A stretch of 36,752 bases of DNA from Ilumatobacteraceae bacterium (GTDB lineage Bacteria > Actinomycetota > Acidimicrobiia > Acidimicrobiales > Ilumatobacteraceae). The DNA is taken from positions 1 to 36,752 of the forward strand of contig JBGTEH010000028.1 in NCBI GenBank assembly GCA_041747915.1. Direction: 5' to 3'. Positions within the stretch are counted from its first letter, which is position 1, and every line of letters starts with the position of its first letter. Below are positions 1 through 36,752 of the stretch, one piece after another. Under the pieces are notes generated by a model. That model had not been told where the DNA came from. It saw only the letters and a list, made by a program, of their open reading frames with translations, and searched no databases. A program made the translations under genes and the position numbers.

Positions 1-597
1 TCGCACTTCAACGAGGTGTTCTTCTCCGATGCCCGCATCCCGAAGGATTGGCTCGTCGGTGACCTGAACAACGGCTGGAACCTCGCCACAGCGATGCTCA
101 TGTACGAGCGAGTCGCGATTGGCGGCGCCGGCGCGGGAAAGATCAACCAGCCGAACTTCAGAATGCTGCGTAAGGCCGCCGAGTCGACCGGGAGGATCGG
201 CGATCCCGTGGTGCGCGATCAGTTGATGCAGATCTGGTCGATGGAGACCTGCAAGTCGCTCGTCGCGATGAAGACGCGTGATGAACTCAAGGCCGGCAGG
301 ACGCCGGGCCCCGGCGGTTCGCTGGGCAAGCTGTTCGGCTCGAACATCGCCTGGAAGGTCCGCACGATGGCGCTCGAGTTCGCCGGCCCCGGATCGATCG
401 CGTGGGACCCGGACGACGAAGCCGGTGCCGAACTCCAGCGGATCGTGCTCAACAGCTTCCAATCGAGCATCGCTGGCGGCACCGACGAGATCCAGCGCAA
501 CATCATCGGCGACCGTGTGCTCGGCCTGCCCCGCGAACCGTCGGTCGATCGCGGCGTGCCGTTCCGCGAACTCAAGGTCGGTACGCAGACCACCTGA
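1..597 (+). CDS. acyl-CoA dehydrogenase, C-terminal part (5' end outside window)
   Basis: The frame is open from nt 1 (SHFNEVFFSDARIP...). The C-terminal ACAD-type helical domain ends in 'GGTDEIQRNIIGDRVLGLPRE', and the stop TGA is at 595-597. Confidence 0.8.
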   Translation, partial: SHFNEVFFSDARIPKDWLVGDLNNGWNLATAMLMYERVAIGGAGAGKINQPNFRMLRKAAESTGRIGDPVVRDQLMQIWSMETCKSLVAMKTRDELKAGRTPGPGGSLGKLFGSNIAWKVRTMALEFAGPGSIAWDPDDEAGAELQRIVLNSFQSSIAGGTDEIQRNIIGDRVLGLPREPSVDRGVPFRELKVGTQTT

Positions 598-1287
598 TCA
601 CGTTGCAGCCAGTGCCGAACGGGTGAGGGCGAGGAGGTCGGTCAGCGTCCGGCCCGGCTTGCCCAACACCGTCGGCGTTCCTGATCGGCGCAACCGATCG
701 GCGGTCTCGACGGCGAGCTCCATCGTCTCGGGGTTGGTCGACGAGAGCACGGCGACATCGATCTCGTGCTCGTCACAGAAGCGGAGGATTTCGTCCGCCG
801 GCATGTTTGCACCGAGGTGCTCGACGGCCCCGTTGTCGGCCCGCAGCACGACCGATGCCATCGAGGTCGGTAACGAGTGAAAGTCGCCGGCGACGGCTGC
901 CACCATCACCGTGCCCCGCCTGCGGCCCCGCGGGTTCGGTGCCAACTCCCCGAACAGCCGCTCGACGATCGTGGTGCCTTCGTCGACGAGGCCGAGCGAG
1001 ATCTGACGCACCAGCGCCTCGTCGCCGCTGACCAGCGCATCGTGAACTCGATCGGATGCACGCTCGATGCGTTTGGGTGTCGGCGACGTCGGAATGCGCG
1101 GCGTCGATCGTCGCGTGGCGAACTCGACGATGTCGCTGCGATCGATCACGTAGCGGCCATCGATGAACTGTGCAGGCAGCCTGCCGGTGCGCACCCATCG
1201 ATACGCAGTCTGGTAGTGGACCCCGAGCTCCGTCGCGGCCTCCCGCAGATCGACGTGCCGCAGATCGGCGTCCTGGTCTTCGCGCAC
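598..1287 (-). CDS. transcriptional regulator with an excisionase/MerR-superfamily HTH and a cobalamin(B12)-binding-like domain (CarH/LitR-like architecture)
   Basis: 229 aa with a GTG start. The N-terminus 'LREAATELGVHYQTAYRWVRTGRLPAQFIDGRYVIDRSDIVEF' is an excisionase-type HTH. The C-terminus 'VMVAAVAGDFHSLPTSMASVVLRADNGAVEHLGANMPADEILRFCDEHEIDVAVLSS...TVLGKPG' resembles the Rossmann-like B12-binding domain. It has a DxH loop (here DFHSLP instead of DxHxxG), an LGAN.P segment and an LSS segment. Confidence 0.6.
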   Translation of the reverse strand: MREDQDADLRHVDLREAATELGVHYQTAYRWVRTGRLPAQFIDGRYVIDRSDIVEFATRRSTPRIPTSPTPKRIERASDRVHDALVSGDEALVRQISLGLVDEGTTIVERLFGELAPNPRGRRRGTVMVAAVAGDFHSLPTSMASVVLRADNGAVEHLGANMPADEILRFCDEHEIDVAVLSSTNPETMELAVETADRLRRSGTPTVLGKPGRTLTDLLALTRSALAAT

Positions 1288-1319
1288 CGCCGCACCCTAC
1301 CGATTCAGATTTATTGTGG

Positions 1320-1359
1320 CTAAATGCTGCTAATTAGAACTAAATCCCGCTAACTTCGT
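1320..1359. promoter_or_regulatory. four tandem, exactly 10-bp-phased direct repeats (CTAAATGCTG / CTAATTAGAA / CTAAATCCCG / CTAACTTCGT) in the divergent rhodopsin/regulator promoter region
   Basis: Read directly from the sequence: CTAA starts at 1320, 1330, 1340 and 1350. This is the most AT-rich stretch of the region. It lies 33-72 bp from the regulator start (1287) and 43-82 bp from the rhodopsin ATG (1402). Confidence 0.6.
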
Positions 1360-1401
1360 CTCAGCGGTTGCAACGGTGCAACCCCAACCGAAGGAGCCCC
1401 G

Positions 1402-2220
1402 ATGGATCTCGTTCTGAGCGAAAACCAGTTCAACCTGGTGTACAACTCATTTTCGTTCGTCATTGCGTGCATGGGTGCGTCATTCCTCTTCTTCCTGCTC
1501 GTCAGGTCGAAGGTCGCACCCCGCCACCGCATGGCAGTCACGCTGTCCACGCTTGTCGTGGCAATTGCGCTGTATCACTACGCACGGATCTTCGATTCGT
1601 TCTCCAGCGCCTTCGATTTCGTCGACGGCGACTACATCCAGACGGGCGCACCCTTCAACGAGGGCTACCGCTACGTGGACTGGCTCCTGACGGTTCCGTT
1701 GCTGCTGGCGGAGCTGGTGGTGGTGCTCAAACTCAACAAGAGCACCACCCGCAGCCTGCTGGTTCGACTGACCACCGCTGCAATCGCCATGATCCTGCTC
1801 GGATGGCCTGGCGAGCTGGCTGAGCCTGGCTCCGACGCAAGGATGCTGTGGGGTATCGCCTCCACGATTCCGTTCCTCTACATCCTCTACGTGCTGTTCG
1901 TCGAGCTCGGCAAGTCGCTGGATCGTCAGAGCCCGCAGGTGCGCAAGCTCGTCGACGGGCTGCGGTACATCATCCTGGCGACCTGGGGTATCTACCCACT
2001 GGCGTACATCGCTCCGAGCGTGATCGACAACGAGGCGACCGCAGAGGTCGTGCGGCAGGTCGGCTACTCGATCGGCGACGTGCTGGCCAAGCCACTGTTC
2101 GGCCTGCTCGTGCTGTCGATCGCTCTCTCCAAGTCACGGGCCGACGGCTACGGACCCGCCATGGACGAGGACCCTGCGCTGCTCGTCCCCGACGACGCCA
2201 GCGCCCTCGCCAACACCTGA
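1402..2220 (+). CDS. microbial type-1 rhodopsin, proton-pump type (proteorhodopsin/xanthorhodopsin/actinorhodopsin-like clade)
   Basis: 272 aa with about 7 hydrophobic helices. Helix C 'RYVDWLLTVPLLLAE' gives D93/T97/E104 (DTE motif), with L101 at the spectral-tuning position. H59 sits in 'LYHYARI'. Helix G 'GDVLAKPLFG' gives D226 and the Schiff-base Lys K230 (codon 2089-2091). An AAGGAG RBS lies at 1391-1396. Confidence 0.9.
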   Translation: MDLVLSENQFNLVYNSFSFVIACMGASFLFFLLVRSKVAPRHRMAVTLSTLVVAIALYHYARIFDSFSSAFDFVDGDYIQTGAPFNEGYRYVDWLLTVPLLLAELVVVLKLNKSTTRSLLVRLTTAAIAMILLGWPGELAEPGSDARMLWGIASTIPFLYILYVLFVELGKSLDRQSPQVRKLVDGLRYIILATWGIYPLAYIAPSVIDNEATAEVVRQVGYSIGDVLAKPLFGLLVLSIALSKSRADGYGPAMDEDPALLVPDDASALANT

Positions 2221-2226
2221 TGCAAC

Positions 2227-2265
2227 CCCTCGGCCCGGCGCCCCTCCCCGGCGCCGGGCCGAGGG
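2227..2265 (+). terminator. GC-rich hairpin directly after the rhodopsin stop (probable intrinsic terminator)
   Basis: A perfect 16-bp stem pairs CCCTCGGCCCGGCGCC (2227-2242) with GGCGCCGGGCCGAGGG (2250-2265), with a 7-nt loop. It starts 7 nt after the TGA at 2218-2220. There is no clear U-tract, which is common in high-GC actinobacteria. Confidence 0.65.
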
Positions 2266-2346
2266 TCGGAAAGCACACCCGATGACCACGCACACTTCGG
2301 TGATCTCCTCGGATGTACCCGACGAACTACTGTTGAAGGAGGCGCC

Positions 2347-2667
2347 ATGAGCGCAATCGAGATCGATCCGATCGTCCCCCGAGGGATCGACTGGCAGGAA
2401 TACGCTGCGTGCAAGGGACACCTCGAACTCTTTTTCGGCAAAGTGGCGGAACGGCCTCAGGCGCGACTGCGACGCGAGGCCAAGGCACGAAAGTTCTGCG
2501 ACACCTGCGTCGTTCGCCAGCCATGTCGGCAGTTCGCCCGAGAGAACCACGACTACGGATTCTGGGGCGGCGAGAACGAGGAAGAACGTCATCTGGCGGG
2601 CTACGGGCTCTCCGCCCCGATCGGCGTCCGGGTCCGACTCGCACGCGAGGCCACCCCGGCCACCTGA
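2347..2667 (+). CDS. WhiB-family (Wbl) Fe-S transcriptional regulator
   Basis: 106 aa with four Cys in the Wbl pattern (AAC...FCDTCVVRQPC) followed by 'GFWGG'. A GAAGGAGG RBS lies just upstream of the ATG. Confidence 0.88.
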   Translation: MSAIEIDPIVPRGIDWQEYAACKGHLELFFGKVAERPQARLRREAKARKFCDTCVVRQPCRQFARENHDYGFWGGENEEERHLAGYGLSAPIGVRVRLAREATPAT

Positions 2668-2678
2668 CCGTTATGGCA

Positions 2679-2751
2679 GGGGTCAGACCCCCGGCGCAAC
2701 AACCGAAGTGGACCATCGGCACGACCAGTGTGACGCCGGGGGTCTGACCCC
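2679..2751. repeat. pair of 13-bp palindromes GGGGTC(A/T)GACCCC, 60 bp apart, embedded in an 18-bp perfect inverted repeat
   Basis: GGGGTCAGACCCCCGGCG (2679-2696) is the exact reverse complement of CGCCGGGGGTCTGACCCC (2734-2751). Each arm contains its own palindrome, centred at 2685 and 2745. The pair lies between the whiB stop (2667) and the dioxygenase ATG (2780). Confidence 0.85.
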
Positions 2752-2779
2752 TGGCGCGACACCTGGCAGGATTGGTCGA

Positions 2780-3667
2780 ATGGGGACAGATCATCGGTTG
2801 ACGACGCGCCAGATGGCCGAGTTCGTGGCCAACGGGTTCATCCGGTTCGACGCCATCGTTCCGGCCGACGTCAACGAGCGGGCGATCGACGAGATGCGCC
2901 ACCTCGAGGCGCAACGTCTCGCTCCCGATGGGATGAAGCCGCCGCACACCGGCACACCGCTCGACGAGTGTTACCCCGCGCCATCGGTGATCGGTGAGTA
3001 CCTCCGGCTCCCGCAGATCCGCGGGATCATCGAGTCGCTGGTCGGGCCGAACCCCAATTTCGACCACGACTGGACGCACCACATCCAGCCGCACGCCACC
3101 TACCTACAGCCGCTGCACGTCGATGCGATCACCGACTCGACCGACCCGACCTTCGACGTGCAACTCTTCTGGTATCCCCACGATGTCGCGCCCGGCGAAG
3201 GCGGCACCCGCTTCGTCCCCGGGAGCCACCTCCGTCGTGTCCGCTCATCGGGGCTCGATCGATACCAACACATCAGCGGCGAGCAACAGTTCTCCGGGCC
3301 GGCAGGCACCGTGGTGGTGTTCCATCACGGCCTCTGGCACGCCGGCCAACCGAACCCTGGCGACGGTCATCGTTGGATGCACAAGGTCAGGCTCAACCCC
3401 GTCGTTCCCCAGGTCCGACTCTGGAACACCGACGATCTCCCCGAACTGCAGAACCCACCATCGGATCACATCTTCGCCCGCATCCTGCCCGACAGTGTCG
3501 CCCAGATCTTCCGGACCTGGCACCCCTGGACGAGCGTCACCGACTACCGCAACGAGCAAGTCCAGCGCGCACTTCTGTGGCGCTATCTCACCGGCGACGA
3601 CTCCTACGACGTCGACCACTACCTCACTCGCCTCGAGGGCCGCAGCGCGCTCGTGACCAACCGGTGA
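2780..3667 (+). CDS. phytanoyl-CoA dioxygenase (PhyH) family Fe(II)/2-oxoglutarate-dependent oxygenase
   Basis: The facial triad is 'LHVDAITD' (HxD) plus 'GLWHAGQPN'. I prefer the ATG at 2780 (MGTDHRLTTRQMAEF...) over the GTG at 2708 given in the track, because 2708 lies inside the palindrome element. Confidence 0.75.
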   Translation: MGTDHRLTTRQMAEFVANGFIRFDAIVPADVNERAIDEMRHLEAQRLAPDGMKPPHTGTPLDECYPAPSVIGEYLRLPQIRGIIESLVGPNPNFDHDWTHHIQPHATYLQPLHVDAITDSTDPTFDVQLFWYPHDVAPGEGGTRFVPGSHLRRVRSSGLDRYQHISGEQQFSGPAGTVVVFHHGLWHAGQPNPGDGHRWMHKVRLNPVVPQVRLWNTDDLPELQNPPSDHIFARILPDSVAQIFRTWHPWTSVTDYRNEQVQRALLWRYLTGDDSYDVDHYLTRLEGRSALVTNR

Positions 3668-3957
3668 GCACGACGAACCTGATGAGCGAAGCGCAACGCC
3701 AGCAGATCCTCTATCTCTGGGCGAGCGGATCGGCCCTCGATTCGCCGGTCGTCGGTTGGGCCTTCCATGACGGAACGAGCGGATCGGGACCCCCGCTCGC
3801 AGATGGCACGCCGCCCTACGCAAGCGGCGTCGCGGCGCTTCACGACGGTTGGATGCTGCTGCAGTCGTCGCAGCTGATTGCACCGTTACCCGACGCCGAG
3901 CACCGCAACGACTATCTCGAGTACGAGTTCGTCTTCGAACGCCGCGTCACGATGTGA
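3664..3957 (+). CDS. small hypothetical protein (about 92-97 aa)
   Basis: The frame is coding-like (GC3-rich). GTG at 3664 overlaps the PhyH stop (GTGA), and an alternative ATG lies at 3682 (MSEAQRQQILYLW...). I recognised no family. Confidence 0.4.
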   Translation: MSTTNLMSEAQRQQILYLWASGSALDSPVVGWAFHDGTSGSGPPLADGTPPYASGVAALHDGWMLLQSSQLIAPLPDAEHRNDYLEYEFVFERRVTM

Positions 3958-4492
3958 CGGGACCCGCCGAGCGCAGTCGGTCGACTTCCTCCATCGCCGT
4001 ACGCAGGCCGCTCAACCAGTCGTCGGTGTGTTGACCGACGAGACGGACGCACCACGCCAGTGCATCGGCGCGCGAGCGGGCCACATTGGCGGCAACGAGC
4101 GTGTCGAGCACGAGTCGCTCGGGCTGTCGAAGCCGGGTCATGACGGGGACTGCGAGGTGGGTGAAGAGTTCTGTGCGGTCGCCGACGGTGACGCCCCAGG
4201 CGACCTTTCGCTCGAAGCGGTGCTCGGCTTCGCGCGCCACATTCATCCGTTGGTCGCGAGTGTCCTCTCGGAAGCCCGAGATGCGCCCGATGACGGCCTC
4301 GGCGCGATCGGCATCGGTTGCGTCGGACGCGAGCTCGGGCACCGCAACAGTGAGGATGACCGTGATCTCCTCCCGATCGCTCGTGATCGTCGCCGGCGCG
4401 GTGGCCGTCCATTCGGCAGGGAGACGCCCAAGGAACCACGAGGTGATCGCGGACGGCTCGGCAGTGGACGTGGAAGTGGCTGTGGAGGTCAT
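3947..4492 (-). CDS. hypothetical protein (conserved-looking, family not recognised)
   Basis: 181-aa ORF with an ATG start and GC3-rich codons. It overlaps the preceding gene tail-to-tail by 11 nt. Confidence 0.6.
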   Translation of the reverse strand: MTSTATSTSTAEPSAITSWFLGRLPAEWTATAPATITSDREEITVILTVAVPELASDATDADRAEAVIGRISGFREDTRDQRMNVAREAEHRFERKVAWGVTVGDRTELFTHLAVPVMTRLRQPERLVLDTLVAANVARSRADALAWCVRLVGQHTDDWLSGLRTAMEEVDRLRSAGPVTS

Positions 4493-4572
4493 GCTGGAAG
4501 CCTAGATGATGATTACAGAATTACAACCTTACGTTTGTTGTGGTGACAAGCATCTGGCGGTAGAAAGTCGCG

Positions 4573-4980
4573 ATGAACGATTGGAACGCTCAGATCATCG
4601 CCGAGTTCCGTGCCACCGGAGGCAAGGCCGCCCAGTTCGGCGATGCTCCCCTGGTGATCCTGCACACCATCGGCGCCAAGTCCGGTGCGCTGCGCGAGAC
4701 GCCGCTCGTCGCTCTCGTGGAAGGCGACGACTTGTACGTCTTTGCCTCCAAAGGTGGCGCTCCCACCAGCCCCGACTGGTACCACAACCTCAAGGCGCAT
4801 CCGGAGATCACCGTCGAGTACGGCACCGAGACCTTCACGGCCACCCTCACCGAGCTCCCCGAAGCCGAGGGTCAGGCAAAGCTGAAGGCGCAGGGCGCAC
4901 TGATGCCGCAGTTCCTCGAGTACATCACCTCGGCGGCGCCCCGGATCATCCCGGCGTTCCACATCGCTCGCAACGGCTGA
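4573..4980 (+). CDS. deazaflavin (F420)-dependent nitroreductase family protein (DUF385/Ddn-like)
   Basis: 135 aa. 'IIAEFRATGGK...GAPLVILHTIGAKSG..RETPLV...DDLYVFASKGGAPTSPDWYHNLKAHPEITVE' is the typical family signature. Confidence 0.8.
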   Translation: MNDWNAQIIAEFRATGGKAAQFGDAPLVILHTIGAKSGALRETPLVALVEGDDLYVFASKGGAPTSPDWYHNLKAHPEITVEYGTETFTATLTELPEAEGQAKLKAQGALMPQFLEYITSAAPRIIPAFHIARNG

Positions 4981-4994
4981 GACCGGGGGCGTCG

Positions 4995-5255
4995 TCAGCC
5001 AGTCGACGACACCCTGAACCGGGCCGTGTACTCCCACGACCAGCCGCGGATCTCATCGAGGTCGAACCCATGGGGTTCGACGAGTGACCGGAGATCGGCG
5101 CGCCGGATGAAGTCACCGTCGCGACGGCTCTCCGCAAACACGGCCACACCATCGGGCCGCAGCACACGTCTGCACTCGGCAAGACACAACTCGCGGTCGG
5201 GCACCTCGCCGAGCATCAACACGACAAGAACGGCATCGAACGTCGCCGAACTCCG
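4995..5255 (-). pseudogene. remnant of a class I SAM-dependent methyltransferase (C-terminal half only)
   Basis: The open frame translates as 'SSATFDAVLVVLMLGEVPDRELCLAECRRVLRPDGVAVFAE...', which corresponds to post-motif-I/II/III regions. An in-frame stop lies at 5256-5258. Only about 35 nt separate that stop from the next gene, so there is no room for the GxGxG SAM-binding N-terminus. Confidence 0.55.
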
Positions 5256-5290
5256 TCATCGCTCCAATCCTCGCGCGCCTCGTGGATCGG

Positions 5291-5905
5291 TCAGCCGATG
5301 GCGCGTTCTCCGCGTTGGGCGCTGTCGACGATCGATGCAATCCGGCTCTGCTTGGTTTCGTCGCGTGCGGCGCTGACGATCGACCACAGCATCGCCTTGC
5401 GAGCGCTCGGAGGAAATCCATCCCAGGCATCGCGCGCCGCCGGGTTCGCGTCGAGAGCTGTGCGCAGACCGTCGGGCTCGACGAGATCCTCGACGCTGTC
5501 GTAGATCGTCCACCAGCCGTTCGCTTGCGCGACCGCCACCGCTCGACGGCCGGCGTCGGTCATGAGCCCGGCCGCCTCCATGTCGGCCACGCGTCGGCGG
5601 TTGAGCCGCGTCCAGCTGCTCTTGGGCTTGCGTGGCGTGAGGAGTTGCAGCCCTCGCTCGTCGTCGAGGATCGAGGTGGTGGAATCGATCCATCCGTAGC
5701 AGAGCGCCTCCTCGACGACCTCCGGATACGGACATCTCGGCCGACCGGTGACGGAGCGCCACGAACACAGCCAGACTCCGGGCGAGGAACCGTGATGCTG
5801 TTCGAGCCAGGCGCGTACTGCACGTCGACTTTCGGCGTGATGGATCGCGAAGCCGAACTTCCAAGTTGTGGGGTGCGCCGACGCCGACGCGGGCACGTTT
5901 GGCAT
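5291..5905 (-). CDS. YdeI/OmpD-associated family protein
   Basis: 204 aa. 'FRAWLEQHH...GVWL...EEALCYGWIDS...RKPKSSWTRLNRRRV..MEAAGLMTDAG' resembles the YdeI (DUF1801-associated) family. Confidence 0.7.
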   Translation of the reverse strand: MPNVPASASAHPTTWKFGFAIHHAESRRAVRAWLEQHHGSSPGVWLCSWRSVTGRPRCPYPEVVEEALCYGWIDSTTSILDDERGLQLLTPRKPKSSWTRLNRRRVADMEAAGLMTDAGRRAVAVAQANGWWTIYDSVEDLVEPDGLRTALDANPAARDAWDGFPPSARKAMLWSIVSAARDETKQSRIASIVDSAQRGERAIG

Positions 5906-5948
5906 CGACGCCAGCGTGGCACAGCGGACGACGTCGTGGCGTCAGAAC

Positions 5949-6077
5949 TCAGTGGGCGAAGAACTCGTCGCTGCGCTCGCTCCCGAAGAGGATCCACAGG
6001 ACAATCAATCCGAACACAGCGCTGAACGCCGAGAAGAGCTCGCCAACTTGTTCCTCCGGCCGTTGAATGCAGGACAT
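5949..6077 (-). CDS. possible 42-aa single-pass membrane peptide
   Basis: ATG-started ORF MSCIQRPEEQVGELFSAFSAVFGLIVLWILFGSERSDEFFAH with one hydrophobic helix and about 80% GC3. There is no clear RBS. Confidence 0.25.
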   Translation of the reverse strand: MSCIQRPEEQVGELFSAFSAVFGLIVLWILFGSERSDEFFAH

Positions 6078-6135
6078 GACGATCGACGTCGTGTGCGCTG
6101 GGGAACCCCCAGGGCTCCCGAGCGCACGCGACGTG

Positions 6136-6552
6136 CTACTCGCCGACTGCGACGACGGCGCTGCCGGTGACCACGTGTTCGCTGCCGCGGTCGAGCCAGA
6201 CCTCGCACGTCGCTCGTCGTTCGCCGTCGATGACGTCGAGTGCGAGAACTCGGCCGCCCGCTGTGACGCTGTCGCCATCGAGCACAGGTCGGCCGAACGA
6301 CACGGTCAGGCGCCGCACGCACGATGGGCCGGCCCAGGCGAGCAGCATGTTGACGATGTAGCCGAGGTTGAGCGGCCCTTGATTGATCACGCGGCCCGGC
6401 AGGCCCAGCGCAGCGTTGCCGTCGGCGTCCCAGTGGACCGTGTAGGGATCACGCAGGATCGCCGCCATCGTTCGCATGCGCGCCGGGTCGACGAACGGCA
6501 TCGTCCATGGCGGAATCTCGTCGCCGGGTTCCACGCTGATGAGGTCGCTCAT
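6136..6552 (-). CDS. MaoC-like (R)-specific enoyl-CoA hydratase/dehydratase, hotdog fold
   Basis: 138 aa starting at MSDLISVEPGDE. 'ILRDPYTVHWDADGNAALGLPGRVINQGPLNLGYI' is a MaoC hydratase motif. Its ATG overlaps the upstream stop (ATGA at 6549-6552). Confidence 0.8.
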   Translation of the reverse strand: MSDLISVEPGDEIPPWTMPFVDPARMRTMAAILRDPYTVHWDADGNAALGLPGRVINQGPLNLGYIVNMLLAWAGPSCVRRLTVSFGRPVLDGDSVTAGGRVLALDVIDGERRATCEVWLDRGSEHVVTGSAVVAVGE

Positions 6553-6980
6553 CGCCGCAGCACCCAGCGGTTGGTGATTCGGGCGGTCATCCGATCGTCG
6601 TCGAACAACGTGATCTCGAAGGCCATCTTGTCGACGACGCGGCCGGACTCGTCGGTGACACGTTCCACGGAAACGATGCCGCCCTCCATCCTGTATTCGA
6701 CGTCCTCGGTCAGCGGACCGAAGTACTCCCAGTCGTAGCCCTCCAAGCCCACCGACCCCGCGCCTGCCACGCCGCCGAGTGAGAACAACTCGGTGATCGA
6801 GGTGCCGACGCCGAGAATCGGAACGTGGAACAGAACGATTGGGTGCACCAGTGCGTCCGGTAGGGGGTCGCGGCCGGTGCACTCGGAGAGCAACCAGTTC
6901 TCCCAGTGCTCGATCCGGTACCGACCGCCGGCGAATCGGTGCCCGACGAGTCCGTGAAGCTGCTGCTCGGTCAGGCCCAT
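6549..6980 (-). CDS. MaoC_dehydrat_N / FAS1-like hotdog-fold partner subunit
   Basis: 143 aa starting at MGLTEQQLHGLVGHRF. It is translationally coupled to the MaoC gene, which is the typical two-subunit hydratase arrangement. The track's longer N-terminal extension is Arg/Pro-rich and not credible. Confidence 0.7.
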   Translation of the reverse strand: MGLTEQQLHGLVGHRFAGGRYRIEHWENWLLSECTGRDPLPDALVHPIVLFHVPILGVGTSITELFSLGGVAGAGSVGLEGYDWEYFGPLTEDVEYRMEGGIVSVERVTDESGRVVDKMAFEITLFDDDRMTARITNRWVLRR

Positions 6981-6997
6981 CGCGTGGTGAGTTGCGC

Positions 6998-8245
6998 TCA
7001 GCGTCCGGAGCTCGGCGCGGGTCCACCGGTGCCGGCGAACTCCGCCGGTGCCTCGTGGCCGAGGAAGATGCGCCCGAGCTCGCCGTACAGCGGATGGGCC
7101 ACCCACCGGTGAGTGGCGCATCCGTGTGCGTCACGCAGCTTGCGTTCCAGCGGGCTGTCCATACGCATGGCGGACGTTCCGGCGGCGTTGTGGATCGAGT
7201 CGACGACGTGCATCGACGCGTTCGCGGCGTGGGTGCAGGCGAGCCGGGCGATCTGGGTGCGCTCTGCGGAAGGGGCGTCGCGTCCGGCCCACAGTTCGTC
7301 TTCCACCTCGCCCATCGCCTCGAAGAGAAACGCTCGGGCGGCTCGCAGGTTGGCCTCGCCCTCGCCCATTCGTTGCTGTGCGATCGGACGGTCGCGCAAC
7401 GGCGTGCTCGAGAGCATCGGTGTCTTGGAGTTGGCCAGCGTGGCGAATTCGTCGAGTGCCCCGCGGGCGACGCCGATGGCGCATGCCGCCTTGTTGTAGG
7501 CGAGGCGCAGCGGTACCGGGATGCGGTACACGGGGTTCTCGTACAGCGGTGGGACCGTCACGAGGTCGACGCCGGCGAACCGCTCGGGCACGATCCCTCC
7601 GGCGGTGACGACGTCGTGGCTGCCCGAGCCGCGCAGCCCGGCGACGTCCCATGTGTCGACGATGTCCCACTGGTCGCGATGCAGGAACCACAACTTCACC
7701 GTTGGCGCTCCGTCGGTGAGGCGCATGTCGTCGCCGTCGAACACGGGAGCGACGATGAAGCACCACGTCGCGTTGTGACACCCACTGATGAACGTCGCAT
7801 GTCCATGGACGCGGAAGCTGCCGTCGGGCTGGGCAACCGCGCGAGATGGTGTGGTGCCGGGCCCGCCGCCACCGCACATGATCACCCGTGGATCAGCGAG
7901 GTATATCTCCTCGGCCAGCTCCATTGCCATGCCACCGGCGGCCATCGCGTTGATCTCCGAGCCGAGCATCACGTTCCAACCGACCGAGCCGTCGATCGCC
8001 GAAATGGCCTCGATCACCTCGATCGTCTGGCCGACGGTGGCATCCTCCCCGCCGAGTTCGCGGGGAATCGTGAAGCGGAAGAGCCCGGCGTCGATCAGCG
8101 CGTCGATCACGAACGTGGGGCAGCGGCGCAACTGTTGCGCTTCGTCGCCGCCGTCGCGAATTGTGTCGGCGAGACTGGCGACCCTGTCGAGCAGCCCGAC
8201 CTCCGACGCCGTCGTCGGCACTCCTGCATCACTGACGATCGCCAT
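6998..8245 (-). CDS. acyl-CoA dehydrogenase family protein (ACAD type-2 / group-D flavin monooxygenase-like)
   Basis: 415 aa with an ATG start. It has the ACAD three-domain layout, including 'DVAGLRGSGSHD'. It is the first gene of a three-gene operon with the two hotdog genes. Confidence 0.8.
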   Translation of the reverse strand: MAIVSDAGVPTTASEVGLLDRVASLADTIRDGGDEAQQLRRCPTFVIDALIDAGLFRFTIPRELGGEDATVGQTIEVIEAISAIDGSVGWNVMLGSEINAMAAGGMAMELAEEIYLADPRVIMCGGGGPGTTPSRAVAQPDGSFRVHGHATFISGCHNATWCFIVAPVFDGDDMRLTDGAPTVKLWFLHRDQWDIVDTWDVAGLRGSGSHDVVTAGGIVPERFAGVDLVTVPPLYENPVYRIPVPLRLAYNKAACAIGVARGALDEFATLANSKTPMLSSTPLRDRPIAQQRMGEGEANLRAARAFLFEAMGEVEDELWAGRDAPSAERTQIARLACTHAANASMHVVDSIHNAAGTSAMRMDSPLERKLRDAHGCATHRWVAHPLYGELGRIFLGHEAPAEFAGTGGPAPSSGR

Positions 8246-8287
8246 GTCCAGTTTCCCCTCGAAGAATTGATCAGCAGATTACTTCAC

Positions 8288-8398
8288 GTTGCGATGAGAT
8301 TCTGGTGCGAGGGGTGCACGCGAATCTCATCGGTGCCGCCAGAACACGTCCGGCGATGAGAGTTTGGCGCGCCAGGTGCACGCGAAACTCATCGCAAC
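8288..8398. repeat. two tandem copies (62-bp period) of a ~42-bp hairpin-forming unit, GCGATGAG..GGTGCACGCGAA.CTCATCG
   Basis: Unit 1 pairs CGATGAGATT (8292-8301) with AATCTCATCG (8323-8332). Unit 2 pairs GCGATGAG(A)GTTT (8353-8365) with AAACTCATCGC (8385-8395). The outer arms GTTGCGATGAG (8288-8298) and CTCATCGCAAC (8388-8398) are also complementary. Confidence 0.85.
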
Positions 8399-8416
8399 CA
8401 CGCGAGCGACGCGCGC

Positions 8417-8977
8417 TCAGTCGGCGGCGAAGTCGACGTCGGACGTGCTCACCGTGGTGCACGTTCTTCCAGGAGCAGCGGAAAATCCCCAGTACATGTT
8501 GGTGTAGGCAATCGCTTGCTCTGGTGACACCGGCGAACCCCACTCGCGCATGTCCTCGGTGGTGTGCGCGTCGCCCACCAGTGTGGTGTCGTATCCACGC
8601 GCGAGGGCACCGTGCAGGGTCGAGCGGATGCACGCGTCCGTTTGTGCACCCGTGATCACAAGTCGGGAGACACCACGATCGCTGAGGATCGATTCGAGAT
8701 CGGTCGCCTCGAACGAGTCGCCGTAGCTCTTGTGAACGAGCGGCTCGTCGTCGCGGCGTTCGAGAGCGTCGATGTACTTCCATCCGTCGGAGCCCTCGGG
8801 CATCGCCGGGTCGGAGTGCTGCACCCAGACGACCGAGACGCGCTCGGCGCGGGCCCTGTCAACCAAGGTCGCGATGTTCCCAACGACGCGATCGACGTCG
8901 TGTGCGGCACCGACCACATCGTTCTGCATGTCGATCACGAGTAGCGCGGTACCGGACCGGTCGATCAGCGTGCTCAC
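8417..8977 (-). CDS. isochorismatase-family cysteine hydrolase
   Basis: 186 aa. 'ALLVIDMQNDVV' carries the catalytic Asp, 'HKSYGDSF' the Lys and 'ITGAQTDACIRST' the Cys. It has a GTG start with an AAGGAG RBS. Confidence 0.85.
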   Translation of the reverse strand: MSTLIDRSGTALLVIDMQNDVVGAAHDVDRVVGNIATLVDRARAERVSVVWVQHSDPAMPEGSDGWKYIDALERRDDEPLVHKSYGDSFEATDLESILSDRGVSRLVITGAQTDACIRSTLHGALARGYDTTLVGDAHTTEDMREWGSPVSPEQAIAYTNMYWGFSAAPGRTCTTVSTSDVDFAAD

Positions 8978-9103
8978 GGGCTCTCCTTGTTCAGCTGGCG
9001 CCCCAGACTACGGCGCCGGACGTCGCGACCGCCACAGCTACGCGTCGAGTCCGATCGGCGTCAGCTCGCGCATACGACGTTCGAAGAATGACCCCGTGGG
9101 GGG

Positions 9104-10192
9104 CTACGGGTGCAGTACGTGCGCGGTGTCGGGGCGAGTGCGGTTCTCCAGCATCTCGACGTAGACGGCACCGATCGCATCGGCGCCGGTGCAGTGCTCG
9201 ATCTCGATCCAGCCGGACACCTGCCCGAGGAATGGGCCCCACGCCTCCCCGAGCCTGGCCTCGACCACGCCGGGACCCCATTCCTGTCGACGCTTCTCGA
9301 TCTGGCTCGGCGCGAAGAACATCGTCTGCGCGGGGCCTGGCATCGGATCAACACTCCCGACCCGGTCCTCCCAGTGGGTGATCCCCACCATTGCGGAATG
9401 TGCGAGGTCATCGCCAAAGTGCTCGTGCACCGCCCGCACGACCGCTGAATTCCCGCTCATGTCGACGAACGCCACCGGTCCGGATGGGAGCGAAGCGATG
9501 TTGTCGTAGGTGACGACCTGGTCATAGCAGCCAAGCCCTTCGACGAAGGCGACGTTGCCGGGTGATGTGAGGCCCACGACCGTCAAGCCGTCGCGTCCGC
9601 CCAACAGGTGCGCCGTTCCGAACGCGGTCTTGCTCGACGCGCTCGCGAGCACCACGGTCGACGCGCCGAAGAAGTCGTTGTCCGCGAGGAAGTCGTCGAT
9701 CAGGAACGACGTGAAGAACAGAGGGCGATACAACATCTGCTCGGCCTCGAGATCGGAGCGGTAGCCAGACGCACTGGAGCATCGCTCGTAGTTGTTGTAG
9801 ACCGGCGGCAGGGCTGCGCGGTGAGCGGCTCCATCGGTCAGCGATCCGGTCGAAACCTTCATCGGCAGAATCACCAGCTCGGTCGACATCGGCAGGTAGC
9901 CGAACAGGCGCTCGCCGTCGTGGACGCCGTCGCACCGTGACTCGACGACGTCGGCAAAGCCCCACACCGGCACGCGACCCCAGTTCACATCGTCGCCCTG
10001 ATCGGGAGCGGGAAAGAACGTCCAGTAGCCGATCATGTCGCCCGCAGCCGCGTACGTGATGTTGTTGGCCGTGAACCCGAACGCGTCGACCCTCAATCGC
10101 ACCTCGCCCTCGTCGAGTGAGCCGGGCGCGAATTCGACGACGCGAGTGGTGCGGTAGTCGTCGCGGTCAACGAGAAAATGCCAGTCGCTCAT
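9104..10192 (-). CDS. DUF2855 family protein
   Basis: 362 aa from MSDWHFLV. 'FGFTANNITYAAAGDMIGYWTFFPA...WGRVPVWGFADVVES...LASASSKTAFG' matches my recollection of DUF2855. The track's 97-aa N-terminal extension overlaps the next gene and is rejected. Confidence 0.7.
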   Translation of the reverse strand: MSDWHFLVDRDDYRTTRVVEFAPGSLDEGEVRLRVDAFGFTANNITYAAAGDMIGYWTFFPAPDQGDDVNWGRVPVWGFADVVESRCDGVHDGERLFGYLPMSTELVILPMKVSTGSLTDGAAHRAALPPVYNNYERCSSASGYRSDLEAEQMLYRPLFFTSFLIDDFLADNDFFGASTVVLASASSKTAFGTAHLLGGRDGLTVVGLTSPGNVAFVEGLGCYDQVVTYDNIASLPSGPVAFVDMSGNSAVVRAVHEHFGDDLAHSAMVGITHWEDRVGSVDPMPGPAQTMFFAPSQIEKRRQEWGPGVVEARLGEAWGPFLGQVSGWIEIEHCTGADAIGAVYVEMLENRTRPDTAHVLHP

Positions 10193-10248
10193 GACACGAC
10201 GGTACCTGCCGGCGCGACCACAGTACGTCTCGACCCGAACGATCGCGG

Positions 10249-11613
10249 TCAGTCGTGGGCTTCGAGTCGCAGGGGCGTCTGCAGCTGCAGGGCGATCCGC
10301 CCGCGTCCCGTCCTGAGGAGTTGTATCGGCGCGCCGCGCTCCTCCAATCGGCGCTTCAGCATGATGATCCGGGTGTCGAGGTTGTCCCGGATGCCTGGCA
10401 ATTCGAGCGACTTGTCGAGGCGAATCTCCTTCGTGGTGAACTCGACCTGGCCAGCGTGGGCATTGCGCTGGACCAGTGACCACAGGATCCGGCCCGCCAC
10501 ACCCCGAATCAGGTACTCGCCGTCGAGGAAGACGCTGCCGTCCGACGCGAAGTGCCGGACATATGTGGCTGCGGGCGACGCGTCGGTTGTCGCGGGAGGT
10601 CGGACCGCGATTTCCGGACTCGATGGCGTCATCGGGAGGTCGTCGTCGGCGGGCCGGTCGAGGGCGACCGTCTCGGCGAGGATCGCCGCGATCACGCCGA
10701 CCAGCGTCTCGTCGCTGTCGTCGAACGCCACCGAAGCCGGGCTCTCGACGACCACTACGCCGCGCACTTCTCCACGCGACACTGCCGGAACAGCGAGGCG
10801 GCTTCGGGTATCTCTGCTCGTCGGCACTGGGATCTCGCGGTCGCTGTCGCTGAACCCCCTGCCGACGCTCAGCGCATATGCGCTGGTCGCGTGCACGCCG
10901 CCAAGCCGGACCGGGCGATTGCGTTCGGCTGCCACCCCGGCAGCACCGTCGCCGAACGGCATCTCCGACCCGACACCCTCGGCGGGAAATCCGTGGCTGG
11001 CGATCGTGTACAGCGCCTGACCCGTCTCGTCGACGAGCATGACCATCGATCGTTCGTAGCCGAGCAACTCGTCGAGTCCGCGCACTGCGACATCAACCAT
11101 TGTGTCGAAGTCACCGCATCGCGACAATCTCCTGGTCAGCTCGCCCATCGCGGACAGTCGATCAGCGAGCGGACGGCGTTCGAAGTGATGGCGCTCGTCC
11201 TGGAATGCGAAGTCGTTGATGACCTCGATGTGTTCGATGCGGTAGATGTCGGCCGAACGGAGCCGGAACACCCCGCTCGTTCCCGTCGACGTGGCGATCT
11301 CGTCAACCTCGCGCCTGAGGCGGTCGAACACCGGTCCTCGGCGCTCGGTTCGCTCGTAGACGATCGACAAGCGGTACTCGCTGCCCGACTGCGGCTCGGT
11401 CAACACGAGCGACGCCCGAGCGTTCTCGGAGAGGTTGACCGCCGTCTTGCCCATGAACTGGTTGGACAGCGCGATGCGCTCGGAATCGACGACGTTGACC
11501 GATGAGATGAACACCACGTTGGGCTCACCGGATGCACTCGCCGTCGCGATGATCGGCGGGATCCGGCCGTCGACACAACGCCGCAAGTCCTCGATCGTCA
11601 GCGGGGCGCTCAC
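10249..11613 (-). CDS. multidomain sensor-regulator: PNPOx-like split-barrel domain, GAF domain and C-terminal OmpR-like winged-helix segment
   Basis: 454 aa from GTG 11613 (VSAPLTIEDL). The N-terminus 'IPPIIATASASGEPNVVFISSV' is PNPOx-like. The middle is GAF-like ('DFDTMVDVAVRGLDELLGYERSMVMLVDE...LAVPAVSRGEVRGVVVVES'). The C-terminus 'FTTKEIRLD...NLDTRIIMLKRRLEE..IQLLRTGRGRIAL' resembles Trans_reg_C. Confidence 0.6.
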   Translation of the reverse strand: MSAPLTIEDLRRCVDGRIPPIIATASASGEPNVVFISSVNVVDSERIALSNQFMGKTAVNLSENARASLVLTEPQSGSEYRLSIVYERTERRGPVFDRLRREVDEIATSTGTSGVFRLRSADIYRIEHIEVINDFAFQDERHHFERRPLADRLSAMGELTRRLSRCGDFDTMVDVAVRGLDELLGYERSMVMLVDETGQALYTIASHGFPAEGVGSEMPFGDGAAGVAAERNRPVRLGGVHATSAYALSVGRGFSDSDREIPVPTSRDTRSRLAVPAVSRGEVRGVVVVESPASVAFDDSDETLVGVIAAILAETVALDRPADDDLPMTPSSPEIAVRPPATTDASPAATYVRHFASDGSVFLDGEYLIRGVAGRILWSLVQRNAHAGQVEFTTKEIRLDKSLELPGIRDNLDTRIIMLKRRLEERGAPIQLLRTGRGRIALQLQTPLRLEAHD

Positions 11614-12077
11614 CGAGCTCCGTCGCTGAGGGGGGCGCCGGCCATCGGCCCGGGCGTCTGATCGAAAATGCTGTCCACACGGACCGTACACGTGACGAAT
11701 GCGGAAGGGATACGACGCTCGAACAGGGCGGTCGGCAAATTATCGACCTGCGCGATCCGACTGATGAAGCGACGTGTCAACTCGACGGCGGTGTCGTGCT
11801 CGCCCGCCGTCGCCGGGCCGAGCGCCTCGACTCCACCCTTCAGTTGCACTGATTGGAACGTCACCACGTTGCCGGAGGTGATGGCGAGGCGACCTGACGC
11901 CCGGACGTGGCCGATGAGGTCCGCTTGTCCAGCGTCGAGGAACACGTGCACGATGTCGTCGCCTGTGGGCGACGCGCCGTACCCCTTCGACGCAAATGGA
12001 ATCCCGTCGGGAAGCACGGTGCCCACGATGATCGACACGCCACCCAGCAGGTGTTCCCGCAGCGCGGCGTCGAACAT
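11610..12077 (-). CDS. pyridoxamine 5'-phosphate oxidase (PNPOx)-like FMN/F420-binding split-barrel protein
   Basis: 155 aa with an ATG start. 'SIIVGTVLPDGIPFASKGYG...VHVFLD' is family-like. Its stop overlaps the downstream GTG (GTGA at 11610-11613). Confidence 0.7.
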   Translation of the reverse strand: MFDAALREHLLGGVSIIVGTVLPDGIPFASKGYGASPTGDDIVHVFLDAGQADLIGHVRASGRLAITSGNVVTFQSVQLKGGVEALGPATAGEHDTAVELTRRFISRIAQVDNLPTALFERRIPSAFVTCTVRVDSIFDQTPGPMAGAPLSDGAR

Positions 12078-12257
12078 CGCAGCGCACGTTAGCTCGCTCG
12101 AGACCGGCCGTCGTCATCGCTGATGAGCAATCTCGTAGCAGTCACGTTGGAAGACATAGCACTCTCGTAGGGCCTTCTTCGGCGCGCCGTCCGCTCGGAT
12201 CCGTCATCGTGATCTTCACCCGTCGCCGCAACTGGCGACCACAACGAGGAGCGAACG

Positions 12258-13001
12258 ATGACCATGACGAAACCCAACACTCTGATCAGCTACCAGGCGT
12301 CGCCCCGACTCCGGCACGTCGATCCGAACCCGCTTCGCGACATCCACAAGGGCATCCGCGCCGCACTCTTCGCGGTCACCTCGGCGGCCGGTCGGGTCGA
12401 CCCCGCCGACGCCTTCGAGGTCGCGGCGCTCGAATCGGAGATCGCCGACGTGGCCAAGCTGCTGGCCGATCACGCCCACCACGAGGACGAACACTTCGAC
12501 CTCTCGATGCTTCCCGCCGATCTCGTCGAACGCATCGAAAGTGAGCACGTAGTCTTCGACACGCGAGTTGCGTTGCTGATCGAACTTGCGGGCGAGGCGC
12601 GGGGCGCCACCCCCGGCGATCGCCGCCAGGCGATCCACGAGTTGTACATCGAGATGGCCTCGTTCACTGCGGCCTACCTTGCACATCAAGACTTCGAAGA
12701 GCGCACCGTGGTGCCGGCCCTGTTCGATCGGATCGGTGCAGACGAGGTACATGCCATCCACACTCGAATCATCGCCGAGATGTCACCCGAACAGTTCACA
12801 CGTGGGGCGGTGGCCATGTTCCCGGCGCTCAACATCGACGATCGCTTCGAGATGCTCGCTGGCATGCGCGAGGGGATGCCAGACGAGGTGTTCGCCGGAG
12901 TTTGGAGTCTCGCCGCCAGCGTGCTCGCACCCCAGGATGCCGCCGACGTCGCCGCCCGGCTCGGGCTCGACACTTCGCCGGACGGACATACATCCCGTTG
13001 A
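12258..13001 (+). CDS. hemerythrin (HHE cation-binding) domain protein
   Basis: 247 aa with a GAGGAG RBS. His/Glu/Asp ligand-like motifs are 'IHKGIRAAL', 'HAHHEDEHF' and 'AYLAHQDFEE'. Confidence 0.7.
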   Translation: MTMTKPNTLISYQASPRLRHVDPNPLRDIHKGIRAALFAVTSAAGRVDPADAFEVAALESEIADVAKLLADHAHHEDEHFDLSMLPADLVERIESEHVVFDTRVALLIELAGEARGATPGDRRQAIHELYIEMASFTAAYLAHQDFEERTVVPALFDRIGADEVHAIHTRIIAEMSPEQFTRGAVAMFPALNIDDRFEMLAGMREGMPDEVFAGVWSLAASVLAPQDAADVAARLGLDTSPDGHTSR

Positions 13002-13115
13002 TCACCTGAGCACCTACTCGACGATCCAGCCGCCACGTCGTGGGGATCGCCCTCACCGCCCGGGTCGAGCGCATCGACCCAACCATCAACAACTCACACT
13101 CACAGGAGACCACTC

Positions 13116-13700
13116 ATGAACACCACCCTCATCCGCCTGACCGCGCTCGCGGCCGCCACCTTCATGACGCTCGCCGCGTGCGGATCCGACGAGAACACCT
13201 CGTCGAGCACCGTGGCGGTGGCCGACACGACACATGACACGACCGATCACCAACCGGTGACCGTCGCCATCGGCGGCGTCGACTTCGCCTTCACCAACGT
13301 GCCCGCGTCGACCCCGGCCGGCACGACCCTCGAACTGCAGAACACCTCGACGACCGAGCTCCACGAGCTCGTCGCGTTCCGACTGCCCGACACCGACGAA
13401 CTTCCGCTCGTCGAGCTCGTGCAACTCCCGCCCGACGAGCTCACGGCGCGCCTCGGTGCACCCGCGACCGTGGTGCTGCAGGTGCCCGGCTCCGACCAGC
13501 AGATCGTGGCCGTCGGCGACGGCTCACTGCAGGAACCCGGCCGTTACGTGATCATGTGCTTCATCCCCACGGGTGTCGATCCGCAGGTGTACCTCGACGC
13601 CGCCGCCGCATCCAACGGTGCACCTCCAGTCGTGCCCGGCGGCCCACCGCATTTCGTCAACGGCATGTACGCCGAGCTCATCGTGGAACCGCTGAACTGA
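13116..13700 (+). CDS. secreted lipoprotein, cupredoxin-like (putative type-1 copper site)
   Basis: The signal peptide and lipobox are 'MNTTLIRLTALAAATFMTLAAC'. The candidate His/Cys/His/Met ligand set is 'ELHELVAF', 'YVIMCFIPTG' and 'PPHFVNGMYAELIV'. A CAGGAG RBS is present. Confidence 0.55.
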   Translation: MNTTLIRLTALAAATFMTLAACGSDENTSSSTVAVADTTHDTTDHQPVTVAIGGVDFAFTNVPASTPAGTTLELQNTSTTELHELVAFRLPDTDELPLVELVQLPPDELTARLGAPATVVLQVPGSDQQIVAVGDGSLQEPGRYVIMCFIPTGVDPQVYLDAAAASNGAPPVVPGGPPHFVNGMYAELIVEPLN

Positions 13701-13987
13701 AACGGCAGAGCGATGACGACATCACTTCGACCGTGCGAGTTGGTGCGGACGTCTTCAATGTTGTGGGAAGACTGGACCCGGATCGTCACCCGGATCGATC
13801 AAGCCAGTCGCGCAGCGGTGAAGACTGCGAGCGCCGTGAGCGCGGTGGTGCCGACAGCGCGAGCAGATTCGTTGCCGGTCGCCGAAACACCGCGATCCCC
13901 AGCACGGCAACGCCCGCGGGCGGAGAGCCAGAAGACCACGGTCGACGTCGCGTTCGAGTCGCCGCGGACGATCGTGGCGAACGCGGC

Positions 13988-14569
13988 TCAGTCTTCGGGT
14001 CGTTCGATGAACGACTGCTTCAGACGCCACGAACTATTCGGGTAGCGCTGCTGCAACCGTTGCCAATTGTCGATCAGGTCCGGCGCCTCGTGCGAGGCCC
14101 GATACGCCGTCACGGCAGTGAAGTATGCGGCCTCCGGGGCCACGAAGCTGGTCGGGAACCGGCGCAGAACATCACGGTACGCCTCAGCCGCGTCAGTGTC
14201 ACGGCCTGACCGCAGCAAACCGTGAGCGCGGGCGGCGAGCAGCTGAGGGAGAAACTCTGTCGGCGGCAGATAGCCATTCCACCGGTACAACTCGACGCCG
14301 TCGCCGTCCAGAACGCGCAGATCCGGCGTCCACACCTGACGGAACCGTGCAACGGTCGCCGCCGTTTCATCGCTGCCGTCCTGCGTGTCGATCTGAACCG
14401 GTTCGAAGAACTCACCGACCGCGTGGACAACTCCCTGATCTGGATACGTCACGGCATCCAGTTCGGCGCAGCCACCTCAAGTGGGGGAGAAGAAATCAAC
14501 CAGAACAAGACGTCCGGACTCCTTCGCGCTCGCTGTTGCAATATCGACCGACTTCAGCCATTGGATCAT
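13988..14569 (-). CDS. thioredoxin-fold (Thioredoxin_7-like) protein with an in-frame TGA at the CxxC position; candidate selenoprotein (alternatively a nonsense-disrupted gene)
   Basis: ATG at 14569 is preceded by a GGGAG RBS. Translation gives MIQWLKSVDIATASAKESGRLVLVDFFSPT-[TGA 14477-14479]-GGCAELDAVTYPDQGVVHAV... and runs in frame into the track ORF 13988..14452. The N-terminal 30 codons look like the canonical start of this family, and the TGA sits where the first Cys of CxxC is expected. Confidence 0.55.
14440..14461 (-). other. hairpin 15 nt downstream of the in-frame UGA (candidate bacterial SECIS-like element)
   Basis: On the minus strand, CUGGAUGC-CGUGAC-GUAUCCAG forms an 8-bp stem (one G-U pair) with a 6-nt loop containing GU. 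The GUG in the loop is the 'start codon' used by the ORF track. Confidence 0.35.
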
Positions 14570-14654
14570 CGTGTACTCCCATCACATAGTGCGGTCTACG
14601 GCCTCTACCCACCCGCACGTCACTCAAACACGGCCCATCTCGTCGGTCGTCGGT

Positions 14655-15395
14655 TCAGACACCGAGGGCCTCGATCACCAGACGCGCTGCAGCCGCTCCG
14701 GCGTACTGCTGTTGTCCGGTGACGAGGTTGCCGTCGCGCACGGCGAACGGTTTGAACCTCGTGTCGACGATGAAGTTGGTGTTGGCGAGCCGGCGGGCGC
14801 GGTCTTCGATGCGGAACGGTTGGATCGCGGAGCCGACGAACGCATCTGCGAAGTCTTCCTCGCTGTTGGCGAACCCGGTCCACGTCTTGGCGTCGACGAG
14901 AAGCGTGCCGTCGGACTTGGTCGCCTCGAGCAGGATGCAGGTGGCGTGGCAGATCACCGCAGTGAGCTTGCCGGCCTCGTAGAAGTCGCGGGCGAGGTCG
15001 TACACATCGGTGTTGCCCATGAACGTGTACATCGGGCCCTGGCCACCCACGAACAGCACCGCGTCGAAGTCGGCGACCTTGATCTCGGCGATCGCCGGTG
15101 TGTTCTCGATCAGTGCGGCGTGAGTGGGGCTCTTCTTGAACCCGAGCGAGATGAGGTCGTGGGCAGAGTAGCCGGAGTCGTCTTCCGGGTCGGAGAACCC
15201 GTCACCGTTCAGTGTGCCGCCGTCGGGGCTGGCGATGGTGATCTCATAGCCAGCTTCGGCGAACTCCCAGTAGGGATGGGTGAGTTCGCCCCACCAGAAT
15301 CCGATCGGCCAGCCGGTCTGCTCGGACGTCGCTGGGTTGGACGCGACGATGAGGACACGTTTGGGGGTGCCGTAGATGTCGATTGTCTGTGCCAT
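14655..15395 (-). CDS. DJ-1/PfpI (class I glutamine amidotransferase-like) family protein
   Basis: 246 aa with an AAGGAG RBS. Family motifs are 'FDAVLFVGGQGPMYTF' and the nucleophile elbow 'AVICHATCIL'. Confidence 0.85.
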   Translation of the reverse strand: MAQTIDIYGTPKRVLIVASNPATSEQTGWPIGFWWGELTHPYWEFAEAGYEITIASPDGGTLNGDGFSDPEDDSGYSAHDLISLGFKKSPTHAALIENTPAIAEIKVADFDAVLFVGGQGPMYTFMGNTDVYDLARDFYEAGKLTAVICHATCILLEATKSDGTLLVDAKTWTGFANSEEDFADAFVGSAIQPFRIEDRARRLANTNFIVDTRFKPFAVRDGNLVTGQQQYAGAAAARLVIEALGV

Positions 15396-15505
15396 GTTGT
15401 TGCTCCTTGTGTGGTGTGTTGGGGTCGTTTGATGGTCGGGTCGGGGTCGGTCGCTGGCGGTGGTGGCGGCAATGTCGGGGATCGTGTCGACGACGGGCCG
15501 GTCAT

Positions 15506-16111
15506 TCAGCGGTGGACGGTGGACCAGGCGAAGCTGCGCCCCCAGCCGCGCCGGAACGCCAGGTGGATCCAGAGTCGGGCGTGGTTCTCGACCAGAACGA
15601 ACGCGTCGCGCCCGCCGAGGTCGGCGACATCGAATCCCAGATCCGTTGCGAGCGCCGCGACAATCTCGGTGCCGGCCTCGTCGCCGGCGATCGGTAGGAA
15701 CGTCGGGTGGTCGAAGCTGCCGCCAGAGAGGTGCTCGGCACCGACGGTGTTGAACGCCTTCACGAGAGCGACATCGGCGGGCAGGAGCGATCCGACGAAA
15801 TCGGCGAGTGTGTCGAAGCCGACGGGGATCGGGATGACGACGGCGTTGGTCGCATCGACGACCACCTGCCCTGGGTGGAGGTCGAGCGCCGGAACCACCG
15901 TGGCGAGCGAGTCGGCGGGGATGGCGAGGACGATCACGGTGGCGTCGGCGACCGATGCGGCGAGCGTCATCGCCGGTGCCGGGAAATCGGTGTACTTCGC
16001 CAGGTCCGGCTCGCGGACGCCGACGACCACTTCGTGGCCCGCCGTGCTGAGCCCGGTTGCGAGTGCGGTGCCGACCGAGCCGGCTCCGATGATGGTGATT
16101 CGTTGTGTCAT
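15506..16111 (-). CDS. NADP oxidoreductase, coenzyme F420-dependent family (NADPH-dependent F420 reductase-like)
   Basis: 201 aa. It has the N-terminal Rossmann motif 'ITIIGAGSVGTALATGL..GHEVVVGVR' and the F420_oxidored-type layout. Confidence 0.75.
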   Translation of the reverse strand: MTQRITIIGAGSVGTALATGLSTAGHEVVVGVREPDLAKYTDFPAPAMTLAASVADATVIVLAIPADSLATVVPALDLHPGQVVVDATNAVVIPIPVGFDTLADFVGSLLPADVALVKAFNTVGAEHLSGGSFDHPTFLPIAGDEAGTEIVAALATDLGFDVADLGGRDAFVLVENHARLWIHLAFRRGWGRSFAWSTVHR

Positions 16112-16151
16112 GTCAGTCCCCGATCGCGATGAGCTGTTTACGTACCACTAC

Positions 16152-16179
16152 TGTACCGTATTGAATCGAGTACGGTACA
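16152..16179. promoter_or_regulatory. probable TetR operator: 9-bp inverted repeat TGTACCGTA-N10-TACGGTACA
   Basis: A perfect palindrome lies in the 73-bp divergent region between the F420-reductase start (16111) and the TetR start (16185). Each arm contains a TACGGT (TANNNT-type) -10-like hexamer facing outward. Confidence 0.6.
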
Positions 16180-16184
16180 CGCCC

Positions 16185-16766
16185 GTGGAACATTCCGTCG
16201 GACGCCCCCGCGACGCTTCGATCGACGAGGCGGTGCTCCGGGCCGCACGGGAGCAGTTGGCGGCAAGCGGATACGACGCGATGTCGGTAGTGGCCGTCGC
16301 GGAGGCCGCCGGCACCACTCGTCAGGCGCTCTACCGGCGATGGCCGAGCAAGGCCGATCTCGCTACCGCCGCGATCGCCGGTCTCTCGAGCGCCGACGGT
16401 CGAGCAGAGACCGACGACGCCTACTCCGACCTGGTTGCCGAACTCACAGCATTTCGCGACGGCGTCGCACGACCGAACGGCATCGGCTTGGTCGGCGCCA
16501 TGTTGCAGGACGCCACCGATCCGGAGCTGGTGAAGCTCTACCGCGATCGCATCGTCGCACCGAGGCGGGGACGGCTTCGCCAGATCCTCGAACGCGCCGT
16601 CAAATCCGGCCTCGCCGCACCCGACGCCGACATCGACTACGCGATCGCCGCCTGCACCGGCGTGTACTACGGCCTCCACCTCGCCGGCGTGCGTATCGCC
16701 CGGAACTGGCCCGAACGCACAGCAGCGTTGATCTGGTCGTCGATCGGCGGAACCGCTCGGACCTAG
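16185..16766 (+). CDS. TetR/AcrR family transcriptional regulator
   Basis: 193 aa from GTG 16185 (VEHSVGRPRDASIDEAVLRAAREQL...). The HTH is 'MSVVAVAEAAGTTRQALYRRWPSKADL'. It may be leaderless. The ATG at 16110 was rejected because it overlaps the divergent start codon. Confidence 0.85.
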   Translation: MEHSVGRPRDASIDEAVLRAAREQLAASGYDAMSVVAVAEAAGTTRQALYRRWPSKADLATAAIAGLSSADGRAETDDAYSDLVAELTAFRDGVARPNGIGLVGAMLQDATDPELVKLYRDRIVAPRRGRLRQILERAVKSGLAAPDADIDYAIAACTGVYYGLHLAGVRIARNWPERTAALIWSSIGGTART

Positions 16767-16851
16767 ACCGGACACCGATTTCGGGGTTGCTCGGACCGTG
16801 TGCCAGGGCAGCGATGACCCCTCTCTCCCGGCTGGAGTTCTCGAGCAGGAA

Positions 16852-17601
16852 TCAGTACTGGTCGAAGGCGAGCATGGGTTCACGGGCGATCCAGCGGCGG
16901 TAGCGGTCGACACCGACGGCTTCGATGAGCCCAGCGGTTTGGCTGGCGTGGGCCTGTAGTGCTGCAAGTTTGAGATCGAGCCACGGCCCACCGATCGTGA
17001 GATCGAGGAGGAGGTCGCGTTCGGCATGGGCCGTTGGGAGGCCCGGTGCGTAGACGTCGAATCGATCGTTGATGTCGCGGTCTGCCGCGACCATCTCAGG
17101 GGTCAACGACGGACACAGGAGCAGGGCCTGCGGGCACACCCGTCGGACGGCCTCGGCAGTCCATCGAGCGACCGCACGATGGTCGAGATGACCTGTCAGG
17201 CCGTCGGGTCCGAAGGTCACGACCGTGTCGGGTCGTCGTGATTCGAGGACATCGGCGATGAGTTCGATTCCGATCTCGTCGTCGATCTCGTCACACTGGC
17301 CGTCACGAAGACCGAATCTCACTCGGTCGGCAACGCCGAGAAAGTCGAGTGCGAGATCCAGTTCGGTGCGCCGTGTAGCTGCCACTCGGAGCCGATCTTC
17401 TTCGGTCGATGCGAAGTCTCCGTCTGTTGCGGTGACGCACGTGACCGGTTGTTCGAGGTGGCGGGCGACTGCCATCAGACCGCCAGCAACGTATGTCTCG
17501 TCGTCGGGATGAGCCCAGACGGTCACGATCGATCCGAGTTCGGCGATCTGATCGAGGCCGCCGGAGAGGAGATGGTTCGGGGAGAGGATTGAAGCGTTCA
17601 T
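16852..17601 (-). CDS. PIG-L/LmbE family deacetylase (MshB/Mca-like)
   Basis: 249 aa from MNASILSP. Family motifs are 'VWAHPDDETYVAGG' and 'GHLDHRAV'. Confidence 0.8.
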   Translation of the reverse strand: MNASILSPNHLLSGGLDQIAELGSIVTVWAHPDDETYVAGGLMAVARHLEQPVTCVTATDGDFASTEEDRLRVAATRRTELDLALDFLGVADRVRFGLRDGQCDEIDDEIGIELIADVLESRRPDTVVTFGPDGLTGHLDHRAVARWTAEAVRRVCPQALLLCPSLTPEMVAADRDINDRFDVYAPGLPTAHAERDLLLDLTIGGPWLDLKLAALQAHASQTAGLIEAVGVDRYRRWIAREPMLAFDQY

Positions 17602-17633
17602 GGTCCCGATCCTCGGCCGCTCCGGTGACGACT

Positions 17634-17675
17634 CGCTGACGAGTGCTGACGAGATGCCGTCAGCGGGCGTCAGCG
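17634..17675. promoter_or_regulatory. four 6-bp half-sites: GCTGAC x2 (10-bp phase) facing GTCAGC x2 (10-bp phase)
   Basis: GCTGAC occurs at 17635 and 17645, and GTCAGC at 17659 and 17669. The outer 7-mers CGCTGAC and GTCAGCG are complementary. The element lies in the divergent region between the PIG-L gene (start 17601) and the ACAD gene (start 17738). Confidence 0.55.
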
Positions 17676-17737
17676 GAACGCGAGTGATGCCGCACAACAT
17701 CGTGGTCACCAATCAATTCCAATGACAGGAGCCACCC

Positions 17738-18940
17738 ATGACCACCATCGACCTCGTCGAAATGACCGCTGACATCCAGGCGGCGACTCTTCCCGACGAT
17801 TCTGTTCTCGAGCAGTTTCGCGATCGAGCCCGGCGTTGTGACGCCGACAACACCTACATCTACGAGGATCTCGCCGTTCTCCGAGACATCGGATATCTCG
17901 CCGCCACTGTGCCGGCCAAAGCGGGCGGCTGGGGATTGAGCCTTGCCGAATTCGCCGTTCTCCAACGTCGGCTCGCGACCTATGCACCGGCGACCGCTCT
18001 CGCCATGACCATGCATTCGTATTGGATCGGGATGGCGGTCGAACTCGAGCGTTTCGGTGATCCGTCATTGAGCTGGTTGTTCGATGAAGCACTCGAGGGG
18101 CGCGTCATCGGGGCCGGTCACGCTGAGGCGGGCAACGATGCTCCTGTGATCATGTCGACCACGACCGCCGTACGTGTCGACGGTGGCTACCGGTTCAGCG
18201 GTCGCAAGACGTTCGGATCGAACGGGCCGGTGTGGTCGCTCCTCGGTGTCCATGGCATCGATCTGTCCGATCCTGATTCGCCGACGATCGTTCATGGATT
18301 CGTCGATCGTGAGGCGGTCGGCGTCACTGTCGTACCAAGATGGGACACGCTCGGGATGCGACCGACGCAGAGCTACGACACCATCCTCGACGACGCGTTC
18401 GTTCCCGACGCCCGTGTCGGACGGATCGTCCCTGCCGGCTCCAACGACGATCTGTTCTTGTTCGCGATGAACATCTGGGCGTTGCCGATCATGGCCAACG
18501 TCTACCTCGGCATCGCGGAACGGGCGTTGACACTCGCGATCGAGTCAGCGACCTCGAAGTCGTCGGTGGCCATCCCCCGCGGCACCTACGCGCACAACCC
18601 GATGGTGCAGCATCAGGTGGCTGAGATGTATCTCGAACTCGACCCGGCTCGGGCGCTCGTTGATCGCCTCATCGACGATTTCGGGTCGGGTGTCGACCAC
18701 GGCGCGATGTGGGGTCCCAAGATCGTCTCGGCGAAATGGCGTGCGGTGGAAGCAGCCAAGCGTGTCGTGGACATCGCGCTCGACGTCGCCGGCGGCGCAG
18801 CGATGGCGCGTGGCAACGAACTCGAACGGCTCTACCGAGACGTACGCGCTGGAGGCTTCCATCCGGCCAACGACGCGTTGACCCACGAGACCGTTGCCAA
18901 GGTGGTCCTCGGGATCGACCCGAGCGAACCTCGCTGGTGA
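17738..18940 (+). CDS. acyl-CoA dehydrogenase family protein
   Basis: 400 aa with an ACAD domain layout and an ATG preceded by an AGGAG RBS. Confidence 0.8.
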   Translation: MTTIDLVEMTADIQAATLPDDSVLEQFRDRARRCDADNTYIYEDLAVLRDIGYLAATVPAKAGGWGLSLAEFAVLQRRLATYAPATALAMTMHSYWIGMAVELERFGDPSLSWLFDEALEGRVIGAGHAEAGNDAPVIMSTTTAVRVDGGYRFSGRKTFGSNGPVWSLLGVHGIDLSDPDSPTIVHGFVDREAVGVTVVPRWDTLGMRPTQSYDTILDDAFVPDARVGRIVPAGSNDDLFLFAMNIWALPIMANVYLGIAERALTLAIESATSKSSVAIPRGTYAHNPMVQHQVAEMYLELDPARALVDRLIDDFGSGVDHGAMWGPKIVSAKWRAVEAAKRVVDIALDVAGGAAMARGNELERLYRDVRAGGFHPANDALTHETVAKVVLGIDPSEPRW

Positions 18941-18947
18941 ACTGCGC

Positions 18948-21848
18948 TCACAGTGCCGATTGAGCGAATCGATCGAACGCGGCCGTCGCCTCCTGGGCGG
19001 CGGCCGCTTCGTCGAGTTCGGCGCCGCGGGCGAACTCCGCATCGAACACGTCGCGACCGGTTCGCTGTTCGAGTTCGGTGCGCATCGATTCGAGTCGAGC
19101 CACGTCGTCGCCGAACACGTCGTGGCCGGCACCGGGCGACACCACTGCGCCCAACAGTCGAACCGCTGCGATCGTCTCGTGGGCCTGCATCAGCAAGTTG
19201 ACCACGGAACGCATCCCGGTCCAGAACGGCGATTGCATCCCGGCACGCAACCACATCGGCAACAACCAGCGATAGTTCGCGATGGCCGATGTGAGGTCGC
19301 TCGAGCGCACATCCAGCGAGGCGAGCGAAGCGCCGGCGATGCCCTCGAGGAACGTCGACCCTCCCGCTCGCGCCAGTGCAACCGCCCGCTCCAAGTGCTG
19401 ACGGGCGAGATGAGCGTCAGCGTCGAGACGACACTCACCTGACGCATACTGGCACCACGAGTGAGCGATGGCAGCTCGCTCACCGTTCATGGCGGCCACC
19501 ATCGCGTCCGCGACGGCGACGACATCTCGACGATGCACGTAGGCCATGCAGATCACCAATGTGCCGTACGTCTCGGTGCGGCGGATGACGTCGTCGACGA
19601 CCCCTGGCAACCGCATGGCCTGTTCCAGCCGCTCGATCGCCCGGTCGAGCTCACCGTGGGCGAGATCTTCCGTGGTTTGGGCGCTGAGGAGCTCATAGGT
19701 CGGCATGAGGTTCCGACGCTCGCAGAACTGCTCCGCCAGCGACAGCAATCGACGCGTATCGTCGAGTGAGCTCTGCTTCCACGCTCCCAACCCGGCGATC
19801 GCGTAGGCATCGACGGTCAGAACGTGATCGACGTGTGCGCCCGCCGCCGCAGCGTCCTCGCACCATCTGACGAGTTCGATGCTCACACTGTTGAACGCGA
19901 GGTCGCGCAGCGACACCACCGTGCGAAGAACGGTGTCGGCGTCGTTGGCCGCGAGGCCGACTTCGATCGCGCGTCGGAAGTCGGCCATGCGGGCGATGTA
20001 CCCGTCGATCGGTGCCGAATCGCTGGCCGTGCGCAGGTCCGCCCGCAACGCCTCGGCCACGTCGCGCATCCGAAGCGAGAGGCGAGACAAGAAGCCGCGT
20101 CGTTCGATGTCATCGGTTTGCTCCACGGCGAATCGGCGGACGACGTGGAGCAGAGCGAGGCGCTCACCGTCACGCTGTGCCATCGAACGTTCAACGAGGA
20201 TCGACATCGTGTCGATCGCAGTCGAACGGTCGATCTCCATCACCGCAGCGACATCAGTTGCGGCGAACCGTGACGAAAACGTCGCCGCGGCCCGCAGCGC
20301 CCGTTTCGCTCGCTCGTCGAGGAGGTCGTATGACCAACTCAACGCGGCGTCGACCGAGCGATGGCGATCGACGGTCCGTCGACCACCGCGCAAGACCGCA
20401 ATACTCTCCTCGACGCCTTCGAGCACCTCGCGCGTGGTCAGTGCTTGCAAGCGTGCCGCCGCGAGTTCCAAGGCGAGGGGCAGGCCGTCCAGACGACCAG
20501 CGAGCTCATCGAGTTGCTCGAGTTCGTCGCCGTCAGGTGCCCGGCCGGTCACTGAAACCATCCGGTCGATCAAGAGACGGGTCGCCGGCGACGCAGTCCC
20601 GGCGGTGAGCGAAAGTGGTGGGACTGTGACCAGACGTTCGCCGTCGACGGCGAGCCGCTCTCGGCTGGTGGCGAGCACGACGACGTGGTCGGTCATCTCG
20701 ACGAGTCGCTCGGCGAGTGCCGCCGATTGATCGAGCACGTGCTCGCAGTTGTCGAGAACAACGAGGCAACGCTCGTGGCGCAATACCTCGACCAGGCGGT
20801 CGAGGTCTGGCTGATTGGTCCTGCTCTCCACCGCGGCCGCAGCGATCACGACATCGACCACCGTCAGATTCGTCGCCGTCGTCAGATCGCAGAACACGAC
20901 CTCTTCCAAGCCGGTGCCGTCGAGACGATGTGCGATTTCGGTTGCCAGGCGAGTCTTGCCGACGCCACCCGGCCCGATCAGGGTGATCAACCGGGAATCA
21001 GACAAACCGCGAACTGTTGTCGCAACCAGTTCCTCGCGACCCAAGAACGACGACGTCGGCTGCCGCAAGGCATTCCGAGATCGAGCAGACGGGGCACTCG
21101 GGGGCGGGTCGAGCGTGACGTCATCGGACCCGAGTAGTGCCGCGTGACGTTGTCGGAGTTCGGGCGACGGCGCAACACCGAGCTCGTCGGCGAGCAGACG
21201 CCGGTACGCGTCGTAGACGCGCAACGCGTCGGCGCGCCGGCCGAGCGACTCGTAGGAGCGAATGAGCAGGTGTCGTGGGTGCTCGCGCAAGGGCTGGCGC
21301 GACGCAAATGCCTCGATCTCGGCAATGACACCGGCCGCGTCGCCGTGATCCAGCTGCAACTCGAACCGCTCCTCGGTCGCACGGCAGCGGAGTTCCGTCA
21401 GACGGTCGATCTCGACTCGCCCATCGTCGGCGTCGACGAGATCCTCGTACGGATCACCGCGCCACAGCAGCGATGCCTCATCCAGCATCAGCGATGCTCG
21501 CTCAGGGTCCTCGAACCGCAACGCCGTCGCGTCCAGCACCAAACGCTCGAACTGCGCGACGTCAACGCGATCATCAGGCGCCCTCAAGATGTACCCGGGG
21601 GCCCGATACTCGAGATCGAGGTCGCTGATGCGCTGACGAAGTCGAAACACGAGGGATTGCAGTGCAGCCGGATCCGTCCAGGAGTCGTCGTCCCAGACGA
21701 ACTCCACGAGGCGATCCACGGAGACAACCTTTCCCCGATTGAGGAGCAGCGCGCTGAGCAGCCGACGCTGGCGCTGTCCGGTCAGAACGGTCTCCACGCC
21801 GTCGGCATTCGCCACGCGCAACGGGCCCAAGACACCGAACATGGTCAC
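18948..21848 (-). CDS. AfsR/SARP-family regulator: OmpR-type wHTH, BTAD, NB-ARC P-loop ATPase and TPR-like C-terminus
   Basis: The N-terminus is 'MFGVLGPLRV...RQRRLLSALLL'. The BTAD segment reads 'LWRGDPYEDL...ALRVYDAYRRLLADELGVAPSPEL', and the Walker A is 'LIGPGGVGKTRLA'. The start is either GTG 21848 or, perhaps more likely, ATG 21842. Confidence 0.85.
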   Translation of the reverse strand: MTMFGVLGPLRVANADGVETVLTGQRQRRLLSALLLNRGKVVSVDRLVEFVWDDDSWTDPAALQSLVFRLRQRISDLDLEYRAPGYILRAPDDRVDVAQFERLVLDATALRFEDPERASLMLDEASLLWRGDPYEDLVDADDGRVEIDRLTELRCRATEERFELQLDHGDAAGVIAEIEAFASRQPLREHPRHLLIRSYESLGRRADALRVYDAYRRLLADELGVAPSPELRQRHAALLGSDDVTLDPPPSAPSARSRNALRQPTSSFLGREELVATTVRGLSDSRLITLIGPGGVGKTRLATEIAHRLDGTGLEEVVFCDLTTATNLTVVDVVIAAAAVESRTNQPDLDRLVEVLRHERCLVVLDNCEHVLDQSAALAERLVEMTDHVVVLATSRERLAVDGERLVTVPPLSLTAGTASPATRLLIDRMVSVTGRAPDGDELEQLDELAGRLDGLPLALELAAARLQALTTREVLEGVEESIAVLRGGRRTVDRHRSVDAALSWSYDLLDERAKRALRAAATFSSRFAATDVAAVMEIDRSTAIDTMSILVERSMAQRDGERLALLHVVRRFAVEQTDDIERRGFLSRLSLRMRDVAEALRADLRTASDSAPIDGYIARMADFRRAIEVGLAANDADTVLRTVVSLRDLAFNSVSIELVRWCEDAAAAGAHVDHVLTVDAYAIAGLGAWKQSSLDDTRRLLSLAEQFCERRNLMPTYELLSAQTTEDLAHGELDRAIERLEQAMRLPGVVDDVIRRTETYGTLVICMAYVHRRDVVAVADAMVAAMNGERAAIAHSWCQYASGECRLDADAHLARQHLERAVALARAGGSTFLEGIAGASLASLDVRSSDLTSAIANYRWLLPMWLRAGMQSPFWTGMRSVVNLLMQAHETIAAVRLLGAVVSPGAGHDVFGDDVARLESMRTELEQRTGRDVFDAEFARGAELDEAAAAQEATAAFDRFAQSAL

Positions 21849-21897
21849 GGCTCGACCACCACTCGTTCTGCAGGCAGCGCTCGGTGGGACACTGCTG

Positions 21898-22326
21898 TCA
21901 CGACGAGCCGGTGTTGATCACGGCCTGTGTCTGCGTGGTCCGCGTCGACAGCTTTCCGTCGTCGCGATGAGTGTCGGTTTGAAGGATGATGGTGGTCCGT
22001 CCGCAGTGCACGAGCGTGGCGGTGACGGCGACGGTTCCTGCGGTGACGGGTCGAATGAAGTTGGTCTTCGATTCGATCGTGGAGGTGACGGCGCCGGGCG
22101 GCAGGTTGAACGACGCGAGGGTTGCGCCGGTCGCGTCGGCGAGCGCCATCAGGTAGCCGCCGTGGAGGATTCCGGCGGCGGTGCATCGTTCGGGGCTCCA
22201 GGTGCCTCGTACCATCACCGTTTCGGAGTTCGCGGCGATGGCTTCCATGCCGAGTACGCGGGTGAACGGCATCGCCTTGTGGAGCATCTTGGTCAGTTCG
22301 AGGTCGGCCTCGGGTTCGTGGTCCAT
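21898..22326 (-). CDS. PaaI-family hotdog thioesterase
   Basis: 142 aa. 'GILHGGYLMALADATG' is the typical PaaI/4HBT-II motif. Confidence 0.8.
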   Translation of the reverse strand: MDHEPEADLELTKMLHKAMPFTRVLGMEAIAANSETVMVRGTWSPERCTAAGILHGGYLMALADATGATLASFNLPPGAVTSTIESKTNFIRPVTAGTVAVTATLVHCGRTTIILQTDTHRDDGKLSTRTTQTQAVINTGSS

Positions 22327-22509
22327 GGTGTTCTCCTACCTTGGCGAGCGTGGGATGACGCTGGTGCTATTCGGCGGTCGCGGCCGACACCTACATATCG
22401 CATGAAGTGTGTCGCGGTCGACACCGTTCGCGCCGGATGTTTCCGAGTCGGCGTGAGTCGACTTGCGCGACGGACGGGCACGGTCGAGCCGTCGGGTCTC
22501 GGGCGATCG

Positions 22510-23469
22510 TCAGGCCGAGCGTCGTGCGAGGAGCAGGCCGAAGTCGCCCGCATCGTCGGTGAAGACCTCCGCATCATCGAAACCCGATTCGAACAGCTCG
22601 CCGATCAGGCGTTTCGGGTCGAACTTCGCCGAGATCTCGATCTGGAGTTCCTCGCCGGCCTCCACGACGAGATCGAGATCGAGGCGGTCGATCCGAACCC
22701 GTTCAGGTTCGTTCGCTCGGAGCCGCATGTCGATGCGCTCCTCACCGCCGTCCCACAGCGGGACGTAGGAGAAATTGCCGACGTCGAAGGTTCCATCGAG
22801 TTCGCGATTGATCGCATGCAATGCATTGCGGATGAAGGTGTCAGTGATGCCCTGAGCGTCGTTGTACGCAGCCATGAGTCGGTCGAGCGGCTTGAGCAGA
22901 TCAAAGCCGAGCAGCAGCCAATCCCCGGGATCGAGCACATTCTGCAGCGCGCCGAGAAACGCTGATCGCTCCTCGACGTAGAAGTTTCCGATCGTGCCCC
23001 CGAGCAGCGCCACCAGCCGGATCCCGCCCGCCGGGATCCGGTACAGGTCCAGATTGAAGTCACCGACGAGCGGTTCGACCGTCAGGTCTGCGTACCGACT
23101 CCGGAGCATCGCGGCTGCGGCGTGCAAGGTCTCGGCGCTGACATCGAGCGGCGTGAAGCGTTCGATCGCCCCATGAGCAACGAACGCGTCGAGCAACGTT
23201 CGGGTCTTGTCGCTCGTGCCGGAGCCGAGTTCGATCACCGTTGTCGCACCGGTCCGTTCGGCGATCATCGTCGAGTGCGTGGCCAGGATCTGGCGCTCGG
23301 CCTCGGTCTGGTAGTACTCGGGCAGCCTCGTGATCTGATCGAACAGGTCGCTGCCCCGATCGTCGTACAGCCATCGAGGGGGGACTCGCCGGGGCCGAGC
23401 CCCCAAGCTTCGACGGAGTTCGGCGTGCGCGCCCAATTGCGTCGCGGTGAGGTCGTCGTGGGAGTTCAT
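22510..23469 (-). CDS. egtD: L-histidine N(alpha)-methyltransferase (ergothioneine biosynthesis EgtD)
   Basis: 'PRWLYDDRGSDLFDQITRLPEYYQTEAERQIL...ELGSGTSDKTRTLL' is an EgtD signature. I prefer ATG 23469, which has an AAAGGA RBS, over the track's GTG 23487. Confidence 0.85.
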   Translation of the reverse strand: MNSHDDLTATQLGAHAELRRSLGARPRRVPPRWLYDDRGSDLFDQITRLPEYYQTEAERQILATHSTMIAERTGATTVIELGSGTSDKTRTLLDAFVAHGAIERFTPLDVSAETLHAAAAMLRSRYADLTVEPLVGDFNLDLYRIPAGGIRLVALLGGTIGNFYVEERSAFLGALQNVLDPGDWLLLGFDLLKPLDRLMAAYNDAQGITDTFIRNALHAINRELDGTFDVGNFSYVPLWDGGEERIDMRLRANEPERVRIDRLDLDLVVEAGEELQIEISAKFDPKRLIGELFESGFDDAEVFTDDAGDFGLLLARRSA

Positions 23470-23527
23470 CAGGGGTCCTTTGTTCACGGCGTGAGGCTGA
23501 TTCGATGGTGGTCGCGACCACGCCGAG

Positions 23528-24871
23528 TCATGTCGGTCGGTCGGTGGCGAGGCGCACGCCAGACGAGTGCCATCGCGTGTGCGGATGGAAGAAGTTGCGG
23601 TACGTCGCTCGGGTGTGACCGGGCGGGGTCAACACGCAGCCGCCGCGCACTACCTGCTGGCCTGACATGAACTTGCCGTTGTATTCGCCGATTGCGCCGT
23701 CGGCGATCCGGTATCCCGGGTAGGGCTGATAGGCGGAGGAGGTCCATTCCCAGCAGTCGCCGAACAATTGTCGGAGCTGCCCGGTCGACGCGCCAGCTGA
23801 GCTCGGGTGAAAGGAGAATGTGTCGTCGCCGGTGAGCGCATCCACGCACAGGAAGTTGCCTGCGATGGGCAAGTTGCGCGCAGCGTGTTCCCACTCGTAT
23901 TCAGTCGGGAGCCGCGCCCCGGCCCAGGTGGCAAATGCGTCAGCCTCGTAGTGCGAGATGTGGACAACTGGCTCGAACGGATCGACCGGCCGGACACCAG
24001 TCAGGGTGTGCAGCAACCAGCGCTCCGGTTCATCGGGGTCTCGACGCCAGTACTCGGGCGCCGTCCATTGTTCGGCTTGTGCTCGGTACCACCCGTCGGA
24101 CTTCCACAGCTCGGGGCGCTGGTAGCCACCGTCGGCGATGAAGGCCTCCCACTCGATCGTCGTCACCAACCGGTCGGCCAACGCAAAGTCGTAGAGGCGC
24201 ACTTCGTGTCGCGGTGACTCGTTGTCCCAACTGAACCGGTCGGCAGTCGGGTCCACTCCGATCTCGACGCAACCGCCGTCGAACTCGATCCATCCCAGCG
24301 GCCCCGAGTCGTGCCCTACGGCGACCTGACGGTCGACGTAGGAAGGGCCAACCGCCGGATTCAGCGACAGTGCGTGCTTGATGTCCATGAGGAGCAACTC
24401 CTGGTGCTGCTCCTCATGATGGGTGCCGAGCAGAACGATCTCGATGACGCGTCGGGCCTCGGCCGGCTCGACGTCCGAGAGGTTCGTGAGCAGCCCGACA
24501 ACTTCGGCGTCCACCGATGATCGGTACTGGGCAACCTCAGCAATCGTCGGACGTGTGACCATCCCCCGGTGGGGTCGTGGATGTCGAGCGCCGACTGCGT
24601 CGTAGTAACTGTTGTACAGAAAGCGGTACTCGGGTCGATCCCACATGCGACCGCTGGTGCCGTCGACACCGAGGACGAACTCGGCGAAGAACCACGTCGT
24701 ATGTGCGCGATGCCATTTGGTCGGGCTGGTGTCCGGCATCGACTGGATCATCTGGTCTTCTGCCGACAACGGCGCAGCGAGGCGCTCAGTACGCGCGCGG
24801 ACGTCCTCGAATCGCTTGCGCAGCGCGCTGACCTGATCGACATCGACGCCTGAGCGAACGGTGTGGGGCAC
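23528..24871 (-). CDS. egtB: ergothioneine biosynthesis sulfoxide synthase EgtB (DinB_2 + FGE-sulfatase domains)
   Basis: The DinB-like domain reads 'SMPDTSPTKWHRAHTTWFFAEF', and the FGE-type C-terminus includes 'GDCWEWTSSAY...RGGC'. I chose GTG 24871, which has an AAGGA RBS. The track's extension to 25054 overlaps the VOC gene. Confidence 0.85.
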   Translation of the reverse strand: MPHTVRSGVDVDQVSALRKRFEDVRARTERLAAPLSAEDQMIQSMPDTSPTKWHRAHTTWFFAEFVLGVDGTSGRMWDRPEYRFLYNSYYDAVGARHPRPHRGMVTRPTIAEVAQYRSSVDAEVVGLLTNLSDVEPAEARRVIEIVLLGTHHEEQHQELLLMDIKHALSLNPAVGPSYVDRQVAVGHDSGPLGWIEFDGGCVEIGVDPTADRFSWDNESPRHEVRLYDFALADRLVTTIEWEAFIADGGYQRPELWKSDGWYRAQAEQWTAPEYWRRDPDEPERWLLHTLTGVRPVDPFEPVVHISHYEADAFATWAGARLPTEYEWEHAARNLPIAGNFLCVDALTGDDTFSFHPSSAGASTGQLRQLFGDCWEWTSSAYQPYPGYRIADGAIGEYNGKFMSGQQVVRGGCVLTPPGHTRATYRNFFHPHTRWHSSGVRLATDRPT

Positions 24872-24986
24872 GGGAGTCCTTGTGGTGTGAGCAGTGGCAG
24901 GGGCGTTTGCACGAAACGCCAGCGACACATACAGACAACCGACGGTCTGAATCGTTACAGGGGTCGATTCTGACCATCGGCCGCGG

Positions 24987-25871
24987 TCACCGCGGTTCGG
25001 AGATTCGCACAACGTGGCCGTCGGGATCGCGTGCGACCAGATCGATCCCACCACCGAGCGATACGTCGACGTCGCTCATCGATGAGAGGAGCCGATCCCG
25101 AATGCCGTCGAGGTCGTTGGTGGTGCATCTCGTCTCGACGTACCAGAGGTCGCCGGGTGCGGTGTTAGCCGGTGGCGACTTCCCAGTTCGCGGCGACAGG
25201 TATTCCAGGAACTCGACCCCGGGCCCCGCCGATCCGCGGAGCCCCGTGATCCGGACTCGTGCGCCTTCGACCCCGCTCAGTGACTCCTGCTCGGTTCCCC
25301 AGTTCTCGCTCTCCCCGGCGACAGAAAGGCCGAGCTCGTCGCGGTAGAACCGCAGGCTCGCGACGGTCGAAGACACGGCGATCGCGGTGTGGTCGATCCC
25401 CAGGACGACTGCCTCGGTGGACTGCCAACGTGCATCACCCTTACCCGGTGGGAAGCTGATCAACTCGAGGGGGTGGCGATCCGGCCCGAGAAAGTAGAAG
25501 GCCTGAATTCCGCCCGCTGCGGGATTCCAATCGGGAAGGCGTTGCGGTGCAGAGCTGATGGCTTCGACTCCGGCGGCACGGAGCCGTCCGCACGCCGCAT
25601 CCATGTCGCTCACCACCAGAGCCACGTGCTGGAACCACAGGTCATTGCTGTGGCTGTCAAGTGGGGCTGGTCGGCCAGGCGGGCGCGACTCGACGAGGGT
25701 GAGGGATTCTCGCCCGAGCCGAACTGTGACGGTTCGCCCGTCCGAGGTGGATTGGTCATTCGCAACGAGCGTGCCGTCGAGGACCTCGATGAAGAACTCG
25801 GCCGCAGCGACGGCGCTACTCACGGAGAACGCGACCGTATCGACCGTGAGGGTCGGGTCCGAAGGACTCAC
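24987..25871 (-). CDS. two-domain VOC (glyoxalase/bleomycin-resistance/extradiol dioxygenase) family protein
   Basis: 294 aa with two repeated VOC modules ('FQHVALVVSDMDAA...', 'IDHTAIAVSSTVASLRFYRDELG'). The start is GTG. Confidence 0.75.
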   Translation of the reverse strand: MSPSDPTLTVDTVAFSVSSAVAAAEFFIEVLDGTLVANDQSTSDGRTVTVRLGRESLTLVESRPPGRPAPLDSHSNDLWFQHVALVVSDMDAACGRLRAAGVEAISSAPQRLPDWNPAAGGIQAFYFLGPDRHPLELISFPPGKGDARWQSTEAVVLGIDHTAIAVSSTVASLRFYRDELGLSVAGESENWGTEQESLSGVEGARVRITGLRGSAGPGVEFLEYLSPRTGKSPPANTAPGDLWYVETRCTTNDLDGIRDRLLSSMSDVDVSLGGGIDLVARDPDGHVVRISEPR

Positions 25872-25890
25872 AGACTCCCGGTCCTGAAGA

Positions 25891-26430
25891 TCATTGCGCA
25901 GCTGTCCACGCCGCTCGGGCTTCCGGCAAGGTCGGGTCGAAGTCCGGCTGGATTCGTTGGTTCAGGTCACGTAGATCGCTCCACAGGTCGTATGGCGAAG
26001 GGCGTCCCCAGAACCAATACCCGACGTAGATCTTGTCGATCACGAGCCCTGGCGCCAGGATCACCGTATGGGGCACGGTCGCCGCGTGATGGGTGTCGGT
26101 GTACTCGCGGATGTCGAGCTCGCTTTGCAGTTCGAGTGCTTCATCGGACAGGTACGTCCATGCTGCGCCCGTCGTGGAACGCAGCTTGAAGATGTCGTGG
26201 AGATCGTTCGGAACGACGGTCACCAACTGGGTGTACCCGACGGCGCACCACTGGTGGAACTCGATCATCGCGCGCTGGTGCTGGCGCTCGCGGGGGCAAT
26301 GCTCACCGCGGCCGAGCAGGAGCACCATCGCATCGTCGCCCTGAAGGGCTGACAATCGGCGCGGCGTTCCGTCCTGGTCGGGCAGCTCGAAGTCGGGAAA
26401 GGTGGTTCCGGGGACAAGGTCGGGTCGCAT
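25891..26430 (-). CDS. redoxin/AhpC-TSA-like thioredoxin-fold protein
   Basis: 179 aa. 'FPDFELPDQDGTPRRLSAL...VLLLGRGEHCPRE' is a peroxiredoxin-like N-terminus with a single CP motif. An AAGGAG RBS is present. Confidence 0.7.
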   Translation of the reverse strand: MRPDLVPGTTFPDFELPDQDGTPRRLSALQGDDAMVLLLGRGEHCPRERQHQRAMIEFHQWCAVGYTQLVTVVPNDLHDIFKLRSTTGAAWTYLSDEALELQSELDIREYTDTHHAATVPHTVILAPGLVIDKIYVGYWFWGRPSPYDLWSDLRDLNQRIQPDFDPTLPEARAAWTAAQ

Positions 26431-26445
26431 GGTTTCTCCTTGAGG

Positions 26446-26471
26446 GTGTTGGGTTGAGCGTGTTGGGTTGA
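26446..26471. repeat. tandem 12-bp direct repeat GTGTTGGGTTGA x2 (14-bp period) just upstream of the redoxin RBS
   Basis: Exact copies lie at 26446-26457 and 26460-26471. On the coding (minus) strand the region reads TCAACCCAACAC-GC-TCAACCCAACAC-CC-TCAAGGAG...ATG. Confidence 0.8.
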
Positions 26472-26495
26472 AGGTCTGGGCGGTCGGCGGATGGG

Positions 26496-28058
26496 TCAGG
26501 GTCGGATGCCCGGGATCGACAGCCGAATGCGGTAGACACCGGTGAGCGCCGTGATGTAGAGCGTGCGGGCGTCGTCGTCACCCCACGCAAGGTTGTGGGG
26601 GCTTTCGGGAAGCACCAGCGTTCCGAGGTGGGTCCCGTCGGAAGCGAGCACCCACACGCCCGACGGCCCGCAGACGTAGAGGTTGCCTCGCTCGTCGACC
26701 TTCAAGCCATCGATCGCATCCTCACCGGGATCCGCCGTCATGTCGAAGAAGACGATCCCGTTGGACAGCTCACCGTCACCGGCGACGTCGTAGCGCATCA
26801 CCACCTTGTGGTCGGGATCCCAGTTCCCGACGTAGAGCACCCGTTCGTCGGGTGAGAACGCGAGGCCGTTCGGGCCGGCCAAATCGTCGGACACGAGGGT
26901 GACGACCCCATCGCGGACGCAGAACACCCCGCTGATGTCGAGTTCCTTGTCAGGGTCCTCGTACACGTCCGGTAGGCCGAACGGCGGGTCGGTGAAATAG
27001 AGGGTGCCGTCGGAGCGGTACACCAGGTCGTTCGGACTGTTGAGGCGCTTGCCGTCGTAGCGGTCGGCCATCACGGTGATGTTGCCGTGCGGTTCGACAC
27101 GGATGACCCGCCGATTGCCGTGCTGGCAGATGGTCAGGCGACCGTCGGGGTCGAAGGTCAGACCGTTCGACCCAGGTTGGGTGTAGCAGTGGATGTCCGT
27201 GCCCGAGTACCCGCTGTTGGAACGGAACACAGAGATGGTTCCGGTTGGTGCCCAGCGGTAGATGGTGTTGCTGTTGGGTGAGCTGAACAACAGCCCGCGG
27301 TCGCCAGCCCACACCGGGCCCTCGGTGAACTCGAACCCAGCAGCGACCTGTTCGAGACGGGCGTCGGCCGGAAGGATGTCTCCGAGGCGGTCACCGGCAT
27401 CGAGAACCTCGAGTGGCACCGACCACGCCACCGCTGCCCGATCAGCAGAGTAGAAGTCGAGTGAGGCCGACCGCATCCAGATGTAGTTGGCGGGTGAGGT
27501 CGAGATCGGCCCGTTGATACCGAAGACGGCGAGCTGAAACTGCTCGCCGGGCTGCACATCCTGCGCCAGCACGACCCTGTTGGGGGTGTTGAACCCGCTG
27601 ACGACTTGTCCGCCGTTCACACCGAGGACCAGCGGCATCTGCCCGTTGACCCAGACTTCGGCATAGTCGTCGATCACGACTTCGAACACCAGCGTCGACC
27701 CCGTCGGGTCGAAGTCGCCGACACGATCGGGCACGGTGACTGTGATGCGATACCAGTTGAACGACACGCGGCCGGCACCGAGCCGTTCCTGCGTGTCGGC
27801 CGGATCGAGAACGCGCCAGTTCGAGTCGTCGTAGTCGGCGCCCTCGGCGTGGGGCACGACCTCGTAGGTGCGGCTCGGCGGGCCGCTCGGGCCGAGGTCG
27901 GCGCCGACCGTCACGAAGTCCACATCGACGACTTCGGCGTCGCAGTAGCGCCACTGACCACCGACGAGATTGACGCCGCTCGCGGTCTGCAAGTCGACGA
28001 TTGCGTCCGGTCGAATCGAAAGGAGCTCGGGCGGCCCCGGTGCTGGGTTGGTGCGCAT
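26496..28058 (-). CDS. SMP-30/gluconolactonase/LRE-like beta-propeller protein with an unrecognised ~230-aa N-terminal beta-rich domain
   Basis: 520 aa from MRTNPAPG, with a GGGAGG RBS. The C-terminal half has 'FTEGPVW', 'NSPNDLVYRSDGTLYFTDP' and 'GPNGLAFSPDE'. The track's 811-aa version is an artefact that runs through the upstream gene in another frame. Confidence 0.8.
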   Translation of the reverse strand: MRTNPAPGPPELLSIRPDAIVDLQTASGVNLVGGQWRYCDAEVVDVDFVTVGADLGPSGPPSRTYEVVPHAEGADYDDSNWRVLDPADTQERLGAGRVSFNWYRITVTVPDRVGDFDPTGSTLVFEVVIDDYAEVWVNGQMPLVLGVNGGQVVSGFNTPNRVVLAQDVQPGEQFQLAVFGINGPISTSPANYIWMRSASLDFYSADRAAVAWSVPLEVLDAGDRLGDILPADARLEQVAAGFEFTEGPVWAGDRGLLFSSPNSNTIYRWAPTGTISVFRSNSGYSGTDIHCYTQPGSNGLTFDPDGRLTICQHGNRRVIRVEPHGNITVMADRYDGKRLNSPNDLVYRSDGTLYFTDPPFGLPDVYEDPDKELDISGVFCVRDGVVTLVSDDLAGPNGLAFSPDERVLYVGNWDPDHKVVMRYDVAGDGELSNGIVFFDMTADPGEDAIDGLKVDERGNLYVCGPSGVWVLASDGTHLGTLVLPESPHNLAWGDDDARTLYITALTGVYRIRLSIPGIRP

Positions 28059-28060
28059 GA

Positions 28061-28888
28061 TCAGCCTCCCGTTGCGCCGGGCGCCTCGGCGCCGAGCACT
28101 GCGAGTAACTGGTCTTCGTCCGCTGACGAGGCCCCACTGACGCCGATTGCTCCGATCACGTGGCCGTCGTGCAGGATCGGCATGCCCCCTTGCAACGGGA
28201 CAGCGCGGGCGAGATGGAGCGCAGAAGGACGACCGTTGGCGGTCTGGTCCTCGAAGTCCTTGCTCGGCCGGCGGTAGATTGCAGCCGTCCGAGCCTTGTC
28301 GAACGACACGTTGACGCTGGCCACCTGAGCTTGATCGGGACGCCAGACATACAACAGTTCGCCGCCGGCGTCGACCACCGCGGCGACCGGCGCGACGTGA
28401 CGAGCCTGCGCTTCGCTGGCGACTGCTTCGGCGGCCGCCCGTGCGCCCTCCTGTGTGAGGGCGGGGACAACCGTCGATGAGAACGAAGCGGCCGCACCTG
28501 CGATCGAGATCGCCTCGTCCTCGTCGGGAGTCTCGCCGCTCGTGCCGATGGCGCCGACGACCTCGCCATCGACGACCAAGGGAATGCCACCGGTCAGGGC
28601 GACCGCACCGTGAAGTGCGAGAGCACCGAGTCGTCCGCCGCTGACCTGGGCCTCGATGTCGCGGCTCGGCCGCACGAAGATGGCGGCGGTGCGGGCCTTG
28701 TCGATCGCGACCTGGGAGCTGGCTGCTTGGGCGCTCTCGGTGCGGCTCATCAACAGCGTGTTGCCCCACGGGTCGACCACGGCGATCACCACCCGGCTGC
28801 CTTGGGCCCGTGCCGCTTCGAGTGCGGCCGCCATCACCTCCGTGGCACCGGCGAGATCGATGATTGTGCGTGACCTGGTCATGGGCAT
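28061..28888 (-). CDS. tandem-duplicated GlcG/HbpS-like (DUF336) heme-binding-type protein
   Basis: 275 aa with two DUF336 modules. Each carries a 'DKARTAAI(F/Y)' motif and a 'GG(I/M)P...G..IGAIG(T/V)SG' motif. An AAGGAG RBS is present, and the gene overlaps the upstream gene by 10 nt. Confidence 0.8.
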   Translation of the reverse strand: MPMTRSRTIIDLAGATEVMAAALEAARAQGSRVVIAVVDPWGNTLLMSRTESAQAASSQVAIDKARTAAIFVRPSRDIEAQVSGGRLGALALHGAVALTGGIPLVVDGEVVGAIGTSGETPDEDEAISIAGAAASFSSTVVPALTQEGARAAAEAVASEAQARHVAPVAAVVDAGGELLYVWRPDQAQVASVNVSFDKARTAAIYRRPSKDFEDQTANGRPSALHLARAVPLQGGMPILHDGHVIGAIGVSGASSADEDQLLAVLGAEAPGATGG

Positions 28889-29895
28889 GGTTGAACTCCT
28901 TGCGCCGCAGCAAGCGGCAGTCGTGGACCACGAGCGGTGGTGATCGCCGCCCAGATGGCTGTGTCAGTCGCGATGAACAAGACGTCTCGATCGACGCCGC
29001 CGAACGTGAAGTTGACGGTCCCCGGCAGATGGATCTCTCCGATCAGTTCCCCCACGGTGTCGAAGATCTGGACGCCGGCAGAAGACGATGCAAAGACCCG
29101 GCCGACATCGTCGACCTTGATTCCGTCAGGGAATCCAGGCGACGTGACGGCGAACAACCTGGAGTTGGTGAGGCGCCGGCCGTCGGAGACGTCGAACGCG
29201 ATGACGTGGTGCGGCAGGTGCACGTGGTAGCTGCCGGGCGCTTGGTTGGCGCCGCTGTCGGTGATGTACAGCGTGGTCTCGTCAGGCGAGAAGGCCAGGC
29301 CGTTCGGCTTGACGAACGAGTCGGCCACCACCGACATCCGGCCCGTCGCCGGGTCGTAGCGGTACACGAAGTCGCCGATCTCTGCGACGTCCTTGAACCC
29401 CTGCAGGTACCCGTACGACGGGTCGGTGAACCAGATGGTGCCGTCACTCTTCACGACGACGTCGTTGGGCGAGTTGAGCCGCAAGCCCGCCCACTCGTCG
29501 ACGATGGTGTCGACCGCGCCCGACGTCGGATCGACACGGCTGATGCGACCGTGATGCGTCACGTCGCCCTGCTCGCACACCACGAGGTGGCCGTGGTGGT
29601 CGAGGCACATGCCGTTGGCGGCGTGAACCTCGACCTCGATGGTGCTGAGGCGTTCGGGTCCGATCGGAAAACGCTTGCCGTCGAGCGCGAGTCGCTTGAT
29701 CGCCACCAGCGGTCCACAGTTCGCGGGCGTGGTCGAGAACCGAGGAAGCGTCGTGAAGTACAGCGCATCCTCAACCGGCGCATAGACGAGGCCCTCGTGG
29801 GCGTCGGTCGCGATGACCTCGATCAGCTGCGGATCCGACCCGAGCACCGTCTCGAACGACGGGTCGTGCACGACGAAGGCGGTCGGTTGAATCAT
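28879..29895 (-). CDS. SMP-30/gluconolactonase/LRE family protein
   Basis: 338 aa from MIQPTAFVVHD. Family motifs are 'NSPNDVVVKSDGTIWFTDPSYG' and 'KPNGLAFSPDETTLYITDSG'. Its ATG overlaps the DM13 stop (ATGA at 29892-29895). Confidence 0.85.
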   Translation of the reverse strand: MIQPTAFVVHDPSFETVLGSDPQLIEVIATDAHEGLVYAPVEDALYFTTLPRFSTTPANCGPLVAIKRLALDGKRFPIGPERLSTIEVEVHAANGMCLDHHGHLVVCEQGDVTHHGRISRVDPTSGAVDTIVDEWAGLRLNSPNDVVVKSDGTIWFTDPSYGYLQGFKDVAEIGDFVYRYDPATGRMSVVADSFVKPNGLAFSPDETTLYITDSGANQAPGSYHVHLPHHVIAFDVSDGRRLTNSRLFAVTSPGFPDGIKVDDVGRVFASSSAGVQIFDTVGELIGEIHLPGTVNFTFGGVDRDVLFIATDTAIWAAITTARGPRLPLAAAQGVQPCP

Positions 29896-30605
29896 GACGG
29901 GGGGGTGAGGCCAGCTGATCCGAATGCAACACCGAATCGCACACACCAGACGACCACGGTCGAGTACCGGTCGAGATCCACATCGGGTGGGATCTCGTAG
30001 TTCTGTGGTCCGACGTTGCCCTTGAGGTCACCGAGGTCGACGAAGTCGGCGCCCAGTTGGTCGACCGAAGCGTCAGGGGCGGCGGACGACAGATAGACGT
30101 TCAGATCCGGGCCGTTGTCGGTCTCGAAGTCCTCGAAGCGCAGGAAGCGCTGCGTGGATCCGTCGTTGAGCACGAGCGCGCGGCCCGACGTCGGGTGGCT
30201 GCGGTCCATGAAAACTCCGTCGACCAGCGTCACCACGACCGGTTCCACGGGCTCGACTGCTTGTGCCGGCTCGGTCGATTCGGTCGGTTGATCCGGTTCG
30301 GCTTCGATCCCCATCTCCGGGGGCGGCTGATCGACCTCGGCCAGAACCGGCACGCTGTCGGCTGCCATCTCCTCGTTCATGTCGCTGGCGAGCTCCGCGC
30401 TGATCGCGTCACTCGGGAGGCCCGAGGCACCTGGCCCGGCAGTGAAGACGGGCGAAGCTTCATCGACCGTGTCGTCGATGAACAACGTCTGCACGGCGAA
30501 CACCCCGAACACGAGCCACGCGAGGACTCCGATACCGACCACTGCGACCGGGAGCAACACTTTCCACCGGGCGCGCAACGCGCTCCAGAACGATGCTCGC
30601 GTCAT
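29892..30605 (-). CDS. membrane-anchored DM13 domain protein
   Basis: 237 aa with an N-terminal TM helix (VLLPVAVVGIGVLAWLVFGVFAV) and an acidic Pro/Glu-rich linker. The C-terminus 'FLRFEDFETDNGPDLNVYLS...VVVWCVRFGVAFGSA' is the DM13 signature. Confidence 0.85.
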   Translation of the reverse strand: MTRASFWSALRARWKVLLPVAVVGIGVLAWLVFGVFAVQTLFIDDTVDEASPVFTAGPGASGLPSDAISAELASDMNEEMAADSVPVLAEVDQPPPEMGIEAEPDQPTESTEPAQAVEPVEPVVVTLVDGVFMDRSHPTSGRALVLNDGSTQRFLRFEDFETDNGPDLNVYLSSAAPDASVDQLGADFVDLGDLKGNVGPQNYEIPPDVDLDRYSTVVVWCVRFGVAFGSAGLTPPS

Positions 30606-30606
30606 C

Positions 30607-32139
30607 TCAGCTCATCTCATCGACGAGGTGAGCGGAAACGCGCAGCGCGTTGGCGATGATGGTCAACGTCGGATTGACGGCCGACGACGAGCGGAAGAAG
30701 GAGCTGTCGACGACATACACGTTGTCGAGGTCGTGCAACTTGCAGTTGATGTCGAGCGCCGAAGTCGTCGGGTCCGTCCCGAACCGAACCGTGCCGTTCT
30801 GGTGGGATACGCCTTCGATCGAGTTCCGTCCACCGTTGTAGTGGCCGATCTCGAAGTACTCGTCGCGACACCGCATCGTCTCGAGCAGCCCTTTCCATTT
30901 GTCGATCAGTCGCTCATGGGCGACGGCGTTGGTGTCCCAATAGGCCACCTTGACCGTGCCGTCGGGCTCGACCGTCACGCGGTTTCGTTCGCTCGGAAGA
31001 TCCTCGGTCGTCAGCCAGAACTCGACCGCGTGAGCAGCCTGTTCCACAGCGTCTGGGCCCGAGAACGCCGACACGTGCTGACGACCGAGCATCTGGATCG
31101 CCCCGAGCGGATACTCCCATTCACTCTCGAGCGCATCGTCGCCGTAGTAATAGTCGTTGATTCCGAGTGTCTTCTGGAAGCGCGTCGGGTTGGGCAGCGT
31201 GGAGAACGCGATGAGCGCCGAGTTGTGGTGCATCATCAGATTCCGACCGACGACGCCGGAGGAGTTTCCGAGCCCGTCGGGATGGTGGTCGTTGGCCGAT
31301 TTCAAGAGCAGCGCGGCGCTGTTGATGGCGCCACAGGCGACGATGACGACGTTCGCGGAGTACTCCTCGCGTTCGCCCTGACGGTCGACGACGACGGTTG
31401 AGACCTTGCGCCCCGAAGCATCGGTGTCGAGACGCTCGACGCGACAGTTCGTCAGCATGGTCACATTCGGGAAGCTGGCGAGTGCCGGCACGACGCAGAT
31501 CGTCTCGCTGTCGGACTTCGCGTTGGTCAGGCACGGGTGGCCGTCACACGTCTCGCATTTGATGCACTTGGAAAGATGCGGGGCGGACTCGTCGAGCAGA
31601 ACTCCCATCGGGAGCGGGAAGGGGTGCAGACCACGGGCCGCGAGGTCGTCCCACAGTTGTTGCATCCGGGGTTCGTTCGTCACCGGCGGATAGGGGTACT
31701 CCTTCGACACCGGCGGATCGAAAGGATCGATCCCGTGTCGGCCGTGCACCTGGTAGAGCTGCTCGGCTTCGCTGTACCAGGGCTCGAAGTCGGCGTAGCT
31801 CAGTGGCCAGGCCGGCGATTCGCCGCCGTGGTGTTGAACGACGCCGAAGTCCCGTTCGCGCATCCGGAACAACACCGCGCCGTACACCTTTGTGTTTCCA
31901 CCCACGTAGAAGTGTTGCTTGGGCAGGAATGGTGTGCCGTCGCGATCGAGGTAAGCGCCGCTGTTGCGATATCGGTGTTCGCCCCAGACGGCAACCGGGC
32001 TCCAGTTCTCGTGCTCCCGCGGCAAGTAGTCCCCCCGTTCGAGAAGGAGAACACGCTTTCCCGCCGCGCCGAGCGCGTGGAACGCGGTGCCGCCACCGGC
32101 TCCCGAGCCGATGACGATGACGTCGTAGTGGTCGGTCAT
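30607..32139 (-). CDS. GMC-family FAD-dependent oxidoreductase with an internal CxxCxxCxxxxC cluster
   Basis: 510 aa from ATG 32139, with a GAGGAG RBS. The FAD motif is 'YDVIVIGSGAGGG'. The GMC C-terminus reads 'HQNGTVRFG...VYVVDSSFF.SSSAVNPTLTIIANALR'. The Cys cluster CIKCETCDGHPC lies at 31531-31566. Confidence 0.85.
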   Translation of the reverse strand: MTDHYDVIVIGSGAGGGTAFHALGAAGKRVLLLERGDYLPREHENWSPVAVWGEHRYRNSGAYLDRDGTPFLPKQHFYVGGNTKVYGAVLFRMRERDFGVVQHHGGESPAWPLSYADFEPWYSEAEQLYQVHGRHGIDPFDPPVSKEYPYPPVTNEPRMQQLWDDLAARGLHPFPLPMGVLLDESAPHLSKCIKCETCDGHPCLTNAKSDSETICVVPALASFPNVTMLTNCRVERLDTDASGRKVSTVVVDRQGEREEYSANVVIVACGAINSAALLLKSANDHHPDGLGNSSGVVGRNLMMHHNSALIAFSTLPNPTRFQKTLGINDYYYGDDALESEWEYPLGAIQMLGRQHVSAFSGPDAVEQAAHAVEFWLTTEDLPSERNRVTVEPDGTVKVAYWDTNAVAHERLIDKWKGLLETMRCRDEYFEIGHYNGGRNSIEGVSHQNGTVRFGTDPTTSALDINCKLHDLDNVYVVDSSFFRSSSAVNPTLTIIANALRVSAHLVDEMS

Positions 32140-32257
32140 GTGTGATTCTCCTCGCAAGAACGTTGCGTTGGTTGGGAGTGACGGGCGGGCGACGAGCAGT
32201 CCGATGTCGTGCCGTCTCTCGCCGAGACGGTTGCGTTACAACCCTTCGTCGTCGAGG

Positions 32258-34165
32258 TCACTGAGCGGCGCGGCGCGCCCGAAGCCATTCGGCAACAGAC
32301 CACGCCTGGAACGGACATCCCGTCGCCTGGTGAGGTGCGTCGCCGTCGGCCGTCTCCGACACCGAGCCGAGGCCCCACTCTGCGAGGTGAGGTTCGGCAT
32401 TCTCGACAGCGCGGACAGCATCGTCGTGGTCCCCGCCCTTGGCCATCAGATCGACGAGCGGGCCGAGAAGCCACGGCCACACCGTCCCTTGGTGGTAGGC
32501 GCCATCTCGCTCGCCTGGCCCACCGCGATGCCGCCCGATGTAGTGCGCGTCGTGCGGCGCGAGCGACCGAAGCCCGATCGAGGTGCGCAGTGATGCGGTG
32601 GCAGAGAGCACGTCCTGGACATCGCTCGCGGCGATCGAGCCAGCGATCACCGCAGCAGCGACCACCTGATTCGGTCGGATCTGCTCGCCGCTGTCATCGT
32701 CGGCGACGTCGAGCCAGCCCTGACCACGCCGTGGGAAGCGCTGCGCGAACGAGACAGAAGCCCGTTGCGCGAGCACCTCGAACCGTTGGTCGTCACCGCC
32801 CACCGAGCGGGCAATCTGCGCTGCTGCGGACAGTCCGCTGATCCACAGCGCGTTGACCTCGACCGGCTTGCCAGCGCGTGGAGTGATCGGTCGCCCATCG
32901 ACGCGGGCATCCATCCAGGTGAGTGCCACACCGTCAGCACCCTGGGTGATGAGGCCGTCGTCGTGGACGCGGAGTCCGTACCGGGTTCCGTCGAGGTGAT
33001 GGCGCACCACGTCGTCGATCGTCGGCAGGAGCAACCGTCCGAGGTCGAGATCGCCCGTGCGTTCGATGTGGCGCCCGATCGCGTGGAGGAACCACATCGT
33101 CGCGTCGGCGGTGTTGTACTCGGTCATGCCGACGTCGGCAGTGTTGGCCAGCATTCCTTCCGACACCGTCTCACCAGCAGTGAGGAGCAGCGCCCGTCCT
33201 TCCTCGACTCGTCCGGTTTCGAGGAACAGACCTTCGTACGACGTCATCGTGTCGCGGGACCATTCACCGAACCACGGATAGCCGGCGACAACGGTCGGGC
33301 CGTTCGTTGCGGTCACCACGAACTGGTCAGCCGCATGCGCGAGCAGTGCGTCGGACTCGCCGGTGGCGCCCGCGGTGGTGGCCACCGCACGGGCACGAGC
33401 CCGCCTCGACTCGATGACGTCAGCCGCTGGCGGGACCGGCATGTCGAGATCACGTGCCCACGCCGACACGTCGATCGATTCGCCCGTCGCGAGCGACGCG
33501 GTGAAGCGGCCTGCGTGGAAGAGATCCTCGACGGCGTTCAAGCCCCGATCCGATTCCTCGCGATGACGAACACCGTGATACCAGGCGCCGTCCGGTCGGA
33601 AGTCGGGTCCGGCGACGCGGTAGGCCCCCTCGAACACGAATCCGTCGGCGGTGGTGGACATGTCAGGATCACCCCCTCCGTCGAACCGTTCACCGTGGGC
33701 GTCGCGCCACGTACAGAGTGCCCCGATCTCGACCCTGATGGTTCCGGGTGCTGACAGGACGGTCCATCGGGTCACGACGCCTGGCCGAACGTGGGGCATC
33801 GCCAGTTCCATCTGGATGGTGACGTCATCGGCCGACCACTGCCAACGCGGAACCCCGTCGATCAGGTCGAAACGATCCAACAACGTGTGGCCAGCGGGGG
33901 AGATTGCGCCAGACGCCCACTCGTGCGTGGACAGCTCGAGCCGGCGGTCGCCAACCAGCGCGACAGGTTCGAGCGCGGCGAGCCCAAGGTGCCGGCCGAT
34001 CGGCGGTTGGGTCGCCACGACCAGCAGGCCGTGGTAGCGACGCGTCCGCAGCCCGGCGACGGTTCCCATCGCAAAGCCGCCGAGCCCATCGGTCACGAGC
34101 CACTCGCGTTGCGCGGCATCGTCCAGCGAGCCGGTTGTCTGACGTCCGAACGTGATGCAGGTCAT
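32258..34165 (-). CDS. amylo-alpha-1,6-glucosidase / glycogen-debranching-enzyme family (GDE_C type) protein
   Basis: 635 aa. The N-terminus 'EWLVTDGLGGFAMGTVAGLRTRRYHGLLV' and the C-terminal (alpha/alpha)6-type region 'YHQGTVWPWLLGP' match this family. Confidence 0.8.
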   Translation of the reverse strand: MTCITFGRQTTGSLDDAAQREWLVTDGLGGFAMGTVAGLRTRRYHGLLVVATQPPIGRHLGLAALEPVALVGDRRLELSTHEWASGAISPAGHTLLDRFDLIDGVPRWQWSADDVTIQMELAMPHVRPGVVTRWTVLSAPGTIRVEIGALCTWRDAHGERFDGGGDPDMSTTADGFVFEGAYRVAGPDFRPDGAWYHGVRHREESDRGLNAVEDLFHAGRFTASLATGESIDVSAWARDLDMPVPPAADVIESRRARARAVATTAGATGESDALLAHAADQFVVTATNGPTVVAGYPWFGEWSRDTMTSYEGLFLETGRVEEGRALLLTAGETVSEGMLANTADVGMTEYNTADATMWFLHAIGRHIERTGDLDLGRLLLPTIDDVVRHHLDGTRYGLRVHDDGLITQGADGVALTWMDARVDGRPITPRAGKPVEVNALWISGLSAAAQIARSVGGDDQRFEVLAQRASVSFAQRFPRRGQGWLDVADDDSGEQIRPNQVVAAAVIAGSIAASDVQDVLSATASLRTSIGLRSLAPHDAHYIGRHRGGPGERDGAYHQGTVWPWLLGPLVDLMAKGGDHDDAVRAVENAEPHLAEWGLGSVSETADGDAPHQATGCPFQAWSVAEWLRARRAAQ

Positions 34166-34253
34166 GGCGGTCTGTCCGGCGAACCTGCCAAACGTGACAC
34201 GGTCCAGGGTGACGTGAGGGGGACGGGTGAGGACAGGTGACGGGTCGAGACGA

Positions 34254-34544
34254 TCAGGTGCGCAGGAAGTCGTGGAACGAGCGGATCAGCGCCTCGCACG
34301 TGTCGCGGGCGGGCAGCTGCGGGTGTACACGGCCGAGTACGTCAACGGTCCGTCGCGTCTGCTCGACGAAGTACCCGCACTCTCGACACCTGCGCAGATG
34401 CCGTTCGAAATGCTCGATCTCGACGGGTGTCATCGCACCTTCGATGTACTCGGTGACGAGCTCGACGACCTGCTGGCACAGATACGGACCGCGCCGAAGC
34501 CGGAACCGGCGCAGGACGTTGGCGACGTTCCCTCGACTCACCAC
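34254..34544 (-). CDS. small cytoplasmic zinc-binding anti-sigma (ZAS, zf-HC2, RsrA-like) protein with no adjacent sigma gene
   Basis: About 96 aa from GTG 34544 (or 34541). '...YLCQQVVELVTEYIEGAMTPVEIEHFERHLRRCRECGYF' shows the pattern C...H-x3-C-x2-C. It is a clear paralog of the protein at 36249-36494. Upstream of the GTGs, the track's longer ORF has poor codon usage. Confidence 0.6.
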   Translation of the reverse strand: MVSRGNVANVLRRFRLRRGPYLCQQVVELVTEYIEGAMTPVEIEHFERHLRRCRECGYFVEQTRRTVDVLGRVHPQLPARDTCEALIRSFHDFLRT

Positions 34545-34698
34545 GTCTCGCAGTCCATCGAGGCCGCGGATCGTTACGAAAATGTTCGCGAATAGTCGAA
34601 GTTGGTCGCCGGCGTGTAACGGACGGGCCAGCACGCTGGACTGACCTGCCGCGAGCACGATCGATCGTGCCCCAGACTTCGAGGATTTGAGGAGTGTC

Positions 34699-35526
34699 AT
34701 GAATGGACTCGTCGGCAAGACGGCAATCGTCACGGGTGGCAGTTCGGGTATCGGCCAGGCGATCGCGACCCGGCTGGGCAACGACGGGGTGAACGTCGCG
34801 ATCAACTACGTCGGTCCGCTCGACGGTGCGCTGGCCACGAAGGAAGCGATCGATGCCGGGCTGGAAGCCTGCGTCGATGCGGTGAACTCGTGTAGCCAAC
34901 CGAGTCGTGCGATCGTCGTCGAGGCCGATGTATCGGACGAAGCGTCGGTCGAGCGGATGTTCGCCGAGGTACGCGCGGAGTTCGGCACGGTTGACTTCCT
35001 CGTGAACAACGCTGGTATCCAGGTCGCTCGCGAGACGGACATGCTCGACGCAGCGGCGTTCGATCGCGTGATCGCCGTCAACTTGCGCGGTTCGTTCCTG
35101 TGTGCACGCGAGCAGGTCCGACAGCTGCTCGCCGATGATCGGCCGGGATCGATCGTCAACGTGTCGTCGGTCCACCAGGTCATTCCGAAGCCGAAGTTCC
35201 TCGGATACGCGGTGAGCAAGGGCGGTATGCAGAACCTCACCCGCACGCTCGCCCTCGAGTACGCCGGTCGCGGAATACGCGTCAATGGGATCGGTCCCGG
35301 CGCGACGGTGACCCCGATCAACCGGTCGTGGATCGATGACCCCGACAAGCGCGCGATGGTGACGAGCCACATTCCGATGGGACGCGCTGGTGACGCCGAG
35401 GAAATGGCGGCGGTGACTGCGTTCCTGTTGTCGGACGAAGCCGGCTACATCACCGGCCAGACGATCTTCGTCGACGGTGGGCTGACGTTGTTCGCGGACT
35501 TCCGCGGCACGTGGTCGTCGGAGTAA
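34699..35526 (+). CDS. short-chain dehydrogenase/reductase, glucose 1-dehydrogenase-like
   Basis: 275 aa from ATG 34699, with a GAGGAG RBS. Motifs are 'TGGSSGIGQA', 'NNAG' and 'SSVHQVIPKPKFLGYAVSKGGMQNLTRTLALEYAGRGIRVNGIGPGA'. Confidence 0.8.
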   Translation: MNGLVGKTAIVTGGSSGIGQAIATRLGNDGVNVAINYVGPLDGALATKEAIDAGLEACVDAVNSCSQPSRAIVVEADVSDEASVERMFAEVRAEFGTVDFLVNNAGIQVARETDMLDAAAFDRVIAVNLRGSFLCAREQVRQLLADDRPGSIVNVSSVHQVIPKPKFLGYAVSKGGMQNLTRTLALEYAGRGIRVNGIGPGATVTPINRSWIDDPDKRAMVTSHIPMGRAGDAEEMAAVTAFLLSDEAGYITGQTIFVDGGLTLFADFRGTWSSE

Positions 35527-35571
35527 CGCTGCGGGAAACAAAGCGACGCCCCTTGATCGAGATCGTCAAGG

Positions 35572-36252
35572 ATGACACCGGTCGGGTGGGACGGGAGTAC
35601 CGTCCTGGGTCGAATGGAGCTCGGCACCACGACGAATGAAGCGGCGTTCGTCGAGCGGTTGCGCGCGGGTGACGATCAGGCGTTCGCATCACTGGTCGAC
35701 CGGTACTACACGAGCATGCTGCATGTCGCTCGCGGGTACGTGGCGTCGAAGGAAGCCGCGGAGGACGTGGTACAGGAGACCTTCCTCGGGGTGATCACGG
35801 GCATTGATCGCTTCGAAGGAAGGTCGTCGCTGAAGACCTGGATGTTCCGGATCCTGGTCAATCGCGCACAGACCCGTGGTGAACGCGAGGGTCGAGTCCG
35901 ACCGTTTTCGTCGATCGGCGACGAAGCGACGCCAGCTGTCGACCCTGACCGATTCGAAAAGACCGGCCGCTGGGCCGGGTTCTGGTCGTCGCCGCCGTCG
36001 GCGGAGGAGCTGCCGGAAGCGAGCGTGCTCGCTACGGAACTGGGGGATCGGCTGCTGGCCGCCATTGCCACGTTGCCCGAGACACAGCGCTCTGTCTTGG
36101 AGTTGCGCGACGTGCTCGGGTTCTCGTCGTACGAGGTGTGCGAGCTGCTCGCGATCAGTGAGGTGAATCAGCGCGTCTTGTTGCATCGAGCTCGAAGCAG
36201 GGCCCGTGCAATACTCGAGGGGTTCGTGGGCACGGCCGAGGGGGATCAGTGA
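35572..36252 (+). CDS. ECF-type RNA polymerase sigma-70 factor
   Basis: Region 2 reads 'AFASLVDRYYTSMLHVARGYV...AEDVVQETFLGV...KTWMFRILVNRA'. Region 4 reads 'LPETQRSVLELRDVLGFSSYEVCELLAISEVNQRVLLHRARSR'. An alternative start lies at ATG 35614. Confidence 0.85.
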   Translation: MTPVGWDGSTVLGRMELGTTTNEAAFVERLRAGDDQAFASLVDRYYTSMLHVARGYVASKEAAEDVVQETFLGVITGIDRFEGRSSLKTWMFRILVNRAQTRGEREGRVRPFSSIGDEATPAVDPDRFEKTGRWAGFWSSPPSAEELPEASVLATELGDRLLAAIATLPETQRSVLELRDVLGFSSYEVCELLAISEVNQRVLLHRARSRARAILEGFVGTAEGDQ

Positions 36253-36494
36253 GGGCGCAACCTGCGGTGACCTGTGCCCAGCTCGTCGAGGTTGTCACCG
36301 AATGGATGGAGGGAGCGCTCTCGGACACCGAGCGGGTCCAGGTCGAGGAGCATTTGGCAATCTGCCCGAGCTGCGACGGCTACCTCGCACAACTGCGGCA
36401 CTCGATCGAGGTGCTACGCGAGTCGCCCCGCCATGTCCCGCCCGCCGAAGCGCGCCACGCCCTGGTCGAGGCATTTCGTCGCCACCAGCACTGA
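36249..36494 (+). CDS. ZAS-type (zf-HC2) anti-sigma factor, cytoplasmic, cognate to the upstream ECF sigma
   Basis: 81 aa. Its GTG overlaps the sigma stop (GTGA at 36249-36252). 'VTCAQLVEVVTEWMEGAL...VEEHLAICPSCDGY' gives H-x3-C-x2-C. Confidence 0.8.
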   Translation: MRAQPAVTCAQLVEVVTEWMEGALSDTERVQVEEHLAICPSCDGYLAQLRHSIEVLRESPRHVPPAEARHALVEAFRRHQH

Positions 36495-36525
36495 GACGCT
36501 CGCGTAAGTCGGCGGGGTGCGCCGA

Positions 36526-36752
36526 TCAGGTGAGGTTGAGTCGTTGGATGAGGAAATCGGACTGAAAGGTACGTTCGGCCGTGTAGCCGGCATCGTAACG
36601 CTGCTGATCTCCGGCCGGCCCGCCGGCGAGGTGACCAGCGGAGCATGCTGCGCCGAACGGCGCATGAGCGTGACGGCCCTCGATGGCGAACAAGGCGGTG
36701 TCGGCGGCGAAGCCGGCGGCTCGCCCGGCGAACGTCGCGTCGTCGCAGCGGT
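36526..36752 (-). CDS. 3' end of an unidentified protein-coding gene (start outside window)
   Basis: The minus-strand frame entering from the window edge stays open and GC3-rich for 74 codons (...FAIEGRHAHAPFGAACSAGHLAGGPAGDQQRYDAGYTAERTFQSDFLIQRLNLT*). Its stop is at 36526-36528. It is absent from the ORF track because it has no start codon inside the window. Confidence 0.45.
   Translation of the reverse strand, partial: RCDDATFAGRAAGFAADTALFAIEGRHAHAPFGAACSAGHLAGGPAGDQQRYDAGYTAERTFQSDFLIQRLNLT

Follow-up and report, generated by a model that had tools for sequence, protein, structure and literature searches.

The closest described systems to the locus analysed here are the CarH/LitR regulators (TtCarH, 5C8D/5C8E; Myxococcus CarH; Streptomyces LitR), which consist of an N-terminal winged HTH, a bundle with the motif W-H-x8-E-H and a Rossmann domain with the lower-ligand His, in this order. 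Their operators are short tandem direct repeats over the promoter, and the regulator gene adjoins a light-related target, the carotenoid genes. The TtCarH operator is made of three 11-bp repeats. Myxococcus also has CarA, a B12-independent paralogue of CarH (PMC9304148, PMC8156234), i.e. a CarH-like protein with no requirement for B12 or light and an earlier example of a light-blind derivative. Among solved structures, the B12 domains of the photocobilins (SasPcob, 8J2W/8J2X; AbPcob, 8J2Y; PMC10979010) and of CtMerR (8JBS; PMC11796333) are the closest, and the source of 8J2Y is likewise an Acidimicrobiaceae bacterium. Photocobilins carry a C-terminal bilin-binding globin domain, act in enzyme control and have no DNA-binding domain, whereas proteins of the present family begin with an HTH and end with the Rossmann domain.

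To our knowledge, the control of rhodopsin expression by light in bacteria is little understood. None of the characterised xanthorhodopsin-clade pumps is known to be under the control of a B12 photoreceptor, and our literature search found no study characterising a B12 regulator of a rhodopsin; in one study, cobalamin-binding proteins are listed among the neighbours of DTE pumps (bioRxiv 10.1101/2021.02.16.431466). In the lineage studied here, intact regulators have the same order of parts as CarH/LitR, a putative operator of short tandem direct repeats over the promoter and a light-related target next to the regulator gene. However, the DNA-binding domain of the family scores as HTH_17 (excisionase type) and not as MerR, the array has a 10-bp period and 3-6 copies of the core TTAG(C/T), unlike that of TtCarH, and the target is a rhodopsin (plus WhiB) instead of carotenoid genes. 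Moreover, the copy in the window, i.e. the whole stretch of 36,752 nucleotides that was analysed, is wholly without Wx9EH.

The regulator and its family

The window carries a CarH-like regulator gene (598-1287, minus strand, 229 aa), a xanthorhodopsin-clade rhodopsin gene (1402-2220, plus strand, 272 aa) and a WhiB-family gene (2347-2667, plus strand), all three ORFs being found where the earlier note had read them. Regulator and rhodopsin genes are divergent and separated by exactly 114 bp (1288-1401). The regulator had been described from its translation as an HTH fused to a B12-binding domain, and Pfam agrees, with both domains over their curated cut-offs: HTH_17 at residues 14-60 (47.8 bits, cut-off 27) and B12-binding PF02310 at residues 126-212 (37.4 bits, cut-off 32.1). 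In contrast, MerR PF00376 reached only 14.1 bits (cut-off 28.2) and the four-helix bundle PF02607 gave no Pfam match in the window protein. The nearest solved sequence to the DNA-binding domain is that of RacA (E = 0.013), and NCBIfam gave sub-threshold matches only (MetH, corrinoid-protein and CarH models), the best being MetH and corrinoid proteins.

The family to which this regulator belongs has more than 1100 matches, and the 119 other clusters among the matches listed have 255-280 aa with PF12728, PF02607 and PF02310. GxxW-x9-EH and the loop His are kept in all 80 species-level homologues examined, which come from Ilumatobacteraceae, other Acidimicrobiia and Nocardioides. Intact members carry the four elements GxxW, EH, GxxH and GxxxP, published as a light-response signature (PMC11796333) and common to photocobilins and CtMerR. 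An AF2 model of the 264-aa nearest relative (pLDDT 93) had as best Foldseek matches the photocobilins 8J2W and 8J2Y, the CtMerR B12 domain 8JBS and TtCarH 5C8D/5C8E; photocobilins and CtMerR match at 4.5e-22 by sequence and at an rmsd of 1.9-4 Angstrom across about 200 columns by fold. The alignment to full-length TtCarH runs along the entire chain and spans 266-294 columns, so the DNA-binding domain must be included.

In the family, the rhodopsin gene is divergent beside the regulator in 45 of the 78 testable loci, reaching Nocardioides and a Propionibacteriales genome, so the pairing seen in the window is shared by many relatives. Other members adjoin a photolyase-related protein, a BLUF-cyclase or an NmrA/DUF2867 protein. 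By domains and motifs, the family holds as CarH-type, with a DNA-binding domain, a PF02607 bundle and a B12 Rossmann domain, and its members are predicted to bind B12 and respond to light. The CarH/LitR architecture claimed from the window alone therefore stands for the intact relatives and fails for the window copy, which is without Wx9EH.

The intergenic region

Four tandem 10-bp direct repeats with the core TTAG(C/T), at 1319-1353 on the minus strand, form a putative operator; on the plus strand the cores read GCTAA (1319), GCTAA (1329), ACTAA (1339) and GCTAA (1349). The three-repeat pattern occurs in the 36.7 kb only at 1319-1353, and 100 shuffles give an expectation of 0. In 47 intergenic regions, TTAG pairs with a 10-bp spacing number 67, whereas shuffles give 0.1. 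Of the regions upstream of the regulator, 64% and 45% contain an array of at least three repeats, compared with 0.1% of background windows. Period and position are conserved across loci, and the array remains with the regulator where the rhodopsin is absent and with the rhodopsin where the two genes are 1 kb apart (locus L070).

A -10-like hexamer of the regulator gene, TAGGGT (1294-1299, minus strand), lies 6 nt before the GTG start, which suggests a leaderless regulator transcript. The arrangement TAnnnT-N6-7-start is found again in most homologous loci. The candidate -10 box of the rhodopsin gene, TAACTT (1351-1356, plus strand), overlaps the last repeat of the array, and the aligned leaders share a conserved GCTAA(C/A/T)nT at the same place. 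A sigma-70 consensus scan of 500-2900 gave no matches, so the promoter calls are based on the conserved TAnnnT boxes only. Overlapping the rhodopsin -10-like box as it does, the array looks like an operator, with the regulator as its putative ligand.

The rhodopsin leader contains a conserved hairpin (1366-1383, plus strand; GGTTGCA-ACGG-TGCAACC) with a 7-bp stem and a 4-nt loop, ending 7 nt before the Shine-Dalgarno sequence AAGGAG (1391-1396). Its fold in the window alone is unexceptional (z = 0), and the case for it comes from hairpin detection in each sequence with a shuffle control: stems of at least 6 bp are present in 29 of 47 leaders, whereas shuffles average 6.4, with 13 as the highest value. 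From the leaders aligned by MAFFT, RNAalifold retrieved no more than a 4-bp core, since stems of unequal length are misplaced in this alignment.

According to these features, in the dark the regulator of the wider lineage would bind adenosylcobalamin, the four-helix bundle capping the upper face of the cofactor and the His of the GxxH loop serving as lower ligand. The loaded regulator would oligomerise and occupy the TTAG(C/T) array, which overlaps the candidate rhodopsin -10 box and adjoins the regulator's own putative leaderless promoter. Light would break the Co-C bond, the oligomer would disassemble and the rhodopsin gene would be transcribed, with the WhiB gene probably co-induced by read-through or, in some relatives, directly. 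If B12 is needed for repression, rhodopsin expression would also be tied to cobalamin availability. The locus is a conserved and compact candidate circuit, made of a CarH-type regulator with an excisionase-type HTH, a putative TTAG operator, a xanthorhodopsin pump and WhiB, and it recurs across dozens of species-level genomes from Ilumatobacteraceae, other Acidimicrobiia and Nocardioides. Its parts are small and could yield a new green-light-responsive repressor/operator pair for actinobacteria.

A 105-bp deletion and its likely consequence

Alignments with 10 and with 65 homologues, and an alignment at the DNA level, show that the window regulator lacks 35 residues (105 bp, in frame), corresponding to residues 107-141 of its nearest relative (genome GCA_041743045.1, contig JBGTNN010000518.1), which is 94% identical in DNA and has an intact regulator of 264 aa. 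When mapped on the AF2 model of this relative, the deletion takes the whole of bundle helix 3 and one half of helix 4, and with them GxxW, the neighbouring His and EH; a residue check of the window protein found neither GxxW nor the bundle EH. What is retained is HTH_17 (14-60), the first two bundle helices (71-102), eight residues of helix 4 and the Rossmann domain, with GxxH kept as G134-D-F-H137 and GxxxP as G159-A-N-M-P163. The residues of the HTH are identical to the family invariants. The earlier note had raised two doubts about this protein. The His loop does read GDFHSLP, as noted, but this is no defect, since DFHSLP satisfies GxxH and is the family norm. The Trp motif of the bundle, in turn, is not merely hard to recognise but deleted.

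The 8-bp repeat CGATCGTC (gene sense) is left in one copy only, which forms the junction at 964-971 on the minus strand, and the junction codons T106 and I107 are at 967-972. Two copies of CGATCGTC flank the 105 bp in the intact relatives L001 and L002. An exact in-frame gap bounded by an 8-bp microhomology is what replication slippage or microhomology-mediated deletion typically leaves behind. A second change, close to the lower-ligand His, replaces by Gly153 a Trp that is invariant in 65 aligned intact relatives. In the AF2 model of the window regulator (m65bda68cf208), confidence breaks down at the junction, with pLDDT values of 51-67 around residues 101-120; the pTM of this model is 0.52, while that of the intact relative reaches 0.75. 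Relaxed selection on the shortened regulator is not supported: dN/dS of its remaining part relative to the intact relative is 0.27 (0.19 for WhiB), and conserved columns have three lineage-specific changes in the window regulator and two in the relative. As the gene is otherwise free of clear signs of decay, and the HTH and operator are intact, the allele may still act, or the deletion may be very recent.

With helix 3 and half of helix 4 gone, the light-sensing cap is lost and the sensor is probably non-functional in this genome. The regulator keeps its DNA-binding and Rossmann domains but would be without the cap for the adenosyl group and without the head-to-tail dimer, so that the dark-state repressor could not assemble and the rhodopsin would be expressed regardless of light. 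We therefore give a probability of roughly 0.6 to the reading that this lineage uses a CarH-type switch for its xanthorhodopsin pump and that in the window the sensor is probably disabled, the rhodopsin being most likely constitutive. As to direction, we infer that it is constitutively on and not constitutively off. The module linking B12 light input to rhodopsin output that the earlier note had suggested thus finds backing in the signatures, synteny and operator-like array of the family, and probably loses its light-input half in the window. The window offers a natural sensor-deletion allele beside an intact and strongly conserved rhodopsin, which can be compared with an intact relative of 94% identity.

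It is possible, though unlikely, that the window regulator still binds the array through its intact HTH and Rossmann domains and keeps the rhodopsin off or low independently of light, in a CarA-like manner. CarA represses without B12, the HTH residues match the family invariants, all four operator repeats are intact and the dN/dS of 0.27 indicates purifying selection on the rest of the gene. However, CarA has a complete four-helix bundle, its function having been lost by substitutions, whereas the window allele arose by a single deletion of 1.5 helices; in CarH the bundle is said to be the dimer interface required for cooperative DNA binding. A further difference from the CarA system is that the window shows no evident CarS-like antirepressor. 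Moreover, the rhodopsin is 99% identical to that of the nearest relative and, with a dN/dS of 0.07, under strong purifying selection, so it appears to be still in use, which fits derepression better than permanent silencing. A bolder version, likewise doubtful, sees in the family the first light switch of rhodopsin phototrophy in actinobacteria that are widespread in water and soil, and in the deletion allele no dead gene but the one-step natural conversion of a B12 photoreceptor to a light-blind regulator, which would still bind the TTAG array, e.g. via a Rossmann-mediated dimer, with or without cobalamin. Expression of rhodopsin and WhiB in this organism would then follow something other than light, and, more broadly, WhiB could form a second tier of regulation, with repression gated by the supply of vitamin B12.

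The deletion itself was seen in no other sequence examined. The allele is known from a single contig and a single protein cluster, a scan of JGI metagenome contigs for the exact junction and for the degenerate junction 'EGTTIVERLFG' did not find it, and the 94%-identical relative is intact. It could thus be carried by a minority only or, with lower probability, be an artefact, but that the genome really carries an intact photoreceptor, the deletion being a rare population variant or an assembly or consensus error, seems rather improbable: the gap measures 105 bp exactly, preserves the frame and is bounded by an 8-bp microhomology, much shorter than assembler k-mers, and the same gene has a second unusual change, Trp to Gly at an invariant position. 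That cobalamin supply and not light is what the family senses, or that these B12-binding regulators have no connection with light and adjoin rhodopsin for some other reason, is very improbable, for although many B12-binding domains are no photoreceptors and the best NCBIfam matches are MetH and corrinoid proteins, the light-response signature (PMC11796333) is conserved in 80/80 homologues, the closest solved structures are proven photoreceptors and the neighbours (rhodopsin, photolyase-related protein, BLUF-cyclase) are light-related.

The rhodopsin and the downstream WhiB gene

The constitutive reading concerns a rhodopsin gene that is apparently intact. Its product matches Bac_rhodopsin in Pfam with 136.5 bits, and its PDB sequence matches to XR-clade pumps span 2e-81 to 3e-69 (psXR, 2.2e-81; Kin4B8, 5.9e-75; Gloeobacter rhodopsin, 6.1e-75). 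The hallmark residues reported earlier (H59, D93, T97, L101, E104, D226 and K230) were each verified one by one: D93, T97 and E104 form the DTE motif, His59 is the counter-ion partner, Lys230 the retinal Lys and Leu101 the tuning site. The residue equivalent to BR Trp138 is Gly151, which antenna-binding members also have. DTE, His59, Lys230, Leu101 and Gly151 are in common with psXR (9WFA), Kin4B8 (7YTB), Gloeobacter rhodopsin (6NWD) and XR (3DDL), and the 'acidirhodopsins' of Acidimicrobiales (PMC4337565) are likewise among the closest described systems. By fold, DTE, Lys and His, the protein is a xanthorhodopsin-clade outward proton pump, its pumping being predicted from these features. The rhodopsin itself showed no unusual features. 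In line with a remark of the earlier note, a scan of 20 other large ORFs of the window found no domains for carotenoid or retinal synthesis; Rfam and tRNA scans of the window gave no matches.

A GC-rich, terminator-like hairpin with a 16-bp stem follows the rhodopsin gene (2227-2265, plus strand; -44.4 kcal/mol, z = -5.9), and none of 200 shuffles folds as well. The WhiB gene had been placed after a strong terminator, and both hairpin and gene are there, although no U-tract follows the hairpin. The product matches Whib in Pfam with 50.1 bits, and Cys22, Cys51, Cys54, Cys60 and a GFWGG turn can be read from its translation. This conserved downstream partner of the rhodopsin is present in 41 of 88 related loci. 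In relatives without a rhodopsin, the TTAG array stands directly before the WhiB gene, which argues that the link of WhiB to the locus is more than adjacency.

A conserved regulator beside a proton-pump rhodopsin

The regulator (598-1287, minus strand, 229 aa) contains an HTH_17 domain (residues 14-60, 47.8 bits) and a B12-binding Rossmann domain (PF02310, residues 126-212, 37.4 bits), both scores exceeding the curated cut-offs of Pfam. Divergent from it and separated by 114 bp is the rhodopsin gene (1402-2220, plus strand; Bac_rhodopsin, 136.5 bits), whose residues H59, D93, T97, L101, E104, D226 and K230 were checked individually and are all present. A hairpin with a 16-bp stem and no U-tract (2227-2265, plus strand; -44.4 kcal/mol, z = -5.9) and then a WhiB gene (2347-2667, plus strand; Pfam, 50.1 bits) follow. 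The earlier note had described these three genes, the domains of the regulator and the key rhodopsin residues from the sequence alone, and all of this was confirmed, as was its statement that retinal and carotenoid genes are missing, since a domain scan of the 20 other large ORFs of the window revealed no carotenoid or retinal synthesis domains.

More than 1100 relatives of the regulator were retrieved by protein search. The 119 other clusters listed comprise proteins of 255-280 aa with HTH_17, B12-binding_2 (four-helix bundle) and B12-binding domains by Pfam, and the source names among the relatives include 'Ilumatobacteraceae' and 'light-induced transcriptional regulator'. In the alignment, the bundle of intact members carries IGAEW-H-AGRLEIWV-EH, which is the Wx9EH motif of CarH including the His adjoining the Trp, and their Rossmann domain carries GD(F/L)HSLP and HLGANMP. 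These motifs match all four elements (GxxW, EH, GxxH and GxxxP) of the signature of light-responsive cobalamin domains (PMC11796333). Both GxxW-x9-EH and the loop His are kept in 80 of 80 species-level genomic homologues; the GDFHSLP loop of the window is therefore the family norm, and the concern previously raised about an atypical His loop is not borne out. The nearest intact relative (264 aa) was modelled with AlphaFold (pLDDT 93), and the best structural matches of the model are proven B12 photoreceptors: the photocobilins 8J2W, 8J2X and 8J2Y, the CtMerR B12 domain 8JBS and full-length Thermus CarH (5C8D, 5C8E), the last of these over 266-294 alignment columns.

The gene order of the window (acyl-CoA dehydrogenase and regulator, then divergent rhodopsin, WhiB and PhyH) is shared by the nearest relative and by relatives with regulators 60% identical to that of the window. 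Synteny was analyzed in 80 species-level genomes, mostly from Ilumatobacteraceae and other Acidimicrobiia, with three from Nocardioides and one from Propionibacteriales. The pairing is conserved: upstream sequence sufficed for the comparison in 78 genomes, 45 of these have a divergent rhodopsin about 110-170 bp from the regulator that shares 54-83% identity with the one in the window, and three more have a rhodopsin nearby in another arrangement. In rhodopsin-less loci the divergent gene is often WhiB, and in distant members of the family it encodes a photolyase-related protein, a BLUF-adenylate cyclase, an NmrA/DUF2867 protein or a HEAT-glycosyltransferase. The neighbours of the family are thus consistently genes of light use or light response.

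A candidate operator in the intergenic region

Four tandem 10-bp repeats with the core TTAG(C/T) in the regulator sense have their cores at 1319, 1329, 1339 and 1349, where the plus strand reads GCTAA, GCTAA, ACTAA and GCTAA. Within the 36.7-kb window, a three-repeat pattern is confined to this site (0 expected in 100 shuffles). Among 47 distinct homologous intergenic regions there are 67 TTAG pairs exactly 10 bp apart, against 0.1 in shuffles, and 39 pairs 20 bp apart. Arrays of at least three in-register repeats were found upstream of the regulator in 64% of rhodopsin-paired loci, 45% of the others and 0.1% of background windows, and the array remains with the regulator where the neighbour is WhiB. 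Locus L070 has its rhodopsin in a non-divergent position, 1 kb downstream of the regulator, and here a further four-repeat TTAG-type array with the same downstream layout of leader hairpin and Shine-Dalgarno (5651-5735) precedes the rhodopsin. A stray four-repeat array is found beside a small membrane-protein ORF in another locus (L078, 6000-6033).

WhiB lies directly behind the TTAG array (at about 3700-4000 of each locus), divergent from the regulator, in the rhodopsin-less loci L011, L014, L016, L023, L038, L048, L064, L072 and L082. This arrangement makes WhiB an apparent member of the same light regulon and suggests that the rhodopsin is a unit that can be inserted or lost between operator and WhiB. 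When the window is compared with L001, a contig of the nearest relative (94% identical), substitutions are concentrated in the regulator-side half of the intergenic region (1288-1345, about 13 in 50 columns) and the 74 bases adjoining the rhodopsin start are identical; the spacers differ, and the TTAG cores are kept except for one change from TTAG to TCAG.

A sigma-70 consensus promoter scan gave no match. A conserved TAAnnT box (TAACTT, 1351-1356, plus strand) overlapping the last repeat can be read as the putative -10 element of the rhodopsin. On the minus strand, TAGGGT (1294-1299) is only 6 nt before the GTG of the regulator (1285-1287), an arrangement (TAnnnT-N6-7-start) present in most homologous loci, which suggests that the regulator is translated from a leaderless mRNA. 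The rhodopsin leader contains, downstream of the -10-like box and ahead of the Shine-Dalgarno, the hairpin GGTTGCA-ACGG-TGCAACC (1366-1383, plus strand). Of 47 homologous leaders, 29 have a stem of at least 6 bp in this position, compared with 6.4 on average after shuffling; the stem sequence varies between lineages, the loop is often nCGn, and no Rfam match was obtained. It could be a 5'-end stabilizer, a regulatory RNA element or a palindromic protein site.

An in-frame deletion in the window's regulator

The window regulator is the sole short member of the family, with a single clean gap of 35 residues relative to every homologue, between EGTT and IVERL. Its DNA lacks exactly 105 bp present in two contigs of the nearest relative (94% identity overall), where the segment is flanked by two copies of CGATCGTC, one of which is left in the window (964-971). 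The loss is in frame and bears the mark of slippage or of a deletion through microhomology. The lost residues (107-141 of the 264-aa model) comprise the entire helix 3 of the bundle, the loop and the first half of helix 4, including GxxW, the adjacent His and EH. The Trp motif described before as not obvious has thus been deleted. In the model of the window protein the HTH and Rossmann domains are confident, the junction has a pLDDT of 51-67, and the pTM is 0.52 as opposed to 0.75 for the intact relative. In addition, the Trp of RADN-W-xVEHLG, which all 65 aligned intact relatives share, is Gly in the window protein.

The gene is otherwise not visibly decaying by sequence comparison, with dN/dS between window and relative of 0.27 for the regulator, 0.07 for the rhodopsin, 0.19 for WhiB and 0.10 for the acyl-CoA dehydrogenase, and three lineage-specific changes at conserved regulator columns in the window against two in the relative. 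The deletion junction was not found in scans of JGI metagenome contigs and the allele is known from the window contig only; it is possible that it represents a minority variant or an artefact.

A proposed light-responsive circuit

CarH forms a dark-state AdoCbl tetramer on direct repeats that is disassembled by light (PMC4557120, PMC10442372). We infer all functional steps of a similar circuit here, in which intact regulators would occupy the TTAG array in the dark, repressing the rhodopsin and their own gene, and would release it in the light, with WhiB expression presumably under the same control. The interpretation given in the earlier note is thus supported in part: its module of light input and light output exists and is conserved across the lineage, but in the window genome the sensor has probably been disabled.

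In TtCarH structures, the head-to-tail dimer interface is built by the same cap that encloses the adenosyl group. With this cap gone, the window allele most likely fails to form the repressing oligomer, and rhodopsin expression would be independent of light. The strong purifying selection on the rhodopsin agrees better with this outcome than with permanent silencing. Alternatively, the window allele may encode a CarA-like repressor that is blind to light. The window protein is not classed as a functional CarH, since the defining Wx9EH is missing.

Intact members resemble CarH/LitR in sequence and fold and, by analogy, in mode of action. However, their DNA-binding domain scores as HTH_17 and not MerR, their array has a 10-bp period with 3-6 copies, and their proposed targets are the rhodopsin and WhiB. 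The literature searched yielded no work on a rhodopsin controlled by a B12 regulator; one preprint lists cobalamin-binding proteins as neighbours of heliorhodopsins and DTE pumps (bioRxiv 10.1101/2021.02.16.431466), and HTH-fused light-responsive B12 domains in general were already noted by database mining (PMC11796333). The locus offers a concrete, testable candidate circuit through which light would control rhodopsin phototrophy in actinobacteria that are common in the environment, and the window adds a natural sensor-deletion allele.

Residues 149-155 of the rhodopsin read LWGIAST (1846-1866), with Gly151 at the position of bacteriorhodopsin Trp138, as is likewise the case in xanthorhodopsin and Kin4B8, which bind a carotenoid antenna. 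Judging from this residue, the window rhodopsin may carry an antenna carotenoid, although the window has no carotenoid genes. Elsewhere, the window encodes an EgtB-like protein of the ergothioneine type with DinB_2 and FGE-sulfatase domains (23528-25054, minus strand), a 966-aa SARP/BTAD and NB-ARC regulator (18948-21848, minus strand) and a PNPOx and GAF protein (10249-11691, minus strand), as well as two SMP-30/gluconolactonase-like proteins, a DUF2855 protein, a hemerythrin, F420-linked enzymes and a glycogen debranching enzyme.

What the first reader, a model, noticed from the sequence alone, without database searches (positions are those of the whole stretch)
13988..14569. In-frame TGA at the first Cys of a thioredoxin-fold CxxC motif: candidate selenoprotein (T-U-G-G-C) truncated by the ORF track
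The ORF track starts this minus-strand gene at a GTG (14452) and gives a 154-aa thioredoxin-family protein with no redox motif.

Reading upstream in the same frame, there is an ATG at 14569 with a GGGAG RBS 6 nt upstream. It is followed by MIQWLKSVDIATASAKESGRLVLVDFFSPT, then TGA (14477-14479), then GGCAELDAVTYPDQ... continuing into the annotated part. That N-terminus looks like the standard start of Thioredoxin_7-type proteins (W..s...A...Ak..gk.vlvdF.s.wCxxC..ld). The TGA falls exactly on the first, nucleophilic Cys of CxxC, giving U-G-G-C.

Fifteen nt after the UGA there is an 8-bp hairpin with a 6-nt loop containing GU (14440-14461). This is the general layout of bacterial SECIS elements.

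The codon style is the same on both sides of the TGA, with unusually many A/T-ending codons for this window. That supports a single gene.

The alternative is a single TGC-to-TGA nonsense mutation, i.e. a pseudogene. No sel genes are visible in this window.
Basis: partly seen in the sequence, partly recalled or inferred. Interest (0 to 1): 0.85.

Follow-up and report, generated by a model that had tools for sequence, protein, structure and literature searches.

The report
Mis-called thioredoxin-like selenoprotein gene
The stop codon inside this gene most likely encodes selenocysteine at the active site of a thioredoxin-like redox protein, and public annotations truncate the same gene in dozens of uncultured bacterial species.

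Summary
On the minus strand, ATG 14569 opens a 193-codon frame with one internal TGA (14477-14479). The TGA sits at the first position of a thioredoxin-fold CxxC motif (T-U-G-G-C).

The pseudogene alternative is excluded. In 74 of 74 informative species-representative genomes from about eight phyla, the aligned codon is TGA, never TAA, TAG or a Cys codon. Protein sequence is conserved on both sides, and substitutions are codon-periodic on both sides. Cys-containing (TGC) homologues also exist.

The hairpin at 14440-14461 meets the published bacterial SECIS criteria. It shows compensatory changes and is more stable than synonymous recoding allows. In one subfamily it decays by synonymous changes in three of four Cys-form loci.

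The protein has a DsbD-gamma/Thioredoxin_7-type domain followed by a TPR-like helical domain. Overall it resembles E. coli CnoX/YbbN.

No member reaches the cut-off of any NCBIfam model. Public records call it a truncated hypothetical, thioredoxin or "TolA-binding" protein.

The Sec machinery of this organism could not be checked, because only one contig is available. I also could not test whether this is the old "thiol:disulfide interchange protein" selenoprotein family. It is a new member of a known kind.

The parts
13988..14569 (-). Full selenoprotein CDS: 193 codons including Sec31, ending in a TGA stop at 13988-13990
   Evidence: Searches give the sequence and translation. One search shows a start codon 30-33 codons upstream of the TGA in 14 of the 15 related loci checked (36 in one). 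One search shows codon-periodic substitutions on both sides of the TGA.
14576..14580 (-). Shine-Dalgarno-like GGGAG, 6 nt before the ATG at 14569
   Evidence: read directly from the sequence. Its function is inferred.
14477..14479 (-). In-frame UGA read as selenocysteine (U31), the nucleophilic position of the UxxC motif
   Evidence: TGA at the aligned codon in 74/74 informative loci and in the window. Cys (TGC) occupies this position in homologues.
14468..14470 (-). TGC codon for Cys34, the resolving cysteine of U-G-G-C
   Evidence: One search shows Cys at this position in all 75 sequences.
14440..14461 (-). SECIS-type hairpin: 8-bp stem (14454-14461 with 14440-14447) and loop CGUGAC (14448-14453). 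The loop contains the GTG (14450-14452) that ORF callers take as the start.
   Evidence: Searches give the fold. One search gives the published criteria. Searches show the window passes all four. Searches show covariation. One search gives z = -2.35 against synonymous recoding.
14246..14563 (-). Thioredoxin-fold domain (residues 3-108) of DsbD-gamma/Thioredoxin_7 type
   Evidence: Pfam. (DsbD C-terminal domain). (model of the Cys homologue; TM 0.74-0.77, normalised to the target, to DsbD-gamma structures).
14321..14332 (-). Invariant W80-T81-P82-D83, at the place of the cis-proline loop of thioredoxin folds
   Evidence: One search shows the columns are invariant. One search shows the motif lies just before strand 84-88 of the model. 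The cis conformation is inferred.
14021..14245 (-). C-terminal TPR-like helical domain (residues 109-183)
   Evidence: TPR_14, TPR_6, TPR_16. (YbgF/CpoB, BamD). (helices 104-184 in the model of the homologue).

Best explanation
Window 13988-14569 (minus strand) is one gene for a 193-residue selenoprotein. Translation starts at ATG 14569.

When the ribosome reaches UGA 14479-14477, the mRNA hairpin 15 nt downstream (14461-14440, apical loop CGUGAC) would recruit SelB carrying Sec-tRNA(Sec). Selenocysteine is then inserted instead of terminating. This step is inferred from the general bacterial mechanism.

Sec31 and Cys34 form a U-G-G-C redox centre at the N-terminus of helix 1 of a DsbD-gamma/Thioredoxin_7-type thioredoxin fold, opposite an invariant W-T-P loop. 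A TPR-like helical domain follows.

The likely chemistry is thiol-disulfide (or sulfenate) exchange. The selenolate attacks a substrate disulfide, and the resulting selenenyl-sulfide is resolved by Cys34. The TPR-like domain probably holds the client or partner protein, as in the Trx-TPR protein CnoX/YbbN.

Most members, including this one, have no signal peptide and are predicted to be cytoplasmic. The three Planctomycetota members whose sequence upstream of the mature start was read (L059, L060, L062) carry a hydrophobic, signal-like N-terminus.

Shown here: gene structure, conservation of the TGA, Sec/Cys pairing, a hairpin under selection, and the fold. Inferred: SelB-dependent decoding, redox chemistry, the role of the TPR domain, and localisation.
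For: 1. The TGA is conserved. It is found at the aligned codon in 74/74 informative loci from GTDB species representatives of Acidimicrobiia and other Actinomycetota, Chloroflexota, Eremiobacterota/Vulcanimicrobiota, Binatia, Planctomycetota, Acidobacteriota, Proteobacteria and Thermodesulfobacteriota. It is never TAA or TAG.

2. The region upstream of the TGA is translated. Its protein sequence is conserved (...LVLLDFFSPT-U-GGC...). Per-site differences at codon positions 1/2/3 are 0.33/0.21/0.55 upstream and 0.30/0.26/0.51 downstream. A start codon lies 30-33 codons upstream in 14 of the 15 loci checked (36 in one), and in six of them an in-frame stop lies within ten codons upstream of it.

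3. Sec/Cys pairs exist. P0033 and P0034 use TGC. Among the 139 of the best 150 cluster representatives (50% identity) that are shorter than 260 aa, 53 are CxxC, 7 are SxxC, and 63-65 are cut off at the motif. 'W' forms in public calls are really TGA.

4. The hairpin behaves like a SECIS.
   - The window hairpin meets all four published bSECIS criteria.
   - In MFE folds, 50/75 sites pass, against 11.6% of control in-frame positions in the same genes.
   - Compensatory pairs are seen: AU:39/GC:15 at columns 23-36, GC:6/CG:5 in a second hairpin class, and 3 of 6 pairs in the RNAalifold consensus.
   - All 63 distinct sequences fold better than synonymous recodings, with mean z of -1.84. The loop codons are biased: GTG 44/57 against 39% background, and ACG 43/46 against 42%.
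   - In the YNNL-U-IGC subfamily, three of four Cys-form loci (two distinct sequences; L082 and L083 are identical over this stretch) have lost the hairpin, L082/L083 purely through synonymous changes and L084 with amino-acid changes as well, while the fourth (L081) keeps it. All three Sec forms keep it.

5. The fold requires the N-terminus. The AF2 model of the Cys homologue has pLDDT 92.5. Strand 1 and helix 1 lie before the mis-called GTG start. The best PDB matches are YbbN/CnoX and DsbD-gamma.

6. TGA is an ordinary stop in these genomes. This gene itself and 8 of the 15 checked homologues end in TGA. A reassigned genetic code is therefore excluded.
Against: - No selA, selB, selD or tRNA-Sec was found in the window or in the flanks of the related loci searched. 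The window is the whole 36.7-kb contig, so this says nothing about the genome.
- There is no protein-level evidence.
- Dinucleotide shuffles of the 63-nt region give only z = -1.2.
- 25 of 75 sites fail my strict reading of the SECIS rules, mostly 6-bp hairpins at about -6.9 kcal/mol.
- RNAalifold finds no consensus when the three hairpin classes are mixed in one alignment.
- The hairpin overlaps the conserved motif L-D-x-V-T-Y-P, so part of its conservation comes from coding constraint.
- The redox function and the role of the TPR domain are inferred from homology and fold only.
Confidence: 0.88

Rival explanations
1. Pseudogene: a single TGC-to-TGA nonsense mutation inactivated an ordinary CxxC thioredoxin-like gene in this organism.
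For: TGC homologues exist, so TGA is one mutation away. No Sec machinery is visible in the window.
Against: The same TGA is present in 74/74 loci from different species and phyla. Both halves evolve under codon-periodic purifying selection. The downstream hairpin is under selection. Independent identical nonsense mutations in dozens of lineages are not credible.
Confidence: 0.01
2. Two products: a 30-codon upstream ORF that ends at the TGA, acting as a leader or regulatory peptide, and a separate 154-aa protein that starts at GTG 14452, as the ORF track and public annotations have it.
For: Gene callers produce exactly this. The hairpin could in principle be a regulatory structure around a start codon.
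Against: The GTG lies in the hairpin loop and has no Shine-Dalgarno sequence. The 154-aa product would lack strand 1, most of helix 1 and the whole redox motif of the thioredoxin fold. The upstream 30 codons align residue for residue with full-length CxxC homologues in the same frame. In 13 of the 57 distinct sequences that have Val at this position the codon is GTC, which is not a start codon, so no start is conserved here.
Confidence: 0.03
3. UGA is read through, but not as selenocysteine. A near-cognate tRNA inserts Trp, Cys or Arg, stimulated by the downstream hairpin and without SelB.
For: A conserved in-frame UGA and a downstream structure are also what programmed read-through would show. 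The Sec machinery is unverified for this genome.
Against: The UGA aligns exactly with the catalytic Cys of homologues, the classic Sec/Cys signature. The hairpin fits the bacterial SECIS distance, loop size and loop-G rules. Trp or Arg at the nucleophilic position would abolish redox activity. Several carrier lineages are documented Sec users: an order of Acidimicrobiia, Dehalococcoidia, and a GrdB/PrdB-like gene with in-frame TGA on the contig of one Cys-form member.
Confidence: 0.06

Closest known systems
'Thiol:disulfide interchange protein' selenoprotein family (Kryukov & Gladyshev 2004). Listed as PF13098, UxxC, representative WP_011366075.1 in PMC13188914 Table 1, and as 'Trx-like 2, cd02953 (DsbD-gamma)' in PMC2398784 Table 2.
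   Same: It has a UxxC motif in a Thioredoxin_2/DsbD-gamma-like thioredoxin fold. PF13098 is also the best Pfam hit for the window protein. The DsbD C-terminal domain is among its best NCBIfam and PDB hits.
   Different: I could not test whether it is the same family, because the representative sequence and the 2004 paper were not obtainable. Neither catalogue entry (domain ID, motif, representative) indicates a TPR-like domain. Neither listing of the 120 best homologues, for the window protein or for the Thermodesulfobacteriota member, carries a Geobacter or selenoprotein name.
E. coli CnoX/YbbN and Salmonella YbbN (PDB 3QOU, 3QDN): a thioredoxin domain followed by a TPR domain
   Same: It has the same two-domain architecture and is the top Foldseek match over the whole length (E = 1e-7, 184-194 aligned columns). 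Some relatives even carry SxxC, and CnoX/YbbN is also an SxxC protein (from my own knowledge, not tested here).
   Different: Sequence identity is only 13-14%, TM is 0.42-0.43 normalised to the query, and rmsd is 9-11 A, so the domain arrangement differs. The TPR part is shorter here. The active site here is a complete UxxC. There is no sequence-level family hit. Chaperone activity is untested.
DsbD gamma domain (PDB 1VRS, 1UC7, 2FWE-H), DsbH (2JU5) and Thermus thermophilus thioredoxin 2LST
   Same: The thioredoxin domain superposes with TM 0.66-0.77 (normalised to the target) and rmsd 2.0-3.0 A. These are also the best sequence-level PDB and NCBIfam hits.
   Different: Those proteins have CxxC, not UxxC. 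DsbD-gamma is a periplasmic domain of a membrane protein. This protein is a soluble, stand-alone protein with an extra TPR-like domain.
NCBIfam selenoprotein models with Thioredoxin_7/DsbD-like domains: TsoB (NF045694), VPGUxxT types 1 and 2 (NF041382, NF041383) and Trx7/PDZ (NF041199)
   Same: They show weak domain-level similarity around the redox motif. Sec lies at or near the equivalent position.
   Different: Scores are 18-59 bits against curated cut-offs of 275-805, for the window protein and for eight divergent family members. Motifs and architectures differ.

Membership tests
Bacterial selenoprotein gene (Sec-UGA plus bSECIS) | In-frame UGA aligned with Cys in homologues (Sec/Cys pair) | tested here: met
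   TGC in P0033 and P0034 and in L081-L084. 53 CxxC representatives.
Bacterial selenoprotein gene (Sec-UGA plus bSECIS) | UGA conserved in orthologues of other species, with coding conservation on both sides | tested here: met
   74/74 loci carry TGA.
Bacterial selenoprotein gene (Sec-UGA plus bSECIS) | Downstream stem-loop meeting the published bSECIS model (PMC13188914 Fig. 2): 3-9 nt loop, 4-16 bp stem, G in the first two loop positions, 16-37 nt from the UGA to the loop, MFE <= -7.5 kcal/mol | tested here: met
   Window: 6-nt loop CGUGAC, 8 bp, 23 nt spacing, -10.2 to -11.4 kcal/mol. Family: 50/75 sites against 11.6% of control positions.
Bacterial selenoprotein gene (Sec-UGA plus bSECIS) | Structure conserved beyond coding constraint (covariation, synonymous-site effects) | tested here: met
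   Searches show compensatory pairs. One search shows all 63 z-scores negative, with codon bias in the loop. One search shows synonymous decay in Cys forms.
Bacterial selenoprotein gene (Sec-UGA plus bSECIS) | selA, selB, selD and tRNA-Sec present in the same genome | not testable with these tools
   None found in the 36.7-kb window or in the locus flanks. The rest of the genome is not available.
Bacterial selenoprotein gene (Sec-UGA plus bSECIS) | Selenium demonstrated in the protein | not testable with these tools
   Needs 75Se labelling or mass spectrometry.
Thioredoxin-fold thiol-disulfide oxidoreductase (Thioredoxin_2/_7, DsbD-gamma-like) | Domain model hit above the curated threshold | tested here: met
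   PF13098 at 44.7 bits and PF13899 at 33.5 bits; cut-off is 27 for both.
Thioredoxin-fold thiol-disulfide oxidoreductase (Thioredoxin_2/_7, DsbD-gamma-like) | C/UxxC at the N-terminus of helix 1, and a conserved proline loop opposite it | tested here: met
   In the model of Cys homologue P0033, the motif is at 34-37 and the helix at 35-44. W-T-P-D is invariant. The cis-peptide is inferred.
Thioredoxin-fold thiol-disulfide oxidoreductase (Thioredoxin_2/_7, DsbD-gamma-like) | Structural superposition on solved family members | tested here: met
   DsbD-gamma: TM 0.74-0.77 normalised to the target, rmsd 2.0-2.7 A.
CnoX/YbbN chaperedoxins | Thioredoxin domain followed by a TPR domain | tested here: met
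   3QOU and 3QDN are the top Foldseek hits.
CnoX/YbbN chaperedoxins | Sequence homology or rigid whole-protein superposition | tested here: not met
   13-14% identity, TM 0.42-0.43 normalised to the query, rmsd 9-11 A. No YbbN-type model among the Pfam or NCBIfam hits.
CnoX/YbbN chaperedoxins | Holdase and redox-protection activity | not testable with these tools
   Biochemical assay needed.
'Thiol:disulfide interchange protein' selenoprotein family (PF13098/cd02953, UxxC) | UxxC in a Thioredoxin_2/DsbD-gamma-like domain | tested here: met
.
'Thiol:disulfide interchange protein' selenoprotein family (PF13098/cd02953, UxxC) | Close sequence relationship to the representative WP_011366075.1 | not tested
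   The sequence was not obtainable. Paper searches failed from then on.
NCBIfam selenoprotein families TsoB, VPGUxxT and Trx7/PDZ | Score at or above the curated cut-off | tested here: not met
   18-59 bits against cut-offs of 275-805, for the window protein and eight divergent relatives.

The most novel reading that the evidence does not exclude
This is a selenoprotein family absent from current catalogues (119 families in PMC13188914, and NCBIfam release 20). It would be a 'seleno Trx-TPR' protein that carries Sec rather than Cys in every species-representative genome retrieved. All these genomes are metagenome-assembled, by their record titles. It is spread across Acidimicrobiia and other Actinomycetota, Chloroflexota, Eremiobacterota, Binatia, Planctomycetota and Acidobacteriota. 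Its SECIS hairpin has been rebuilt in at least three different registers while the UGA stayed fixed. If so, the gene would also be a simple marker of the selenocysteine trait in phyla where it is little documented.
Probability: 0.5. Interest if true: 0.55.

Novelty: new member of a known kind. Interest (0 to 1): 0.45.

Why it matters
UxxC thioredoxin-fold selenoproteins are a well-known kind, so the mechanism is not surprising.

What matters is practical and ecological. This family is large: 757 representatives at 50% identity with E <= 1e-10. About half of its best-scoring representatives are Sec forms. Every public record I saw truncates it to about 150 aa without its active site, or translates the TGA as Trp. 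Functional inference and selenoproteome counts for the metagenome-assembled lineages that carry it, such as Acidimicrobiia, Eremiobacterota, Binatia and Chloroflexota, are biased as a result.

The family also offers a natural experiment on SECIS evolution. It shows three hairpin solutions downstream of one fixed UGA, and decay of the hairpin after Sec-to-Cys replacement.

Tried and rejected
- **Sec machinery.** ARAGORN and Rfam on the window found nothing. ARAGORN on 60 loci found only a tRNA-Gln. tblastn with E. coli SelA, SelB and SelD against the window and the 78 related loci held at that point found nothing. This is uninformative, because only flanks were available.
- **Conserved gene neighbourhood.** The window's neighbours (DJ-1/PfpI, F420 oxidoreductase, hemerythrin and others) have no counterparts next to the gene elsewhere. 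All-against-all clustering of flanking ORFs shows only clade-local synteny. The gene stands alone, so context gives no functional clue.
- **RNAalifold on all 75 post-UGA sequences together.** It gave no consensus. The family uses hairpins in different registers. Split by class, the structure is recovered.
- **Other candidate Sec-UGA sites in the window.** None is convincing.
- **Structure prediction of the window's own conceptual protein.** I used the 50%-identical Cys homologue P0033 instead.
- **Identity with the 2004 'thiol:disulfide interchange protein' family.** The paper is not held. BSepDB supplements are not held. Paper searches and one reading failed with time-outs.
- **Plasmid collection.** tblastn found no match.
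- **Reassigned genetic code.** Rejected: TGA is the normal stop of this gene and of 8 of 15 homologues.
Full report
**1. The observation**

- GGGAG lies at 14580-14576, followed by a 6-nt spacer and ATG at 14569.
- Thirty sense codons follow (MIQWLKSVDIATASAKESGRLVLVDFFSPT), then TGA at 14479-14477, then GGCAELDAVTYPDQ..., running to a TGA stop at 13990-13988.
- The mechanical ORF list holds only the 154-aa piece from GTG 14452.
- With U replaced by C, the 193-aa protein passes the Pfam thresholds for Thioredoxin_2, Thioredoxin_7 and TPR_14.
- The hairpin CUGGAUGC-CGUGAC-GUAUCCAG is at 14461-14440, 15 nt after the UGA.

**2. Pseudogene or recoding**

A search of 5.8 billion proteins with the U-to-C protein gave 236 hits. 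Almost all are called as proteins of about 150 aa covering 78-81% of the query, so they are cut at the same place. Only four are full length. Three of these have Cys at the position and one has 'W'.

A scan of one genome per GTDB species returned 75 loci. They come from Acidimicrobiia and other Actinomycetota, Chloroflexota, Eremiobacterota/Vulcanimicrobiota, Binatia, Planctomycetota, Acidobacteriota, Proteobacteria and Thermodesulfobacteriota. The tblastn matches run to residue 1-2 of the query.

Translating them shows a stop at exactly the aligned position, with conserved sequence on both sides...LVLLDFFSPT*GGCKALDTVTYP.... The codon is TGA in all 74 informative loci. The 75th locus is only a C-terminal fragment.

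A start codon lies 30-33 codons upstream in 14 of the 15 loci examined (36 in one), and in six of them an in-frame stop lies within ten codons upstream of it. Substitutions upstream of the TGA have the same third-position-dominated pattern as those downstream: 0.33/0.21/0.55 against 0.30/0.26/0.51 per site.

A lineage-specific nonsense mutation cannot explain this. TGA is also the ordinary stop of this gene and of 8 of 15 homologues, so a reassigned code is excluded.

**3. Sec/Cys pairs**

- P0033 and P0034 use TGC. The 'W' protein P0042 is encoded with TGA, so it is a gene-caller artefact.
- An exhaustive profile search of 1.84 billion representatives gave 757 hits at E <= 1e-10.
- Of the 139 best representatives shorter than 260 aa, 53 are CxxC, 7 are SxxC, 4 are CxxS, and 63-65 are cut off just before the motif.
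- In the YNNL-x-IGC subfamily, both TGC and TGA forms occur among sequences 62-75% identical to the same query.

**4. The hairpin as a SECIS**

The published bacterial SECIS model requires four things (PMC13188914):
- a 3-9 nt apical loop on a 4-16 bp stem;
- a G in the first two loop positions;
- 16-37 nt between the UGA and the loop;
- MFE <= -7.5 kcal/mol.

The window hairpin has a 6-nt loop CGUGAC, 8 bp, 23 nt of spacing, and -10.2 to -11.4 kcal/mol. Across the family, 50 of 75 distinct sites pass in MFE folds, against 11.6% of control in-frame positions in the same genes. A stricter ungapped version passes 41/75 against 8.6%. Most failures are the same hairpin with 6 bp, at about -6.9 kcal/mol.

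The family uses at least three hairpins in different registers.
- **Class A** is the majority and includes the window: GGAUxC-CGUGAC-GUAUCC.
- **Class B** is an Actinomycetota/Solirubrobacterales clade: GCUGGC-NNNN-GUCAGC inside an outer CGGGG/CCCCG stem.
- **Class C** is the YNNL-U-IGC clade: AACAGCU-GGC-AGCUGUU.

Pair counts support the structures.
- Class A on the full alignment: 76.5% of cells paired, against 26-42% for slid controls. Columns 23-36 show AU:39/GC:15. Here Asp-to-Gly or Pro-to-Ser changes are matched by synonymous TAT-to-TAC changes.
- Class B: 89% paired, against 23-55% for slid controls, with GC:6/CG:5 at one pair.
- RNAalifold on 30 distinct class A sequences predicts the 6-bp core on its own, with compensatory changes at 3 of 6 pairs. 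On the mixed alignment it finds nothing.

To separate RNA constraint from coding constraint, I recoded each sequence synonymously, using each gene's own codon usage. All 63 distinct sequences fold better than their recodings, with mean z of -1.84; the window gives -2.35. The two loop codons are strongly biased: GTG 44/57 against 39% background, and ACG 43/46 against 42%.

In class C, the three Sec forms keep the hairpin. Three of the four Cys-form loci, which amount to two distinct sequences because L082 and L083 are identical over this stretch, have lost it. L082/L083 lost it purely through synonymous changes (CAA CAG CTG to CAG CAA TTG); L084 also differs in amino acids. The fourth Cys form, L081, keeps the hairpin. 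The sample is small, but the result is the one expected if the hairpin is needed only when the codon is UGA.

**5. What the protein is**

- NCBIfam gives only weak, domain-level hits: the DsbD C-terminal domain, TsoB, VPGUxxT and YbgF.
- PDB sequence search gives T. thermophilus thioredoxin 2LST and DsbD-gamma for residues 5-119, and BamD and YbgF/CpoB for residues 109-183.
- An AlphaFold2 model of the 50%-identical Cys homologue P0033 is confident (pLDDT 92.5). It shows a thioredoxin fold with the CxxC at the start of helix 1, followed by a bundle of TPR-like helices at 104-184.
- Strand 1 and helix 1 lie before the mis-called GTG start, so the annotated 154-aa product could not form the fold.
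- The best Foldseek matches are E. coli YbbN/CnoX and Salmonella YbbN over the whole length. These have the same Trx-TPR architecture but only 13-14% identity and rmsd of 9-11 A. For the thioredoxin domain, the best matches are DsbD-gamma, DsbH and 2LST, with TM 0.66-0.77 normalised to the target.
- W80-T81-P82-D83 is invariant at the place of the cis-proline loop.
- There is no signal peptide in the window protein. Three Planctomycetota members (L059, L060, L062) have a hydrophobic, signal-like N-terminus.
- There is no conserved neighbourhood.

My reading, by inference, is a stand-alone selenol/thiol oxidoreductase whose TPR-like domain binds clients or a partner.

**6. Sec-decoding capacity**

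The window is the entire contig (one search lists a longest contig of 36,752 bp). It contains ordinary Acidimicrobiia-like chromosomal genes and no sel genes.

Indirect support exists.
- An order of Acidimicrobiia (Actinomarinales) is reported to carry selA, selB, selC and selD universally (bioRxiv 10.64898/2026.04.03.716425).
- Dehalococcoidia are among the richest selenoproteomes (PMC13326102).
- The contig of one Cys-form member carries a GrdB/PrdB-like gene with an in-frame TGA.

The decisive test, finding tRNA-Sec, selA and selB in carriers' genomes, could not be run.

**7. Is it known?**

The 2026 catalogue of 119 prokaryotic selenoprotein families lists no family by a Trx-TPR name or domain ID (PMC13188914 Table 1). 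[quoted passage not shown] The same family appears as 'Trx-like 2, cd02953 DsbD-gamma' in the GOS study (PMC2398784). I could not obtain that sequence or the 2004 paper, so identity with that family is open.

Neither the window protein nor eight divergent relatives reach the curated cut-off of any NCBIfam model. The best score is 59 bits against a cut-off of 805. Public records name family members 'hypothetical protein', 'thioredoxin', 'TolA-binding protein' or 'TPR repeat protein'. All are truncated or have W for the TGA.

**8. Verdict**

This is a genuine, widely conserved Sec-UGA with a SECIS-type hairpin, in a thioredoxin-fold UxxC protein that annotation pipelines truncate.

The kind is well known. 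This family may or may not already be in the catalogues under a generic name. I file it as a new member of a known kind, of moderate interest.

Noticed in passing
window 1402-2220 (+) and 598-1287 (-): A bacteriorhodopsin-like gene (Pfam Bac_rhodopsin, 136 bits) is followed by a very strong hairpin right after its TGA stop (-40 kcal/mol). It is divergently adjacent to an HTH_17 + B12-binding protein, which by my own knowledge resembles CarH/LitR-type light-responsive regulators.
   Followed up: no
window 22510-23487 (-) and 23528-25054 (-): Adjacent genes carry Methyltransf_33 (histidine-specific methyltransferase, 317 bits) and DinB_2 + FGE-sulfatase domains. By my own knowledge this is the EgtD-EgtB pair of ergothioneine biosynthesis. 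An AhpC/TSA peroxiredoxin-like gene lies nearby at 25891-26430.
   Followed up: no
L081:6723-7490, TGA at 7200-7202: On the contig of a Cys-form family member, a GrdB/PrdB-like ORF (Pfam GRDB, weak) is split into two public gene calls by an in-frame TGA in the context LVPC-TGA-PLC. It is probably another mis-called selenoprotein.
   Followed up: partly
L078:324-914, L085:291-884, L086:602-1177: Public JGI and ENA gene calls on short contigs translate the TGA as Trp (P0042, P0277, P0290). This gives full-length proteins with a false WxxC motif, probably because an alternative code was chosen for short contigs.
   Followed up: yes
L025 and L054 (both on contig CAXSGY010000031.1, at its two ends): There are two copies of the gene in one Pyrinomonadaceae contig. 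The L054 copy has an extra in-frame stop and unrelated sequence in its N-terminal part (…KTN*FYWIFFDQT*PGC…). It could be a decaying paralogue or a contig-end artefact.
   Followed up: no
window 18948-21848 (-): A 966-aa regulator with Trans_reg_C, BTAD and NB-ARC/STAND NTPase domains, which by my own knowledge resembles the AfsR/SARP-like type.
   Followed up: no
P0139, P0149, P0161, P0196, P0201, P0205, P0220, P0242 (representative search): Longer proteins of 354-866 aa contain one to several copies of the same Thioredoxin_7-like domain with WCxxC motifs. The domain therefore also occurs in multi-domain contexts.
   Followed up: no

Follow-up and report, generated by a model that had tools for sequence, protein, structure and literature searches.

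A compact five-gene block in an Ilumatobacteraceae genome as one lineage's assembly from a putative stress regulon

What brings together a GMC flavoprotein, a DM13 membrane protein, two SMP-30 lactonase-type propellers and a tandem GlcG protein in genes that nearly touch or overlap? The question is raised by the window analysed here, the 36,752-nucleotide stretch of contig JBGTEH010000028.1 from an Ilumatobacteraceae bacterium (assembly GCA_041747915.1). The original prediction proposed a module of fixed stoichiometry that oxidizes alcohols or sugars and passes electrons to the membrane. We argue instead that the unifying feature, missed in that prediction, is regulatory: an ECF sigma/zinc anti-sigma regulon that also includes the AhpC-like, VOC, EgtB and EgtD genes. 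The five-gene block would be one lineage's splice of members of this widespread, uncharacterized stress regulon.

The block, its core and the place of DM13

The ORF listing places all five genes on the minus strand and reproduces exactly the predicted genes, coordinates and junctions (Table 1). GMC and DM13 lie 1 nt apart, DM13 and SMP30S overlap by 4 nt (ATGA), SMP30S and GlcG2 overlap by 10 nt, and GlcG2 and SMP30L lie 2 nt apart. The domains were also assigned correctly according to Pfam (GMC_oxred_N/C, DM13, two SGL and two HbpS-like), and the five start codons match the onset of homologue alignments. An independent hot-spring metagenome contig of 8118 bp spans positions 25800-32964 with 4 mismatches, and both junctions of DM13 are crossed by biocrust contigs that match without a single mismatch. 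All five genes are intact, and an assembly artefact is ruled out as the source of the gene order. The tight block is itself part of a larger unit. Past SMP30L, the same strand carries the AhpC-like gene (65-nt gap) and then the VOC gene (19-nt gap), probably the last of the transcription unit, and neither a promoter motif nor an above-chance terminator was found between the tight block and these two genes. A soil metatranscriptome yielded short fragments of close relatives only, none across a junction.

Table 1. Genes and promoter motifs of the island, in window coordinates
Feature	Position	Strand	Basis or detail
EgtD, histidine N-alpha-methyltransferase	22510..23487	-	NCBIfam TIGR03438, 292.2 bits (cut-off 290.9)
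EgtB, ergothioneine biosynthesis sulfoxide synthase	23528..24928	-	NCBIfam TIGR03440, 526 bits (cut-off 360)
EgtB promoter motif	24934..24958	-	GTAACG-N16-GTC, 5 nt before GTG at 24928, leaderless
VOC/glyoxalase-fold protein, two-domain	24987..25871	-	Pfam
AhpC/TSA-fold redoxin, fourth gene of conserved core	25891..26430	-	Pfam
SMP30L, 520 aa, jelly roll + SGL lactonase propeller	26496..28058	-	Pfam SGL 244-504, E=7e-39
GlcG2, 275 aa, two tandem HbpS-like/GlcG (DUF336) domains	28061..28888	-	Pfam E=5e-57
SMP30S, 338 aa, six-bladed SGL/SMP-30 lactonase-type propeller	28879..29895	-	Pfam SGL E=9e-33
DM13 protein, 237 aa	29892..30605	-	Pfam DM13 E=4e-22
GMC-family FAD dehydrogenase, 510 aa	30607..32139	-	Pfam GMC_oxred_N/C
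GMC promoter motif	32214..32239	-	GTAACG-N17-GAC, 74 nt from ATG at 32139; motif scans
GDE-type amylo-alpha-1,6-glucosidase	32258..34165	-	Pfam GDE_N/GDE_C
GDE promoter motif, leaderless, near-consensus	34174-34198		GTCACG-N16-GAC, ends 8 nt before ATG
ZAS (small zinc anti-sigma) paralogue, orphan, 96 aa	34254..34544	-	Pfam zf-HC2; C..HxxxCxxC
ZAS paralogue promoter motif, leaderless	34553-34577		
SDR promoter motif	34616..34641	+	GTAACG-N17-GAC, 45 nt before ATG; motif scans
SDR, glucose-1-dehydrogenase type	34687..35526	+	NCBIfam NF005559, 221 bits (cut-off 215)
Motif copy upstream of ECF sigma gene	35523-35547		24 nt upstream
ECF sigma factor	35572..36252	+	Pfam Sigma70_r2/r4_2
RsrA-like zinc anti-sigma, 81 aa	36249..36494	+	NCBIfam antisigma 2e-9, antisig_RsrA 2e-5

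Neighbours were counted around SMP30L, close relatives being those with at least 64% identity. GlcG lies directly upstream of SMP30L in 20/20 close relatives (and upstream in 34 of 39 more distant ones), SMP30S upstream in 11/11 and AhpC downstream in 21 of 22. Where at least 6 kb of flank was available around close relatives, GMC was present at 8 of 14 loci and DM13 at 0 of 14. A conserved five-gene set is thus not borne out, and the conserved core is SMP30S-GlcG-SMP30L-AhpC-like redoxin. Locus L089, for instance, reads zf-HC2-GH15-GMC-SGL-HbpS-SGL-AhpC and lacks DM13, and in L086 the core operon diverges from SDR-cyclase-GMC. Often found with the core are GMC, SDR, VOC, glycosidases (GDE, GH15 and GH63-like), a disulfide reductase, and the sigma factor with its anti-sigma. 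SDR orthologues, 63-81% identical, adjoin GMC and the core operon, and in other phyla VOC adjoins GMC (L102, L122, L124, L137, L141, L152, L155 and L170, the last with a 4-nt overlap).

DM13 behaves differently from the core. Among the 80 Acidimicrobiia genomes found with DM13, it stands apart from every other cluster gene in 78, usually beside housekeeping genes in divergent orientation; L002, a relative at 94% identity, is the one genome in which GMC adjoins it, and EgtB-EgtD is adjacent in L001 and nearby in L053. In other phyla it recurs sporadically in the island, adjoining NDH-2 in L155 and L170, and an ECF-type motif lies upstream of it in L130 and L001. DM13 is, on this comparison, a putative sporadic regulon member, inserted here between GMC and SMP30S in a lineage-specific manner. 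The close spacing of the genes is therefore no sign of a complex of fixed stoichiometry, contrary to the original prediction.

A shared promoter motif and its sigma factor

Three TGTAACG sites occur in the window, all of them intergenic and aimed at GMC, SDR and EgtB. The extended motif GTAACG-N16/17-GAC[ATG]G has 24 matches in 820 kb, against a median of 2 for permutations of the hexamer (n=180), none of which exceeded 24. Many matches are leaderless, with the start codon 5-10 nt past the -10 element, including the GDE ATG and the EgtB GTG. The matches lie upstream of genes for sigma (including the orthologues in L082 and L086), SDR, SMP30S, zf-HC2, GH15, an MGH1-like GH, an AhpC paralogue and a disulfide reductase; in relatives, the genes behind the motif include GH15/TREH_N, Pyr_redox_2 with CxxxxC, a Glu_dehyd_C MDR glucose dehydrogenase (1e-48) and an aldose 1-epimerase (1e-23).

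We infer that GTAACG-N16/17-GAC is the single ECF-type promoter type of the island genes, and the 22.5-36.5 kb stretch would accordingly form one regulon island, probably controlled by the local pair of ECF sigma factor and small cytoplasmic RsrA-like zinc anti-sigma. The latter is small and soluble and carries C9..H35xxxC39xxC42; the first 4 nt of its gene are shared with the end of the sigma gene. Between the GMC promoter (32239) and the EgtB promoter (24958) there is no second copy of the motif; a seven-gene transcript, GMC-DM13-SMP30S-GlcG2-SMP30L-AhpC-VOC, is therefore predicted.

Protein features and competing readings

The Cys cluster claimed for GMC is present: the loop C192-x2-C195-x2-C198-x4-C203 (CxxCxxCxxxxC) is invariant in 121/121 homologues and is a probable Fe-S cluster site. 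With PDB matches to 6a2u_B (3e-29) and 7w2j_A (1e-22), GMC, which has no signal peptide, belongs to the Fe-S flavodehydrogenase class. The E/N/N/D metal ligands are conserved in both propellers, whose nearest relatives are the gluconolactonases 3dr2 and 3e5z. SMP30S (3dr2_A, 1e-33) keeps all four ligand motifs (E34, N141/N144, N198, D257), and Foldseek assigns the SMP30L propeller to 3e5z/3dr2. AF2 models give SMP30L an N-terminal GH2_N-like sugar-binding jelly roll (residues ~14-222), matched by Foldseek to GH2 N-terminal domains (1yq2_A, 5e-6) and by Pfam Glyco_hydro_2_N at E=0.077. GlcG2 has EfgA (6bws, 1.6e-14, domain 1), NahX, HbpS and PduOC as PDB relatives, EfgA being the closest; it lacks the C-terminal cupin in which many orthologues end (Cupin_2 in one of 402 aa). 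The AhpC-like redoxin has an invariant RGEHCPRE motif, with Cys45-Pro46 in 30/30.

Membrane anchoring of the DM13 protein, as predicted, is supported by a transmembrane segment found in this one protein of the five (KD19 2.65 at residue 20). It consists of an N-terminal signal anchor, an acidic Pro/Glu linker and a C-terminal DM13 domain with invariant RSHP, TDNGPDL and WCxRF motifs. With a +4 charge before the segment and an acidic stretch after it, the domain is predicted to be extracytoplasmic.

On balance, we lean towards a redox-stress regulon in which glucose is freed and oxidized via the lactone to the aldonate, coupled with a thiol defence that includes ergothioneine. First of all, thiol-oxidizing or electrophile stress would cause the zinc anti-sigma to let go of the sigma factor. 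Second, glycosidases acting on storage glucan or compatible solutes would set glucose free, and an SDR-type (in relatives, MDR-type) glucose dehydrogenase, together with the cytoplasmic Fe-S GMC, would convert aldose to aldonolactone. Third, the two metal-dependent SMP-30 lactonases, one with a sugar-binding-like jelly roll, would yield the aldonate, and the reducing power gained would supply the redoxin and the disulfide reductase as well as a defence based on ergothioneine. Finally, GlcG2 would most likely be a small-ligand-binding accessory or a sensor like EfgA, not a heme electron carrier, and DM13 would act outside the membrane, uncoupled from GMC. The predicted route from sugar through lactone to acid is strengthened by its context, since relatives have glucose dehydrogenases, an aldose 1-epimerase and GH15/GDE/GH63-like glucosidases behind this promoter or within the island, and the sugar-metabolism fit of the neighbours holds for the GDE and the SDR; the predicted electron route through DM13 or heme gains no such support. 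In L155, an Acidobacteria-like locus, GlcG and SMP30L have signal peptides and GMC has none, which argues against an obligatory hand-over of substrate from GMC to lactonase. The regulon model leaves the constant grouping of two lactonases with a GlcG protein unaccounted for.

We consider it unlikely, though worth weighing, that the regulon serves detoxification of reactive carbonyls and electrophiles, with the sugar genes peripheral. GMC would then oxidize a toxic alcohol or aldehyde, GlcG2 would sense or bind aldehyde as EfgA does, VOC and the lactonases would handle thioester, lactone or hemithioacetal adducts, and redoxin and ergothioneine would scavenge. The affinity of GlcG2 to EfgA (PMC8153426), the tight linkage of a glyoxalase-fold protein to GMC in several phyla, the RsrA-like anti-sigma and a regulon with ergothioneine genes, disulfide reductase and redoxin all point this way. 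However, this reading would not explain why glucosidases, glucose dehydrogenases and an aldose epimerase recur behind the regulon's promoter, or why SMP30L has a sugar-binding-like domain, and GlcG2 offers no residue-level evidence of aldehyde binding.

A dedicated, stoichiometric alcohol- or sugar-oxidizing respiratory module, with electrons passing from FAD to Fe-S and then via GlcG2 heme and/or DM13 to the membrane, is less probable still. GMC does belong with a direct-electron-transfer Fe-S class that normally needs a partner acceptor (PMC6719666), Pfam calls DM13 an electron-transfer domain, and the tight junctions and the recurrence of DM13 in islands of other phyla, at times beside NDH-2, are consistent with such a module. 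However, GMC-DM13 adjacency is limited to the window lineage, the DM13 gene usually being alone among housekeeping genes; neither a cytochrome nor a hitch-hiker subunit is present; and among solved structures GlcG2, whose heme binding is putative, comes closest to a formaldehyde sensor rather than a cytochrome. Nor is electron passage via DM13 borne out, since its domain is predicted to face outward and GMC, SMP30S, SMP30L and GlcG2 carry no export signal.

We give very little credence to synthesis of an ascorbate-like lactone antioxidant, in which SMP-30 works towards the lactone and GMC oxidizes the aldonolactone. SMP-30 is the gluconolactonase of animal vitamin C synthesis and the regulon has an antioxidant flavour (ergothioneine, redoxin), but to our knowledge the known aldonolactone oxidases and dehydrogenases are of the VAO family, not GMC, the nearest GMC relatives use free sugars, and neither the window nor relatives' loci showed a gene, for example for a uronate reductase, that would support this route. 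A rearrangement accident that packed unrelated genes without functional meaning would suit the lineage-specific GMC/DM13/SMP30S junctions and the compact overlaps common in high-GC actinobacterial genomes, but is equally implausible and largely refuted by conservation. Four of the five genes recur with AhpC and VOC across phyla, and the promoter motif of the block also precedes the local sigma gene and, in two relatives, DM13.

Some protein details count against the redox-stress model. The AhpC-like protein keeps an invariant G42 and lacks the canonical peroxiredoxin Thr/Ser. [quoted passage not shown] However, the B. cepacia-type enzyme is only distantly related, its glucose contacts Asn474/Asn475 are replaced by V and S, and the covalent-FAD His is missing from GMC. 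EfgA, the solved protein nearest to GlcG2, is a formaldehyde sensor (PMC8153426).

The gene block and its conservation

The original prediction had placed five minus-strand genes in one block, encoding a GMC oxidoreductase (GMC), a DM13-domain protein (DM13), a short and a long SMP-30 (SGL) protein (SMP30S and SMP30L, the latter with an extra N-terminal domain) and a tandem GlcG/HbpS-like protein (GlcG2). The ORF listing bears out these genes and their junctions: from GMC to SMP30L, the first pair is separated by 1 nt, the next two pairs overlap by 4 nt (ATGA) and 10 nt, and the last pair is 2 nt apart. Pfam matches every one of the domain calls, and none of the five proteins receives an equivalog-level NCBIfam name. 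SD-like sequences lie 5′ of GMC, GlcG2, SMP30L and the downstream redoxin gene (AhpC); SMP30S has none and relies on the ATGA overlap. The DNA comes from an Acidimicrobiia-type actinobacterium (65% G+C) of hot-spring and biocrust metagenomes, and its gene order, with both DM13 junctions, recurs in independent contigs of two environments. In a soil metatranscriptome (run X22), short contigs are 90–97% alike to the AhpC-like, SMP30L 3′-end, SMP30S and DM13 genes (window 25800-30200), and close relatives are therefore transcribed in soil; matching fragments came from this one metatranscriptome, and no RNA contig in it spans a junction. The block lies within an island, at 22.5–36.5 kb, of genes that share a predicted promoter, and the island is bordered by a regulator with Trans_reg_C, BTAD and NB-ARC/STAND NTPase domains.

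Table. Features of the block and its surroundings in the window
Feature	Position	Strand	Length	Remarks
GMC	30607-32139	minus	510 aa	
DM13	29892-30605	minus	237 aa	
SMP30S	28879-29895	minus	338 aa	
GlcG2	28061-28888	minus	275 aa	
SMP30L	26496-28058	minus	520 aa	
AhpC/TSA-fold redoxin	25891-26430	minus		downstream of SMP30L
VOC/glyoxalase-fold protein, two-domain	24987-25871	minus		downstream
EgtB and EgtD (ergothioneine synthesis)	within 22510-24958	minus		downstream; both above NCBIfam cut-offs
Hotdog thioesterase		minus		downstream side of block
SARP/AfsR-like regulator	18948-21917	minus	989 aa	borders island
GDE-type glucosidase				upstream of block
Small zf-HC2 protein (orphan anti-sigma)	34254-34544	minus		upstream of block and of GDE
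SDR		plus		upstream side; passes glucose 1-dehydrogenase subfamily cut-off
ECF sigma factor		plus		upstream side
Zinc anti-sigma (zf-HC2)	36249-36494	plus	81 aa	overlaps sigma stop
Full promoter-motif match	3864-3889	minus		20 nt before a 74-aa Arg-rich ORF

Viewed from the DM13 side, the five genes do not form a conserved unit. A scan of genomes gave 406 DM13 loci, the best 80 of which are Acidimicrobiia MAGs, and the neighbours of DM13 in these 80 were checked by tblastn with all window proteins. GMC adjoins DM13 in only one of them (L002, a 2.1-kb contig with a GMC 94% identical), and SMP-30 or GlcG does so in none of the 80. The neighbours of the next-closest DM13 (74% identity) are unrelated, and DM13 typically stands beside genes for a deaminase and a class IV aminotransferase, divergently oriented. 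At L001 (DM13 68% identity) DM13, EgtB and EgtD are directly adjacent, EgtB-EgtD following DM13 with a 4-nt overlap, and at L053 EgtB-EgtD lies 1.3 kb from DM13. The GMC protein has more than 8000 relatives at 62–80% identity across Actinobacteria; the three contexts examined have the order SDR-(cyclase)-GMC, with GDE, an MGH1-like glycosidase and an ECF sigma/zf-HC2 pair close by and no DM13. SDR, cyclase (PF04199) and GMC form a tight trio in many Actinobacteria (L082-L086); the window lacks the cyclase.

Around SMP30L, whose family is very large, a different set of genes recurs. One related locus (L089) reads zf-HC2-GH15-GMC-SGL-HbpS-SGL-AhpC, and in another (L086) SGL-HbpS-SGL-AhpC is divergent from SDR-cyclase-GMC. 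Among eighty metagenome loci split by SMP30L identity, DM13 is absent from all 14 closer ones scored for it, whereas GlcG directly upstream is common to both classes.

Table. Genes accompanying SMP30L in metagenome loci, by SMP30L identity
Gene	At least 64%	Below 64%
GlcG directly upstream	20/20	34/39
SMP30S upstream	11/11	2/23
AhpC downstream	21/22	2/38
GMC in locus	8/14	7/22
VOC in locus	1/14	8/22
ECF sigma in locus	6/14	9/22
DM13 in locus	0/14	2/22

In other phyla, DM13 immediately follows AhpC (L130), sits in the island on the opposite strand (L152), occurs as a tandem adjoining an NDH-2-like gene (L155) or closes the series GMC-VOC-x-HbpS/cupin-double SGL-MGH1 GH-x-GDH-GDE-DM13-NDH2 (L170). 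In the last two, non-actinobacterial, islands DM13 is directly beside a type II NADH dehydrogenase-like gene (L155 300-8000; L170 15410-18532); GDE, DM13 and NDH2 of L170 are joined by 4-nt overlaps, and L155 also encodes a DoxX-like membrane protein.

Judged by gene neighbourhoods, the conserved core is SMP30S-GlcG-SMP30L-AhpC, often accompanied by GMC, SDR, VOC, glycosidases and the sigma pair; DM13 joins sporadically, and the GMC|DM13|SMP30S junctions are specific to the window lineage. Sequences with the core and its companions number in the thousands, from Actinomycetota, Acidobacteria and Planctomycetes of soil, biocrust, hot springs and sponges. To our knowledge, no member of the SMP30S-GlcG-SMP30L-redoxin operon group has been characterised.

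A predicted shared promoter and its likely sigma factor

The 7-mer TGTAACG has three copies in the window, all intergenic and facing GMC, SDR and EgtB, and the extension GTAACG-N16/17-G(A/T)C is also present 24 nt upstream of the sigma gene. Both the orphan zf-HC2 gene and, in near-consensus form, GDE have the motif upstream, with the start codon (ATG in GDE) 8 nt past the −10 element. EgtB-EgtD has its own leaderless copy right after the VOC stop. The distance from motif to start codon is repeatedly 5–10 nt, as in leaderless transcripts of actinobacteria, and related loci carry the motif before a similar range of genes.

Table. Genes preceded by the motif in related loci
Gene	Loci
Sigma	L082, L086
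SDR	L086, L121
SMP30S	L086, L099, L102, L131, L134
zf-HC2 and GH15	L089
GH15	L084, L134
MGH1-like glycosidase	L083
Pyr_redox_2 disulfide reductases	L084, L100
RibD_C	L084
AhpC paralogue	L131
MDR glucose dehydrogenase and divergent aldose 1-epimerase	L101
Molybdopterin oxidoreductase	L130
DM13	L130 (leaderless), L001 (DM13-EgtB-EgtD)

The extended pattern has 24 hits, compared with a median of 2 over 180 hexamer permutations, none of which exceeds 24; the putative promoter thus takes top rank while lying upstream of both the sigma gene (window, L082, L086) and target genes. Shorter forms do not hold up. TGTAACG alone, with 6 of 41 upstream of cluster genes in related loci, is similar to control 7-mers, and strict GTAACG-N16/17-GAC, with 33 hits, stays below the permutation maximum of 59 because codon-biased hexamers are frequent, so that the extended −10 is needed. 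A convincing promoter candidate emerges only when both blocks are taken together, at fixed spacing and in leaderless geometry. It precedes one of 80 Acidimicrobiia DM13 genes (L001) among the best 80 of the 406 loci. A full match in the window far from the island precedes an ORF of doubtful coding value and may reflect chance or mark a target that lacks annotation. A protein family without a Pfam match, of 221–325 aa and with a common LWPxHFD..G(I/A)SPGD motif, has the regulon promoter in two loci (L084 7592-8257; L001 about 3200-4180).

On the minus strand from 32239 to 24958 there is no further consensus motif, and the sole one-mismatch hit lies inside SMP30S, away from any start; the predicted unit is therefore GMC-DM13-SMP30S-GlcG2-SMP30L-AhpC-VOC. 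A scan for sigma-70 promoters and terminators was uninformative: it returned no promoter, and its 6 terminators compare with 6.7 expected by chance.

The likely regulator is the ECF sigma factor (Pfam Sigma70_r2/r4_2) with its anti-sigma, a small soluble protein with no TM segment and the zinc ligands C9..H35xxxC39xxC42, the spacing of RsrA; the match to the RsrA model TIGR03988 is weak, at 24.6 bits against a cut-off of 62.5. Of the two paralogous RsrA-like zinc anti-sigma genes in the window, one is coupled to the sigma gene; the other is an orphan with its own leaderless promoter, an arrangement also present in L089, and could be a feedback brake.

From sequence and comparative evidence we consider this architecture, comprising a regulon, a seven-gene unit, a conserved core and DM13 as a captured member, likely to be correct. 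The block first noticed is real and was partly well interpreted, but the true unit is a regulon and not a five-protein machine.

Predicted proteins and a putative stress chemistry

Among the five proteins, DM13 alone has a hydrophobic segment (KD19 2.65 at residue 20), and signal peptides are absent from GMC, SMP30S, GlcG2 and SMP30L. The DM13 domain (PF10517, 79 bits against a cut-off of 25, E 4e-22, profile positions 2-105 of 105) follows a positive-inside signal anchor, a conserved juxtamembrane FxDDxVxE and an acidic linker, and has the invariant motifs RSHP, TDNGPDL and WCxRF with one invariant Cys, C221. Its electron-transfer role is a bioinformatic proposal that is reflected in the Pfam name. 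The suggestion that electrons leave through DM13 or heme finds no support in topology or conservation. A Tat signal-anchor on DM13 carrying GMC outwards as a hitch-hiker was also considered and rejected: the window protein has RAR, some homologues have RR, and the pair is not conserved.

SMP30S and SMP30L both match Pfam SGL, and for both the nearest structures are the gluconolactonases 3dr2 and 3e5z; modelled with AF2, SMP30L matches these two as a six-bladed propeller (TMt 0.84–0.86). The metal ligands E/N/N/D (motifs EG, NSPND, PNG, DGxKxD) are present in both propellers and kept in 45–84 homologous segments. Fold and ligands point to the SMP-30/gluconolactonase/LRE family, with lactone hydrolysis as the predicted activity. 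The N-domain of SMP30L, modelled separately from 15 alignment rows (pLDDT 72), resembles a GH2 N-terminal sugar-binding jelly roll (top E = 5e-6, TM about 0.5), in agreement with a weak Pfam Glyco_hydro_2_N match. In Planctomycetes, Acidobacteria and others, SMP30L has 810–910 aa and a second, C-terminal SGL propeller (P0242-P0300; L170 8001-10532). A reading of the 850–900-aa forms in other phyla as SMP30S+SMP30L fusions was considered, but both their propellers match SMP30S alike (31% and 30%), and the extra one is no more than a candidate SMP30S orthologue.

GlcG2 has two HbpS-like stretches, 11-132 and about 144-262 (total E = 5e-57, Pfam). In the Acidobacteria-like L155 (312-3395), GlcG-cupin, GlcG and SMP30L have signal peptides, which their actinobacterial orthologues lack, and GMC has none; the core module apparently changes compartment between phyla. 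The AhpC-like protein has a thioredoxin-fold match (6e-11) and an invariant RGEHCPRE motif; in place of the peroxiredoxin motif PxxxT/SxxC it has an invariant Gly at −3 from the invariant Cys45, and it is a redoxin of uncertain chemistry.

Family membership and context suggest a stress-regulon model, which we offer as a whole only tentatively. Stress would release the sigma factor, and glucose mobilisation would follow; SDR/MDR dehydrogenases and the putative Fe-S flavoprotein, GMC, would oxidise glucose to lactone, the two lactonases would open the lactone ring, and the reducing power would feed redoxin, disulfide reductase and ergothioneine. Uncultured soil bacteria might in this way draw on stored sugar for reducing power and for protection based on ergothioneine. 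A bolder reading, which we regard as unlikely, is an undescribed ECF group under a cytoplasmic RsrA-like zinc anti-sigma that acts through leaderless GTAACG-N16/17-GAC promoters to drive a multi-phylum stress module, with an obligatory lactonase-GlcG-lactonase-redoxin heart of new biochemistry and DM13, sometimes with NDH-2, as extracytoplasmic redox partners; if true, it would be the first functional context for the DM13 domain. Apart from this bolder reading, linking the genes to a single predicted sigma/anti-sigma switch makes sense of a puzzling set of genes as a stress regulon open to experiment, gives bacterial DM13 and tandem GlcG proteins a first regulatory context, and puts a defined, predicted promoter at hand.

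Comparison with known systems

Literature searches on the gene combination, bacterial DM13 function and the promoter found no description of the system, which we read as an ECF/zinc-anti-sigma stress regulon of known enzyme families with an uncharacterised core. First of all, it resembles SigR-RsrA of Streptomyces and SigH-RshA of mycobacteria in having an ECF sigma gene followed by a small soluble zinc anti-sigma (C..HxxxCxxC), apparent autoregulation of the sigma gene, and a regulon with redoxin, disulfide reductase and low-molecular-weight thiol (ergothioneine) synthesis. The SigR-type promoter is GGAAT-N18-GTT, whereas that of the island is GTAACG-N16/17-GAC, and in the island regulon genes for sugar oxidation and lactonases predominate. 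SigD (ECF40) of mycobacteria and corynebacteria, on the other hand, has a nearly identical −35 element, its promoters being GTAACA/G-N16-CGAT in M. abscessus and GTAACA/G-N17-18-GAT in C. glutamicum (PMC13537577). The island differs in its −10 element, GAC(T/A)G, and its sigma has no SigD model match in NCBIfam; the SigD anti-sigma RsdA is a membrane protein, in contrast to the soluble one here, and the SigD regulon is cell-envelope oriented.

Second, GMC (Pfam GMC_oxred_N 1e-13, GMC_oxred_C 4e-16; N-terminus with the GxGxxG FAD motif, DVIVIGSGAGGG) resembles the direct-electron-transfer FAD dehydrogenase complexes in fold, in a Cys-rich loop at the 3Fe-4S site and in the aligned catalytic His and Asn. 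Its best solved relatives over the full length are Burkholderia cepacia FAD-glucose dehydrogenase alpha (3e-29) and Gluconobacter fructose dehydrogenase (1e-22). Four invariant Cys, candidate cluster ligands, align to the BcGDH loop with Cys212/213/218/222, the SHQNG His with His476 and the AVNPT Asn with Asn519. The Cys spacing, on the other hand, is CxxCxxCxxxxC, unlike CCxxxxCxxxC in the FAD-GDH/fructose dehydrogenase class, and the covalent-FAD His105 and glucose-contact Asn474/475 of FAD-GDH are missing. Neither a Tat-signal hitch-hiker nor a multiheme cytochrome c gene is present in the window or related loci; since it also lacks an export signal, GMC is probably cytoplasmic, and it would represent a cytoplasmic form, free of partner subunits, of the Fe-S FAD dehydrogenases that are of interest for biosensors.

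Third, DM13 shares the full Pfam domain with eukaryotic Skeletor/Knickkopf-type proteins, which combine it with DOMON, whereas the bacterial protein is single-domain and membrane-anchored, has no DOMON and carries FxDDxVxE with the acidic linker. The nearest PDB families to GlcG2 are EfgA, NahX, HbpS and PduOC (1e-14 to 4e-7). HbpS is a heme-binding redox sensor, EfgA a formaldehyde sensor, and PduOC, the C-terminal domain of PduO, also binds heme; heme, the ligand first assumed for GlcG2, is thus one candidate among others. Unlike these, GlcG2 has its domains fused in tandem, many orthologues add a cupin, and the gene always lies between two lactonase genes.

Finally, propellers nearest to 3dr2 (Xanthomonas XC5397) and 3e5z, a glucose-1-dehydrogenase-type SDR and, in the regulon of relatives, an MDR glucose dehydrogenase and aldose epimerase recall the glucose dehydrogenase plus gluconolactonase route, the non-phosphorylative Entner-Doudoroff entry. 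Gluconate kinase or dehydratase, on the other hand, was not seen; one of the island's two lactonases has the added GH2_N-like domain, and a GlcG protein and a redoxin always accompany the pair.
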